Part shown: piece after piece, positions 1 through 64,000 of the stretch
Position numbering within the stretch: position 1 is the first letter of the stretch
Layout of the letters: the number at the start of each line of letters is the position of its first letter
Source: Octopus vulgaris
Taxonomy: Eukaryota
Direction of reading: 5' to 3'
Assembly (NCBI GenBank): GCA_951406725.2
Contig: OX597825.1
Coordinates: 57,102,001-57,166,000, forward strand
Length of the DNA: 64,000 nucleotides
Notes under the pieces: generated by a model
What the model was told of the DNA's origin: nothing
Seen by the model: the letters and a program-made list of their open reading frames with translations, nothing else
The model's database searches: none
Program-made: the position numbers and the translations under genes

Positions 1-210
1 TTTTGCCTTACTTTCCCATTTTTTATCTCACTTTTTTTAATGAACCATATTTCAATCTTGAAATATAGCTGAAGACTGGACTGACATTGCTAAAAAACTG
101 CATTCAACTTGGTTGAGAACAGAATTAGTGATGAAGCCTAGAAGTGCATGTATACATACATAGATATATACAGATACACACACACATGTATATGTATGTA
201 TGCATGTATA

Positions 211-1431
211 CAGGGTGCATAAAGTATTTGAGGACATACCTTTTTGGGGTCATTGCTGCATTTTTTGCTAACTCTGTATAATCATTATTTCAGAAAATAA
301 TAATGGCAGATCCTCAGCTTACTCAAGAAATGAAGAGGCATGCTGTTGTAGCGATTTAGAAATATCTCGATTTTTAGAAGTTGCCAGATCTTTCATCTAC
401 AGGGTTTGTAAGGAGCTAGAAACTGAAGATGGAAACATATCACCAGTATCAAAGCATAAAAAGCATTCTAAACACTCTGAAATCATCAGAACAAGTTCAA
501 CAGACCATTGGTTACAATACCAGAAAGACCATGAGGTCAATTGCGAAAGATCTTCCATATATCAGAAGGAGCAGTCAGAAATATTATTCATGAAGACATC
601 AGATATAAGTCTTATATGATGAGGAAAGGTCAATTTGTCAGAAAAAGCAAAAGAAAATCCCTACATCAGATCTAAAAGGCTCTTAAACAAACTGAAAAAT
701 CCAGTTGAAGAAGATTTGATTTAGTTTTTCTCAAACAAGAAAAACTTTGACCAAGATCAAAAAGTTAACAGAAGAAATGACAGATGGTTATGTGCAGACC
801 CTTCTGAAGTTCCAAGTGTTATGCATACAAAATTCCCTGCAACTATCATGGTTTTAGGGGTTGTCAGCAATGAAGCACATGTAATGCCTCCTTACTTCTT
901 TCCACAAGGTCTTAGAGTTAACTCTGCTGCCTTCATTGAGAGTTCTGGAAATAGTTGTTAGGCCCTGGATAGACAGGTTATGCAATGGAAAGCCATGTGT
1001 TTCAGTAAGACTCTGCACTATCACACATGGCTCTAGTATCATAGGAATGAATGGCTGAAAATTTTCATGATCACATAACCCCTAACATTTGGCCTCCTAA
1101 TTGCCCAAATCTCAATCCATTGGACTATTACATGTGGAGTGTTGTTGAGAGAGAGGTCAATGAACAAGCCCATAACAACAAAGATTCTTTGAAAGCTGCC
1201 ATAGTCAGCATAATGTCCAAAATGAACCAGGACCAGTTGATTAGAGCATGTAGATGATTTAGATCTCATATAGAAGCAGTTGTTGAGGCTGAAGGTGGCT
1301 TTATTGAATAACATTATAGAAAAGAAGGTTTATTTTTATCCTCATAGTGTTTTTTGATAAATAAAGTTATCTGTTATTATATATGCTTTTTTATAAACAT
1401 AAATCTGTCCTCAAATATCTTATGCACCCTG
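211..1431 (+). mobile_element. Full-length but decayed Tc1/mariner DNA transposon, DD37D (maT) type
   Basis: TIRs cagggtgcataaagtatttgaggaca (211-236) and tgtcctcaaatatcttatgcaccctg (to 1431), each flanked by TA. The broken transposase from ~303 shows FFSNKKNF, VFQ*DSA and WPPNCPNLNPLDY, with 37 codons between the 2nd and 3rd catalytic D. Several stops and frameshifts. Confidence 0.9.
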
Positions 1432-1454
1432 TATATATATATATATATATATAT

Positions 1455-1725
1455 CATCATCATCGTTTTAATGTCCACTTTCCATGCTATCATGGGTTGA
1501 ACGATTTGATTGAGGACTGGCGAACCAGATGGCTGCACCGGGCTCCAATCTGATCTGGCAGAGTTTCTACAGCTGGATGCCCTTCCTAGCATCAACCACT
1601 CTGAGACTGTAGTGAATGCTTTTACGTGCCACCGGCACGAGGGCCAGTCAGGCAGTACTGGCAACGGCCATGTTCAGATGGTGTACTTTACGTGCCACCT
1701 GCACAGGAGTCAGTCCAGTGGCACT
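1455..1725 (-). mobile_element. Short interspersed repeat with RTE-like 3' end and (GAT)n tail
   Basis: The motif catcatcgtttaatgtccactttccatgc...tttctacagctggatgcccttcct recurs more than 15 times in the window on both strands, and also ends the RTE copy at 4150-4278. Confidence 0.75.
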
Positions 1726-2296
1726 GTGTATATATACATGTGTGTGTGTGTGTGTGTATGTAGTTATGTTATATTCTGTTAAGAACATAGTGCAGTACAG
1801 TATAAAGCTAGTCCACCTTCAGATTTCATCTGGTGTTATCCACTAGTAGTATTATACATACTGCTAGATTTGTGTTATGGCTTCTGTTATGTGTCAATAG
1901 ATAACTGAATAAGTTGGAGCAAACAAAAAGGAGTACAGTTGGACATTTATTTGTAATCACTACAATTGTTTCCATGCAACGTAGTTCTCAAGATTTGCAG
2001 GTATTTGGTTAGGTAACCCTTTCCTTGCGCTATGGGATTTAGTTGTTTCCTCAGGCGATATATAAATATTGCTTCTGTAAACTCTGTGTGCATATGTCAA
2101 TGTATATGCAGATATATATGGATTTGTATGTAAGTACATGTGTGTAGATATGCACATGTGACCATGTATGTTTAAATATGCAAGCACAGACATCTGGATA
2201 TATGTAGGTATGTGTAATATGTACCTGCATAATTATATACATGCATATATATGTATACATATATACATATGTTGTATATAAATATATATATATGCA

Positions 2297-4278
2297 TCGA
2301 CTCAACTGAAGGACCAGCTAACTGAATCGACAGTACCTTGGTAGATAAAGCAATTAAGGATATAGAGACAGAGAAAGAACCCTGGCCCATCAGGAATCAC
2401 CGTTGAAATGCTTAAAACATCTGGCAGTGTAGGCTTTGCTCTAGTCACCCGCATTGTTAACTTGGTGGTACATGAAGGTGTCATATCCAATGACTGGTGT
2501 TGAAGCACCATAATCAACTGCTACAAAGGTAAAGGTGATGCCTTAGATAGAAATAATTACAAAGGTATCAAATTGTTGGATCAGGTGATGACAGTTACAG
2601 AGAGGGTCAGAGCCCAATTAATTAGGGAGAGAGTTAGATGAGAGGCAGTTTGGTTTTGTGCCAGAGAGAAGCACTACTGATGCTATATTTCTGGTAAGAC
2701 AGCTGCAGAAGAAATACCTAGCCAAAGATAAACCTCTGTATTTGGATTTTGTTGACATGGAGAAAGCCTTTGACAGGGTCCCCCGATCCCTTATCTGATG
2801 GTCAATGCGGAAACTAGGGATAGATGAGTGGTTGGTGAGAGCAGTACAGGAATGCTGTCAGTAAGGTGAGGGTTGGCAATGAGTATAGTGTAAGAATGCA
2901 TGCTACAAGTAGGGGTTCATCAAAGATCAGTCCTCAGCCCCCTCTTGTTCATCCTCTAGGTAATAACAGAGGAATTTAAGACAGGCTACCCTTGAGAGCC
3001 CCTCTATGCTGATGACCTTGCTCTTATAGCTGAATCACTACAAGAACTAGAGTGAGAAGTTTCAGGTATGGAAGCAAGGTCTAGAATAGAAGTGCCTTTG
3101 AGTAAACCTAGCAAAAACCAAAGTGTTAGTAAGTAGGAAAGCAGACAAATCACAAATCCCTTCAGGTAGATGGCCCTGCATGATCTGCAGAAAAGGTGTA
3201 GGTAGAAATACCATAAGATGTGCATGGTGTAAGCTATGGACACATAAGAGGTGCAGCAATATAAGGGGAAGGTTAACAAGGAAAATAGTTTTTGTGTGTG
3301 GAAGGTGCACAGGTACAATTAACACTAAAATGTATAGAAAACAGATCCTGTCATGTGCCAGGGAGAGGGGTAGAAGTAGTTGATATCTTCAATTGCCTAG
3401 GTGACAAAGATAGTCGTGGGAGTGGATGCTACTAGAATACAAATAGGCTGGGCAAAGTTCAGAGAGCTCCTACCTCTATTGGTAACAAAGAGTTTCTCAT
3501 TTAGAGTGAAAGGCAGATTGTATGATGCCTGTGTGTGAACAGCCATGCTACACATTAATGGAACATGGGCTGTGACTGCCAAGGATATGCAGAGGCTTGT
3601 AAGAAATGAAGCTGATATGTTTTGCTGGATATATAATGTCAGTGTGCATGCACAAAAGAGTGTAAGCATAAGAAGCACCAGACGTGGTGTGCAAGAGAGA
3701 CAACTGCGCTGGTATGGTCATGTGATGCATATTGATGAGGCCAGCTGTGTGAAGTGTCATACTCTAACAGTGTGGAAGAGGTAGACCCAGGAAGACATGG
3801 GACAAGGTGGTGATGTGTGATCTCTGAATGTTGGGGCTCACAGAGGCAATGACAAGTAACTGAGACCTTTGGTGTTATGCCATGATTGAGAAGACCTGTC
3901 AAGCCAAGTGAGATCGTAGTTGTAGCCAATGCCAGTGCTGTGTGACTGGCACTGTGCCAGTGGCATGTAAAAAGCACTGTTTGAGTGTTGGACCTCACAG
4001 AGGCAGTGACAGGTGACTGAGACCTTTGGCAATATACTGTGCTTGTATAGACCTGTCAAGCCAAGTGAGACCATAGTTGTGTCAATGTTGGTGTCAAGTC
4101 AATGGCACCTGTGCCAGTGGTACGTAAAAAATACCCAATATACTCTTGGAGTGGTTGGCATCCATCTGTAGAAACCTTGCCAAATCAGATCAGAATCTGC
4201 TGCAGCTCCCCAGCATATCAGTTTTCAGTCAAACCATCCAACCCATGTCAGCATGGAAAATGGACATTAAATGATGAT
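2297..4278 (+). mobile_element. 5'-truncated, decayed RTE-clade LINE (RT with a Cys-rich PHD-like insert)
   Basis: Fragmented RT motifs QFGFVPERSTTDAIF, FVDMEKAFDRVP, GVHQRSVLSPLLF and LYADDL (~3002), then WPCMICRKGVG..C..CKLWTHKRC..FVCGRC and RLRWYGHV-like sequence. The 3' segment is duplicated (3839-3925 and 3995-4082). Confidence 0.88.
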
Positions 4279-4920
4279 TATAAGCATGTCTGGGTGCATG
4301 TATATGTATGTATGGATGAGTGTATAAATGTGTACATGTATGTATGGGTACATATATTAATATGCGTGTCTAAGTATATACATGTATCTATATATACATA
4401 TAGTATGTAAATGTGTGTGTGTGTGAGCATACATGTGTACGTATAGCTGTATATAAATGTAGATATATACAAAATGATGTCAACAGACTGACCAGTGAAT
4501 TCTTGAAGGTCAGCCAAGGGCAATTGGAAATGTAACCAACCATGAAGAATAACTCAACCGTACAAAGAAATCGAATGCCACTCACTTTAACAAGAACCCC
4601 AACTCCATACATATATTCCAAGCAGTTTATCAACAGAGCTTCAGCCATTTCATGATACACTCAGTGGCTACTACTAACTCGCAGGCCACAACAGACAGAA
4701 AGGATGTACTTGAAGCCGAGAATTTGAATTTACTGATTCAATATTTATACTTCACTTGAGGAAAGACAACTAGATCCCATAATGCAGGGAAAAGATTACA
4801 TAACCAAATAACTGCAAACTTGGAGAACTACATAGTGTGGAAACATTTGAAGTGATTACAAACTAATGTCCAACTGTACTCCTTCTTGTTCACTCCAACT
4901 TATTCGAATATATATGTATA

Positions 4921-5076
4921 TAATTGAATAAGTTGGAGTATATATAGGTCCAACCCATGCCAGCATGGAAAATGAATGTTAAAGTACAATGATATATATA
5001 TATATATATAATTGTACTTTAACATTCACTTTCCATGCTGGCATGGGTTGGACCTATATATACTCCAACTTATTCG

Positions 5077-5080
<4 letters not shown>
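4921..5080. repeat. ~70-bp-arm near-perfect inverted repeat centred on (AT)n
   Basis: 4921-4990 is the reverse complement of 5011-5080 with about 2 mismatches. A third copy of ctccaacttattcga lies at 4893-4907. Confidence 0.9.
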
Positions 5081-5117
<37 letters not shown>

Positions 5118-5384
5118 ATGGATGTGTGTGGATGTTTGTGTGTGAATGTGTACCGAAAACGCAATTGTGTTCTCAATAATCTTCTTTTATCAAAAATTTT
5201 TCATGTGGACTTTATTGCTCAAAAAAAAAAAAACAGTAAGCAACTCATATGATGTGAAAGACCCTTAATAGATAGTATAGTTGCATTTTAATACATATGT
5301 GTGTGTGTGTGAGTGTTTGTGTGTATACATACACACAGTCTCACCCATCATAGCATGCAAGAAGAGAAATAAAAACCACCAACA

Positions 5385-5415
<31 letters not shown>

Positions 5416-7041
5416 TCATTTATTTGTTTTCCATGTTTTTCCATGCTAGCATGGATTACATATTTTTTTCTGGACACTTCATAGATTCACCCCATTGCCT
5501 GCTGTAAAATGTAACTGTTTAGGGTGCAGAAAAGAATCGCCAAATAGATCTTGTACACGGAGTGTACCTAAGAAACACTTTTGTGATTCCAGCAAGAATT
5601 ATTACTCTTTTATTCTACATCCAACCTAATTTGTAGGAAAAGACTAGAAAGAGTTGTTGGTGTGGATTACTTTCCAGCAGTAAGCTAAAGGTAAAAAAAA
5701 AAAGAGGAACAAGGAAAAGAAATGAATGAGAGGAAGGTACCCAACAACAATCACTTAGACAACAAGCATTTTCATCGCTTCAGGGTTGATTTTGTGATCT
5801 TAAACTTTAGAAAGCACAGCTGTTAAAAATGGTAATATTCAGCATTGATGAAGAAACTTTGGAAACAACCTTGACAAGGAAATGTCAATGTGTATGTGTG
5901 TGCATGTGTGTTGGGAGAGGCATGGCTGTTTGTTATGTTAAAACTGGTTGTTATATAATCACAGAAACAGATCACAGAATGAATAAGATGAAAAGAAAAA
6001 CAACAAAAAAACCCAGAATCTATTGAATGAATCTCTTCTGAGAAATATGGTTACAATCACAAAAAAGTTGTATAGTTTAATAAGGCCAAAATACATACAC
6101 TAAAGTGAAAATAAATATTATGACACCAATATTAAGCAGGACTCACCAAGGATTTCATTTTCACAAATCATCATTAATATACCTTAATCAATTTAAAACA
6201 ACATTTCTGATTGTCATGAAATTCAAAGTAAGGTTCTTTATGAAGAATAACTCAACAGTACAAAGAAATCGAATTCCACTCCCTTTAACAAGAATCCCAA
6301 CATCAATACCTTGAAGAGATAAAATATGAGACAATTGGACAAAGAATACATGTGGTTACATCTTGGGAGCTCAAAGCTTGATCTCAGTGCATTTATAATG
6401 ATCTTTAATGAAATATTTAGTGAGTGTTCCTTAGTGCCTTTCAGAAGATTACTTCACCTGCATCAGTATATGTTTTTCTTGCATTTTTTTTTAATTTGTT
6501 GTTTTTTTGTCTGTACAACATTACAAGGTTTTTTATTTCTGTACAACTCTCTAACTGAACATTCAAAGATAGCTTTCTAACGTTAACAAAAACTAAGAAT
6601 TGAGATTGTTCCTTATTCTGTAAATAGTAAAATCCCAGTAAATACTATACCATATTTACATTAATAATCTCTTTAAATTAAAAAGAAAAAAAAACCTTGG
6701 CTACCAAATCAAAGAAGATTCTGGTAATTCCCTGTATATAAAATATCTACAAAATATTTCAGGGAAGAATGCACAGGAGTGTGCTTCTTATTACCTTATC
6801 CAAACCCCACACAAGGATTTGAACTTAAAAATTGCAAGCTAACAAATCACTTGCTTATGTTAGAGTTCTTACCAAATACAGCAATGTCGTATATTTACAC
6901 TATGGTACCTATTTACAGTTTGGTGGACTGAGCCAGTTATAACCAAGTCTTCGTTATGGACAACATGCAGAGCAGAGCTGGTGATGTGATTTGAACTTTT
7001 AAACTCTTTATTCAATAATATAATGCCCCACTGACACGTGA

Positions 7042-9758
7042 TCAGTTGGAGGAATTATCAATGGCAATTGTGGAAGAATTATCAACAGCAATCGTGGAGG
7101 AATTATCAACAGCAATCGTGGAGGAATTATCAACAGCAATTGCGGCAGAATTATCAACAGCAATTGTGGTGGAATTATCAACAGCAATGGTGGAGGTATT
7201 ATCAACAGAAATTGCTGTTTCAACAAAGCTTGTATTCTGTTGGTCGTCTAACACCTTTATTTCAATGTTTGGTGTGTCGATAGTAGCAACATCAATACGA
7301 CATGTGGTTACATGGCTCTCCGCATGCGCTAGAGAGGAGAAGACAGCATTACACTCACTACACATAAACACTTCTGGCATCTCCATCAGCTGAGCAGCCT
7401 GTGCCGCAGCCTGCAGAATGTTGCCTTCTGGGATACCAGATAAGTTTGACATATCGATGACAATGTCGTTTTGATCCCCCACTGGAATGGCAATGTTTTC
7501 ACCAGACTCTACCTGCTGTTGTTCCAGTTGAAGTCCATCAACTGTTAATGTCATTCCATCACTGATAACCGTTCTGCTCTGCTGCCATGATTTATCTCCT
7601 TTACAACGAGGTTGGTGGTGTTTCAGTGTAGCTGAACACGAAAACGGTTTGTTACAGTTCTGACATACATATTTACTGATTCCAGTATGAATGACCATGT
7701 GTTGAATAAGTTTCGACTTAAATTTAAATGCTCGATCACAACATGTACACTTAAATGGTTTCTCTGTAGTGTGGATATGAATCTGATGTTTCATCAACAT
7801 TGTGCGGAAAGCAAACCCTTTGCCACACAGCTGACATTTGTGAGGTTTGTTGCCGGTGTGTTTGTTGAGATGATCATTGAAATTAGCTTTACTGATGTGT
7901 TTCTGACCACAATAGTCACAAGTAAAACGATATTTTCGTTTGCTAACGTCTTTGTGAGTTTCTAAATGGTCTTTAAGAGTATTGCTTTCAAAGAAACGCC
8001 AGCCACATAAGTTGCATTCGTGTTTCTTAATGCCTTCATGTCGTTTCATGTGAGTGCGGAGGTAACGTATATGATTGAACTGTTTACCACACTGCTTACA
8101 CTGAGCTGCTTTCTCTTTTGTGTGAACAGCCTGAATATGAGTAATTAAATGGTTCCCTTTTGAAAAGAGTTTCCCACATAAATTGCACAACTTAGAATCA
8201 TCTACATGAGTTTCTTTGTGATTAATCAAAGCAGAATAGTTCGGAGCCACAAAACTGCATTGATTACATTTCATAGAAGTCTTTTTGGGATCGGGTTCCT
8301 TAGTAATTTTGTGCATAAAACTCATGTGCCAATTCAGTTTGGCAGTACCCTGAAAGCTTTTGCCACACACAGAACAGTGAACAATAGCTAACTGGGGAAA
8401 TGGTCCATGTTTACGAGACAGATGGCTCTTTAAGTCAAACAATCGATCGAAAGTTCTTTGACAGACATCACAACGCAATGGGTTTTCTATGTTGTGTTCT
8501 TGCCTTAAATGTTCAGTAATTATATCAAATTGATTATCCTGTAAGCCACACAAGTGACAAAGCAGGTCATAAGTGTGAGATGAAAGCTGTTTTGATTCTG
8601 TAGTTTTAGGAGTTTGATTAAAGGTGTTCCCAGCATACCTGGAATTTACTTCACTAGTAGATGATGATGATAAGGATGATGATGGTCCTCGACCACTTAT
8701 ACCAGCTGCAGCTAATTCAGACTTCAAATCATTCCTATTTCTCTGTCTTTGCCTTTTTTTGGAAGTGAATAAATCCCGGATGGTAGGTAATACAGCAACG
8801 TCTGACATTACTAATGGCTTGAAAACACGGGATTTAGGTTTTTTGCTAGAATCTTTTGATTTAGAAGGATTAGCACTAGTTGAAGATGCTTTAGAATTCT
8901 TCTGACTAACAGTATCACTTTGAACAGTTACTTTATCATTATCATTGTTCTTATTATTATCATTAATACTACTACTAGTGTTACTCTCATCATTTGTGAG
9001 TTTATTAGTTTCAGAACTGTCATCAATTAACATAGCCTCATCAGGTTTACCACTGTCTGAACAACTGGCACCAACTGTTTCTGAAGATGGAGAGTCTTCA
9101 TCACTCGAATCATTTAAACCATTTTCAGTGTTCATTTTAAAGAGTTCGCTTTTCTTGGGTTTTCCCACAAGGAATGAGAAATCAATTTTCTTCCCACGGG
9201 TAGAATAGCGTTTGCTATTTAACAGGTGACTATCAGCATCTGGGGTCATGTCATCGGCATCATCAAGATCTTTTTCATAAACAGTTTCTTCAGAAGCATT
9301 AACTTTATTACTAATCTCTTTCCTTGGCCTTCCTCTTTTCCTTTTGATTGTTTTAGCACCTGGACTTTGTAAATCTTCTATGGTTGAGTCAACTTTTCGA
9401 ACTTTAATATTGCTTGGGTTCAAACAGTTGTTTAGCTTTCGAGGCCGCCCACGTTTTCTGGGAGAAGATGGTGAGGCCACCAAACTAGTTGCTGGACTCT
9501 CAGGATGTTTCTCACCATTGTCTTTAGATCTTTTGGAGCTGTATTCTTTCAAAGTAACTTTTGTATCTTTGTCAGAATTATTTAATGCCCGTTTGTTCAG
9601 CTGCTTTGAAGACTGGTTAGAACAGGTGTTTTCTGGCGTTTTATCACCATTAACTATGTTGGAGGGATTCATTTCAAGTGAAGGTGGAATTCTCTGTTCT
9701 GACAGCAGGCTGACTTCAACTTGTATGCTGGCATCCATACAATTCTTTGGATACAAAT
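7042..9758 (-). CDS. Zinc-finger gene, terminal coding exon: two AT-hooks, 12 C2H2/C2HC fingers, C-terminal octapeptide repeats
   Basis: Long ORF with a polypyrimidine/CAG acceptor at 9761-9759 (phase 1, G|AT = Asp). Contains PRKRGRPRK and KRKRGRPRK, fingers with HTGNKPHKC, HTTEKPFKC and HTGISKYVC linkers, and TGA at 7044-7042. Confidence 0.93.
7045..7215 (-). repeat. Coding 24-bp tandem repeat (~7 x AVDNSSTI)
   Basis: Repeated ggaattatcaacagcaatcgtgga units, in frame at the C-terminus of the zinc-finger protein. Confidence 0.9.
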
Positions 9759-10779
9759 CTGAAAAAAAAAAAAATAAATAAAATAATGGTTTCTGATTAA
9801 AGTACAAGGCCAGCAATTTTGAGGGATGGAGAGTGGTCAATACAATCAACCCCAAACTTAAACAGAGCTTTAATTTATTGATCCCACCGAAAGGATGAAA
9901 GGCAAAGTTGATTCAACAGGATTTGAACTCACAATGTAAAGAGCCAGAGAAAAACACCACAAAGTACTTTTTCTGACATTCTAGCGATTCTGCCAGTTTT
10001 ACTGCCTTTATGGCATTTTGATTTAGACACAAGGCCAGCAATTTTAAGGGAGGGGGACTAGTCAATACCATCAACTCAAGTATTTGATAAGTATTATATC
10101 TCATCATCCCTAGAGGGATAAAAAGCAAAGTTGGTCTCAGTAAGAATTGAACTCAAAATGTAAAGAGTTGGAAAAATACCACAAAACATTTCTTCTGTTT
10201 TAACAGTTCTACTATTCCACCACCCTCATATAATAATTGATTCTAATTAAGGCACAAAGTGCGCAAGTTTAGGGTAAGGGAACAGTCAATTACATCAAGT
10301 CCTGTAACTGGTACTTTATTTTATCAACCCCGAAAGAATAAAAGACAAAGCTGACCACAGTATGTCTCCACTCCCTATTTTACAGCTGAACTCAAGATGT
10401 AAAGAGGCAAAAGAACAACAACAAGGCATTTTGTCCAACACTCTCACAATTTTGCCAATCCCCTGCCCAGAAGGATGAAAGATAAAAAGTTGACCTGGGC
10501 AAGAACACAAAGAGCAGTAAATATCATAAGGGGTTTGGGCCAACACACTAATGCCAATCTGCCAACCATTTCCTTGCAAATATTAATGGAATGTTGATTG
10601 TGTATTTAAGATGCTGGACTACAGGCCTATTGACCAAATGGTTAGTAGCTCAAGCCGATCTACTGTAACCATTATAATACCTATCAAATACTGGTGTTGA
10701 TGGTATTGATAAGTCTCCTCCCCATCCTGAGTACATCACCTTATACTGTTTATTCTACCTGGCTGAGAAAAACAAAAAT

Positions 10780-11062
10780 TTTACTCTCTACCTCTCAACT
10801 GATTAGTCAAAGATAGGGAGGAGTATCATCTAGTATAATCTACTCCCTACTTCACGGTCGACCGGACAGCAGTAGGAAAGAATATCATCCAACATATCTC
10901 TACTCTTTACTTCTCAATCGGTTAATGGTAAGAAGGTATACTATCCAGCATATCTACACTCTACTTCACAGTTGAACAGGTAATAATAAGGAGTATTAAC
11001 TAGTATACTCCACTCTCTACTTTACAGCTGAGTGGTTAGTAGTAAGGAATATTCACCTAGCT
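10780..11062. repeat. Degenerate intronic minisatellite, ~55-bp unit, ~5 copies
   Basis: Recurring gagtat(c/t)a.c(t/c)agtata..c.actc.ctactt(c/t)ac.g.(t/c)ga pattern. Confidence 0.65.
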
Positions 11063-11298
11063 ATAAAAATAATTATGATAAGAAATAAACCATCTTGCTT
11101 ATGCAAAAAATATACATGTTGTATGGAAAACAATTCCAATCTGACACCATTGAAGACTGGGTCCTTTGATTCACTTGTGCCACATTCCTGGACATAACAT
11201 TTGTTAATTCTCTTTCAAATGTAGTCGGTCATTGGGGAGTGGGGTTCTGACTTTAGACTACATGCTTCATATGGCCATTAAGAAAATAGTTTACTGAC

Positions 11299-11377
11299 CT
11301 TCATCAGTCTGAGTATTTTTCTCTTCATATTGTTTTGTGGGAATAACTTGTTCTGTATTCAGATCTCCAATAATGGC
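11299..11377 (-). CDS. Zinc-finger gene internal exon (79 nt, AIIGDLNTEQVIPTKQYEEKNTQTDE)
   Basis: ttttcttttcag acceptor and G|gtcagt donor. Phase 0 in and phase 1 out match both neighbouring exons. Confidence 0.8.
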
Positions 11378-11856
11378 CTGAAAAGAAAACAGTAAAGATG
11401 ATTAGGCCAAACATGAAAAACATGTATAGAAAATGTCACAGCTTGCATTTAGAGAAACCACAGTGTGCATAGAGAAAATAACATACTTTTTGGCATACAA
11501 GTCAAATTTTTCAAAATTTACAGACAAAAAAGATAGGTCATATATACACTGAGATGAAATGCTGCAGGATTTTAAAAGATAGAGATGATGAACAAATGTT
11601 TACACTACATCATGATCATGATCATTATCATCAATATTTAACATCCATTTTTCATGTTGGCATGAGGTGGGCAGTCGGACCAATGCTGGCAAGCCAGAGA
11701 GCTGCACCAGGATCCAGTCTATTTGGCTTGGTTCCTGTGGCCGGCTGCACATCCTAATGCCAATCACCTTACAGTGTGTGCTGGGTGCTTTTTACATGGC
11801 ACCAGCACATGTTTGCGCTATATACTACACCAACTTCTATGCTGGAAAATACAGTA

Positions 11857-11909
<53 letters not shown>

Positions 11910-11959
11910 GTTACAATGTGTATATAGAGAAAATATGAGTATACAGTAAAGAAAGTAAC

Positions 11960-11993
<34 letters not shown>

Positions 11994-13279
11994 CACTCAA
12001 ATAAACTAGTGATCACTGACCTCAGAGTAAGGGCAGGATAGACTCAAAGACAAGAGGACAATCTGGAGAAAGAATGTATGAAAGCTGAAAGATCCCATAC
12101 AAAGAAGTAGTAGTTGATGCTTATGAGTAAAAGTGACAGGGAAATAATAGAGTCTGTAAATGCACAAGAGATGTAGTGAGATGACAGTGGGACGATGTGA
12201 TGAAATACATAGAAGATTGGAAACCAAAGACATAATTTGTATGACAGCAATGCTTATTTATATATTCTACAAATAATTATAAGCGTTTACCATGTATTGG
12301 CTAAAGAAAATGGTGTTATATAGGAGCATATAAGCCCCCAATGGAAAAAATGATTATTAGAATGAGTGGGAATCAAACCCACAACTCCCTCTTATTTTTG
12401 TTATAAGAGTGCAAAATATATTGTGAAATAAGAGGTGTGGGCTCAATTCCTGTGTACTAATACCCATTTCTTTTTCAGTCACAGGCTTATATGCCCCAAT
12501 ATTAGACTATTTTCTTTAGCTAATACATGGTGAATACTTATAAGCTTAAAGCTTATAATAATTATTCAGAGAATTTTCATTCATCACCATTTCTTAATTT
12601 AATGCAGTATATATATATATATATATACGCATATATATATGTATATGTGTATACACACATACACCCCCACCCCACCCAGGCTTCTTTCAGTTTCTGTCTA
12701 TCATATCCACTCACAAGGCTTTAACTGGCCAGGAGCTGTAGTAAAAGACACCTGGCTAATGTGTCACACAGTGGGACTGAACTTGGAACCATGTGGATGG
12801 AGAATAAATTTCTTCACCACACAGCCATGCTAGCACCTGTTTGTACAGAAATAAATGCCAGATAATAATTTTCTATGGATGTTGACATAATGATAAATCA
12901 GATGACTTTATATGGATTTTTAAAAATTGTTTTTTAGCTTTATGATATAAACTTTTGTTCGTTTATTTTCTTCTTAAGTGTACGTTAATTAGACAAAATA
13001 CTGTAGTATTTTTATTTTACAGTTTCATTCTATGTCAGGTGAGAAGTAACAATAATCAAGAGAATTATGTGTGCAATTCCTAGCTAAACATGCAACAACA
13101 GCAGCAGCTTGCATCATGTCACTGCATGAACTTGCAAACATAGCCAACACATATGTCAGTATGAAAAAACAAAAACAAACGAAAAAATACAAAACAAGAA
13201 AAAAACAGACAAGAGTCAATAACGATTTCAGAAATTTTTGTTTGATTTTTCTCTGCAAAGCTAGAAGTGAAATTCTTAC

Positions 13280-13486
13280 TTTTAACACCAAGTCTTTTGA
13301 CATTTCTAGAACTTTCAGATTTCCAACTAATTCATGTACAGGAAGACTTCCCAGTTCTCCTTCGCTCCAAATCAATTCAGCACCAGTACGTAGGGCAATA
13401 TCAGAAAAGATCTCCTCAATGTTGCCTTTATCACGAAGAGCATCGAGACATTTATTAGACAACTTGGCAATCACATGTTCATAGAC
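13280..13486 (-). CDS. Zinc-finger gene internal exon (207 nt), KH-like segment
   Basis: tttttgcag acceptor and AAA|gtaaga donor, phase 0/0. Encodes VYEHVIAKLSNK...DIALRTGAELIW...LVGNLKVLEMSKDLVLK. Confidence 0.85.
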
Positions 13487-13804
13487 CTGCAAAAATAAAG
13501 AGGAGAAAACAGGAAAGAATTAATTCATTACATGTTTAAAACAGGAAAGATGACTTCACTAAGGAAATAATGAGGGCCCTGGCCTACTGTAAAAGAAATG
13601 ATTAAATAAAAGGGTTCAGATCTGGTTAACAAAATATTTAAGAATGAATGAATGTTTGTTATATAAGTTGACAAATACAAAAGTTCTTTATTATTCTCCT
13701 TTCTTACATACTTAGGACATGGCTTAGATATTTTCAGAGATTTACAATTCTTTATCAAATATACATTAGCATGAGAGAAAGAGAGAGAGAGAATGTGTGT
13801 GTGT

Positions 13805-14160
13805 CATAACTGTGTGGTAAGAAGTTTGCTTTCCAGCCAAATAGTTCTGGGTTCAGTCCCACTGCGTGGCACCTTGGGCATGCATCGTCTACTATAGCCC
13901 CAGGCCAACCAAAGCCCTGTGAGTGTGTGTGTGTGTCTTGTATTTATATTTGTGTTTGTTCCTAACTAATGCTTGATAACCAGTGTTGGTTTGTTTATGT
14001 CCCCGTAACTTAGCACTTTGGCCAAAAGTTACCTACAGAATAAGTACCAGGCTTAAAAAAAAAGTTAAGTACAGGGAGTGATTTGTTCAATTAAACCTTT
14101 GAATTCAGTGCCCCAGTATGGCCACAGTCCAGTGAGTGAAACAAGTAAAAGATAAAAGAC
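13805..14160 (+). mobile_element. tRNA-headed SINE (most abundant family in the window)
   Basis: tgtgtggtaagaagtttgcttt...gggttcagtcccactgcgtggcaccttggg...(TG)n...gaaacaagtaaaaga. Many similar copies elsewhere in the window. Confidence 0.8.
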
Positions 14161-15189
14161 ATTTGTGTTTGTGTGCAATCAGTACTTAAGATCTCATATG
14201 GCTACAAGATGTTTTGTGAAACTACAACACAGTTACATAGATTCAGGCCAGCTATTTTAGGCTTTGTATTCTCCTGACATGTTGCTTTTGGGGAATGGAA
14301 GTGGAATGGATGATAATTTATTCACTTAAGGAAATTATCTCCCTTAACTTAGAGAAAACCAAAAATGAGGAAATGAATGGGAAAATTCTATAAATTAAGA
14401 ATTCCTTGCCCAGTTAGTTAGTTAGTTTGGCTGTCCTCCCAGACACATCAATAATTTTATGTGAGCATACCATCCATCGTGGTCCGCCAAGCAGGTTTTT
14501 AATTTGTTAACATTTACTATTCTGCTGTCCTGAAACAAACTGTCCACATAAGTTAAACGTTTTCTTTCCCTGTTGATCATTCCTTCAACTGACTACCATA
14601 AGAACCAATTGACACACAGGTTCGTTGCCCAACCATTAACTTAATTGTCTAAATAACCTTATAGCTAAATAATTAATAGTAATTAACTAAATTCATGTCA
14701 CTGGTCCCTTTTGAGTTATTGTCCTTATCTAATTCATCATCATCATTTAATATCCATTGACCATGCTGGCAGGGGTTGGACAGTTTGACCAGGGCTGGCA
14801 AGCTGGAAGGCTGCACCAGACTCTAGTCTGATTTGACATGGTTTCTACCTCTGGATACCCTTCCTAACACCAACCACTCCAAGAGTGTAATGGATGCTTT
14901 TACATGCTACCAGCACAGGTGCCATTTGTGTGACACCAGTATCTGCCACGACTGCAGTTTTGCTTGGCTTGATGGGTCTTCTCAAGCACGACATAAGGCC
15001 AAATGTCTGTCATTGCCTCCACGAGGCCAAACACTTGAAAGGAGTTCAGCTACTTTGTCTCCATGAGGCTTAATGCTCAAAAGGTGATTTTTATGTGCCA
15101 CTAGCACAGGTACCAATAATGTGACACCAGCATCAGCCACAACTATGACTTCACTTGGCAAGTCCTCTCAAGTGCAGCACATCACCAAA

Positions 15190-15629
15190 CGTCTTGGTCA
15201 CTAGTCATTGCCCCTGTGAGGCCCAAAGTTCAAAAATGATGCTTCACCATCTCGTCTACCTCCACCACAGGTTCCCTCCACAGTTAGAGATCAGCACTTC
15301 TTTACACAGCTGTCCTCGTCCATACACATCACATAACCATACCAGTGCAGTCGTCTCTGTTGCACACCACATCTAATGCCTCTTATTCCCAACTTTTCTC
15401 TCAAGATGCTTACTCTCTGACAAACATGCATGCGGACATTGCACATTCAGCAAAGCATACTAGCTTCATTTCTTTCAAGTCTACGCGTGTCCTTGGTTGT
15501 CACAGCCCATGTTTCACTGCCATGTAGCATAGCTGTTCACACACAGGCATCATACAATCTGCTTTTCACTCTGAGAGAGAGGCCCTTTGTTGCCAGCAGA
15601 GGTAGGAGCTCTCTGAACTTTGCCCAGCC
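15190..15629 (-). mobile_element. RTE LINE 3' fragment (same family as 2297-4278)
   Basis: Reverse complement matches GWAKFRELLPLL...VKSRLYDACV*TAMLHGSETWAVT. Confidence 0.85.
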
Positions 15630-16168
15630 TTCTATTAAACATGGAGAAGAATCTGTGATGATCTGGGGAGCTATATCTTGGAAATCCACTGGCCCAATGG
15701 TTCCCCTTCATGGTAGAATTAATAGTCAAGACTATTTAAGCATTTTATCTGATCAAATTCATCCTATGGTTGCAGAACTGTTTCCGGAGGGAAACGTAAT
15801 CTTTCAGGATGATAATACTCTAATTCACACAGTTAAAGTTGTTACTGAATGGCATGAGGAACATTCTAGTGAAGTTGAACATCTCATCTGGCCACCACAG
15901 TTCCCAAATCTCAATATTATTGAACATTTATGGTGCATTTTAGAAAAACAAGTAAGGAATCAATATCCTCCACCATCATCACTACAAGAACTGGAGAATG
16001 TTTTAGCTGAAGAATGGACAAAAATTCCTTTGGAAACAATTCAAACTTTGTATGAGTCCATACCTCGTAGAATTCAAGCTGTAATTACTGCCAAAGTTGA
16101 TTCTACCCCTTATTAAAATAAATTTGTTTGAAATTTTAAGGTGTTTCCATTATTTTGTCCAACCCCTG
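15630..16168 (+). mobile_element. 5'-truncated Tc1-family transposon, catalytic half intact (DD36E spacing)
   Basis: KHGEESVMIWGAISW...FQDDN...WPPQFPNLNIIEHLW...YESIPRRIQAVI..., stop at 16116. The right TIR ends ...gtccaacccctg followed by TA. Confidence 0.88.
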
Positions 16169-16363
16169 TATATACCCACATACATTTACACATATGTACA
16201 TACATGCATACACACTGGGTTTCTTTCAACTTCCATCTATCTCATCCACTCACACAAGCAACCCAGAGCTATAGCACAAAACACTTGCTTATGGTGCAGC
16301 GGAGTTGGACTGAACATGAAATCACAGGTGCAATATGTGTAGAATAAATAGTAAAGGAGATAC

Positions 16364-16773
16364 CTGAAAATCTTCCAAGGATTTTGGTTCACATAACACT
16401 TCACCTTCCTCAACATCCTTATCATCACATGTTACTTCAGACGGTGGTTCCCCAGTTTGCTCATTCCCTCCAATGTTACCGTTTTCAGCCACAAGAAATG
16501 AAGGCGACAGGTCCACATCGGCATTTGTCTTTTCCTGTTCTAGTTTCTGCCCAGATTCTCCATTGACAGAAAAATTCTCTATTGCTGTTACACTCGACTC
16601 ATTCTGCTTTAAGACTTTCATACAGACAGACCCAGGACAGATTTTTAAATGACGAGCAAAGCTTTTGCGCCGCCGCCGGGTCGATCCACAAATGGGGCAG
16701 TGAAAGTGATAGCGGATTTTATTACAACCTTTCTCAAGCTCACAACGTCCATTACAGAGGAGCACTGAGTATT
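16364..16773 (-). CDS. Zinc-finger gene internal exon (410 nt), B-type Cys/His half-module plus acidic linker
   Basis: ttttacag acceptor (phase 1) and CAG|gtatct donor (phase 0). Encodes YSVLLCNGRC...YHFHCPICGSTRRRRKSFARHLKIC. Confidence 0.87.
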
Positions 16774-17529
16774 CTGTAAAATAGAATAAAAATAAAATAT
16801 ATAATTAGGAGTAATCATGGCTGTGTAGTTAAGAAGCTTGATTTGCAACCAACCATATGGTTTCAGGTTCAGTCCCACTGTGACACTCTGAGCAAGTGAT
16901 TTCGACTATATTTATGAGCAAATTTGGTAAACAAACTGTGAGGAAACATGTCATATGTACACACACACACACACACATACATACATACACGTATATGTGT
17001 GTGTGTGTGTGTGTGTCCTGCCACTGCATGACAACCAGTTTTGGTTTGTTTACATCCAACTAACTTAGTGGTTCAGTAAAAGAGACTGACAGATTAAGTA
17101 CTAGGCTTTAAAAATAAGTATTAGTGTCAAATCGTTCAATTAAACATTTTAAGGTAGTGCTCCGACATGGCCACAATTCAATAACTGAAACAAGAGATAA
17201 AAGATAAAATATATACTTTTTCATTTCTATATATGTATAGAGGAAACCTTTACAAGTGTTGTACACACAAGTGTACAATGCACATATATATATATATATA
17301 TATATAAGACACCCTCAACTTAAACACTGAAGAGGAGTGTAAAAGTATTGTGCCCATATGTAATATAATTGTATACTTTCCAAAACCTGTTTCTGATATT
17401 GCATCATAGCAGAGCTATGATTGGAATTTAAAAAACAAATTTCCAATTATATTCACTTTTATTTTGTAATCATATTATTTACTACTATGCATCAATGCCT
17501 GTCATAAGTGACCTAGTCATCGTTAAATA

Positions 17530-18000
17530 AGATAGAGTATCAACAAGATACAGCAGGACAAAGTGTCAGTGAGACAGAGTACCAGTGAGTATCAGTGGGA
17601 TGTAATGGAATAGAGTATCCGAGGTATATTAGGATAAAGTATCAATGCATATAAATAGAGTGCTAGTGAGATTTAGTGGGAGAGAGTACGAGTGAGATAT
17701 AGTGGAATAGAGTATCAGTGAGAGAAAGATATCAGTGATCATTAGAGAAATAGAGTATCAGTGAGTACAAGTGAAATTTAGTGGAATAAAGTACTAGTGA
17801 GATATAGTAGAACAGAGTATCAGTGAGTACAAGTAAGATAGGAGACAGAGTACCAATGAAATTTAGTGAAATAAAGCACTAGTATGATATAGTGGAATAG
17901 TGTACCAGTGAGATTTAGTAGAATAAAGTACTAGTGAGATACAATAGACTAGAGTACTAATGAGATATAGTGAGACAGACCACCAGTGAGTACAAGTGGG
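17530..18000. repeat. Degenerate intronic minisatellite, ~26-bp unit (gagtatcagtgagatatagtggaata)
   Basis: About 15 diverged copies running up to the donor of exon 18013-18196. Confidence 0.8.
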
Positions 18001-18012
18001 TTATCTCTGTAC

Positions 18013-18196
18013 CTTTATATTGGATCCGTCTCTTCCAGTGAGCATAGTAATGGTACTGAAGGTGTTGCAAGAAATTGGGTTTGAATTTCTCTTTTGTACA
18101 CAAGGGACAATGGTACTTATGGCCACAGCTACAGTCAGGAGCATAACACTTTTCCATGGGTAGATCATTCAGGGTACGTACAATGGACTGGTGATA
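18013..18196 (-). CDS. Zinc-finger gene internal exon (184 nt), A-type Cys/His half-module
   Basis: ttttttctag acceptor (phase 0) and G|gtacag donor (phase 1). Encodes YHQSIVRTLNDLPMEKC...YHCPLCTKEKFKPNFLQHLQYHYYAHWKRRIQYK. Confidence 0.87.
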
Positions 18197-18588
18197 CTAG
18201 AAAAAAATAGAGACATAGACTGAGGTTACATTACTACATAAAATATAAATGCAATTTGTTATTAGGGTACATACAACAGATTGGTGGACACTACATTCTA
18301 AGTTAAATGATATCTGACTAGTATTCTACAGTAAAATGAGAGTGAACTGGACTAATTACAATATTTAGTTTATATTTATCAAAATTTTGAATTCAAATCC
18401 AACAACAGGGTTGGCCTTGTTGATCATCCTTCTGGAGAGATTTATAAATTAAGCATCATACATATAGCTGCAACAAATGGAGAAATTAACTGCACTAAAT
18501 CTACTAAATCTTCATCCATTTTTAATGAGCCACTACATAAAAGTAAAGGATTTAATGAGAAACAAAGCAAGGACATTGGTTAGCTTAC

Positions 18589-18923
18589 CTTTAAACCTTC
18601 AACATCACGAGGATGAGGAACTTTCTCAAAATCTTTTTCCAAAAGTATTGTAGCCTTTTTCCAATTGTCTGTCAGTGCTTTGGAATTGCGAGGCTGTTCC
18701 ATGCAGCGCCATAAATGGTTAATGAGTGGACTCCGTCGGTTTCGCAGAACATTGCAAAGTGGGCAATGATAATGTGGTCCAGATCTTTGTACATCAACTG
18801 TAGAAGTATCAGCTGAAGATTCTGAAGCCTTCTCCCCATCAGCAGGGGTCGCTGCATCCGAAGTAGTTTTCACATTTGCAGTTTTATAACATGATTCGTT
18901 CTTACAAAGATGGATTTCTTTAC
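18589..18923 (-). CDS. Zinc-finger gene internal exon (335 nt), B-type half-module
   Basis: ctttgttcag acceptor (phase 1) and AAG|gtaagc donor (phase 0). Encodes KEIHLCKNESC...GPHYHCPLCNVLRNRRSPLINHLWRC. Confidence 0.85.
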
Positions 18924-21646
18924 CTGAACAAAGATGGAAGATTTTTTTTCTCAAATCGTCAAAAAGAGTGAAAGACCAAAGTACTTAGTCCATTAAAGAC
19001 AGTTGGAAGAAACATGATCTTTACAACATCTATTGCCCTAAGCTCATGAGGTTAATAAAGCTTATCACCATTTCACAGATATTGAGATATCATTTAGCTA
19101 GAGTAGCATATCTTCTCCCCGAACATCAAAAAGTCAAGAACCAAATATATCTATCATTTACGATAATCATCATCATTCCTGTTTTATACCCACTTTCCAC
19201 AGTTGTATGAAGTGGATGAATCATCACAGCCCAAGTCAATTATTTTCTGAAGCTACTGCTCCCCTAGACCAGCTAAAGGACCACTAAATACTTAATTGTT
19301 TATCCTTTCACATCAGCATCCTCATCATCATCAAGATTTTAGGATCTGTTCTTTCAGTGTCATAGGTCAGCACTACAATTTATCACATCTCATTTTAGTC
19401 TTTCATCAGAAGATATGTAGTGCCCAGCTTCTTCAGAATCTCATGTCCCACTTCCTCCTATGTGTCCTCCTTCCACAAATGTTCCCAACTGATGAACAAA
19501 GAATACTTTCACTCCAATACTCACCATCTATTCATTTCATATATCCATACCAATATAATTAGCTCTCATATGTATTGATGGGTTTAATATGCTCTTACTA
19601 TTTCAGTTCATTTATATAGTCAGCCTTTCCTACAGATCATACTAACCTCATTCTTCTCCTGTCTCCATAGATCTTACACATTCAGTTTCACATCATACTA
19701 CAATGCTGCATCAAACTTCGTACACAGGCAGTCTGCCTTTTGCATCAATAGAGGAACTCTTGGCAAGAATTCCTTAACAACTACCACTGCTACTCTAGCT
19801 ACTCTGCTTTCACGACATCTCCACTCAGCTCTAATTTAAGCCACTAAGATAACAGCAAGTATCATTTACATCTGGTGAGTCATCTGAATGGTTTATGAAC
19901 TTTAGTGTAAGGTTGTTTCTGTTATTACCCATCCTATATAAGCATTACATATCAAGTCTTGGTTCTCTGCAAACTACTAACTTTAACACAGCATACATCT
20001 CCCCTTGTACATGGCTTCTGCAAGACCTGAGCTTTCTTCTGCTATTTCTTTATTGTAACTACTATACACTATCATCATTTAAATTCCATTCTCCATGCTG
20101 GCATTGATTGGATGGCTGAAAGGAGCCAGCCAGCTGGAGCTGCCCTGCCTGAGCTCCATTTGTTTGTTTTGGCATGATTTCTACAGCTGGATGCCTTTTT
20201 TTCTCCTGTTATTAGCACTAATAAGGGTTGCCAAGTAACTCACAAGACTAAAGAGACCTCTCAACTGAGTGGGAGTTTGGTCGAGAAGGATGTAGCTTTT
20301 ATGCTAGGTGTTGAGAAGGACAGGAACAGATTTTTTGCTGTAGAGGAGATACATGGTTATCTTGCATTAGACATAGGACACAGTGATGAGAAAGGATCTT
20401 CTGACATTGGGTTCACAGCAGCGATGGCAAGGGAACAAGACTTCTGGCAATTTGCTATACTTGAGAAGACATGTCAAAGTAAGTAAAAGTGTGGTTGTTC
20501 TAGCATACAAGCATGTCCCCTGCATCCTTCTCCAGCCAAGCATTTCTCATCTTGCAAGCCTGTGGTTGCTGGTGACATGTGAAACCACCCATACCAATGC
20601 TCCTTAAAAGCACCCAGTACACTCTGTAAAGTGGAAGTGGTTGGCATTAGGGAGGGGCATCCATCTGTAGAAACTATGCCAAAACAGACATGGAACCTGA
20701 GCAGTACTTCAGTAGGCCAGCTCCTGTCAAACCGTTCAACCCATGCCAACATGGAAAACATACATTAGATGATGATGATGTTTAGATACATGTAGAGACA
20801 GAGACAGACAGACAATCAGAGAGATAGATAGAAAATTGTTTATGTGAGCTCGTGGGTGCTGGCATCACATAAAAAGCACATGCGCTGGTGCCACATAAAA
20901 GCACCCAGTATATTCTGTAAAGTGATTGACATTAGGAAGGGAATCCAGCTGTAGAAACCATGCAAAAGCAGACTTGGAGACCAGGCAGCTCTTCAGCTGG
21001 CCAGCTCCTATCAAACCGTCACCCATGCCAGCATGGAAAATGGACGTATGATGATGATGAGTTGGAATAATCAGGGTGGAGCTGGAAATAGAGACAAAGC
21101 ACTGTAAAGAGTCAGAGTGTGCCTGCAATGCACAAGGTAAATAGAAGAGAGTATGGGGAGAATGAGAGATGGCTAGACAGTGTGTATGTGTGTGTTTGCA
21201 TTCGTTTATATTTAGTTATCCAAAATCACTCAGCCATAAGCAGTGAATTGCTGTCACTTCTTGTCACTGAATGAACTGCTAGCTTTATGGCTCTAACAGT
21301 AGACATTTGTCTTTGTTACTGCGCAGTGGGACACCTTACCCAAGGTGTTACACAGTGGGACTGAATGTGCATAATTGGAAAGTGAACTGTGCCATACATT
21401 CATACCTGTGCATGTGTGTGTGTGTGTGCAATATGTGATGTGTATATCTGAGCATTTATTTATATTTACGCTTCTCCCAAAAGCCACTCAGCTATGAGTA
21501 CTGACTTGCTATCATTTCTCCCTCTCACCAGCTTTATGTCTCAAAGATGTGCAGAATAAGATATCCCTTAAAGAAAACAGGACAGGGTTAGCAGCAAGAA
21601 GGATATTTAGCCATGAAACAATTCCTCTATAATATATTCATCTAGC

Positions 21647-22014
21647 CAGGAGTTCTCAACCATTTTTTTATTTATTGACCCCTTTGATTACTGTTTTATT
21701 CTGGTGGACCTCCACCCCACCATAGCCATTCGATGTTTAAAAACTAGTTTTATAGAAACTTCTTTCAAAATTCCTATTTTGCTTTCTACACATTTCCTTG
21801 CGTGGGTTAAACTACGTAAAATATTAGAGAAAGAAATCTAAATGTTTCCTGCAATACATAGTAATATGTATATCTATATCAAAAATTTTTTCAGGGACCC
21901 TTAAAATACCATTGTGGATTCCCAATTTATTATTTTGTTGTGTAGTTCCCCAAATTACTATTATCTTGTGTGAACCACCAAAAATCTTATATGGATGCCA
22001 GTTGAGGACCACTG
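21647..22014. mobile_element. hAT (Charlie-like) non-autonomous MITE
   Basis: TIRs caggagttctcaac and gttgaggaccactg. Flanking duplication atctagc(c/t) resembles the NTCTAGAN hAT target. Confidence 0.75.
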
Positions 22015-23691
22015 ATCTAGCTTATGTAAAAACAGATGTAAAAACAAACATAGGGAAAAATACATAAAGACAGTAACAATAATAATAAAATGCCCTGATG
22101 CAGTATCTGGTAGTGGCTATCATGGCTTTTGATCTTAACTGATTGGAAGTGTTTTGTCTTGGTATTAAAGATGGACTACAGCAAATATTCTGCTCAGTAC
22201 CACATACTTACTTGTCAGTTGCTTGACCCTAACCAGTTGAGCATGTCTTTTAGTAGCTGATGATAAGTGCATCTTTGATTATCAGCAGGAGTAGTGGGAA
22301 AGTATCATAAAGGATGTTGAGAGGAATTCTTTGGGGTTTGAGTAATTCATCTATGGAAACATGGGTGTTTCATTCATCAACCTCAAACAACCCTTATTCA
22401 AGAACCTTTTGGGTGGGATGGGCTACTTGATGTGATGAGAATTCTAACTGGGCCCCCACCTGCAAAGTTATGTGCTGTTTATCTTGATATGAAATCACCA
22501 CGTCATACACATATGGTTGTGATGCATGTGCCTGGTGTACCCTTATTAGATGGGTATACTGGGCATTGTATATTTGTACCCCAGTGTCACTTTGATGGCA
22601 TGCATTGCTCTCACTCAATAATAATAATAATAATAATAATAAAATCTTACCATATCCTTTGATAGTATTTGGATATTTTGGATCTGGCACAGAGATACAG
22701 CTTTTATCCTTGCCCTTAAATGAAATATTGTATTCAAACATTAATATCATCTCATTGTAAAACATCATCATCATCATCATCATTTACTATCCACTTTTCT
22801 ATGCTTGCATGGGTTGGACAGAACTGCTGAGGTAGATTTTCTATGACTGGATGCTTTTTCTGTCACTAGCCCTCACCTGTTTCTGAGTACTCTTAATCTT
22901 TTATTTGTTTCAGTCATTATAGACTGTGGCCATGCCAAGGCACTACCTTGAAGAATTTTTAATTGAATGAATTAACCCCAGTACTTGTTTCTTTTTTACT
23001 TTTTTAAAGCCTGACATTCTATCACTCCCTTTTGCTGAACTGTGAGGTTACAAGGACGTGAACACACCAAAACCGGTTGTCAAACACAGTCACAAAGACC
23101 TACACACACACATGATAAGCTTCTTCCAGTTTCTGTCTACCGAATCCACTCACAAGACTATAGTAGAAAACACTTGCCCAAGGTGCCATGCAGTGGGACT
23201 GAACCCAGAACCTTTTGGTTGGGAAGCAAGCTTCTTACCACACAGCCACACCTGCACCTTTAAGGTAATACTTTCCCTATCACCAGGCATGTTTTCATAA
23301 AAGATTGAAAACAGAAGTCACCGCTTGCATGAAAGTGATACTTGCTCACAACTATCATGCTAAGTCAAAGCACAAAGATCAATACAATCACACACACACA
23401 CACACATGCATATGTGTATGTGTGTGTGTGTATTTGTATAAATACAGGTGTATTTAAGCATGGGTATGGCTCTAATAGTAGACATTTGTCCTAGGTACCG
23501 CGCAGTGGGACTGAACCTAAATCCATGTGGTTGGGAGGCATACTTCTTATTATACTTATATATGTAAGCTATGCCTGTGCCCTCAGTCAATATATATTTT
23601 TTTCTCCTAGATACAAAATCCTTTATAAATGAAAAGTTTCTGTATCTCTGATACAAGACAGACAATATCATATTGTCTGCTCTATGTATAT

Positions 23692-24031
23692 GAAGGTGCA
23701 TGACTCAGTGGTTAGAGCATCAGGCCCACAATTATGCAGTAATGAGTTTGATTCCTGGACTGGACTGTGTTTTGTGTTCTTGAGCAAGACACTTCATTTC
23801 ACATTGCTCCCGTTCACTCATCTGTAGAGATGAGTTGCAAGGTCACTGGTGCCAAGCTGTATCAGCCTTTGCCTTTCCCTTGGATAATATTGATGGTGTG
23901 GAGAGGGGAGGCTGGTATGCATGGATGACTGCTGGTCTTCTATAAACAAATTTTCCCAGACTTGTATCTTGGACGGGAACTTTCTAGGTGCAATACCTTA
24001 GTCATTCATGACCAAAGTGGGTCTTTACCCT
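23692..24031 (+). mobile_element. tRNA-derived SINE with CORE-like central region
   Basis: A box (tgactcagtgg) and B box (gtttgattcc), then tgttcttgagcaagacacttcatttcacattgctcc. Related copies at 56760-57075 and 57682-57800. Confidence 0.7.
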
Positions 24032-24536
24032 TTATCTGTATGTAGTATGTGGTGAAGTGGTGTGATGGCTGGCAGCAATACAGATACACAGTCTGTGAAT
24101 ACAGATGAATCTTTAACAATCAGTGTGTAAAGAATTGTGTATGAACTATTGGATGAGCAGACGAGTTTATGGGAAAAGTTGAATACAGTTAAGGTGTAGT
24201 ATAATAATAATAATAATAATAATTATTATTATTATTATTATTATTAGCTGCTGCTGCTACTAATTTAAACTAAGAATGCAGGGAGCTGGAACAAATGCCA
24301 TGAGGAATTCCATATAATGCTTTAACAATTCAGACTATCAACCTCCTCTTTAGATATGAAAAATTTTTTTAAACTTTTAAATCAACATTTTATATTTTGA
24401 TTAATATCAAACTGAATTTGAAGTCAAAGCCTTAGTTTCTAAACTAAAAGTAACACTTTTATCTACTAGGTCACAGGCATGAGGAGTACACAAAACTACA
24501 ACTATATAAAACAATGACTCATCTCAAGACATTTAA

Positions 24537-24728
24537 TCCTTTCGTAACTAAATTTCTGTTGAAATGCACTACCTATGTTTCAATTAATAAAGAATTTAGC
24601 AAAATGGCTTTGTCATTATTAAGTTGAGAGCATAAATTCACAAGAAAGGTTTTAATTTAGATTGTTTTAAAATAGGAAGTTTATATCGTAGAACCAGGGC
24701 AGTCTCAAGTAGGTTGGTATCAAAGGGG
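24537..24728. mobile_element. piggyBac-type MITE
   Basis: TTAA on both sides and (t/c)cct...aggg(g) termini. Homologous, in inverse orientation, to 59270-59485, with a partial copy ending at ~26468. Confidence 0.7.
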
Positions 24729-24777
24729 TTAAACATAATATAAGCATAGAATTTAAAATGAATATTTAAAGACTTAC

Positions 24778-24912
24778 ATACCATTTTCTTCATATGCGAA
24801 TGTAGGTGCAGAGTAAAGGCATAGCGCTTCAGCAATTTTGAAGGACAGTAAGGGCAATGATAATGTCCAGCTATCTGACCACAAGACCAGAAACATTTCA
24901 CTATAGTTACAT
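24778..24912 (-). CDS. Zinc-finger gene internal exon, B-type half-module (two overlapping donors)
   Basis: atttcag acceptor (phase 1). Encodes VTIVKCFWSCGQIAGHYHCPYCPSKLLKRYAFTLHLHSHMKKM. Donor GTATGTAAGT allows an exon end at 24782 (phase 0) or 24778 (phase 1). Confidence 0.85.
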
Positions 24913-25432
24913 CTGAAATCAGTAAAGAAAATTACTTGGTTTCAAGTCCCTGATATGGAAATGATTTTACAATCAACAATGCAACTGCACACCATCTTTA
25001 ACACCAATTTCAATTTTGTAGTCTTAAAATTTTCCAACTCAATTTCTTCCCTCCACCCTACCCCTACTCCATGCCAATGCATCCCATCTGGAATCCCCAT
25101 GGCTACCCACGGGGAGAGGGGGGAGAAGGCGAGGGAGATGGAGGAAGGGGAACAAGGAGGGGAGAATGAAGAACAGGAAGGGAGAAGGAAGGGAATAGGA
25201 GGGGAGAAGTAGGGAAGGGAAGGAAGGAGAAGAGGTCAAAGAGAGAAGTAGGAGTATGAGGAGTAATGGAGGGAAGGATGGGAGAGGAGGAAGAGTTGTG
25301 GAGGAAAGAGGAAGAGGAAAGGGGAGGAAGGAGAGAGGGAAGAGGAAATTGCGATGAGCATGGACAGCAGCAATAATCCCTTACATCTCAGAAATTCTTG
25401 AATTACGTAAGAAGAAATCTTTGAGTACCCAC

Positions 25433-25619
25433 CTTCAGCTTGTACTGCATAGGAGAGATGTAGCAACTCTAGGTGATCTCTGACCCGATGTGATTTTGTA
25501 GGTTTGAAGTGATTGATATCACAGAAGGGGCAATGGATCTTCCCATTGCAGCAGTTCTCAGCTGTACATATGTCCAAAATGATCTCTTGGCCTTTCAAAA
25601 TGATGCCATGATGCTTGGA
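25433..25619 (-). CDS. Zinc-finger gene, most 5' identified coding exon (187 nt), A-type half-module
   Basis: ttttcattacag acceptor (phase 0) and G|gtgggt donor (phase 1). Encodes SKHHGIILK...CTAENCCNGKIHCPFCDINHFKPTKSHRVRDHLELLHLSYAVQAE. The start-codon exon was not located. Confidence 0.85.
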
Positions 25620-25936
25620 CTGTAATGAAAACAAGAGAGAAAAGATTACATTTATTATTATAAAAGACAATGTGAGGAACATGACCTAGGAGGTTATGAT
25701 GCTAAGCTACTAAGCATATGGTTGCCAGTTCTAATTCTAATACAGTCACTATACTTTATCCCTCAGCAAGGGTCATAATTTGGTTTGTGTCAATTTGGCT
25801 GAATCAACAAAAAATTAAAAAGACTTCCTCTGAAATGTTTCTACTTCATGGCTGAGTTCATTGGCGATATTAAGTCATTTGTCACCATATTTCTGTTTAA
25901 CATTTGCAGCCCTTGTTTCAATAAATTTTTTAAATA

Positions 25937-26325
25937 CTCTCTTTACTCTTTTACTTGTTTCAGTCATTTGACTGCGACCATGCTGGAGCACCACCTTTAG
26001 TCGAGCAAATCGACCCCAGGACTTGTTCTTTGTAAGCCTAGTACTTATTCTATCGGTCTCTTTTGCTGAACCACTAAGTTACAGGGACATAAACACACCA
26101 GCATCAGTTGTCAGGCGATGTTGGGGGGACAAATACAGACACAAATATATATATATACATACACATATACATATATACGATGGGCTTCTTTCAGTTTCCG
26201 TCTACCAAATCCACTCACAAGGCTTTGGTCGGCCCGAGGCTATAGTAAAAGACACTTGCCCAAGGTGCCACGCAGTGGGACTGAACCCGGAACCACGTGG
26301 TTGGTAAGCAAGCTTCTTACCACAA
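25937..26325 (-). mobile_element. Young, near-complete tRNA-headed SINE
   Basis: Nearly identical to 60535-60945 and retains many CpGs. Confidence 0.85.
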
Positions 26326-29118
26326 AGAATTTAATAAAATAACTTTCTCGTTAGGGTTTGGGTCAACTTAGCATAAAATCTTGATGGAACATTAGACCAC
26401 TTCAAAACAGTAAGTTTATGTCATATAATGTGGGATGGTCTCAGGCTAGTTGGTATCAAAAGGGTTAATGCTTGTTTCTGTGATTTCCCTGTTGTTGATG
26501 ACTATCAACAAGTATTGAAATATTTGGGTTTCAGCTTTGATATAAAAGTAGTCATAAATTTCTGAGCTGCTCTACAACCATCTGGTTTCCATATTTGGTC
26601 AGAAATTGTAAGAAGTCAGGAGTGAATGTATGGGTGAATGAATCGATGGATGGATGCATGTTTGTGTGTGGCTCCTTGCCTTGACATTTGTACACTGATT
26701 GTACACAATTCATACTAAAATATGTGTTACTCGTTTGCAATCTTCCATGAAAACATGCCTGGTCATTGAACTATTTGTGTTCAAACTTTCATCTTTTACT
26801 TGTTTCAGTTGTGAGAATGTGGCCATGCTGGGGCAACACATTGAAGAATTTTTTTTTAATCAAATGAATCAACCCCAGTACTTCTCTTTTTTTTTAAGCC
26901 TGGACCTTATTAGATGGTCTCTTTTGGCAAACTGCTAAGATATGAAGGCATAAACACACCAACACCAGTGGTGGCGGACAAACAAAGACACACATATATG
27001 ACATGCTTCTTTCAGTTTCCATCCACCAAATCCACTCACAAGGCTTTGGCTGGCACAAGATTCCACACAGTGGGACTGAACCCAGTACCGTGTGGTTGGG
27101 GAAGCAAGCTTCTTACCACACAGCCAAAAACTGAAACCAGATGGAAGTAGGGAAGCATGGAAATTTAGGATGCCTTTATGGCTTTATATCAAAGTTGGAA
27201 CCAAATACCACAAAACTTGCTGCTGGTCATTCATCAATAACAGAAATCACATTAATAAATGATTCTGCTACATTAACTCTTTAGCATTCAGGTTACTCTG
27301 CCAAATGTAATTTTTGCTTATTCACGTTTTGAATTAATCATACAATATTTCATAGCTTTGAAATTTTGATGTGCTTGTATATTTTTAGCATAACAATATA
27401 GATTAGATGTGAGAAGCCAAATCCGACCAGTTTGTGTATAAAACAGGTTTGGGCCGGATACGGCCGGTTATTTATTCACATTATTCTTATTTTAATCTTG
27501 TTAATAAACAGTATATTTTTTAATTATATCAATAAATAATGTCTGTTATATTAATTATTCTTATTTTAATTACATTCACAAACAAATAATATACATAAAC
27601 TAATCAAGCTGTTTACAATTGTTTTCAGTTTAATTACAATGTCTGTTATTACATAGGGGTAAAAATTTTGGGTGGGAGTAAGTATTCAAGTGTTTTAGGT
27701 GGATGCACCTGTCTCTTCTTCTTTAATCTCTCTTTATCTCCATCCACTGTACCTGCCACCTCTCCTCTCTCTCTGTAACTCCACCCAATATACCTGCCCT
27801 CCTTCATTTAAAATCTCTCTCTCTCTCTCTACCTAATGTACTTGCAACTGCTTCTCTCTCTCTACCTAATGTACTTGCAACTGCTTCTCTCTCCTCCTCT
27901 AAGTTCCCCCAATGTCTCATCTTTTAAGCTCTGTTCTTTTCCTCTCTCTCTCTAAACCCACCCATTACCTCACCATGCCCTATCTCTAGCAGGGTACCAT
28001 AGGATTCATCTGAGAATATAAAAATAAACCAGCACAATACCTATGGACCAGGTGTTAACCCCTGGTACAGTGGTTCCTTTCTGATCTCTTTTCTTTTTCT
28101 ATAGCTTAGTTAGAAAGAGAAGGACAACATCCATGACCGCCCCCCCCCCCCATCCATGACCCTAAGACTGGTGGAAAGAAGGAAATAAAGTTCACTTCAG
28201 GCTGGAGAGCAGGCTAGGATTCTTGCAACAGAGTAAAGTTTGCTAAAAGCACTTGAGAGTCAAGAGGTAGTGTTACACATGAAACTTACCACCAAGGAAC
28301 AAACAGCTCACCTGAATTTCACTAACAAAGCTATATAGATGACCTAACACTGCACAATGGGATTGAACTCATGGTCATATAGACATGTAACAAACTCCTT
28401 AACCACATATCCATGCCTGTTTTAGGAGGTTAATTGTTAGGCTGTCATAAATATAAACAATGAGATGAAACAAAGAAGAGACATTATATTTGTATAAAGG
28501 ATGGCACTAGTTTCCATGGCAATGGGCAGTACACATGCAATCAGGTAAGTGAAGTATATGTTGGAAGATGATACAAATGCAATCAATTAGAGTAACAGGT
28601 GCTGCATTTATAAGAAATACTGACTGCTTTGTAAAGGAGTGACTGAGAACATTATTGCTTCAGACATGTTTCTAAGGTGACAATATATATCTTTTATCGT
28701 TTACTTGTTTCAGTCATTAGACTGTGGCCAAGCTGGTGCACTGCCCTGAAGAATTTTTAGTTGAATAAATATTTTTTTTTTATCCTGGTTCTTATTCTCT
28801 CCATCTCTTTTGCCAAACCACTAGGTTACAGGCACATAAACACACCAATACTAGTAGTCAAACAGTGTTGGAGAACAAACACAGACACAAAGACACACAC
28901 ACGTATGTATATATGTATTCTTTTATTTGGTTTAGGCATTTGACTGTGGCCATGCTGGAGCACCATCTTTAGTCAAACGAATTGACTTCAAGACTTATTC
29001 CTTGTAAGCTTAGTATTTATTCCATTGGTCTCTTTTGCCGAACTGCTAAGTTACAGGAACGTAAACACACCAACATCGGTTGTCAAGTGATGGTGAGGGG
29101 AACAAACACAGACACACA

Positions 29119-29155
<37 letters not shown>

Positions 29156-29312
29156 GATGGGCTTCTTTCAATTTCCGTCTACCAGATCCACTCACAAGGC
29201 TATAGTAGAAGACACATGCCCATGGTGCCATGGAGTGGGACTAAACTCAGAATCATGTGGTTGGGAAGCAAGCGTCTTACCACACAGCCATGCTTGCATG
29301 CATGCATATATA

Positions 29313-30567
29313 TAGGGTACGATGGGTAAATTGTCGCCATTCTATATTTTTAATTTCGTGCATGTGCACTTTTTGTTTTTAATTTTGTCGACTACATAGT
29401 ATGGTAGGGTCAGTTGGGCACTGTCTGTGAGAAAATCAGCACCATGACGCAATTCACTCTGCCAGAAATTTGAAAACGACATGCTGTACTGCTTTGCATT
29501 CACACCAGAAGCGCCAATATGAACATTTCAGAGTGTTTGGGAATCAGCCTGAGGACAGTGCAGAGGATTTGGAAAGAGTTGGATGAGTCTAATAGTGACT
29601 ACAAAGGTATGGCAGCTCAGAAAACTCACTCTGATTGGTCTGATAAGAAAAGAACTCCTGAATTTGTTCATGAGATCTAGGCTATGATTGACAATGATCC
29701 CTTCAGGTCAATCAGGTCCATGGGAGTGTGAGTTTCTTACCAGACAGGTAGTGCATGAAGACATTCACTATTCCCCGTACAAGATGAGAAAGGGCCAATT
29801 TTTATCCCAAGCTATCAAGGACAAGAGAAGAGACCATGCTATGAAGCTTTTGAACAAACTCAAGCATCCCCTCCAACCAAACATGCTTTAGTTTCTGCCA
29901 AGATCAGATGGTGAACACAGAACAACCGCTGACTTGCCATGTTCCCAAAACATGTACCAAGAGTGATAAAAATCAAATATCCAGTCAACATCATGGTGTT
30001 TGGAGTGATCACTAATGATGGCGACATTATGCTTCCATTCATCTTCCCACACAGCCTCACACTCAATGTAGAGGCCTACATCAAGTGTCTGGAGTTAGTG
30101 CTGCCCTGGGTCAAGAGGGTGGCTGCTAGAAGACCCTATATCTGGCAACAGGACTCTGCACCATACTACACAAGGAGAACTCAGTCATGGCTGTCAGACA
30201 ATTTCTGTGACGACATCACCCCTAACATCTTGCCACCTAACTCCCCAGACTGCAACCTCTTTGATTATTATGCGTGGGGCACAGTTGAGCAAGAAACTAA
30301 CCAAACTCCTTGTAACACCAAAGATGAACTGAAGGCAAGGATTATGGCAGCATTCACCAACTTAGACAAGGAAACCAGAGTTACAGAAGGTTCCGAAGTC
30401 GTCCAGAGGCTATGGTTGAAGCCAATCATGATTTTATTAAATAAATTTACTCTTTAGTATTTCAAGATATTTTTATGTAATTTTGGTAAATATATCTCTT
30501 AAAATGAGATGTCAGTGTTATTTTCATTTCTGTGTAAATTAGGTGACAATTTATTCACTGCACTCTG
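29313..30567 (+). mobile_element. Decayed Tc1/mariner transposon, DD37D (maT)-like, second family
   Basis: TIRs tagggtacgatgggtaaattgtcgcc and ggtgacaatttattcactgcactctg with TA flanks. ORF 29939-30457 contains IMVFGVI, WQQDSAP and LPPNSPDCNLFDYY. Confidence 0.87.
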
Positions 30568-33500
30568 TATATACACAATAGACTTCTTTCAGTTTCTGTC
30601 AACCAAATCCACCCACAAGACCTTGGTCAGCCCAAGGTTATAATCGAAAATACTTGCCAAAAGTGCTATGCAGTTGGACTGAACCCAGAACCATGTGGTT
30701 GGGAAGCAAGTATCTTCAATTATAGTACCAGGTTATCAAATTCTTATGAGTGAATCTGGTCAACAGAAACTGAAAGGAGCCCACTGTGTGTAGGCGTGTT
30801 AATGCAAACAGGGAAAATAGAACTCAAAATATGAATATATGTATATTTTTAATATCGATAAATATATATATCATCATCATCCTTTAATGTCCATTTTCCA
30901 TGCTGGCATGGGTTGGATGGTGTGGCCAGAGCTGACAAACGAGAAAGCTGCACCAGGTTCCAGTCTGATTTGGCTTAGTTTCTATAACTGCATGTCCTTC
31001 TTAATGCCAACCACTTTACACTGTGTGCTGAGTACTTCCAACATGACACTGGCATGAGTGCTTTTACATGGCACCAACATGAATGCTTTATATGTGACGC
31101 CAGCCATAGTGCTTTTTATGTGGTACTGGCACAGTGCTCTTGCAGGCTGATCCTCTTTATCAGGTTATCGTCACTTTTCCTGTCAACAAATCCTCCACTT
31201 GCCTTGCACCTCCAAAAATGGGTGGAAACAAGAAATCCTTTACTAGAAAAACAAGAGTTAGCAACAAGAAGGACATCCTGCTTTAAAAAAATACCTCAAT
31301 AAAATATTCACCTAACTCATATTAGCATTGGAAATAGGTGTAAAATGAACAAACTAGAAAGATATCTGACATTTCCTAGGAAATATGGTATTAGTTGATG
31401 GCAATTTTTGTTGGATAGAATCATGGTAATTTCTGCATAAATTTATGATTTCAAACACAATGTCAGTATTATTTGTAACAGAGTTACATTGTATTTTTAC
31501 TGCTTAAAATATTATTTGTATTAAAAAAAAACTACAAAAAAAGGAAATAATACAAAGGCATTCCAGTCATGAAAACCCAGTCCATCATCATCATCATTAA
31601 TGTCTGTTTTCCATGCTGGTATGAGTTGGATGGTTTGATAGAAGCTGGTTAGGCAAAAGACTGCACCAGGCTTCAATGACTGTTTTGGGCATGGTTTTTT
31701 ATATGCTCTTCTCAATATCAATGACCTTACATGACACCAACACTGGTGACCTCTGTTTGGTATGGTTTTTACAGCTGGATGCCCTTCAAAACGCCAACAC
31801 ACACACACACACAGAGTCAAGTGGTGATCTGCCCTTGGAAAGGCACTATGCATGTGAACTTTCTCCATACAACCTGGGGTGCCCCTACCTTCGACTGCTG
31901 CTGTTAAGTAGATTACTGGAACTTTTGGCTTCTATGGCTAGACTTGGGATGGAGACTGGAGTAGTTTCTCATTACCTTCTCCAGACAGGTGGGTTTTGAA
32001 CTCAGAATGTAAGGAGCCAGAAGGTATACCATAACACATTTCTGCCGACATGCCAACAATTTTGCCACACTCCCACCCACAGAGCAACATGAAATAAAGT
32101 GTCAGTACAAATTAACCATTCCAGACTCTACTTATGCAGCTTCTCTAACAACATTTTAGAGTAATTTGTTACATTTGACCTGAGTCAAAAATTCTGGTAT
32201 CATTCAAGACATTTTAGCATAACACAATATATATTGGATCAGGTAATGAAGGTCACAGAGACGGTCATAACCCAACTAATTAGGGAAAGAGTCAGTTTAG
32301 ATGAGATGCAGTTTGACATAGCAGTTTGGCAAAAGAGACTGATAGAATAAGTACTAGGCTTAAAAAATATAAGTCCTGAGGTTGATTTGTTTGGCTAAAA
32401 ACCTTCAAGGCTCCAGCATGGCCACAGTCAAATGACTGAAAGAAGTAAAAGAATAAAAATATATACATGATGGGCTTCTTCAGGCTTCCATCTACCAAAT
32501 GCATTTAGAAGGTTTTGGTTAGTCTGGGGCTATAGTAGAAGACACCTGCTCAAGGTACCATACAGTGGATCTAAACCCGAAACTTTACAGTTAGGAAGTA
32601 AATTTTTCAACTACATGGTTATGTCTAATTTATAAGAAAATATATATTGCTTATTACAAGTACAGGTGTGACAGTATGGGGTAAAGTAATTTGCTTTGAA
32701 TCCGTTCCCAATGCGAAAGATTGTGTGTAAATGTCTTCTATCTCTAATCATCTGTCACACTACTTTCACTCAGTGCACTTACCTACACATCCACCTTTTC
32801 CACTCTTTTATCCTATTCTGTCTTATAGTCATGTTGTACCTGGACCTCACATCTCTTTCTCACTTTCCAGGTGGACAAGCCATGTATTAACCTCTTCAGC
32901 AAGACACCTGCTCCTCTTCCTCTATCATAGCTTCTTATCCGTTCTATACCCAGCTTAGTTGATGGGTCTTATGGATACTTGGCAACCTCATTGGTGCTGG
33001 TGCCATGTAAAAAGCACCCAGTACACTGTTAAGTGGTTGGCGTTAGAAAGAGAATCCAGAAACCATGCCAAAGCAGACAGAACCTGCCAGAGACTTCTGG
33101 CTCGTCTGTTCTTGTCAAACCATTTAACCCATGCCAGCACGAAAAAAAGGACGTTAATGATAATGATGATGCTACGTGTGTTTATAAATGCACACTCCAT
33201 CAGGATTTAGTAACTTTCAACAATATCTAAGAACTTTAATGTGTGCTCCTCATTTTGGAGATGGTTAGTTGAGAAGCCTGTGAAAAAAAAAAGGGAGTGA
33301 ATTTAGTTGCATTTTTATTGGACAAGTACAGTATACATCGCTATAATCAGCTCTACAGCAGTGGTTTATCGAGCAGAGAAAATATCGAAGACGTAAATCA
33401 AGTGTTTCGTCTTCATCAATATATATGGTACATGGGCAGGAGGTACGGACGTTGACGAGAGAAACACAGACTGGCAAAAACAGAGAAATAATAACTAATG

Positions 33501-33719
33501 ATTATGATAATTATAAAGGAAGAGACGACTGTAATTGAATGAATGTTCTACAGTATATTACTGGTACTTTTATGGAAGCTTCCCTGGAGGAATTAGAACT
33601 CAGAATGTAATAGGTTGAAAGTAAATATTGCTAAGTATATAGCCTTGATAACTCATCCATCACCCACAAATCATAAGTAGACAAGTAAATGTGATTAGGT
33701 GACATTCATGCTTGTTTTT

Positions 33720-34670
33720 TAAAGGGAAGTAACAAACAAACGTACAAACCTACAAATAAAACGTGAAAAAGGAGCTCACATGGGAAACAGTATCTTTGTC
33801 TTTATGTGTATGTATGTATAGATATATATATACACACAAACAAACGTCGTTAAAGGAGGGTGGTTGTGTGGTGGTATGATGTGCGTGAGAGGTTGTTAGG
33901 CATGTTTTTACTTTTAACTACGAAAATGAAAATGGTGTAATCGAGAACAAAAAACAAGGAAGCTAATCTTCAACTTTCCTACCTATGAAGAAACGATTAG
34001 TGAATGTGCTTTTCGATTTCTTATTAAACGTCATCCTTAATTAGGAAGACATTGGGCAAAATATAAATGTAATATCATAACCTATACAAATATATGCGAA
34101 TGTAGGTGTTTATGCATTCCTGTACATGAGTATACATTACTACAAATTTTTGTATATACTCATTTCAGCAGATACCAATAGCTTTTTATACTCGCACTAA
34201 AAACACGACTCTACCTAAGCCACGAATTTTTGTGTGTCTTTTGTGACTTTTATATGCAGTAGCACTGAAATCGTCTACACGCGTTTCTGTGTGACATGTA
34301 TAGTCTATTGAATAGATAGAGGCAGAGACAAATGTGTGATCTGTGTTAAACCCGAAACGGGAGTGCTGGGTTAATAAATACGGTCTCTCAAACTTGCATT
34401 ATTGCTACAAACAATGATATATAAAACAAATAATTGTTACCGTGGAATTTTCTTGTTCGCTCATGTTCGTTTTTTAAGGTACGAACACACATACATACAT
34501 ATACGTGTATATATATATATATGTGTGTGTGTGAGTGTATATCTATATAAATATATATATAAATATCCGTCGTTGATTTTAAATAAATTAATTAGAATTT
34601 ACTTAGCCATAACAGTTCAAAACCTGTGTGGAACTCTCCTGGCAACTTTGTAAACAAGGGAGATAATGCT
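33720..34670. promoter_or_regulatory. Candidate (possibly bidirectional) promoter/5' region of the zinc-finger gene
   Basis: Unique, CpG-enriched sequence upstream of the first found exon. Minus-strand donor-like sites at 34214 and 33982, a plus-strand donor-like site at 34479, and AAGGGANNTAA motifs at 33722 and 34656. Confidence 0.35.
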
Positions 34671-37129
34671 TGCTGCTTCTGGATTCCAAGTATTTGTTAA
34701 TTTTGTGTGTGTGTGTGTCATTTAATTGTTATAATTAATTATGAGTGTTGCTGAATTATGTGTCATAGGTTATTACTTATTAACGTGGAGATGATATTTT
34801 TTAAACAACAAGAAATTCATGGCTGTCAGTTGTATGAATTAATTTATCTCCTTTCAATGAATATTTTAGATATAGAGTAGATTTGCACAGACCAAAAATT
34901 TAATGCTTTTTATCTCATTACATTGATGTGCTGTGTCTATAGTCCAGCTCATTTTACTTTGCATAGATCTGACCACTTATCTGTAAATGAATACCTACTT
35001 TAATGCAACAAGATACATGCACAAATACACATAAATCACTGTTTCTTAACCAACTTTTCTCCATTTCTCTTCTTGACCTGTTCACCATCCTGGTTTTTCC
35101 CTACATATGATAAGAAAAAAGTTGTCCTGTCTACAATGAATCGTAGAGAATTCATTGGATTGAATTATCTGCTTTATATCAATTTAACATTAAACAACCT
35201 TAAAATCAATAAAGAAATTAAATTTAGCTAAAATGGTGTGAATTGTAATAATGAATTTTTCTACTAAAACACAATTTCGTCATTAGAATCCCTAAATTTT
35301 CTATTCAAGTCAAGAAATTTCTTCCTAGAGGGAATCTCCCCAGAATTGCAGACTTACACAAACTTGTGCACAGATGTTTTAGAGAAATCTAACATGTTAA
35401 ACTTGAGTATCTTACAACAAACGTTTCAAAGTAGTTGGTATTGACAGCTCAGTAAAATGAAAGGTGGCTGTATAACAATGGTTCTTTAACTTTGAGTTAG
35501 TCAAGGTAAGCATCCACAAGAATAAACTTTTAAGGATTATTGCAAAAAAGTATTGGCATTAGTTGATCCCCCACCCACAAAAGACTGAAAGTCTTTTTTA
35601 CAAATTTGATGACATATAAGGCCCATAGATATATAAGACCATCCACTTAAATCGAAGTTCATCAAGAAATACTAAGAGAGAATTTTTAGTTCTTTTAATT
35701 ATTGTTGAAATATGTAGCTATGGTAGAGTAGAAAAATAAATCCTGGACAAAATGTCTGACAACAACAGCAAGAAAGCCTTTTTTTATAATAATACTACAT
35801 TTTTTGTCTCATTTTTCTTTTATTTTTGTAAATTGAACCCAAACACCTAAAAGCAAACATATTACATCAAATAGAATGTCTCATGGCATTTGTTTACCAT
35901 TTTTTCACAATTCATCATTGTTCTCCTTGCTTTCATCATTCCATTATAATTTTGACTGTAAACAGTGCCCAAAAAACTCTCCATGCTTCCTGGTATAGTT
36001 TACCACTTTTAGTTTGTAAGGAATTGTATAAATAAAGCATTTCCCTTCCAGAGCCTTAATATTGAGGGTAAAATCTTTCACAACTATTAACCATGTATCT
36101 GTATTACCATAGTTGTTGTTATGGTAATACTATCATAAGAACCCTTCCTATAAACTAAATGAACAATAATAATGGTTTCAAATTTTGGAACAAGGCCAAT
36201 AGTTTTGGAGGGGAGGGGGAAGTCGATTACGGTACATCAACTCCAGTACTTGACTGGTACTTAGTTTATCAATCCTGAAAGGATGAAAGACATAGATAAT
36301 CTGAACAGAATTTGAAATCAGAACATAAAAACGAATAAAATGCTGCTAAGCATTTTGCCCAGCATGCTTTTGATTCTGCCCGCTCCCCTACCTTAAAATG
36401 AAAAATTATGATAAAATAAGTAAAAAAAAACACAGCATGATTATCAAAAATATTTCTTCCTGCTGTTTTAGTTACAGTTTTTTTTTTTCCCCAAGAACTT
36501 TTTTCTGCAAAACTGTAATTACATCATCATCATCGTTTAACATCTGCTTTCCATGCTAGCATGGGTTGGACGGTCTGGGAAGCTAGGAGGCTGCGCCAGG
36601 CTCCAGTCTGATCTGGCAGTGTTTCTACAGCTGGATGCCCTTCCTAACGCCAACCACTCCGTGAGTGTAGTGGGTGCTTTTTACGTGCCACCAACACAGG
36701 GGCCAGAGGAGGCTGGCAAACAGCCACGATCGGTTGGTACTTATTACGTGTCACCAATATGTGTATCATAACTACAATTTCCATTTGATTTTTATTTTGA
36801 TGTTGGTGTTGACGTACTTGACTCAGTAGGTCTCCTCAAGCACAGCGGGTCACTCTACGAACCAAGGTAAGCACAGCAGGCCGTTCTGTGAGCCATGAAC
36901 TCACTTCATTTGTTGGGTCGTTGCAGTCACAGCATATCTCAGAGGTCTCAGTCTTTCATCATTTCCTCTGTGAGGCCCAACGTACCACCTGCACCGGTAT
37001 CACAACTACAATATCCATTTGATTTTTATTTTGATGATGTACTTGACTCAGTAGGTCACCCTACGATCCAAGGTTAGCACAGCAGGCCATCCTGTGAGCC
37101 ATGAACTCACTTCATTTGTCGGGTCTTCG

Positions 37130-38012
37130 CAGTCACAGCATATCTCCAGAGGTCTCGGTCTTTCGTCATAGCTTCTGTGAGGCCCAATGTACGAAGGTCA
37201 TGCTTGACCACCTCATCCCATGTCTTCCTGGGTCTACCTTACCCTGGATTCCCTTCAACAGTTTGGGAGTAGCACTTTTTCAAACATCTCTCCTCATCCA
37301 TACATAGTACATGACCATACCAACGCAAATGTCTCTCCTGCACACCACATTCGATGCTTCTCATGTCCAACTTTCTCTCAGGGCGCTTACACTCTGTCGT
37401 GCATGGACACTGACATTACACATCCAGCGGATCATGCTAGCTTATTTCTTTTGAGCCTATGCATGTCCTCCGCAGTCACAGCCCATGTTTCACTATCGTG
37501 AAGCATGGCAGTTCGCACACATGTGTCGTACAATCTACCTTTCACTCTGAGCGAGAGACCCTTTGTCACCAGTAGGGGTAGGAGCTTTCTAAACTTTGCC
37601 CAGGCTATTCTTATTCTAGTGGTAACACTCTCTGAGCATCCACACCCACTACTAACTTGGTCACCTAGGTAGCAGAAACTATCAACTACTTCTAGTTTCT
37701 CTCCCTGGAGTGTAACTGAATCTGTTTTCTGAGTATCTGTGGTGTCTATTGCCCCTGTGCATCTGCCGCACATGAAAGCTATCTTCTTGGTTAATTTTCC
37801 TTTGATGTTGCTGCACCTCTTATGTGTCCATAGCTTACACTGGATACATCATATGGAGTTTCTACCTACACCTTTTCTACAGATCGAGCAGGGCCACTTA
37901 CCTAAGGGGATGTGTGGTGAGTTCGCCTTCCTACTTACTAGAACTTTGGTCTTTACTACATTGATTCTAAGGCCTTTTGATTCTAAACCTAGCTTCCACA
38001 CATGAAAGTTCT
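37130..38012 (-). mobile_element. RTE LINE fragment with PHD-like insert
   Basis: ORFs 37849-38106 and 37432-37773: WKLGLESKGLRINVVKTKVL, KWPCSICRKGVGRNSI, FCYLGDQVSSG...RIRIAWAKF. Confidence 0.88.
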
Positions 38013-38344
38013 TTTTACTATTTCCTAATGAAACTGGACCAAGGAGAGAAGGTCTACATACCATAGTAAACACCAAATGCATAAAGTGGCAATGGCTCAT
38101 GAGCATAGCTAAGAGTTTTTGATATGCAACAATGAATGATGTTAGAACTGCTGAGCCACGCTGTGATGATGGTCAATGTCAACGACAACATATGATTATC
38201 ACTCTAATTTCAAGTTTATTTCAAACATTAGAATATGTTTCCCTGTGAAAATAGTTGTTTCTGTTATAAGCATAAAGCCTTTAATAACTATTTCAACTTT
38301 AGGTTCAAGGCTGGGAATTTTGAGAGAAGGGTGTTAGTTAACCA

Positions 38345-40065
38345 AATGTTCCATCTTCATCACCACTGACATTGGACTCTATATCCTCTATGCAATTTAC
38401 ACCAGCAATGCTACAACACCACCTAAAGAATAAACGCAATTATGCCTCTCCTGGTCTCGATGGTGTTACATACCTACTTCTCAAACGCAGTGGGTACTTT
38501 CTTCTAAGACAACTTTCTCTATTCTTCCAATTCTGTCTTGACAATGGTGTTACTCCAGAACAGTGGAAAACTGCCAGTGTCATCCCTCTGTTCAAAAAAG
38601 GCGACCGCACATCGCCTGTCAACTATCGCCCCGTCAGTCTTACTAGCTGCATCGCCAAACTGATGGAATCCTGTATCAGAGAAACCCTCTGGAACTTCTG
38701 GAAGTCTCACAGCCTCATCCAGCCGTCACAATTCGGATTTATTCCTAACTCCAGCTGCTGTAATCAACTCATCGAGTTTCTTGAGGACGTTACCCAAATC
38801 ACTGATCGCGGATCCTGGGTGGATGTTGTTTACCTGGACTTTGCTAAGACTTTTAACTCTGTGCCACACAAAAGACTTATGGTGAAGCTTTCTGCGTTGG
38901 GTGTAAGAGACGAACTCTATAACTGGTTAAAGTCTTTTATTTTCGGCCGAAAAGAGGTTGTCACAGTTCTAGGACAGCACTCTTCGCCCTATGAGATGAC
39001 ATCTGGTGTGCCGCAGGGATCTGTTCTTGGCCTCCTTTTATTTGTTGCATATGTTAATGACATAGATGCCAACTTAAAGAATGCCACAGTGCTGAAATAT
39101 GCAGATGACATCAAGCTGTACCTCGAAATAAAGAGGTCAAATCCTGTACACTATGGATCTCTATTGCAAGCAGACCTGGACACATTGCAGCAGTGGATCA
39201 TGGACTGGCAACTCAAGCTGGCTGTGGACAAATGTACCACCATGCATTTTGGGAGGAGAAACCCAGCGTCCACCTACTCCCTCCACAACACTAGTCTCAA
39301 AAAGTCTTCAAGTGAACGTGACCTGGGTGTTATTGTCGACAGTGATTTGCGTTGGACAAAACACATCGCTAAAATTGTCAAGAAGGCTGAGGGTGTCTTG
39401 GCATCACTCACCAAATCCTTTGTGAGCCGCTCTCCGGCTATCTATCTGTGGCTTTATATAGCTATGGTAAGACCTCACCTGGAATTTGCATCACCGGTCT
39501 GGAACCCCTATCTTGCCCAGGACATCAATCGTCTGGAAGCTGTTCAGCGACGTGCAACCAAAAGAATAACCCTCCATCAGGCATTTGCCATATCCTGAAC
39601 GCCTTACTTCCCTGGGCATGGACACATTGAAACTCCGACGTCTGGCAGCTGACTTGGCAGACACCCATAAAATTATCAACCATCGCACAAACAATAACTC
39701 TGAGCACCTCTTCAAACTCCACCCATCTAACACCCATGGACATATTTACAAAGTAAGAAAACAGCACAGCTCCCATGACTTCAGGAAACATTTTTTCACA
39801 CTGAGAGTTGCTGAAGCATGGAACAAACTGCCGGCATCGGTTGTTAGTTGTCGGAGCACTGCATCCTTCAAAACTTCCATGCTTCCTGAGATTCGCCAAC
39901 ACTACACTTGATTTTCTCCCCTCCATACACACACAAGCATGTATCTGACTCATACACTGTTCACTTTCCAGACATTTCTACATTACTGCATGTACTTTAT
40001 ATGCACTTTCTGACAAGTTGTGGTGCACCTGAGCACTGTATACAATAATTTCATTTTTTATTTTT
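38345..40065 (+). mobile_element. 5'-truncated CR1/L2-type LINE with near-intact RT
   Basis: ORF 38372-39598: PLFKKGD..NYRPVSLT, QFGF, YLDFAKTFNSVPH, SGVPQGSVLG, KYADD, ERDLGV, VRPHLEF...W.PY. A frameshift at ~39570 continues in 39585-39911. Ends in a TTA-rich tail. Confidence 0.93.
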
Positions 40066-40817
40066 AACGTGACCTGGGCATTATTGTCGACAGCAATTTG
40101 CGTTGGACAAAACACATTGCTAAAATTGCCAAGAAGGCTGAGGGTGTCTTGGCATCACTCACCAAGTCCTTTGTGAGCCACTCTCCGGCTATCTATCTGA
40201 GCCTTTATATAGCTATGGTGTGATCTCACCTGGAATTTGCATCACCGGTCTGGAACCCCTATCTTTCCCAGAATATTAATCATCTGGAAACCGTTCAGTG
40301 ACGTGCAACCAAGGGAATACTCTCCATCAGGCATTTGCCATATTCTGAATGCCTTACTTCCCTGGGCATGGATACATTGAAATTCCGATGTCTGGCAGCT
40401 GACTTGGCAGACACCCATAAAATTATTAACCATCTTAAAAAACAATAACTCTGAGCACCTTTTCAAACTCCACCTGTTTAACACCCATGGACATGTTTAC
40501 AAAGTCAGAAAACAGCACAGCTCCCATGACTTTCAGAAACATTTTTTCATGCTAAGAGTTGCTGAAGCATGGAACAAACTGCCAGCATCAGTTGTTAGTT
40601 GTCGGAGCACTGCATCCTTCAAAACTTCCATGCTTCTTGAGATTTGCCAACACTACACCTGATGTTCTCCCCTCCATACACACGCAAGCATGTATCTGAC
40701 TCATACACTGTTCACTTTCCAGACATTTGTACATTACTGCATATGCTTTATACACACTTTTTACAAGTTGTGGTGCACCTGAGCACTGTATACAATAATT
40801 TCATTATTATTATTATT
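40066..40817 (+). mobile_element. Tandem second copy of the 3' 750 bp of the CR1-type LINE
   Basis: Aligns to 39315-40065 with scattered substitutions and ends in (TTA)n. Confidence 0.9.
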
Positions 40818-41719
40818 TTAATACCATCAACAAAACAGTACTCAACTTGTGCTTTATTTTATTGAGCCAGGAGGAGTGAAAAGCAAAACTGACCTTGGTA
40901 GAAATAGCATTCAGAAGTAAAATGCTTAAAAAATAACCATAAAGTATTATTTCTGAGGGTGAAATAATTCTGTCAATTCAATGCTCTTTTTCCATGTAGA
41001 AATAAGATATGTATGGCAGGTATCTCTCAGAATTAGTGAAATTTTCAAAAACAAACAAACATGAACACACTTCACACTCTGTAATGGTACTTAAAAAGTA
41101 GAATGATTTTTTTGCCCTTATGGTAACATATTTAATACATTCTTGATGTGATCTCACAGGACATGAAACTAATATAGTTTAAATGGTCTCTATATTAAGA
41201 TTAAAAGACACAGAGAGATTGTGCTTGTCTAATATCAAAAAAATCACTAAAAACCCACCTTCTGCTGAACCAAAATCATTTATAAACTTTATTTTATAGA
41301 CCTATAATATTCATAACATTTGCAATATTTCATATTTCCAGACTTTTTAACTGCCTTGCATGCAAAAGATGTTTCTTTTCTTTTTCTTTTTTATAATTAC
41401 TGACCTATTTATTTTTTTATTTTTTGACCTCCTGCCAACTTGCCCAAATCAGCCAAACTGCCAAATGGCTTAATCTGATTTTTTATACAATTTCTGTAAA
41501 AAAAAATTCTTTTTTTATCTTTACTTATAATCAATAAAAAAATATTCCGTGTAAATTGGATTAAAAAATTTATTTATTTATTATTTATTCACGGAATTTG
41601 TGCATTAAATGAACATACTTATAAAGGATAAAAAAATTATTTACTCATTATATTCAGTATTTATAGTGTTAGTCTGGTTAGGCAGTATCTATCTTACACC
41701 CCTAGATGACATGGCTGTG

Positions 41720-41753
<34 letters not shown>

Positions 41754-42368
41754 ATATAGCTGCTGGATGGGAAGTTTGCTACACAACTACACGACTGTGT
41801 TCACTCCCACTTTACAGCACCTTGGCCAAGTGAGATGTATTACAGCCCCAGACCAACCAAAGCCTTGTGAGTGGATTTGGTAGACAGAAACTGAAAGAAG
41901 CCCTTCATGTATGTATGCATGCATATATGTATGTATGCATATATATAAGTATCTATGTATGCATACAGGCATGTATGTGTGCATGTATATATGTATGTAG
42001 GCATGTGTGTATGTATATATGTATGTATGCATGTGTGTATGTATGTGCATGCGCGTGCACACACACACACACACACATGAGTATGTGCTTTGTCTTTTTG
42101 CCTTCACAGAACATGTTAATTGTAAAAGGATGTCAGTGAAAGATTTCAATACAATTCAGGCATGACTGGGGTTGAGAAGTTTGCTTTGAAACCATGTGAT
42201 CTCAGGTTCAGTCCCACTGCAAGATTCCTTGTGCAAGTGTCTTCTACTATAGCTCCAGACCAACTAAAACCTTGTGAGTAGATTTGGTGGATAGAAACTG
42301 AAAGAAGCCCATCATGTGTGTGTATATATATATGTAGGCATAGGAGTGGCTGTATGCTAAGAAGCTTG

Positions 42369-43776
42369 ATTCCACACATACATTGTCCAGTAGTTGCTGT
42401 GTGAATTTGTTGAGAGTCGGACGGTTTTTTTTTGCTGCTTAGAAAATGTATTCAGACCTTAGCGAGTCTGAGTTGTCTTCAGCAGAGGAGGAGCTGGTAA
42501 GGGCAGTCATAAAGATGGACGGAGTGTTGGAGAAGACAAGGAGTTTTGCTGAGGCCACAGGGATGAAGCAAAGGGAGTTGGACTTGGCTGGTCTGAAGGA
42601 GTATGAGAAGATGGTACAGAAGGTTGGTGGCAACATGAGGTTGTTGCTCCCCCCACCCCGCCCCCAAAGAATTATGGAGAGGAAAATGATCACCTATAAG
42701 TGTTCTCGTAAAAAGGTAAAAAGGCCAAGCAGGTGGAAGCTGAACTGGAAAAGGCACTAAGGGAGTGGTCAAAGGAAATAACATACATAACTAAAGGAAG
42801 GAGACATGGGACAATGGTCGTCCAATTTAGGACAGTAGAGGAGGTGAGGAGGCTGGCGAGTGTGGTGGTGAAAACAGAGGAAGTAGTGCTTCTGCCCACA
42901 TACCTTGTAAGAAAGACTTCCAAGGTAAGGGTAGAAGCAATCCCACCTGATATAGAAGTGGCTGGGGTGGCGGCGGCTGTCCTTATTGGAAGTGTGGAGA
43001 AGGTTGCTGTCCTTCAAGCCACAGAAATGGAAGAAGGAGGGTGGAAAGCGAAGACACTAGAACTAATTATACAGGCAGAGGAGGGACAACTGGAGAGTTT
43101 GGCAGAGACGGTGATGCTGGGAGAAATTGTGCTGAGAGTGTGGGTAAAGGGCAGAGTACCACGTTGTTTTAAATGTGGCCAAACGGGCCATATTAGAGCA
43201 TACTGTCCTCTACAAAGGTCAATAGCAGAAGAAACAGTTTTGGAGATGGAAAAGAAAAGAGAGGAAGAAAAGACAGAAGGAGGAAGAATGGAGAGTAACA
43301 AAGAGCAGAGGGAAGAAGAGGGAAAAAAAAAACACTGAGTGTGATGTGGTACCCCAGTCCAACTCCATCCCACCCAAGACCACTCAGAACCACCCTCCCT
43401 AACCCTAACCCAAACCCACCCACCCCATTTCCCCACAGGTAAAAAAGGAAAAAAGAGCAGACACCTCAGGATTTAGAAGACCCCTACCCCAGTGAAAAAG
43501 GTTATGAGAGAATGCAGTCATGGAGCGATAGCAGAACTGGAACAGTGACTAAAAGGAAACGAGGACTCAGAGGCAGCAAGTAGTGTTGCTCAGTGTGGAG
43601 TGAGTAGCACACTCTTCATATTTTCATTTTCAACTATCACGCATGTTATCATAATTCTAATTTGTTTTTCATGTTTATTTTCATGTGTCATTCATAATAT
43701 CATATTTTATTTTCATATATTTTTTATTGTTATATGTCCCCGCATGTAATGCCTTTATGGGAAAAATATTGAAATA
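42369..43776 (+). mobile_element. ORF1-only (gag-like zinc-knuckle) non-autonomous retroposon with TSD
   Basis: Frameshifted ORFs 42446-42760 and 42733-43338 with an RRM-like stretch and CFKCGQTGHIRAYC (CX2CX4HX4C). AATAAA at the 3' end. aagaagcttg(a/c)ttcc is duplicated at 42359 and 43777 inside a split SINE. Confidence 0.75.
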
Positions 43777-44189
43777 AAGAAGCTTGCTTCCCAACCACAT
43801 GGTTCAAGGTACAGTCCCACTGCATGGCACCCTGGGAAAATGTCTTCTACTATAGTCTCGGTCAACGATAGCCTTGTGAGTGGATTTAGACAGAAACTGA
43901 AAGAAGCCCATTGTATGCTACTTGTAGCATGTAATCCAGTACAACCTGTCACATGGTTGGGTCATCAGCGACTAAACTGGCTACGCCACCAGGCTTGCTT
44001 GGTGAGGAGGGTGTTGTTGGACACTCTGTGGGATGAAAAATAAGACCTGTCAAAGGGCAGAGGAACTCCTGAACAGTTAATGACCATCCAACAAAATATC
44101 TGAACGGATCATATCATGCTGTATTTAACTGACAAAAGGTAGGTTTCTTACCATTGTCAGTATTTACTCACAAGGTATTGGAATCTTAT

Positions 44190-44589
44190 ATGTATATCAT
44201 TCTGCCTAAATAATGGATCTACAAATGCAATATCCCTGCATATCTCACATCTATTTTCATTCCTCCACTTCACTCTCTATTTCGTATCTTATCCAAATTA
44301 ACTATTGCTTAACCATTTTCTCACAGTGTCTCCGATGAAGGGATATATAAAATATCCTGGAAACAGCTGTAAGACCTATTTATAAATGTTCTAAATTCTT
44401 CACAGCCTTGGTTTTTTTATCTCATTCTGAAAAAAAGTTTTTTTATATATACACATGCTGATATATGACCTACGTTGGACTCCTTATTCACATAATCACT
44501 GAACCTGGAGCTTAACTATGGTCTGTCCATAGCACTTATTCAGCATTACTTGACACCTCTGGGTCTTATTGACACTATTACCTCTCATA

Positions 44590-44595
<6 letters not shown>
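44190..44595 (+). mobile_element. Short Penelope-like terminal-repeat relic carrying a hammerhead ribozyme (family 2)
   Basis: Non-coding segment abutting (TC)n(TA)n and containing the motif at 44328-44375. Boundaries are approximate. Confidence 0.55.
44328..44375 (+). ncRNA. Minimal type I hammerhead ribozyme (core variant CCGAUGA)
   Basis: GUCU-CCGAUGA-AG GGAUAU auaaa AUAUCC UG-GAAA-CAGCUG(palindrome)-UA-AGAC. Helix I GUCU/AGAC and a 6-bp helix II core. Confidence 0.75.
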
Positions 44596-44687
<92 letters not shown>

Positions 44688-44879
44688 CATTATATAATTA
44701 GGGCTTAGTAAAATAAATTACTTTGCCACATACTGGACTTAGTAGAAATAGCAGCCAAAAAAAAATTTTTTTAGCCATTTCTACTACTTAAAGAAAATTT
44801 CTCTCAGATAATGTTTACTCCAGACAGCTCACGAAGGTTTGGAGGTAAATACAGAAAAATATCACAAGTACATAGATCG

Positions 44880-44942
44880 TTTGAGTACGTCAACGTTTCA
44901 AGATTAGCCAAATAAAATCACCATTTCTTTTGTCAGCTCAAA
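44880..44942 (-). ncRNA. Type I hammerhead ribozyme copy 1 (G8>A, probably impaired)
   Basis: UUUGAG-CUGACAA-AAGA...UCUU-GAAA-CGUUGACG-UA-CUCAAA. Confidence 0.8.
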
Positions 44943-45440
44943 ATTTCTTAATTTGGATTTGGAAACACTAAAAAGAAGGAACTTTACCTCTTGGCGAACT
45001 TGTCGCTTCAAATGAACCAGCTCCAACTGCTAGTGCCAACAAATTCAAAATGCGCAGGCGTAAATCTCTGCAAATCTTTTCCACCCACGTGGTCTATCTA
45101 GCAAACGTTATATTTTAACCGTGAGAACCAAGGCAGTATGACAGAGAGAAATGAATTATAATATCAATAATTGAGGGTAAAATTAATTAATCAATTTCAC
45201 CAAGTGTTCAGTATGTAAAAGGACCATTTAAGGCAAATTCAAAATATTACATTATATAATTAGGGCTTAGTAAAATAAATTACTTTGCCACATACTGGAC
45301 TTAGTAGAAATAGCAGCCAAAAAAAATTTTTTTAGCCATTTCTACTACTTAAAGAAAATTTCTCTCAGATAATGTTTACTCCAGACAGCTCACGAAGGTT
45401 TGGAGGTAAATACAGAAAAATATCACAAGTACATAGATCG

Positions 45441-45503
45441 TTTGAGTACGTCAACGTTTCAAGATTAGCCAAATAAAATCAGCATTTCTTTCGTCAGCTC
45501 AAA
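45441..45503 (-). ncRNA. Type I hammerhead ribozyme copy 2 (intact consensus core)
   Basis: UUUGAG-CUGACGA-AAGA aau GCUGA uuuuau UUGGC uaa UCUU-GAAA-CGUUGACG-UA-CUCAAA. 6-bp helix I and GUA cleavage triplet; predicted cut between 45447 and 45446. Confidence 0.88.
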
Positions 45504-45711
45504 ATTTCTTAATTTGGATTTGGAAACACTAAAAAGAAGGAACTTTACCTCTTGGCGAACTTGTCGCTTCAAATGAACCAGCTCCAACTGCTAGTGCCAA
45601 CAAATTTTGAATTTGTTGGCACTAGCAGTTGGAGCTGGTTCATTTGAAGCGACAAGTTCGCCAAGAGGTAAAGTTCCTTCTTTTAGTGTTTCCAAATCCA
45701 AATTAAGAAAT

Positions 45712-45774
45712 TTTGAGCTGACAAAAGAAATGGTGATTTTATTTGGCTAATCTTGAAACGTTGACGTACTCAAA
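45712..45774 (+). ncRNA. Type I hammerhead ribozyme copy 3 in the inverted arm (G8>A)
   Basis: tttgag ctgacaa aaga...tctt gaaa cgttgacg ta ctcaaa, read directly on the + strand. Confidence 0.8.
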
Positions 45775-48383
45775 CGATCTATGTACTTGTGATATTTTTC
45801 TGTATTTACCTCCAAACCTTCGTGAGCTGTCTGGAGTAAACATTATCTGAGAGAAATTTTCTTTAAGTAGTAGAAATGGCTAAAAAAATTTTTTTTTGGC
45901 TGCTATTTCTACTAAGTCCAGTATGTGGCAAAGTAATTTATTTTACTAAGCCCTAATTATATAATGTAATATTTTGAATTTGCCTTAAATGGTCCTTTTA
46001 CATACTGAACACTTGGTGAAATTGATTAATTAATTTTACCCTCAATTGTTGATATATATATATATATATGTGTGTATATGCACTGATTTGGTCATGTGAT
46101 GCAGATGGATACTGATAACTCTATAAGGAAGTGCCAATCTCTCAAATTGGATGGAACATGTAGAAGTAGGAGGCCCAGGAAGACTTGAGATGAAGTACTG
46201 AAGATTGAACCTTTCAGATGAGATAATAAAGGAACAAGATACCTGGCATCTGGCCATACTCAAGAAGACCTCTACCCCACAGCAGAAGTGTTAAGACTGA
46301 TCCTTCTGGTGGTGTAGAGCACTCATGGCAGCATCACATAAAAGCGCCCATGCAGTACCACATAAAAGCACCCAGCACACACTGTAAAGTGGTTGGCATT
46401 AGGGAGGGCATCCAACAATAGAAACCATGCCAAATCAAACTTGAGTCTAGTGCAGCCCTCCAGTTTGCAGCTCTGGTCACACTGTACAACCCATGCCAGT
46501 ATGGACAACAGACATTAAATGATGATACATACATACATACATGCATGCATGCATACATACATACATTATTATGGCTGCCCCCTCGTTATCGAGTATGGCC
46601 ATTGCACGAAGCTTAACTGTTACTGGTGCTGTGATCGAATGTGACTTTTTAGCCCAGCTAAAGATCTACAATGTCTTGTACAAAATTGGCAACTAAAACC
46701 TTTACTGGTAATAGCCGGCTGTAGTTGTAACTGGGCTTCATGTACATACATACATACATACATACGTACGTACGTACATACATACATATGTGTGTGTGTT
46801 TATGTTAATGCCTATCTTATATGTTTATATTATTCAATGCTCTAGACACCTCTTTATATATTTACCTGATCCAGAGGTTTAGTAAAATGAGTGACTAAAT
46901 GTCTAGTGCTTTAGTAGAATCATTAGATTGTTGGTAAAAAAAGGCCTTGCATTATTTACTCTGTTTCTTTGCCTCCTGAGTTTGAATCCCATCAAAGCCA
47001 ACTTTGTTTTTCAAGCTCCCAGGGTTGAGAGAATAAAGTACTAGTAAATACTGAATTGATATCATCCCCTTACCTCCTTCCCCTTAAAATTCTAATTTTG
47101 TGTCTAAATTAGAAACTCTATTTCATGCTATCTTTCTATGGTTAGGGTCTGAATCTTGCCATGATCTAATTTGTTGCTTCCTATCAGCAAATTACACATC
47201 AAATGAGTGTTAGTCAAATCCATCCACTATATATATCCTTTCATTCTTTACATTAATGTAAGAGATCAGATGTAGTGTGCAAGTGCAAAGACTGTGCTGG
47301 TATGGTGATGTAATGCGTATGGACAAAGACAGATGCGTAAAGAAGTGCCAATCTCTAACTGTGGAGGGAACCTGTGAAAGATGTAGACCCAGAAAGATAC
47401 AGGACAAGGTAGTGAAATATGGTTTATAGATGTTGAGACTCATGGAGGCAATGACATGTGGCTGAAACTTTTGGTGATTTACAGTGCTTGAGAAGACATG
47501 TCATGCAAAGTGAAATTGTAGTGATCGCCAGTGCTGGTGATACATGAAAGGTACTTGTACTAATGACACCTTAAAGGCACCTGTGCTAGTAACAAGAAAA
47601 ATATACCCAGTACATCAAACCAAAACCGACTGGTGCTTGGTGCGGCTCCCCAGCTAACCACTTCCAATCAGTCTAACCCATATCAGCATGAAAATGAACG
47701 CTAAGTGATGATGATGATGATGATGATGATAATTCTCAGCATATCGTCACCCTCATCTCCACCCTCGTCATCATTTTCTTTATCATTACGATTCTCAGAA
47801 GCTGCTGGAACAATACATGGCAGCTTCTTTAGTTTCAAACACTAAACCTCCATATCATGTACCCTTTGATAAATGTCGACATTATATACCTTCAACTGAG
47901 CAGCAACACTAAATACCTTCAACACTGTCCACTCTCAGACCATAGCTAAATCTCAACATTATATACTCTCAATTAAACCTCAGAAACTGTGTAGCCTCTC
48001 GTTCTTGATATCAGTGTCAGACATCATTCTCACCGCATTGTCATTCTCATTTACACTTTTGTCATCTTCTCCCTTATCTCTATTATTCCCAGAAGTTGCT
48101 GGAACAATACATTGCAACTTCTATAGTTTCCAACACTAAAACTTCCACTAACATTAAATTCTCCAAATAATACCGGTCTTTCAGAGTTACGTCCCTTGCT
48201 ACTTCAAAGTAAAACCTTCAGCTGGTGTTCTTTCATATACCTTGTCTATACATATTCTTTAGAACCATCGATAATTCTTCACCTACCCTCAAAAAATTCC
48301 TTTCATAATCTAAGTGATTGAAATCTATAAATTCCCCGGAACAGATAAATGTCTTTATTACTGTTGTAAGTCTGTGATATATT

Positions 48384-48704
48384 ATGGGACGTTCCCGTCT
48401 CCTTGTCAAGAGCCGTTTTGTACGGCATGGTCTTCCGTTCATCACTTTAATCGTGGGTGGTTCCTTTTTACTTAAAGAATACGCAACTTTGAGGTATCAG
48501 TTTAGGAAATCGGAAATCACATCTGCTAAGGAAATCGCCGAAAAAACAGGAATTGAAGCTAAAGAGGAACCAGTAACACTTGAGAAAATCTACGACGAAA
48601 TGAAAAAGGAGGATCTTGATACTTGGGAGAACATTCGAGGGCCTCGACCTTGGGAAGATTCGAAAACAGTACAAGATCTACAAAGGGGAAAGGCCAGTTC
48701 TTGA
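48384..48704 (+). CDS. COX16: Cytochrome c oxidase assembly protein COX16 (single coding exon, 106 aa)
   Basis: N-terminal RHGLPFITLIVGGSFLLKEYATLRY (TM segment) and C-terminal DTWENIRGPRPWED are hallmark COX16 motifs. Intact ATG to TGA and typical length. Confidence 0.93.
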   Translation: MGRSRLLVKSRFVRHGLPFITLIVGGSFLLKEYATLRYQFRKSEITSAKEIAEKTGIEAKEEPVTLEKIYDEMKKEDLDTWENIRGPRPWEDSKTVQDLQRGKASS

Positions 48705-49269
48705 AGGTAAAATTTTGTTAATTGAAGAAGCGTGAGTTTTACCGCGTCATAGAAGTTTGTCAAATATATAAACAAATTTATTCTGTTTATATATCAATTT
48801 AAAAGCAAATTACTTATTTTAAACTGTAGTTATAGTGTCTAAAATAATTTGTGGGGTTTCTATTGTTTTAAATAATATACAAGGAAAAATAATAGTTAAT
48901 TTCTAACTTTGGTTAACATTATCCCTAACTTGATATAAAGCAGAAAATTTGTTGGTGGTGGGAGGCTTCTTGTTTAATTAAATTTAATTAGTATATTTAC
49001 CGGCTTTTAATGGAAGAAATGAAAGTTGAAGTCAGATTTGGTAAAAATGAATGAATGAGAAGCGGTAAGCTAGACTGTTATTAATTTCTAACAACTTCTT
49101 TATTAGTTGAATAAAACATAACCAATTATGTTTTGAAATATCGAAGTATGTCGTTTGGTAAATTTAAAACACAAGATTTATGTCCTTTATTAAATAACAC
49201 AGGAGACTTTAAAATAGAGATAAAACTAAACCTTTGTTTAATTTATGTTATTTTTAACTGTAACTGCTG

Positions 49270-49590
49270 TCACTATTTTAAACATAAAGTACACTTCTGT
49301 CGTGATTTGGACACCTTTATTACCGCTGAACCGCATTTTAAATGTATAAACTACAATTGAGTTGTTACTTAGACACTAAAACATACCCGAGCTGTATTCG
49401 TACATTTAGACATACACATTAATCGTATTTTCCATACCTAAACTAATACTGACCCGTAGTTTAGACACCTAAATTACGACTGAATCCTTATTTAAATACC
49501 TAAACGACAACACCTGTGCCATATTTTGACGTACACGTGTGTCGTATCTTAGACATGTAATCTACACTAAAATCGTAATTTAGATAGCTA
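49270..49590. repeat. Degenerate ~30-bp minisatellite downstream of COX16
   Basis: Recurring ttagacac..aa..tac.actga..cgta pattern, about 10 copies. Confidence 0.55.
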
Positions 49591-51174
49591 TTGTACAAGT
49601 AAGCTGGGTTGATGCTATAGAGGAAATGAAATATGAAGCAGTTTTTTTATATAATAATAATTATGTTTACTGTGAAGTGAATGAACGTGTTCGTTTCTCT
49701 CCTGTAATATTTTGGTAACTTGTTTATTCTCTCCCTTCATGCCTCTGTCCTCCTAAAATAAGTTCGAAATTACAAGTTGCCTGTGTCACTTCTTTCCTCT
49801 ATTTTGGTCTCAACCATATTCCACAGATGCAGATTATCCTGTATATTTAATATAGTCAACTATTTTAAGACCGTAAATTACTGTTTGAGGGGAGTTTACC
49901 AGCAATTTTTTGCATGTCAAGCAACCACTTAGTAGCTTCCTCATGTACCTTCCTTACCATCAACACCAGAGAATTACAATAATCTCTCTCTCACATACAT
50001 ACACACACAGCAAAAATACTTGCACCTTTTCCATAACATACCAACACAGAAAACAGTAAAGAAAGTAAAACAATACTTTTAATAATCCACTTTTCCATGT
50101 TTTCATGGGTTAGATGGAATTTGTGGAAGCAACAAGTTTTCTACAGCCAGATGCCCTTCCTGTCATCAACCCACCCCTGTTTCCAAGTAAGCAGTGTTTC
50201 ACCGTGGCCATATACGTTTTCACGGAAGGTTGCAAATAAAGGACACCATTTGTATGACTGTGATACTCGTTTACAGCTATCATGCGAAATCGAGACCAGG
50301 GTACACTCACGCACGTCCCTTAGCTACTAGAAATAAGGTTGGACAATTTTTATGCTGGTGATGGCATTTGAGCCAGAAATATGTGTCAAGGCTGTCCTTT
50401 TATGTCCAGACAATAGCCTGTGCTTTTCATGTCATTTATGTCAACTTTGGAGTGAGTCAAGCGATTATCTCCCTTCTCATAAGATTGTCTCAATCTACAT
50501 TTGCTAATTATGGCATATCCTCCAGAGGAGGAAATAATTTTGTTAAATCAAGAATTTATGGTGTGTTGATTTTGATTAAAATTGCATAGACTAATAACCA
50601 GTCATAAGTAACTGGATGCAAATGCAATTGATGCAGCAGAAATATGCATTGGACAAATTTAAATCAAATGTGCTGTATAATCGACTGTAGAAAAAAATAG
50701 GCAGATGTACTTACCTCCATATTCATTGTAATTGTCTTACATGTCATCATCATCCTTTAATGTCTGTTTTCCATGCTGGCATGGGTTGGATGGTTTGACC
50801 GGAGCTGGCAAGCCAGAGATCTGCACCTAATTCAGTAATCTGATTTGGCTTGGTTTCTTATTTCTTTACTGCCCACAGGGGGCTACACACAGAGGGGTCA
50901 AACAAAGACAGACAAACGGATTAAGTTGAAATCATCGACTCCAGTGCATAACTGATACTTATTTAATCGACCCTGAAAGGATGAAAGGCAAAGTCAACCT
51001 TGGCGGAATTTGGACTCAGAACGTAGCGGCAGACGAAATACCGCTAAGTATTTCGCCCGGTATGCTAATGTTTCTGCCAACTCACTGCCTTTGGCTTGGT
51101 TTCTGTGGTTGGGTTCCCTTCCTAATGCCAACTACTTTAGAGTGTATGCTGGGTGTGTGTATATATCTCTTATG

Positions 51175-51223
<49 letters not shown>

Positions 51224-52005
51224 AGATAAGGGCAAAAGAAAAATTCTAATGCCAAATATGCTGAAAAAAAGACAAAAATTGTCAATAACCATTATAATTT
51301 ATGCGTCTCGAAACAAACCGATAGAAATTTCTAAAAATCCGTTATTACCGTATTGGTCTCAATTTCGGGGTTAATTCATAAGAATTTTCCCCTCTTCAGC
51401 GATAAATACGTGAGATATAAGTGAAATACTTACTCATACCCATGGAAAAAGCAAGCACTAAGTCTTGAGCAGACCTAAGTACCCCAAATATATCCAAAAT
51501 AGAAAATCTTCGGCACATCTCGAGACAAAAGCATGGTTGTGTGGTTAAGAATCTCACTTTGCAACCATGAGGTTTCAGGTACAGGCCTACTGGTTGACAT
51601 CTTGGACAAATGTCAACTACTACTTGTATAACCTGAACCAACCAATGTCTAGTGAATGAATTTGGTTGATGGAAACTTTGTGGAAGCCTGTTGTGTTTGT
51701 GTTTGCTCACCACCACTTAACAACTAGTGTTGATTTGTTCATGTCCCTGTAACCTAGCAGTTCTTCAAAATAGAATAAGTACTAAGCTTACAAAAAGTAC
51801 TGGGGTCTCTTTTCCATTTCTTATTTTTGTTATAGGTGCAGGTGTGGCTGTGTGGTAAGAAGCTTGCCTCCCAACTGAATGGCTCCAGGTTCAATCCCAC
51901 TGCATATCATCTTAGGCAAGTGTCTTCTACTATAGCCTCAGGCTGACCAAAGCCTTGTGAGTGGATTTGGTAGATGGACACTGAAAGAAGCCCATTGTGT
52001 GTGTG

Positions 52006-52055
<50 letters not shown>

Positions 52056-52599
52056 AATTTGTGTCTGTGTTTGCCCCACCCCAACTCCCACCATTGCTTG
52101 ACAACAGGTGTTGGTGTGTTTATGTTCCCGTAATTTAGCAGTTCAGCAAAAAAGACTGATAGAATAAGCACTAGGCTTACAAGGAATAAGTTCTGGAGGT
52201 AATCCGTTCAACTAAAACCCTTTAAGGCAGTGCTCCAGCATGGCTGCAATCAAATCACTGAAACATGTAAAAGAATAAAAGAATACATCCATCAAAACAG
52301 TGCACCAGCATGGTCACAGTTTGCTGACTGAAAGAATTAAAAAGTAAAAAATTTGATATATACATACATATACATGTGACAGACTTCTTTCAGTCTGTGT
52401 TTCCTAAATCCACTTATGAGACTTTGGTTAGCCTGGGGCTGTAGTAGATGATACTTGCCCAAGGTGCCATGCAATGGGACTGAACCCAAAACCATATGGT
52501 TGAGAAAAAACTTCTCATCTTTATAACCATGTCTGCATCTACTGTGTAGCCTTAGTTCCTTGCCTATAGTTAGCTTGTACATCAAGCAGTAAGACATCT

Positions 52600-52970
52600 A
52601 CAATCATTCTGATTTTGAGTATAGTTACTTCAGATCTTCTTTGAAGGTGGCACACCATGTTTTCTTGAGTCTCCCTTTCTTCCTTCATCCTTCTATTGCT
52701 ACCCATAGTATAGCTGTTTGGGATATTCCTCTCTGTGTTTTAGCCCCTTGTGGGTAGTAAAGAAATAGGATATTCATTCTTCTGGCAGTTGGAAAATATG
52801 ACCTACAAGTTTCACTCTTCTTTCCTCTACAATCTCCTGCAGGCTGTGCTGATTGACTCTTCTCGTAACTCCAGAGATTGTGATTCTGTCCCTGGAAGTG
52901 ATCTTGGCAATCATTTTCCAAGTTTCTCTTGTGTACACTGCTGTTTGCAGGACAATACTCTGGTTCTTGT
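52600..52970 (-). mobile_element. Old RTE-like LINE 3' fragment interrupted by a SINE tail
   Basis: The minus strand reads ...AILWVAIEG*RRKGRLKKTWCATFKEDLK, resembling the RTE C-terminal R.RGRP..TW...D motif. Confidence 0.5.
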
Positions 52971-53166
52971 ATAGTTGCTAATCGAAGTGGTGCTTATGTC
53001 ATGAAAAACGTACCCAGTACACTCTGTGAGGTGGTTGAGATTAGGAACAGCATCCAGCCATAAAAGTCATGCCAAAGCGGACAGTAGAGCTTATGCAGTC
53101 ATCTGGCTTGCCAGCCCCTGTTGAACCATCCAGTCCATGCCAGCATAGAAAACATGTTAAACGCTG

Positions 53167-53212
<46 letters not shown>

Positions 53213-53213
<1 letters not shown>

Positions 53214-53575
53214 TAGCAGTATCGCTCAACGTTGCTCAAGTTTGTTTTGACCCTTTAGAATTGGAATTTTTGAAAAGTAAAAATTTTGCATTATGTAGCT
53301 TGTTATTCTCTTTAAGTGAACATTTTTCTGGTTGAAATTCACCGAAAAATAGTGACAGCAGTCAAAAATCATTAAAAAATAGGGATTTCCATAGAAAAAA
53401 AGCACCTTTTTGATGTAAATAATTTTTGGTGTTAACATGATCCGATTTGAATTTTTTCTTCTTCTATCATACTCTCAATTTTGTTCAACTTGCGCCACAG
53501 GGTCTCGGAGGAGATAATGTTAGTTGAAGGCTACCAAACCTGCCATACACAGACAACTTCAGCTTTATATATATA
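53213..53575 (-). mobile_element. Non-autonomous Helitron-like element
   Basis: The minus-strand 3' end is ttgagcaacgttgagcgatactgCTAG|t (decayed hairpin plus CTAG). The 5' end is tatataaagctgaagttgtctgtg. Lies in a TA tract. Confidence 0.6.
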
Positions 53576-53649
53576 CATACATACAATGCCAGCATAGAAA
53601 GCAGATGTTAAATGCTGCTGATATATATATGAGAGAGAGAGAGAGTGAT

Positions 53650-54308
53650 GCAAATAAAACTACTTGGGCTATATATGCAAAATAGGCATTCATATATACA
53701 TGCAAATAGAGAGAAAGCAAAGACTGAAAATATTCAGATGATGAATATTTATGTATAAATTAACAGAGCAAACTTACACAAAGACACAGAAAATTAAGGG
53801 GAGAAGGTATGGTGTTACAGGTCCGACATCTGCTTCTGGGGATCTCAGAATTACTTCATAATGTTGGTAGATGTTCACAAAAGGTCAAGGATATGCAACC
53901 AATAGGGGAAGGTTTCAGAGTGTAAGTTCAAATCATTTGTGCACTACTAAGTATTTTCTATATTGAGAATCTCTGAGTCTTATCAATTGACTCTCTCTCT
54001 TTTGCTCCCCTGATTTGTTCTGCTTTTTATATTTAATCCTACAGTCTCTTATGTGGTGGTTTAATAAAGTATGTGATTGAGTATTATCTGGTAATTGATA
54101 TTTGATTTAGATGTATTTCTCCATTTTCTTATCTTGTATTAATAATTTGTGGTAAATCATTTTACCTTTGCCCATATAATACAGTAAATGAATTGATTGC
54201 ATTGCAATCATTAACATTTATGTATTAACTTTGTTGGGTACTTCACTAGCAGTATATTGGATATACGTTATCCCATAGAGGGTTGCATTTACAACCCCTA
54301 TCTCAATT

Positions 54309-54310
<2 letters not shown>
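53650..54310 (-). mobile_element. Possible decayed Penelope-like element end (GIY-YIG-like remnant plus eroded hammerhead)
   Basis: Bounded by microsatellites. Minus-strand fragments LYYMGK and LNHHIRDC...RESQLI precede atgaag...gaagcagatgtcggacc (53862-53820), which resembles the 44328-44375 motif. Confidence 0.4.
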
Positions 54311-54349
<39 letters not shown>

Positions 54350-55305
54350 CTCTCTCTGTGCTCTCTCCTACTGATATAGCCATGTATCTCATTTACTGCA
54401 AGACTCATATTTCTGACTTGCCATTATGGAAAACAGAGATGAAATGATGATGATACATATATATATACATATATATATACAGTTCCATTGCGTGGCAACT
54501 TGAGCAAGTGTCTTCTACTATAGCTTTGGGCCAACCAAAGCCTTGTGAGTGGATTTAGTAGACAGAAATTGAAAGAAGCCTGTCATATATGTGTGTGTAT
54601 GTGTATCTTTGTGTCTGTGTTTGCGTTCTCCCCACTGCTTGACGACTGGCATTGGTGTGTTTACATCCCTGTAACTTAGCAGTTTGGCAAGAGTTTTAAA
54701 AAAAGTCCTGGGGTCAAATTGTTCAACTGAAACCCTTTAAGGTGGTGCTCCAGTATGATCACAGTCAAATGACTGAAACAAGTAAAAGATCAAAAATAAT
54801 ATGATGAACTTCACCAATGCCAACATCCTGTCTCCAAATCACAACAGGAATTGAAACCACTTCACTTAACAACCATGCTACTTACAAACCTAACACAAAG
54901 AGTACATGATGGCTTCAACAATAAAAAGAAAGCTCACCACACCACACCCTGTACCATTCTGCACTCCCAATGACACTTGCAAAAGTTTCCAATTCTATTC
55001 TTTGCTTTCCACTTTCCTTCCATGCAATTGTAAACAATAGTGTCATTTGATACAGGCTTCTGACCAGTTTCCAAATTCACTTATATCTAACATCAACAGT
55101 TACAAGGAAACTCCTATATCTCCATGAACTAGGTTCAAAGAGCACCAGATTTCCACTGATGCTTACATCTTTTCCTGATATGAAACTTCCCTTCTTGATA
55201 TTGGTGAAAGGTATGAGTTCCAGCTCACTTCATGACAAGTATCTTCAACTATACCTTTGAGTTCACCAATACCTTTTAGGTGGAATTGGTAAACAGAAAC
55301 TGTAT

Positions 55306-55522
55306 GGCGCGAGCTGGCAGCCAGGTGAAATGCTTAGCGTTATTTCATCTGCCATTACATTCTGAGTCCAAATTCCACCAAGGTCGACTTTGCCTTTCAT
55401 CCTTTTGAGGTTGATAAAATAAGTACCAGTTACGCACTGGGGTCGATGTAATCGACTTAATCCCTTTGTCTATCTTTGTTTGTCCCCTCTATGTTTAGCC
55501 CTTTGTGGGCAATAAAGAAATA
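55306..55522 (+). mobile_element. SINE with clear target-site duplication
   Basis: agaaactgtatgg at 55295-55307 and 55523-55535. Body aggtcgactttgcctttcatcc...aataaagaaata; the same family forms the dense cluster at 60490-62390. Confidence 0.8.
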
Positions 55523-57422
55523 AGAAACTGTATGGAGATCCTTCATGTATACTTGATTAGTTTGTTTATCATGTTAGCTTGAGTTAAACAAATATATTGT
55601 TGAGGCATTGTTTTACAGCTGGATGACCTTCCTGTCACTTACCCTTACCTGTTTTATCAAGTAATGGATCTCTTATTCCACATGCTTTCGAAGGTACAAA
55701 ATCAACAAATTGTTTACTCACAAGTGAAATGGCAACACTACCACATGTACATCAGTGATTTTTCAGAGGAGCACAAATATAAAGAAGCACACAGACATAT
55801 ACACACGCACAGATATATGAAAAGAAGTAAGGTTTGATCTCAGAATGCTGGATTTCATGAAAGACTGCAACAAATTGATATATTGTCCAATGTACCCTTC
55901 TTTATTAAGGGAGACCAGATACTAAGATATGAGGCGTGATGATGGACATCACCATTGTCCATCACTGAGGAGATCAAAGAAGGTTGAAATCACGTGTTCT
56001 TGGTGCTGGAAATGGCAGGGATTTATCTCCCCTTGCTAGAGATATAAACGAGTGCATTGTGCACTATAAAGCCAATATGAGAACTTCTTTCATGGTATCT
56101 ACTGCAGTATTGTTTGTTCTAACGGAACATCTATGTTTAAGTGGGGATAAATATTACCTCTTTTTATTTAAGATGGTAGTGAGTAACTGGAAGGATGTTT
56201 GATTGCTATTTCTTGCAAGTCAAACTACAACATAGTGTGGCTCACCAGTTCACTCATATTTCATAGTTGAATGGCTAGCAGCAGGAATGGTCTCTATCCA
56301 GATGTAAAATACCTTGCTCTAATAAATATACTGTTCCATTATTATAAACATTGAACTATTGTTGTAAAGCTAAAAACAAATACAGAAAACCTATTTTTCT
56401 AACTTTACAACAGTAAATGAGTTGGACTTTTCACTGAAAAAAAATGTTATATTTTTTATGGCTTCATCAAGGGAGTTATAGGCATGGAAGTAAAGAAGAA
56501 AATTACCCTTAAACAGGAATTCTAGCCAAAATGTTTATAACATGGGCCAAGTGGTAGTGTTTGTGTTTAGCACCCAAGAAAAGGAAGAATTCCTTTGATA
56601 GACTCCCATACAGTTGCCATCTGTAGTAGGAGGTGCTTGAGATGCTGTACAATGGGATTGAACTTCAAACTGTGTGATTATGAAATGCACAGTTAATAGG
56701 TTGTTGCTAGTTTTTATAGCTAGACTATATAATTATGACTGGAGGTGTGTTTCATTAGTGAAGGTGCATAGCTTAGTGGTTAGGGCATTCGGCTCATGAT
56801 CATAAGGTTGTGAGTTTGATTCCCAGTGGTGCGTCATGTCTCTGAGCAAGACCCTTCACTTCATGTTTTTCCAGTTCATTCAGCTGGCAAAAATGAGTAG
56901 TACTTGTATATCAAAGGGCCAGCCTTGTCACATTTTGTGTTATACTGAATCTCCCAGAGAACTATATTAAGGGTACACATGTCTGTGGGGTGCTCAGTCA
57001 CTTGCACATTAATTTCATGAGCAGACTGTTCCATTGATTGGATCAACTGGAACCCTCGTCATCATAACCGAGTGTTATGAGTGTCAGTTATGATCCATCA
57101 TCAGTTATGAGTGTCAGTTATGATCCATCATCACCATTTTTAATGTTTACTTCTCCAAATATGTCATCATCATCATCATCATCATCATTTTGCTATTCAC
57201 TTACATGGATCAGATGGACTTCCTTGAAGCAGATTTTCTGCAGTCAGATGCTCTTCCTGTTGACAACCTTCACCTGTTTGCAAACAAGGCAATATTTCCC
57301 CATGGCTTGATATGTTTTCACAGAAGACTGAATATGGAGGATACTGCTTGTTTGATGGTAGCACTCAATTACAACTATTTGCATGATGTCAAGAGAGGCA
57401 CAAGCACCATGCGCTATACTTT

Positions 57423-57454
<32 letters not shown>

Positions 57455-59269
57455 TCCCTCCCTCCCTCCCTCTCTCTCTCTCTCTCTCCAGCCCAAAGCT
57501 GCTCTTTTATCTCTCTCTGTCAATAGTATCATTGTTATCCTTTACATACTCATGTTTCATAACTCACTGTATTTCCCACTTTCCCTCCCCTTTTCCCTTT
57601 TTGCACCTTCTTGGACTCCCTACTCATGCACCCTGAGTAATCTTCTACCTTTCCATTTATATTCACATCTTTGTACCCTGTGAAGGCATGTGGCCTAGTG
57701 ATTAGAGTGTTGTACTCATGGTCACCAGATCATGGGTTCAATTCCTGGACCAGGTGGCATGTTGTGTTCTTGATCAAAACCCTTCATTTCACATTGCTCT
57801 AATACTGTGTAAGGACCAGCATGTTAAAGAATAGACCCAACATTTTCTTTGCTTGTCATAGAAGGCAGCTAAGAGCGGCTGAGGTAGAATTTGCACTCTA
57901 ACCTCATAAACCCCACCACCAGCAACAACTACACAAACAGACCCATGGGTTGTGGGGTTGTCCCCTGAGTGGTGCAAAGGTGTCATCCACCAGGAGTAGG
58001 GAATGATTAACAAATGGTAGTTGCAATGACATACTGTTTGCAGCACATTCCCCCACACTACTACTACTTGTACCTTGAAAGTATGTCCTGGCACATCGCC
58101 ACCATTTCCCTAACTCTCTCTTACTCTTGCTCTCTCTCTCTCTCTCTCCCTCTCTCTGACTGGGATAATCATGCATCTTCTCAAATGCAAGCCGCCTGTT
58201 TCTGCTCCTCTATCATAGTTTAACCTTTCATCACCTGGCACTAAGCCACTTCCTTCAGTGCCACTCCCACCCCTTAGTCTAGGGATCTTTGTCTTTCAAG
58301 TTATGTGGTGACTTCACTAGTACCTGCACCATGTAAAAAGCACCCAGTCCACTCTGTAAAGTGGTTGGCATTAGGAAAGGCATCCAACCATAAAACCATG
58401 CTAAAGCAGACCTCACCAGTGCTGGTGTCACATAAAAAGTTCCCACTCTATTCTATAATGTAGTTGGTATTAGGAAGGGTATCCAGCTGTAAAAACCTTG
58501 CCAAAACAGATGGTGGAGTTTGGCACAGTCCTAGGTATTTCAGCTCCTGTCAAACAATCCAACTCATGCCAGTATGGAAGATAGATGTTAAATGATGATG
58601 ATCACACACACACAGATGTGGATGTATGCATGTGTGTGGTTCTGGACGCTAATAGAAGAAATTTGATCAATGTGCTACACTATGAGACGGAATCCAAAAC
58701 TATGTGGTTTAGAACTGAAATTTTTAATAAGAGTCATTCCTAAGCTTATACATTGTTCACAAACTTCAGTATTAGGTGAATTCACCATCGTTTTAACATC
58801 CACTTTTCCATACTTGCATGGATGGAATTTATTGAAACAGATTTTCTACAGACAGATGCCCTTCCTGTTGCCAAGCTGCAACTGTTTCTAAGCAAGGCAA
58901 TATTTCACCATGACCGGACATGTTTCTGTAGAATAGCAGAAATGAATAACATTGCTTGCATGACAGTGGCACTCATTTACAACCATCATACAATTTTAAA
59001 ACAAGGACACACACACACAAGATTCAGTCCCACTGTCTGTCACCATGGGTACGCATCTTCTACTATAACCATTGTCCAACCAAAGCTTCATTAGTGGAGC
59101 AAATATCATGGTGTCCTTTGTTTCCAATCTCTCGTAAAAATGTCTGGTCATAGGGAATATTACCTTAGAAACAGGCAAAGGTTAGCAACAGGAAAGGCAT
59201 CCAGCTGTAAAAAAAAGTGCCTCGACAAATTCCGTCTGACCAATTTAAGCATGGAAAAGTGAATGTTAA

Positions 59270-59485
59270 CCCTTTAGATGCCAACCCACCTGAGGCTGCT
59301 TGGTTTCTGTGGCACAAACTTACATTTTAAAGTGGTCTTAATTATAATTTTTTATTAAAATTTTATGGTAATTTGTTCCAGACCCAAGCTTAATAATTTT
59401 AAAGGTATTTTATTAAATTCTTCATTATTTTAAAAATTGATTGAAACAGGCAGCATATGTTGACAGAAATATGGTAACAGAAGGG
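59270..59485. mobile_element. piggyBac-type MITE
   Basis: TTAA|ccct...aggg|TTAA, inserted at the gttaa site of a SINE tail. Confidence 0.75.
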
Positions 59486-60534
59486 TTAAACAATGATGAT
59501 GATGGTTCTTTCAGTTTCCTTTTACCAAATCCACTTAAGCTTTGGTTGGCCTGAAACTATAGTAGAAGACATTTGTCCATGGTGCCATGCAGTGGGACTG
59601 AACCTGTAACCATGTGGTTGGAAAGCAAGCTTCTTATACACAACCACACCTTATATAAAACTCATCTATGTGGGACATTTTATGTGTTATGGTGTATGTT
59701 TATAAGTGCAAAACCTATTAAGTAATATTGTAATTGAGTTTTTCCTGTATTGAGATACATAAATAATTCATTGTTTCACTACAGCTTTAAATACACAAAA
59801 ACAAAAGTAAACAAGGGGTAAAAAAATAAAAAATGATAAATCTATTTACTACTCTCTCACCCCGACCCTTTTTCTCTTGTCTATTAGTTTCCTGTCAACT
59901 TACAGTTTGGTGCTTGACAAACAACTATCTGGTATTTAAGGAAATTCTTTCATCTCTATAAACAGCCCCCATAACAGTAGTTCTTAAGTAGTAATATCAA
60001 GGATGTATTTTAACTCCACCCATATATATATATTTCTTTTTTTGATTAATCTGTTTCATTGCTCCTTGACCAATTGCATTCATAGATTGTTGAGCTTTTG
60101 ACTTTCATTTTTACTTAGCCCCGCCTACCATTAAGTAATTTTGGAAATTATTCCCTCTGTGTGTGTGTGTGAGTATGTTCATTGCTCCTAGGAATTGTTA
60201 ATAAGAACTATATCATTTACCGTTTCTCTTTTAAAACCATCCTAGAAATGTAGCTATATTAACATTACAATAATTATTAGCAGGACCCGTAGAAATTCCA
60301 CATTATGTAAGCGTTGTTATTGCTATTTTGCTGTATAAATTTATAAACCTTCATAACACTGATTCCTTATGTTAGTTATATTTAAATATGTCTTTGGTTT
60401 TCTTCCATAGTTTTAAATTCATTAAAAGTATAGCACTCAAACACACATGACAAACTGAAGATTTTTTTTATTATCATTATCATCATTACTGTGGCAAGCT
60501 GGAAGAATCATTAGTATGCTGGGCGAAATGCTTA

Positions 60535-60945
60535 CTCTCTCTCTTTTACTCTTTTACTTGTTTCAGTCATTTGACTGCGGCCATGTTGGAGCACCACCTT
60601 TAGTCAAGGAAATCGACCCCAGGACTTATTCTTTGTAAGTCTAGTACTTATTCTATTGGTCTCTTTTGCTGAACCGCTAAGTTACGGGGATGTAAACACA
60701 CCAGCATTGGTTGTCAAGCGATGTTGGGGAGACAAACACAGACACACAAACACACACACACACACACACACATATACATATATACAACGGGCTTCTTTCA
60801 GTTTCCGTCTACCAAATCCACTCACAAGGCTTTGGTCAGCCCGAGGCTATAGTACAAGGCACTTGCCCAAGGTGCCACGCAGTGGGACTGAACCCAGAAC
60901 CATGTGGTTGGTAAGCAAGCTAATTACCACACAGCCACTCCTGCA
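60535..60945 (-). mobile_element. Near-complete tRNA-headed SINE
   Basis: Nearly identical to 25937-26325. Confidence 0.85.
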
Positions 60946-61513
60946 CCTCGAAATGTATATTCTATTCTAGGCACAAGGCCCAGAATTTTTGGGGAGGGGC
61001 CAGTCGATTAGATCGACCATGAAAGGATGAAAGGCAAAGTTGAACTCAACATAAAGACAGACGAAATACCGCTTAGCATTTCGCCCGGTGTGCTGTTTCT
61101 GCCAGCTCACCGCCTTAGTGGCATTTTATCTGCCTTTACATTCTAAGTTCAAATTCCATTAAGGCTGACTTTGCCTTTCACCCTTTCAGGGTTGATAAAA
61201 TATGTACCAGTTATGTGCTGGAGTTGATGTAATCAACTTACCCATTCCCCCAACTTGTTGGCCTTGTAACAAAATTTGAAATCATTATCATCATCATAGC
61301 AGTGAGCTGGCAGAACTGTTTTAGTGTCATATGAAATACAGGTCTGGTGGTATTTCTTCTGACTTGTTATGTTAAGAGTTCAAATTTCACTAGAGCCAAC
61401 TGCCTTTCATCATTTCAACTTCAATGAAATAAGTACCTGCTGAATACTAGAGTCAATACAATCAATTAGATCCCACTCCCCCAAATTTCAGGCTTTTGCC
61501 TACAGTAGAAAGG

Positions 61514-61551
<38 letters not shown>

Positions 61552-63629
61552 GTTGGACAAAATATTTGGTAAGCATTTTGTCCAACTTTACATTGTGAGT
61601 TCAAATTTGATGGAAGTCAACTTTGCCTTTCTTTGTTTCAGGGTCAATGGAATAAGTACTAGAGTTGGGCACTGGGTTGATGTAATTGACTGACCTTTTC
61701 CTCTAGAATTCAGGCCTTGTGCCTATAGTAGAAAAGGTTATTATCATTACTGAGATGGTGAGCTGGCCGTATTGTCAACATGCTGGACATTGTGCTTTAG
61801 TGGCATTTTGTTTGTCTTTATGTCCCAAGTTTTGATTCTCCCGAGTTTGAATTTGTCTTTCATCCTTCCCAAGTTGATGAAATAAGTACCAGTTGATCAC
61901 TGAGGTCAATGTAATTGACTCGCCCCCTCTCTCAAAATTTCAGGCCTTCTTCCCATTTTAGAAAGAATTAACTTTGATTTCAAATTTTGGTGCAAGGCCA
62001 GCAATTTCAGGAGGGGAGTAAGTCAAATATATTGACCCCAGTATTTGACAAGTACAAAAGGCAAAGTTGACCCCAGTGGCATTTGTGTTCAGAGCATGAA
62101 GCCAGAAGAAATGCAGCTAAGCATTTTGCTCAGAATGGTTAATGGCTCTACGAGCTTGTCACCTTAGAATTAATATTAGCAAGGTTAGTGAGCTGGCAAA
62201 AGTGTTTGCTTGTCAGAGAAAATACTTACTGGTATTTCTCCCAACTCATTATGTTCTGAGTTCAAATTCTGCTGTGGTCATTTTTACCTTTCAACTTTCT
62301 AGGATCAATAAAATAAAGTAGTAAAGTATTGGTATTGACTACTCCTCTTCCTTCTCAAATCAGCTGGCGTTGTGCTTAAATTAGAAACAATTATCTCTTT
62401 GTTGATGATAAGTTAAGGTGCCATATTTAACACTAGAGCCATTAATGTTTGGATCCACTGTGTGGCACCTTAGGCAAGTTTATTCTACTATAGCCATGGG
62501 CCGACCAAAGCCTTGTGAGTGGAATTGGTAAACAGAAACTGAAAGACGCCTGTTGTACATATATATATATATATGAGTGTATATATTTATGTATGTGTGT
62601 CTGTGTTTGTCCCCCATCATCATTTGACAACTGATGTTGGTATGTTTATGTTTCCATAACTTAGTGGTTCGGCAAAAGAAACTGATAGAATAAGTACTAG
62701 GCTTACAAAGAATAAGTCCTGGAGTTGATTTGTTTGACTAAAATCCTTTAATGGCTGCAGTCAAATGACTGAAACGAGTAAAAGAATAAAAGAATATGTT
62801 TATAATTGCTTAGTAGAGAGATTAAAGTACAAGACTGCTAGGTTCCAGTCATTAGTAGAAAATTGTAATCTGATTTAAACTCATATTCCCATAAGTACTG
62901 TAACCTAACACTTTAAAACCTCCTCACAGCCTGTTTGATTATAATAATATCTGAAACAATCTTTGTTTTTTTCTTTCTTTTTTTTTATTGCAGTAAGAAA
63001 ATGCCATGACAACAGAGACTATAAAAATCATCCTAGATCAATCTTAGACTAACAGATGGCATCAGTATAGAATGTAAGTTAGGTTTCTTCATTATATAAA
63101 TTATCAATCAATGGGGTCACATTGGTGAAATGGTGTTCATCTCAGGAACTGACTTTGATAATTTTATTCTATATCAATGTAGATATGGGCATGATTGGAT
63201 AGGTAAGAAGTTTGCTTTCCGACTTCATGGTTTCAGGATCAGTCCCACTGCATGAAACCTTGGGCAAGTGTCTTCCACTATAGCCCTGAGCTGACCAAAG
63301 CTCTGTATGTGTGCATGTATGGTGGATGAGTGTGTGTGTGTATGTTTGTCTCTGCCCGTCTTGATATTGCATGATAATTATTAATGCATGTCACTAGCAT
63401 ATTAGCAGTGTTATTCATTTCCAACATGCTACAAAAACATGTCTTTATTTGGAATTAGGTGAGAATTGGCAACATGAAGGGCATCTGGTCATAGAAATGG
63501 AGTTTATTTTACAATAAACTCCATTCAGCCCATTCTAGCACTGAAAAAGAGATGTTAAAATGAGGATGATGATGATGATGAGTAAGGACCACAGACTGTA
63601 AGGGACACGGAACTTGTAACAACATTAGC

Positions 63630-63812
63630 CCTTGTGCCGGTGACACGTAAAAGCACCCACTACACTCTTGGAGTGGTTGGCGTTAGGATGGGCATCCAGC
63701 TGTAGAAACTCTGCCAGATCAGATTGGTGCCTGGCGCAGCCATCTGGTTCACCAGTCCTCTGTCAAATCGTCCAATCCATGCTAACATGGAAAGCGGACG
63801 TTAAATGATGAT
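63630..63812 (+). mobile_element. RTE-tailed SINE copy
   Basis: ggagtggttggcgttaggatgggcatccagctgtagaaac...atggaaagcggacgttaaatgatgatg. Confidence 0.75.
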
Positions 63813-64000
63813 GGGGCAGTGTTTTGGACTATGGAATGATTGGTGATAGGGAAGATATCTAGTATAAACCATGACAAAAGTATGTCTTCTGTAAAAACAA
63901 ATGATTGATATTTTAGTTTGGTATTGCCTGTCTCAAATGAGGAAGAACCAGGACGAACATGTGACTTGATTCTAAGCTGGAACAGACCCAACAACCCATG

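Follow-up and report, generated by a model that had tools for sequence, protein, structure and literature searches.

In the genome of Octopus vulgaris, several exons encoding Cys/His-rich segments lie upstream of a large exon that encodes an array of C2H2 zinc fingers. The window considered here, that is, the whole stretch of 64,000 nucleotides that was analysed, raises the question of whether these exons belong to the C2H2 gene and, if so, what kind of domain they encode and where it came from. To our knowledge, the C2H2 genes of molluscs and cephalopods are much studied as a family, whereas their accessory domains are barely known.

Structure of the gene

The exons belong to a single ten-exon gene on the minus strand, spanning 34464 to 7042, which includes all five module exons (Table 1). 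The joined translation is identical, in every residue, to O. vulgaris LOC115217962 (P0001, 1445 aa), with named counterparts in three Octopus species as well as in Argonauta and Sepia.

Table 1. Coding exons of the octopus gene, in the order of transcription (window positions)
Feature	Positions	Strand	Phase
First coding exon, aa 1-8	34441..34464	-	donor phase 0
Exon A1, 187 nt, first half of module 1, aa 9-71	25433..25619	-	0 to 1
Exon B1, second half of module 1, aa 71-114	24782..24912	-	1 to 0
Small 64-nt exon, aa 115-136	22651..22714	-	0 to 1
Exon B2, B half with low-complexity insert, aa 136-247	18589..18923	-	1 to 0
Exon A2, 184 nt, first half of module 3, aa 248-309	18013..18196	-	0 to 1
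Exon B3, second half of module 3 and acidic linker, aa 309-445	16364..16773	-	1 to 0
KH-like exon lacking the canonical GxxG loop, aa 446-514	13280..13486	-	0 to 0
Linker exon, aa 515-541	11299..11377	-	0 to 1
Last coding exon: AT-hook cores, C2H2 fingers, 7-aa repeat tail, stop	7042..9758	-	

The five module exons are all where the first-pass annotation had placed them, bounded by AG/GT ends and in the phases it had assigned, with all three B exons starting in phase 1 and ending in phase 0. That annotation had missed the first coding exon as well as the KH-like and linker exons preceding the large exon. It had also missed the 64-nt exon between B1 and B2, and its order A-B-B-A-B therefore becomes A-B, stump-B, A-B. 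The sequence of this small exon is kept in mollusc orthologues, and it is likely the remnant of an A half that was lost. The zinc-ligand pattern described earlier holds, with the correction that the conserved histidines of A2 are residues 296 and 300, not 292. In total, the protein contains 2.5 module copies and a KH-like domain. The gene appears to be single-copy, as judged by genome searches in which counts are lower bounds, and no convincing further module copies turned up elsewhere in the octopus genome.

Spliced contigs, one per run, join B3, the KH-like exon, the linker and the finger exon in 4 of 4 runs from 4 studies, none of the runs being listed as RNA; CT..AC joint ends are listed for 2 of the 3 joints between B3 and the finger exon. 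Of the proposed chain of junctions from 25433 through 9758, these contigs confirm the part from B3 onwards, in agreement with the earlier assignment of the upstream exons and the 7042-9758 exon to one gene. Moreover, three Logan contigs of 4.1-5.1 kb each contain a whole orthologue with both modules and fingers (P0009, P0018, P0027). The opposite notion, that the module exons form a gene of their own, or are mere chance matches, and have been misjoined to the C2H2 exon, could draw on database proteins that consist of the finger exon only (P0003-P0007, 858-872 aa) and on the shorter predicted isoforms known for this gene (P0010, P0012, P0013, P0015). Against it stand the joined contigs, the layout shared by mollusc orthologues, the match of the ten-exon translation to LOC115217962 and the selectivity of the module profile described below; this notion is largely refuted, and practically nothing is left of its probability.

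The A+B module

The repeat unit is the A+B exon pair (phases 0-1-0), which encodes a module of ~100 aa with 12 near-invariant Cys/His residues. Across 288 module copies, these positions are 96-100% conserved, except that the last one is C or H in 82%, and the median net charge is +8; octopus module 3 reaches +14 and module 1 only +3. Because the pair is entered and left in phase 0, duplicating or moving it would leave the reading frame intact, and this would explain both the tandem copies and the promiscuity of the module. A profile built from 229 non-mollusc copies retrieves exactly the five octopus exons among the 2820 open reading frames of the window (E 2e-12 to 5e-5, with B2 the weakest at 5e-5), and the best E among the same 2820 frames reversed is 0.2.

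The module has no family in the Pfam library searched: single exons and 22 module copies produced only sub-threshold zinc-finger matches, and a sequence search of the PDB retrieved generic C2H2 fingers only. A single module of a relative, P0173 (not an octopus copy), was modelled with pLDDT 85.8 and pTM 0.72; the model of the octopus N-terminal 356 aa, based on a 4-sequence alignment, has pLDDT 34. The structural comparison envisaged in the first-pass annotation was made with the P0173 model, for which Foldseek found nothing at E<=0.001 in the PDB or among viral models, and the best fold match among 48,161 chains, with a Z of 3.6 and an rmsd of 5.5 over 58 residues, is to tandem C2H2 fingers of ZFAT. 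This lack of a match to the predicted model does not establish a new fold. The predicted zinc content is three to four ions per module, and each half would be a Castor-like unit in which a C2H2 finger is capped by a small Cys/His element packed against it.

The KH-like exon and the probable DNA-binding region

A 17-sequence profile of the KH-like exon matches the helix-strand-strand-helix part of a FUBP1 KH domain (E 0.005, 40 of 68 profile positions) and, more weakly, KHSRP, Nova-1 and BICC1. The Pfam KH models give a best E of 0.055 in 1 of the 17 sequences and no match above the cut-off, and an Atlas feature search of this exon gave no usable match. Compared with these type I KH domains, the exon would be FUBP1-like in its profile but without the GxxG loop: the motif is absent from the helix 1-2 loop in all 17 aligned sequences, and the single GxxG-like string of the octopus protein sits in a later, variable loop. 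Of the 187 module proteins collected, 34 have a KH-like domain after the modules. This exon is the only hint of RNA association for a putative RNA role of the protein.

The last exon encodes two AT-hook cores (aa 643 and 682), 11 tandem C2H2-type fingers (aa 941-1260), matched by Pfam PF00096 and PF13465, and one lone finger at aa 1340. Among the base-contact residues of the core fingers, RY at +2/+3 of one finger occurs in 10 of 12 mollusc proteins and ND at +3/+6 two fingers later in 8 of 12; these contact codes are not kept in the 5 non-mollusc proteins examined. Such conservation within molluscs would imply a retained target. The array and the AT-hooks likely bind specific DNA sites.

Some C2H2 genes have N-terminal accessory domains, SCAN and ZAD being two examples. 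As in genes with KRAB or FiNZ, which PMC10547256 places N-terminal to C2H2 arrays in separate exons, the accessory region of the octopus gene resides in upstream exons and the array in one large last exon. In contrast to those genes, which form expanded families, the octopus gene appears to be single-copy, and its accessory region consists of a basic multi-zinc module in 2.5 copies and a KH-like domain.

Orthologues and the age of the duplication

Orthologues are found in bivalves, gastropods and a chiton (E 1e-84 to 1e-28), and the survey across molluscs that had been suggested for this locus recovers the same layout in all of these and in cephalopods. The architecture is thus the same from chitons to cephalopods, with look-alikes in a brachiopod, a nemertean and an annelid; a KH-like domain combined with a C2H2 array is present in host proteins of molluscs, Lingula, Lineus and Owenia.

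A quick tree separates module 1 from module 3, each as a mollusc-wide group (support 90 and 87, respectively). The exon-pair duplication proposed earlier is supported, and the two full module copies would predate the chiton/cephalopod split; the duplication is ancient in molluscs and no octopus novelty. Because the backbone of the tree is open (53 of 111 inner branches have support under 80), nesting of the mollusc modules within transposon modules is not supported.

The octopus intron lies near profile position 60, and breaks or insertions at this place occur in a handful of fish and other proteins (P0084, P0114, P0153, P0169, P0089, P0090 and P0065). These protein sequences are no more than suggestive of an intron position shared outside molluscs.

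Spread of the module and its partners

The module is carried by 646 protein clusters at E<=0.001, with fish, hemichordates, a crinoid and crustaceans among the carriers. Partner domains were scanned in 159 hits, with the best 150 of the 646 clusters covered; two of these 150, P0188 (a repeat protein) and P0165 (a long plain C2H2 array), were judged false and left out of the module counts and the tree, but are still among the 159. Most scanned hits have no Pfam partner whatever. CxC4 (PF18717) is present in 10, THAP and TINF2_N in 2 each, and hAT dimerisation, BESS, Myb and PHD in 1 each; C2H2 domains are likewise among the partners, and an integrase core was matched in 2, below the cut-off. 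The KDZ catalytic family was reported for no scanned carrier at the thresholds used. The amphipod carriers are distinct from the published Imagin gene, for which PMC12863088 gives a different locus identifier.

KDZ (Kyakuja-Dileera-Zisupton) elements were reportedly described by Iyer et al. in PNAS in 2014, in work that may already cover the module. CxC4-bearing, KDZ-associated proteins of fish and other animals carry the same full-length ~100-aa module N-terminally, frequently as two or three copies in tandem, outside the Pfam CxC4 model (PF18717), and alignments of fish-dominated and cephalopod modules match with a profile-profile probability of 99.6% (E 7e-24). Unlike these proteins, the octopus protein lacks CxC4; it also has no match to the KDZ catalytic domain and no transposase part, and carries instead the KH-like domain, the two AT-hook cores and the C2H2 array.

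Possible relation to Castor and TRMT1L

The top Atlas match of module 3 is zf-C2H2_CASZ1 (PF26743), at 0.95, with 152 of 256 features shared, where 170 is typical within a family. PF26743 is precomputed on three module-search hits (P0055, P0059, P0061), of which P0061 has no score with the module profile, and not on octopus P0001. The Cys-Cys-His-x-His-Cys-Cys-His-His/Cys layout of the B half is, presumably, Castor-like. The octopus module differs from Castor/CASZ1 in its fixed A+B pairing with a beta-hairpin link and in its CxxC spacing, in place of the longer one of Castor.

The module may also resemble the N-terminal zinc region of TRMT1L; the module searches, with the best 150 of 646 clusters covered, returned no vertebrate TRMT1L. 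From the putative resemblance the first-pass annotation proposed that an RNA-associated zinc module had been multiplied and fused to a protein that binds DNA; an RNA-binding region taken from TRMT1L would turn the product into a factor that bridges DNA and RNA. The basic character of the module and the KH-like domain after it point this way, and TRMT1L is a nucleolar protein with zinc finger motifs (bioRxiv 2024.05.20.594868); the available part of the same source gives no RNA-binding role for the zinc region. The KH-like domain, for its part, is devoid of GxxG at the helix 1-2 loop. The Trm1 methyltransferase domain (PF02005) is absent from the octopus protein, which has no match in its full length at E<=0.5, as had been claimed, and was found in 0 of the 159 scanned hits, with the best 150 of 646 clusters covered. 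A second Trm1 paralogue of octopus, whose 5' exons were not located, has no module exon within 200 kb (best E 0.016-0.12). Among the hits scanned, the relatives of the module belong to transposon-type and chromatin proteins rather than to tRNA enzymes, and a TRMT1L-derived bridging factor is improbable.

Origin and role of the module

Starting from the module exons, their splicing to the finger exon, the layout of the orthologues, the ligand pattern and the many architectures that include the module, we infer, with a probability of roughly 55%, a mollusc-wide C2H2/AT-hook gene in which the zinc modules serve as extra nucleic-acid or chromatin contacts and were possibly taken over from a transposase. 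The sequences suggest a C2H2 transcription factor conserved among molluscs and equipped with a Castor-like multi-zinc accessory domain that is mobile and was probably spread by transposons, and the best reading is that of a candidate undescribed domain inside a familiar kind of gene. Least certain are the ligand of the module and which way it passed between transposons and host genes.

With respect to the direction, the module could instead be an old bilaterian chromatin-protein domain, akin to Castor fingers, that transposons captured later, as passengers rather than source. This is a substantial, if less favoured, possibility, consistent with the stable KH-like and C2H2 architecture in molluscs, Lingula, Lineus and Owenia, with the small share of CxC4 among the scanned hits and, weakly, with the lack of a CxC4 match in the octopus genome, where the control was silent too. 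Lineage-specific fish fusions with THAP, TINF2_N, BESS, Myb, integrase and hAT argue against it, as does the N-terminal module of CxC4 proteins; many such fusions together with CxC4 association are typical of spread by mobile elements. A bolder version of the transposon origin appears rather unlikely: an undescribed nucleic-acid-binding fold with three to four zinc ions, spread by KDZ elements across bilaterians as a phase 0-1-0 cassette and domesticated repeatedly, in Lophotrochozoa-wide KH-like/C2H2 regulators, in many chromatin genes of fish and in vertebrate TRMT1L.

With respect to the ligand, the module might be a protein-interaction or oligomerisation domain like KRAB, SCAN, ZAD and FiNZ, making no nucleic-acid contact. 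Its place in separate exons N-terminal to the array is that of KRAB and FiNZ, the spacing of the A-half finger is longer than in DNA-reading fingers, and this finger shows weak similarity to those with which TAX1BP1 binds ubiquitin (E 0.016); single C2H2 fingers of Drosophila with added strands dimerise, according to PMC12774644. The positive charge, a median of +8 and +14 in octopus module 3, points the other way, given that KRAB and FiNZ are described as acidic in PMC10547256, and we regard a pure interaction domain as doubtful. The preferred reading is that the modules likely make additional contacts with nucleic acid or chromatin.

Implications

Nothing points to an octopus-specific innovation. 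What emerges is a definable domain of ~100 aa with a confident predicted structure, hundreds of bilaterian carriers and no match to a family in the Pfam library searched, small enough for expression and testing. If the cassette was spread by KDZ elements, it would parallel, in Lophotrochozoa, the accessory domains that zinc-finger genes of vertebrates obtained from transposons, and the octopus protein could connect DNA sites with RNA. Derivation of the module from KDZ-type transposons would mean that it was domesticated very early into transcription factors outside vertebrates, and would offer a possible source of the as yet unexplained zinc region of TRMT1L in humans.

Gene structure and splicing

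The five A and B exons of the minus-strand gene are present as the first-pass annotation had stated, with AG and GT ends, A running from phase 0 to 1 and B from phase 1 to 0, but four further coding exons had been overlooked (see the table). The exact translation of all ten exons is P0001, a protein of 1445 aa named uncharacterized protein LOC115217962 (Octopus vulgaris), whose cluster also holds O. sinensis and O. bimaculoides members. Among 2820 open reading frames of the window, the five module exons are the sole matches at E<=0.05 (E 2e-12 to 5e-5) to a profile of 229 module copies from which every mollusc row was removed; the same frames reversed give a best E of 0.2. Copy counts, which are lower bounds, suggest a single copy of the gene in the octopus genome.

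Coordinates of gene features, protein segments and the second Trm1 paralogue (L020 and L021, sub-loci in the octopus assembly)
Feature	Position	Strand	PF02005 positions
First coding exon, overlooked	34464-34441	minus	
Module exon A1	25619-25433	minus	
Module exon B1	24912-24782	minus	
Overlooked 64-nt exon	22714-22651	minus	
Module exon B2	18923-18589	minus	
Module exon A2	18196-18013	minus	
Module exon B3	16773-16364	minus	
KH-like exon, overlooked	13486-13280	minus	
Linker exon, overlooked	11377-11299	minus	
Finger exon	9758-7042	minus	
Module 1	aa 10-110 of P0001		
Stump + B half	aa 115-210 of P0001		
Module 3	aa 248-354 of P0001		
Trm1 paralogue exon	L020:7151-7432	plus	126-193
Trm1 paralogue exon	L021:2274-2531	plus	189-249
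Trm1 paralogue exon	L021:8733-8873	plus	339-374

The proposed continuity from module exons to finger exon holds for the B3-to-finger joints: in all four runs compared over 6800-16900 (from four studies; 4 of 24 listed runs, their RNA nature being a guess), a single contig spans the B3, KH-like, linker and finger exons in order. Two of these three joints have CT..AC ends and the third joins adjacent record positions. The B3-containing contigs extend 979, 446, 764 and 1106 letters past B3, and the upstream coding exons sum to 925 nt. Independently, three Logan contigs (4137-5113 nt) each hold a complete orthologue (1292-1661 aa) that includes both modules and fingers, and so must be spliced. Finger-only proteins and shorter predicted isoforms in the database count against one gene. 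Eight common base differences in B3 (16442-16610; three of the four runs) and one at position 8515 (all four) are of mixed change types and thus likely represent alleles rather than editing.

The zinc module

Together, an A and a B exon encode one module of ~100 aa; the stump-plus-B arrangement is matched in 20 mollusc proteins. Twelve Cys/His positions stand out across 288 module copies, a count that includes isoforms: eleven show 96-100% conservation, and the last has C or H in 82% of copies. Five additional N-terminal Cys/His positions are conserved at 67-79%; we infer from the sequences that each module has three core zinc sites, with a fourth being optional. Net charge has a median of +8 (+3 and +14 in the octopus modules). 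The predicted structure of the relative P0173 (pLDDT 85.8, pTM 0.72) comprises two helices, a hairpin and few strands, and the 56-sequence alignment behind it matches the cephalopod alignment at a profile-profile probability of 99.6%; for the octopus N-terminus, an alignment of 4 sequences yielded no usable fold.

Distribution and age

The observation of repeated modules is real and its scope wider than first thought, the gene being conserved in molluscs: the full layout of modules, KH-like domain and C2H2 array is present in bivalves, gastropods and a chiton, and Lingula, Lineus and Owenia share it, their module number ranging from 1 to 5. A quick tree, built from 114 selected module copies and with little resolution along most of its backbone, places mollusc modules 1 and 3 in separate groups (support 90 and 87), each running from chiton to octopus, so that the duplication is old and not an octopus novelty. 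The exon pair begins and ends in phase 0, and hence could be copied or moved in frame; we infer that this drove the spread of the module, the hints from outside molluscs being indirect.

Several lophotrochozoans have paralogues with 1 to 5 modules, two each in Liolophura (P0034/P0038), Gigantopelta (P0030/P0032), Lingula (P0036/P0040) and Owenia (P0057/P0157); Patella adds another protein, P0083, which has four modules and matches nothing in Pfam.

Partner domains and origin of the module

Among 1.84 billion proteins, 646 clusters match the module profile at E<=0.001 and 235 at 1e-10, of which the best 150 were listed. Among the carriers with a name are teleosts, hemichordates and amphipods, as well as a crinoid and an ostracod. 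A Pfam scan of 159 matches detected CxC4, described as linked to KDZ transposases, in 10, THAP, TINF2_N and integrase core (below cut-off) in 2 each, and hAT dimerisation, BESS, Myb-like, PHD, PWP3A-B_C, copia gag and DUF4806 as singletons; C2H2 arrays occur on many, and most have no known domain. The module is a putative mobile multi-zinc domain. One possible if tentative reading, compatible with the other alternatives, is that it began in host genes and transposons captured it afterwards. Within the gene introns, open frames at 15421-16113 (+) and 29933-30454 (+) resemble fragments of Tc1/mariner transposases, and upstream of the gene frames at 38342-39595 (+), 37435-37848 (-) and 42712-43335 (+) resemble LINE reverse transcriptase and gag-knuckle fragments.

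Derivation from an RNA-associated TRMT1L module, as originally proposed, is improbable. PF02005 is found in 0/159 scanned matches, and no search gave a vertebrate TRMT1L; with the best 150 of 646 clusters listed, it may sit among the other 496. Besides the TRMT1-type gene on C4, the octopus assembly has a second multi-exon Trm1 paralogue (C18:32561903-32578873, +), which we take to resemble TRMT1L; no module exon was detected in 200 kb around it, but its 5' exons were not located. TRMT1L is reported absent from invertebrates in bioRxiv 2024.05.20.594868. As to Castor, zf-C2H2_CASZ1 is the top Atlas match of module 3 and is precomputed on three search matches; the feature count fits a distant relative.

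KH-like domain, fingers and predicted function

A profile comparison marks the 69-aa exon as KH-like (FUBP1, E 0.005), but GxxG is missing from its canonical position and no Pfam family covers it; this degenerate domain is more likely a scaffold than a canonical RNA reader. Such a domain occurs in 34 of the 187 module proteins collected, counting isoforms, and always behind the modules of lophotrochozoan C2H2 proteins. The last exon encodes two AT-hook cores and 11+1 C2H2-type fingers, and the core-finger base-contact residues are conserved across 12 mollusc proteins, unlike 5 non-mollusc ones, which points to a predicted DNA target conserved within molluscs. The C-terminal tail of 7-aa repeats (7045-7215, -) is longer in O. 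bimaculoides (P0011) and absent in Argonauta (P0002).

The finger array and AT-hooks would put the protein onto specific DNA sites, and the basic zinc modules may contribute nucleic-acid or chromatin contacts, by analogy with the N-terminal zinc domains of transposases, which make such contacts. That the module is instead a protein-interaction domain seems unlikely.

Going by the search listings, no paper describes either module or gene, and Iyer et al. 2014 may cover the module. The main text of PMC12513265 contains neither the locus id nor 'castor', and its supplements probably name this gene in their lists of C2H2 proteins; the other sources consulted are PMC10696751, PMC10547256, PMC12730594, PMC12863088, PMC2836005, PMC12774644 and bioRxiv 2024.05.20.594868. 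Overall, a conserved mollusc C2H2 gene carries a seemingly unnamed, putatively mobile multi-zinc domain: the gene type is familiar, and the domain is new to the family libraries searched.

Follow-up and report, generated by a model that had tools for sequence, protein, structure and literature searches.

The window analysed here, a stretch of 64,000 nucleotides from contig OX597825.1 of Octopus vulgaris, contains a repeat that carries a type I hammerhead motif in each of three copies and lies within a (TA)n microsatellite. The question raised by this locus is what kind of element the repeat represents and how it came to be inserted. An earlier note on this DNA proposed that it is a hammerhead repeat mobilised by a Penelope-like element (PLE) and that a 561-nt RNA monomer is released from it. 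The first part of this proposal agrees with the analysis, as the repeat is dispersed, targeted to (TA)n and non-autonomous, and displays the hallmarks of PLE insertion; release of the monomer at this locus does not. The element is most likely a recent insertion from a dispersed family of hammerhead repeats with a non-coding unit of 562 bp, copied into (TA)n by the reverse transcriptase (RT) plus GIY-YIG enzyme of a PLE acting in trans. Features of the locus are collected in Table 1. Unit coordinates, U1 to U562, run in the hammerhead sense, with U562 set at the commonest genomic end.

Table 1. Features of the hammerhead repeat locus (positions in the window; strand in which the hammerhead sense reads)
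Positions	Strand	Feature	Remark
44594..44681	.	(CT)22 then (TA)n, left part of microsatellite target	
44682..45156	-	Left arm, outer unit (U475 to 1)	Short 3' end; boundary blurred by a few TA bases
44755	-	Further copy of conserved 3' module	
44880..44942	-	Type I hammerhead copy 1, CUGACAA	G8A at 44931, predicted inactive; site 44886/44885
45157..45606	-	Left arm, inner 5'-truncated unit (U562 to 112)	
45157..45243	-	87-nt tail segment	Internal, between the two tandem units
45317	-	Further copy of conserved 3' module	
45441..45503	-	Type I hammerhead copy 2, intact CUGACGA	Predicted cut 45447/45446
45604..45606	.	Inversion junction	3-nt overlap of the 5'-truncated arms (U112 and U106)
45604..46055	+	Right arm (U106 to ~557)	Long 3' end of the family
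45712..45774	+	Type I hammerhead copy 3, CUGACAA	G8A at 45723, predicted inactive; site 45768/45769
45899..45972	+	Conserved 3' module, leading to the short end	Common to families A-F
45973..46055	+	Terminal tail	Restricted to the right end of the insertion
46052..46069	.	(TA)n, right part of target	

The insertion consists of a 925-bp partial tandem on the minus strand, placed back-to-back with a 452-bp arm on the plus strand, inside (TA)n. From left to right the order is (CT)22(TA)n, minus-strand U475-1 and U562-112, the 3-nt overlap, plus-strand U106-~557 and (TA)n. At either outer boundary lies a 3' end of the RNA in hammerhead sense, and the 5'-truncated ends meet centrally. The partial tandem with a period of 561-562 that was described earlier is readily recovered for the two minus-strand copies, with 3 differences in 364 positions between 44682-45045 and 45244-45606, but the third copy, also taken as tandem, is inverted (45604-46055). 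This right arm differs from the outer left unit by one indel in 370. The unit is indeed free of open reading frames, the longest ATG-started frame in the circularised unit being 26 amino acids in the sense and 34 in the antisense direction. It is AT-rich (GC below 50%) and has no flanking LTR pair. The embedding in (TA)n was also described correctly, with (CT)n(TA)n at the left and (TA)n at the right. A target site duplication, which exceeds 4 bp when present in retrozymes, is unreadable here, both flanks being (TA)n. No host role is evident for this single locus.

All three hammerhead copies have helix I UUUGAG/CUCAAA, helix II AAGA/UCUU, the GAAA motif, CGUUGACG and the GUA triplet. They had been read as three complete hammerheads, which holds for these parts but not for the core: CUGACGA is found only in the middle copy (45497, minus strand), and the motifs at 44936 (minus strand) and 45718 (plus strand) read CUGACAA. 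G8 pairs with C3, and G8C and C3G each abolished cleavage in a PLE hammerhead (PMC11167929); thus G8A without C3U is predicted to be inactive. The two predicted minus-strand cleavage sites, 45447/45446 and 44886/44885, are where they were said to be and lie 561 nt apart. Release of the 561-nt monomer would need two working cores, however, whether these fold singly or as a dimer, a requirement based on the dimer model of hammerhead cleavage (PMC4209133). As one of the two tandem cores is intact, the proposed release is unsupported for this locus, and this copy has probably lost the ability to give rise to monomers or circles. Two consecutive complete hammerheads, the criterion of Li et al. (2026) for an active element, are lacking at this locus and are found in other copies, L006, L010 and L026 among them. 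A contig end at 44885 was considered as evidence of cleavage and rejected because of a branch that a sequence variant produces at 44886.

Besides G8A, one further substitution and an indel of 1 nt are common to the right arm and the outer left unit and absent from the inner unit. The G8A haplotype has two exact matches in the assembly, both at this locus.

It is very improbable that an ordinary satellite-like repeat carries the hammerhead by chance or as a relic. The Rfam scan proposed for the hammerhead did give nothing in the window at E<=1 other than microsatellite and hairpin noise, and folding is unremarkable. The z-scores are -0.24 and +1.0, and the predicted minimum-energy fold differs from the hammerhead in that helices I and II are kept and the core is mispaired. 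Extra conservation of the hammerhead within family A, the family of this locus, is weak and varies with the comparison region. Purifying selection on it (0.6% vs 1.9%, with 0.9% in the next flank, and a second set picked by the motif itself) is not relied on. On the other hand, a strict type I descriptor is matched in the window by the middle copy and by one unrelated sequence (51399) but by nothing in 200 shuffled windows, and copies of the repeat are dispersed and do not form one array.

Changes between families provide further evidence against a chance motif. Helix covariation, suggested earlier as a check, is present in helices I and II across related families: among 17 variants, both members are altered in 10 of the 13 pairs, and these include all six pairs of helix I, in families whose flanks are ~70% alike. 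Paired cells amount to 93.7% across these variants compared with 28-35% in slid controls, although the variants were hand-chosen from four related groups and their kinship means that the figure is not a probability. Core positions 3 and 8 switch between C-G and U-A from family to family. They are C-G in 247, U-A in 33, U-G in 5 and C-A in 2 of 287 motifs that precede the shared 3' module (drawn from 452 module sites, with overlapping loci counted repeatedly), and both C-A cases are copies from this window. Of 49 copies sampled from family A, 47 keep G8. No monomer fold is predicted for the helix III strand, its self-duplex has a computed energy of -10.8 kcal/mol, and the family hammerhead is predicted to work as a dimer.

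The repeat is present in hundreds of dispersed copies. The unit has at least 138 matches of 93-98% identity on many contigs, counted from the best 40 of 1,450 candidates. A pattern for the 3' half of the hammerhead has 655 exact genome matches (0 for the reversed control) and the 5' half of the family-A hammerhead has 414. Several related families are found in the same genome. Sister family B has a 545-bp unit with a perfect ACGUACGU palindrome and forms arrays of 10-13 units. Families C (~465 bp), D/E (~545 bp) and F (~600 bp) are likewise tandem non-coding units with their own hammerheads, and they resemble A only in the last 170-200 nt, at ~70-75%. A pattern for the shared module that excludes A, B and C gave 1,100 matches. 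A search of the literature found no octopus hammerhead repeats, and looking the unit up by sequence yielded nothing either; Repbase/Dfam, subscription papers or the supplements of the 2026 preprint may hold this family.

Elements contain 1-13 units, and most copies are under two units long. Units are homogeneous within elements: a 13-unit array has 0 differences in 31,698 site comparisons, and arms of the same element differ at 92 of 8,419 sites, as against a divergence of 3.3% between elements. The arrays therefore arrive ready-made. Contigs from four sequencing runs, guessed to be RNA, cover the unit, and strand, ends and level are unreadable from them. Contigs from four larger runs, representing four organisms, matched the unit in three cases and weakly in the fourth; they contained no usable empty-site joint.

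Insertion boundaries were compared in 73 elements. Of these, 27 come from the top 30 loci, among them this locus, after removal of three duplicates. The other 46 come from the first 100 matches listed for the 3' half of the hammerhead, after removal of one duplicate and of one element already counted. The 3' ends of insertions fall at two fixed points 87 nt apart, a short end at U460-485 and a long end at U550-562. A partial tandem with an inverted 5'-truncated arm is common, 44 of the 73 elements being inverted. Of these, 37 combine one short with one long end, one, in family A/B, has two long ends, none has two short ends and six have a damaged end. The short-plus-long combination is thus found in 37 of 38 classifiable two-armed insertions (17/17 and 20/21 in the two sets; binomial p 8e-6 and 1e-5). 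One-armed elements (n=28) use either end, 14 being short, 12 long and two other, and one complex element makes up the set. The same combination is found in 23 of 27 cases in related families, a sample that includes three near-identical neighbours and was partly picked by a long-end query. Exceptions there are one long-plus-long and two short-plus-short. In family F, the two-end pattern holds for 13 of the 15 second arms.

The target is (TA)n. A run of (TA)>=4 is found within a 35-nt box at 112 of 115 3' ends, compared with 41 of 1,785 background boxes (2.3%); the (TA)n flanks of other copies had been suggested earlier as a check. (TA)n also adjoins 19 of 27 free 5' ends. Points of 5' truncation are scattered, and no more than two of 88 are 5 nt or less from the cut site, where ~1.7 are expected. 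As there is no pile-up of these 88 ends at the cleavage site and arms run through it, the template was uncut at that site and was not a cleaved linear monomer.

Where the two arms meet, 28 of 44 junctions have a 1-11-nt overlap, a count that is inflated by BLAST extension, and 7 of 44, including the one at this locus, are nearly symmetric. Nearly symmetric junctions count against two independent truncations, which do not predict them. Together with the overlaps, they favor a different origin of the inverted shape, by fold-back self-copying of a single cDNA or by DNA repair after insertion, with arrays growing by unequal exchange. Gene conversion could also account for the G8A shared by the outer units here. 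Yet a self-copied arm cannot exceed its template, and the arms at this locus measure 925 and 452 bp. In addition, the stop of the second arm at the short end, an end that one-armed insertions use alone, is left unexplained by self-copying. An origin of this kind appears quite unlikely.

If a PLE enzyme copies the repeat, candidate partners may be sought in the same genome. An intact, young PLE family encoding a 781-amino-acid RT plus GIY-YIG protein is present and, judged by its CxxCxxC linker, is probably Neptune-type. This Neptune-type PLE, too, has short and long 3' ends, 13 and 5 respectively among 18, and the two classes are separated by 30-40 nt. The linkage to an RT plus GIY-YIG open reading frame that had been proposed as a check was not detected at the sampled copies or PLE loci, with 150 of 6,136 GIY-YIG candidates scored and Hydra and Naiad proteins outside the search. 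No PLE open reading frame was found in the window by tblastn, and none is attached to any sampled copy. None of 30 + 20 GIY-YIG loci proved to be an autonomous element with a homologous 3' end, and none was seen in 30 loci belonging to a second type of PLE or next to the repeat loci that were fetched.

Individual candidates were rejected, mostly on the basis of their 3' ends. The 781-amino-acid family and at least four other Neptune-like families have other 3' ends, as do a GC-rich Neptune-like copy that adjoins a family-A element and the decayed second PLE type; the alignment of the Neptune 3' end with the unit reaches z=2.5 only. The listed hammerhead and 3' flank of Hydra-1_Obim do not match. 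The core motif of the module is absent from the text of the Craig et al. supplement, where line breaks could hide the motif. Families C, D/E and F, taken as possible autonomous partners, proved to be tandem non-coding units when walked upstream.

These searches bear on a further explanation, namely that the units are truncated pseudo-LTR ends of an autonomous PLE yet to be found and that tandem copies arise only incidentally. In its favor, the majority of copies are shorter than two units, metazoan PLE hammerheads mostly occur as truncated ends (PMC4209133), and the 150 of 6,136 GIY-YIG candidates scored leave room for such an element. However, upstream walks in families A, B, C, D/E and F reach the tail of the previous unit and never an open reading frame, and the PLE open reading frames beside copies, such as those adjoining families C and D, are set off by (TA)n and have other 3' ends. 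The units are unlikely to be such truncated ends.

The classical retrozyme cycle is a narrower version of the favored explanation, a non-coding family mobilised by a PLE in trans. In this cycle, 561-nt monomers cut by the hammerhead are ligated to circles, and the PLE enzyme reads round these to give arrays. It is consistent with the arrays of 10-13 near-identical units that have a normal fixed end, and with an intact core in 99 of the first 100 family-A matches listed. Variant sites also fit: 32 are internal-only and 55 terminal-only, close to the 1:2 expected of independent decay from identical units. Circles are known for coral, mussel and axolotl retrozymes (PMC7229834). Against the cycle, cleavage in vitro was found in only one of nine Xenopus dimers (bioRxiv 10.64898/2026.07.22.740005), and one monomer circle cannot yield the G8A, substitution and indel shared by the outer units of this locus without later gene conversion. 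On balance the cycle is a serious possibility that falls somewhat short of being probable.

The favored reading, that a PLE enzyme copied the repeat into (TA)n in trans, may be set out in steps. The PLE protein would bind the conserved 3' module and nick both strands of a TA run. One cDNA would be primed at the long start and another at the short start of an RNA of more than unit length, and the two truncated cDNAs would then be joined back-to-back with little or no overlap. The template, uncut at the ribozyme site, may be either a closed circle that is read round or an uncleaved tandem transcript. A circle is favored because of the long arrays of identical units. This locus points away from a circle because its outer units share variants that are absent from the inner unit; to explain this, either a multimer of unlike units would have been reverse-transcribed twice across one and the same unit, or gene conversion would have followed. 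A family-wide test for shared outer-unit variants was negative or weak. That both arms copy the same unit was rejected as a general rule, since the unpolarised test (the 32 vs 55 sites above) was without signal and the polarised test gave 9 vs 5, with several sites in a poorly aligned A/T run. For this locus alone the sequence suggests that both arms did copy the same unit.

A more specific hypothesis is offered tentatively. At least 5-6 protein-less hammerhead RNAs of 465-600 nt with one shared 3' module may be pasted into the genome by a dimeric PLE enzyme that primes both strands at two fixed sites, one per strand. At this locus one uncut multimer, rather than a monomer circle, would have served both primers, because both arms carry the same private, ribozyme-dead unit and the upstream unit differs, and cleavage would be dispensable in vivo.

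Tandem non-coding repeats with type I hammerheads are known as animal non-LTR retrozymes (Cervera and de la Pena, 2020, PMC7229834). These have been proposed to be non-autonomous PLE derivatives, based on co-occurrence and pseudo-LTR (pLTR) homology (Li, Clavereau and Pollet, 2026, bioRxiv 10.64898/2026.07.22.740005). The octopus family resembles them in its tandem units, which are non-coding and low in GC and each carry a single type I hammerhead, in a short palindromic helix III suited to dimer cleavage, in dispersal as monomers to multimers and in the presence of PLEs in the same genome. The unit of 562 bp is longer than the ~170-400 nt of the invertebrate retrozymes of 2020 (PMC7229834) and within the range of 51-972 bp in the 2026 survey (bioRxiv 10.64898/2026.07.22.740005). 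It is set apart from retrozymes, as described in the accessible text of these papers, by its arms in back-to-back arrangement, its two fixed ends and its targeting of (TA)n. A pLTR homologue is present for 24 of 57 Xenopus families (bioRxiv 10.64898/2026.07.22.740005), whereas none was found here. The element behaves like a non-autonomous PLE and, at the family level, shows every testable retrozyme feature.

PLEs are described as forming partial tandems with an inverted 5'-truncated copy, as bearing a tail of 30-40 bp at only one end and as favoring (TA)n (Craig et al., 2021, PMC8557442). The family shares the partial tandems, inverted truncated copy, one-end tail and (TA)n target with EN+ PLEs (Neptune, Hydra and Naiad), as well as a hammerhead near the 3' end, but has no open reading frame (PMC8557442). 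Its tail of 87 nt exceeds the 30-40 nt described, which counts against a PLE origin. It is also like the hammerheads of PLE pseudo-LTRs in its palindromic helix III, predicted dimer activity and U3-A8 covariation (Cervera and de la Pena, 2014, PMC4209133), and in having motifs on opposite strands 100-700 bp apart. It differs from minimal PLE hammerheads in that helix I of family A has 6 bp and helix II 4 bp, as in canonical type I, and from pseudo-LTR motifs in that the hammerhead sits in a free tandem unit (PMC4209133).

A biochemical parallel comes from the purified Poseidon protein of Anolis carolinensis, with which reverse transcription begins at two positions within the RNA that delimit the tail (Frangieh et al., 2024, PMC11167929). 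In vitro, both strands of AT-rich DNA were cut and extended, uncleaved RNA was inserted and ribozyme cleavage was dispensable (PMC11167929). The octopus family agrees with Poseidon in its two internal starts bounding the tail, AT-rich target and uncleaved template, here read from insertion footprints, and in the absence of RNA or DNA ends at the ribozyme site. The Poseidon starts lie inside the open reading frame of an autonomous element, whereas the unit here is non-coding. The pairing of one start per strand is unreported for Poseidon in the accessible text of that paper; here, short and long ends are paired in 37 of 38 two-armed insertions. The one-start-per-arm rule, the 87-nt tail and the module shared across families were not found in the accessible portions of the literature searched.

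The class of element and the one-sided tail are already known, and the family is a further example of these. New elements, relative to the portions of the literature consulted, are the 87-nt tail, the cross-family module and the short-plus-long rule, here quantified for a hammerhead repeat that encodes no protein. In that literature two questions are open, namely by what enzyme the retrozymes of animals are mobilised and how the tandem, inverted, one-tailed insertions of PLEs come about. The family represents a short, young substrate free of open reading frames, with two mapped starts and a near-strict rule of one start per arm, and because of these features both questions are testable with a 562-nt RNA, a (TA)n target and the intact PLE protein encoded in the same genome. 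If the reading of an uncut multimer as template is true, ribozyme cleavage would be dispensable for mobilisation in vivo.

Among the 44 inversion junctions of two-armed insertions, seven are near-symmetric, with the truncation points of the arms at most 10 nt from the same unit position. This is approximately four times the uniform expectation.

The related families C, D/E and F (loci L104-L223 and L316-L345) consist of 465-600 bp non-coding tandem hammerhead units that display a common 3′ module. The hammerheads of family D/E have a U3-A8 core, and motifs resembling a TATA sequence and a splice donor are seen by eye upstream of the hammerhead.

Several other features are found in the window (see table). 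The hammerhead at 51399, predicted from its sequence, is unrelated to the family-A element; it has a near-identical counterpart at another genomic locus (L072) and is part of another repeat family. The minimal-hammerhead-like remnant is probably the end of another Penelope-like element (PLE); it lies within a high-copy repeat that ends at the same microsatellite as the element. The DDE_3 fragment and the reverse transcriptase and zinc-knuckle frames are remains of other transposons. The near-perfect hairpin may represent a tiny two-armed insertion from another family.

Other features of the window
Feature	Position	Strand	Remarks
Hairpin, 118 bp	4942-5059		TA run at centre
C2H2 zinc-finger frame, 956 aa	7042-9912	-	
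DDE_3 transposase fragment	15421-16116	+	
Reverse transcriptase frame, 418 aa	38342-39598	+	
Zinc-knuckle frame	42712-43338	+	
Minimal-hammerhead-like remnant	44326-44375	+	300 bp left of element; core CCGAUGA; helix II GGGAUAU/AUAUCCU; palindromic ACAGCUGU
COX16 coding frame	48378-48704	+	2.3 kb right of element
Predicted second type I hammerhead	51399	-	CUGAAGA core intact

PLE remains are also found elsewhere in the genome. A second, decayed type (L286-L315) has candidates numbering in the thousands, and its 597-aa frame at L315 is not recognized by Pfam. A GC-rich Neptune-like fragment (L230:236-1153, minus strand, and L346) carries an open frame, and its 3′ region is long and (CA)-rich; a single TA run holds both this insertion and a family-A copy.

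The PLE family that encodes a 781-amino-acid protein with reverse transcriptase and GIY-YIG domains is young and intact, with many full open reading frames in the genome (L091-L099, e.g., contig C5:1040500-1048000). A U3-A8 hammerhead-like motif is situated close to its 3′ end and an optional tail of 30-40 nt is present. There also appears to be an additional frame upstream. This family represents a ready source of enzyme for in vitro work.

Follow-up and report, generated by a model that had tools for sequence, protein, structure and literature searches.

The window considered here is the whole 64,000-nt stretch of Octopus vulgaris DNA that was analyzed (contig OX597825.1, positions 57,102,001 to 57,166,000), and its sequence has an N count of 0. 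It contains a C2H2 zinc-finger gene on the minus strand (7042-34464), for which ten coding exons were mapped and whose 1445-aa product, in the 400 residues that were compared, matches without a difference a protein named for this species. Transposase-like and LINE RT-like frames were recognized by manual reading at 15421-16116, 29933-30457, and 38342-39911, and a CpG-rich, exon-like stretch is present at 48380-48720 (near 48.4-48.7 kb). The feature under study is a 1374-bp insertion (44682-46055) in which copies of a 561-nt hammerhead repeat, a putative retrozyme, stand head to head. It is flanked on both sides by (TA)n, at 44638-44681 on the left and 46056-46069 on the right, and any target-site duplication is unreadable within these flanks.

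Anatomy of the insertion

The insertion comprises 1.65 tandem copies of the 561-nt unit followed by an inverted, 5'-truncated copy. The long tract (44682-45606, minus strand, 925 nt) has its RNA-sense 3' end at 44682, which corresponds to a position of the unit, about 195-203, called site A in the following, and it is 5'-truncated at unit position 402. The inverted tract (45604-46055, plus strand) begins at unit position 396 and has its 3' end at a second position, about 286-290, called site B. The segment that runs from site A to site B, roughly 83 nt long, forms a "tail" (45973-46055, plus strand) that is found at one outer end only.

A preliminary description of this DNA had reported an ~895-bp near-perfect palindrome with a 3-nt spacer. 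The palindrome itself was borne out: its arms (45161-45606, which is the inner unit of the long tract, and 45610-46055, both given on the plus strand) are reverse complements of 446 bp that differ by 3 substitutions, at left-arm positions 45168, 45482, and 45492, and by 2 one-base indels, both of which lie in A/T runs. The full extent of the feature, however, is 1374 bp rather than 895 bp, given that a third partial copy is present at 44682-45045 in direct orientation, with 99% identity and a period of 561-562. Nor is there a true spacer, as the TTG is ordinary unit sequence. The right tract begins at 45604, within the last bases of the left tract, with which it has ATT in common; the inner joint (45604-45609) consists of this 3-nt microhomology plus a templated TTG that resembles a spacer. 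When the plus strand of the palindrome was folded as RNA, it formed a single hairpin of -753 kcal/mol, compared with -177 +/- 7 kcal/mol for 20 shuffled sequences.

The nearest copy of the insertion elsewhere is 0.6% away, a distance that points to a very young insertion. Immediately to its left (44162-44420, plus strand) lies an unrelated repeat with a type I hammerhead of its own (~44326-44376), which has a palindromic stem III and the core CCGAUGA and is probably inactive. This neighboring repeat has 4098 candidates in the genome, some of them with inverted partners.

A dispersed family with two fixed 3' ends

A DNA search of the genome with the 561-nt unit yielded 1638 candidates, 40 of which were scored. 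An exact 25-mer of the unit has 375 matches in the genome, compared with 0 for a control 25-mer, and a motif common to the unit and to a sister family (see below) has 1209. We took 118 loci (the 30 best matches; the 25-mer matches listed, which lie on contigs 1-3 and the start of contig 4; and 10 more loci from the DNA search). After 19 of these were dropped as duplicates, 99 were analyzed, two of which represent one locally duplicated insertion. Tracts of the unit reach 3.6 units (2038 nt) with no intervening sequence. No frame of at least 110 aa was found in 44682-46055, and no RT frame of the PLE (Penelope-type) kind is joined to the unit at the 99 loci or at 20 others screened. Judged from these sequences, the unit appears to be a non-coding, dispersed, multi-copy family of the non-LTR retrozyme kind, and the tandem arrangement of non-coding units, each with a predicted type I hammerhead, is likewise that of a retrozyme.

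Among the 99 insertions, 51 are head-to-head, 48 have a single orientation, and none is tail-to-tail. RNA-sense 3' ends in the family fall at two sites, A (about unit position 190-212) and B (about 280-292), and run from there into (TA)n; the tail, i.e., the segment between the two sites, measures about 85-90 nt. Single-orientation copies use either site (28 end at A, 17 at B, and 3 elsewhere). The head-to-head copies with two canonical ends, in comparison, combine one of each in 41 of 42 cases, the exception being B+B, and the A+A combination does not occur (binomial p of about 1e-11). The 9 other head-to-head copies (of 51) have one non-canonical end. The longer arm can be either one, with the A arm being longer in 19 of the 41 A+B copies. 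Single-orientation A-end copies with a short inverted B-end stub at their 5' side were observed at L011, L061, L062, L071, and L087; given that several apparent single-orientation copies have such stubs, the share of head-to-head insertions is probably underestimated. The present locus displays the features of a PLE-type insertion, namely an inverted, 5'-truncated, head-to-head copy, two fixed 3' ends, and a (TA)n target.

Hammerheads of the unit

On the minus strand, the 561-nt unit carries one type I hammerhead, made up of stem I (UUUGAG/CUCAAA), CUGACGA, a long stem II, GAAA, a short stem III, and GUA. Its constrained fold has -9.7 kcal/mol, compared with a free minimum of -10.0 kcal/mol. 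Because Rfam at gathering score gave no match in the window, the assignment is based on manual structure. The best support for this predicted ribozyme comes from the sister family, in which the same core and pairing recur with different stems.

The insertion hosts three copies. The one in the left arm (45441-45503, minus strand) has the family-majority sequence with a 6-bp stem I and an intact core, and its predicted cut lies between 45447 and 45446. The right-arm hammerhead (45712-45774, plus strand) carries G8A (45723) together with a stem II change (45733) and is predicted to be inactive, and the distal copy (44880-44942, minus strand) has both of these changes as well. The CUGAnGA core is therefore kept in the left-arm hammerhead only, with the right-arm and distal copies both reading CUGACAA; the core numbering and the inactivation by G8 changes are established (PMC11167929). 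The preliminary description had placed the hammerheads of the two arms face to face; their ribozyme-sense 5' ends in fact lie at the center, so the two stand back to back and point apart.

Across the family, 148 of 158 hammerhead copies passed the core test. The idea that the outermost hammerhead is regularly dead was rejected: 110 of 120 outermost copies passed, as did all 38 inner ones, and the failures differ from one another. We also considered ribozyme cleavage as the factor that sets the 5' ends of tracts and discarded it, as 3 of 154 ends fall at the cut (p=0.30), which is no enrichment. This absence of enrichment is what would be expected of an uncut template. Tracts at three loci (L027, L045, and L033) start at the predicted cut or at most 3 nt from it and may be considered candidate cleaved templates, in numbers that are not above chance.

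Alleles and joints of the two arms

Over 338 nt, the right arm shows 0 substitutions relative to the distal unit and 2 relative to the adjacent arm, from which it also differs at an A run (3 substitution sites in total). Both changes common to the right arm and the distal unit are derived (2 of about 160 copies), and a 26-mer that includes both has 2 matches in 2.8 Gb, each of them within this insertion. In the A-to-B segment, the two arms differ in that the allele of the family is found in the right arm and a rare one in the left. A terminal-unit allele as a mark of site B was considered and rejected: G is present in 157 of 162 cases and is thus the allele of the family, and the rare one is the A of the left arm.

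A fold-back, whether biological or technical, copies the adjacent arm; because the right arm matches the distal unit instead, a simple fold-back is excluded. Most simply, one template unit would have given rise to both the distal copy and the right arm, the latter with a start 85-90 nt further 3'. The match may also have been produced by gene conversion after insertion, an option that stands because the assembly holds no source copy bearing the double change.

Similar relationships were sought at the other loci. Arms within one insertion differ by a median of 0.75%, compared with 2.5% between loci (for the 25 of 36 loci that overlap sufficiently). The within-insertion distance is no worse than the best between-locus distance in 16 of 25 loci, and a closer arm exists elsewhere for the other 9. 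Subfamily variants are common to both arms in 75 of 111 cases, as against 16.7 expected (1000 permutations gave a mean of 0.14 and a maximum of 0.29); the remaining 36 of 111 are discordant between arms, and 7 loci have discordant sites only. The comparison of outer with inner alleles gave 2 vs 0 at the present locus and 0 vs 0 in the 25 others, so that it is informative here alone.

At most inner joints, the tracts either overlap by a few bases or leave a small gap. At L185, L194, and L118, a tandem re-copying of 10-25 nt was seen at the inner joint, which suggests repeated priming during end joining.

A sister family and an autonomous PLE

The end rule recurs beyond the 561-nt family. A sister retrozyme family with a 598-nt unit aligns along the whole 561-nt unit and is about 70% identical to it at the 3' end; it has 2028 candidates in the genome (loci L122, L136, L119-L138, and L187-L198). 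Its hammerhead keeps the core, with stems that differ (stem I is CCUAUG/CAUAGG). Manual reading of 20 loci of older variants and of the sister family revealed 11 distinct head-to-head copies with two canonical ends, all of them A+B, in a sample that is biased against A+A, the loci having been picked by a motif that lies between A and B.

The genome also contains an autonomous element with a 784-aa frame, in which RVT_1 (E 3.5e-8) and GIY-YIG (E 4e-4, just below the Pfam cut-off) were recognized. The element has a 4433-bp period, and a protein search gave 30,817 candidates, 99 of which were scored. It is inserted in (TA)n targets, its two 3' ends lie 34 nt apart, and its inverted repeats span 2.2-3.1 kb. 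All 5 head-to-head copies in which both ends were readable have one of each kind; in 4 more, only one end was readable. This PLE is itself very young, with many open 784-aa frames (L169-L178, e.g., G000:C9:10668500-10688000 and C23:4102500-4112400). Some 55-90 nt upstream of both its 3' ends lies a minimal motif that resembles a hammerhead, with a U3/A8 core.

Since this one PLE family shows no DNA similarity to the 561-nt unit, it demonstrates the class of mechanism and not the partner of the unit. No autonomous partner was found in the flanks of the 48 single copies, in the young PLE family, or at the 20 variant loci, and tblastn of the PLE protein against the window gave no match. PLE fragments near 7 loci were considered as a partner and set aside as neighbors in shared targets.

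Proposed mechanism

We propose that the palindrome is the center of one head-to-head retrozyme insertion, made by a PLE-type enzyme acting in trans through two target-primed reverse transcriptions, and we regard this account as likely. From the anatomy, the family, the two-end rule, and the allele pattern, all of which can be read directly, we infer the following enzyme steps. Uncut multimeric RNA would be bound by a PLE RT/GIY-YIG protein, both (TA)n strands would be cut, and cDNA would be primed from one DNA end at RNA site A and from the second DNA end at site B, which lies about 85-90 nt farther 3'. The A- and B-primed cDNAs would derive from the same RNA or from RNAs of one source. They would stop at unrelated points and be joined 5'-to-5' (in the RNA sense) via a few common bases, and the second strands would then be filled in. 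At the present locus, the cDNAs would have been 925 and about 450 nt long, with stops at unit positions 402 and 396. Because these are nearly the same position, separated by one period, what is usually a spaced inverted repeat would here have become a near-perfect palindrome.

A narrower form of this proposal is coupled twin priming, in which a single uncut RNA would serve one enzyme complex for both target strands, with one strand using site A and the other site B; we give it roughly an even chance. If true, the presence of the same two private changes in both cDNAs would count as direct evidence, from the genome, against self-priming as published, and the locus would also provide evidence for the movement of animal retrozymes by target-primed insertion of the PLE type, which would seed the octopus genome with long inverted repeats.

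Alternative explanations

Self-priming has been proposed for inverted PLE ends in PMC3846280, which also notes palindromes at inverted junctions. Applied to our locus, a nucleic acid end would have folded at a short palindrome and copied itself, and the match between the right arm and the distal unit would be due to later gene conversion. The joint is symmetric here, at AATT, and symmetric joints (offset of at most 8 nt) were found in 4 of 48 cases compared with about 1.5 expected (p=0.057); in addition, the absence of any other genomic source for the double change would be compatible with self-priming followed by conversion. The other 44 joints, however, are asymmetric with offsets of 10-279 nt, the right arm differs from the arm next to it at 3 sites and the A run while matching the distal unit, and self-priming alone leaves unexplained why 41 of 42 copies have A+B ends. 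We therefore consider this explanation unlikely.

Less probable still than self-priming is rolling reverse transcription of a monomeric circular retrozyme RNA, which would yield the tandem, with the inversion arising by a later DNA rearrangement. In its favor, animal retrozymes are expressed as circles, as stated in the relevant part of PMC7229834, tracts extend to 3.6 units, and the core test was passed by 148 of 158 hammerheads. Yet successive units of this very young tract differ, one being intact and the other G8A, so that a single circle would need RT errors, and the inversions are invariably head-to-head with A+B ends, unlike the products of random rearrangement.

The palindrome might also be viewed in terms of its transcript, whatever its origin. 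The preliminary description held that read-through RNA would fold into a long duplex that buries the intact ribozyme, making it a likely substrate of ADAR or Dicer that might silence the family, and it also took the site to be prone to cruciforms. In silico, such RNA would form a duplex of about 445 bp, and the burial of the intact hammerhead was reproduced for minus-strand RNA, but plus-strand RNA has only the G8A hammerhead in sense. Contigs of one putative RNA run, which may be DNA, tile part of the unit with 90-97% identity at the level of the family, and small RNAs against PLEs are reported in a rotifer in the corresponding part of PMC3846280. Against a silencing role, no locus-specific transcript was seen among the public-run contigs, which are family-level fragments. 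The nearest gene seen, that of the zinc-finger protein, has its start about 10 kb from the insertion and is transcribed in the direction leading away from it; its start codon (34464, minus strand) lies beside a CpG-rich stretch, and the gene may have a far 5' untranslated exon toward the insertion. Inverted arms measure at least 200 bp in 32 and at least 400 bp in 16 of the 51 head-to-head copies (rough figures where the alignment crosses the center); with long arms so common in the family, this locus is not a privileged source of dsRNA. Moreover, the insertion is very young, so there is no time depth that would argue for selection. A silencing function thus seems very improbable to us, and, given an origin by insertion, no hairpin function is needed to explain the palindrome, which probably arose as a side product of Penelope-type transposition rather than as a hairpin built for silencing. 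As a side effect, such insertions add long inverted repeats in large number to a genome whose RNA is known to be heavily edited; this is a property of the family and not of this locus.

Finally, an assembly or read artefact in the form of a fold-back chimera is hardly credible: no public-run contig was seen to span the joint, no strand-change joint was present among the 15 of 67 joints listed, and the best public run contains 0.47 of the locus words, but the public-run contigs over 45604-46500 are family-level fragments that carry no weight on the joint, on expression, or on other animals. A fold-back copies adjacent sequence, yet there are 3 sites of difference between the arms, and it is the distal unit that the right arm matches. 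In addition, both outer ends coincide with canonical sites of the family, one with each, and the same layout is found at 50 other loci.

Comparison with known systems

In L1 twin priming, both target strands prime cDNA, which results in a 5' inversion joined through microhomology; the internal site used by the second primer varies, and there is no overlap between the two pieces. In the octopus family, by comparison, both starts are fixed and both cDNAs would span the same sequence, and it is this coverage of the same sequence that would give rise to inverted repeats.

PLEs are known to have an inverted 5'-truncated copy, a one-sided 30-40-bp tail, and a (TA)n bias, and the relevant section of PMC8557442 calls the formation of this structure undefined. 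As in endonuclease-bearing PLEs, in the accounts of insertion structure given in PMC8557442 and PMC3846280, the insertion studied here combines a partial tandem with a head-to-head inverted copy and a one-sided outer extension, and it resembles PLEs as described there in its microsatellite targets, in the microhomology at the inner joint, and in having a hammerhead upstream of the 3' ends. Unlike the PLEs of those accounts, its unit is non-coding and directly self-repeating, and its tail is about 85-90 nt and not 30-40. Compared with the same descriptions, moreover, the tail rule has here been counted (41 of 42) and tied to alleles. Within the non-subscription literature searched, Penelope, octopus, and hammerhead were found together in PMC8557442 alone.

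Animal retrozymes have been defined and tied to PLEs in PMC7229834, PMC4209133, and bioRxiv 10.64898/2026.07.22.740005, in the sections on these subjects. The octopus family resembles the animal non-LTR retrozymes portrayed in PMC7229834 and the bioRxiv report (in the portions used here) in having tandem, low-GC, non-coding units with one type I hammerhead each, in forming dimers to short multimers at hundreds of dispersed loci, and in a unit length that is within the reported 51-972 bp. Term searches of these two sources returned no inverted copies, tails, or octopus family for retrozymes. Their pertinent sections favor circular intermediates or local amplification, whereas the ends observed in the octopus sequences would point to target-primed insertion of uncut multimers. 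Neither this family nor the coupled twin-priming model was found in the literature searched, which consisted of sources other than subscription papers and bioRxiv supplements.

The closest experimental parallel comes from the Poseidon PLE of Anolis, for which cutting of both strands, two RT start sites, and acceptance of uncut RNA were observed in vitro (PMC11167929). The similarities to the present family extend to AT-rich targets, to both strands being cut and extended, to two internal RT starts downstream of the hammerhead, and to cleavage being dispensable. The two differ in that no inverted product or coupling of strand and site is described for Poseidon, whose start sites are equal between strands; this lack of strand preference is a point against the mechanism proposed here.

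The architecture of the insertion is thus known, and the points of interest are the strict reciprocity of the ends and the allele test. Although the palindrome is ordinary for its class, it offers a test of how PLEs make inverted ends and one-sided tails, in that a tandem non-coding passenger has marked units, from whose alleles the origin of each arm can be read. Our data support, in a mollusc, the proposal that retrozymes are passengers of PLEs. The rule that one end of each kind is used, found in 41 of 42 copies and repeated in the sister family and the autonomous element, provides a sharp prediction for the existing in vitro system.
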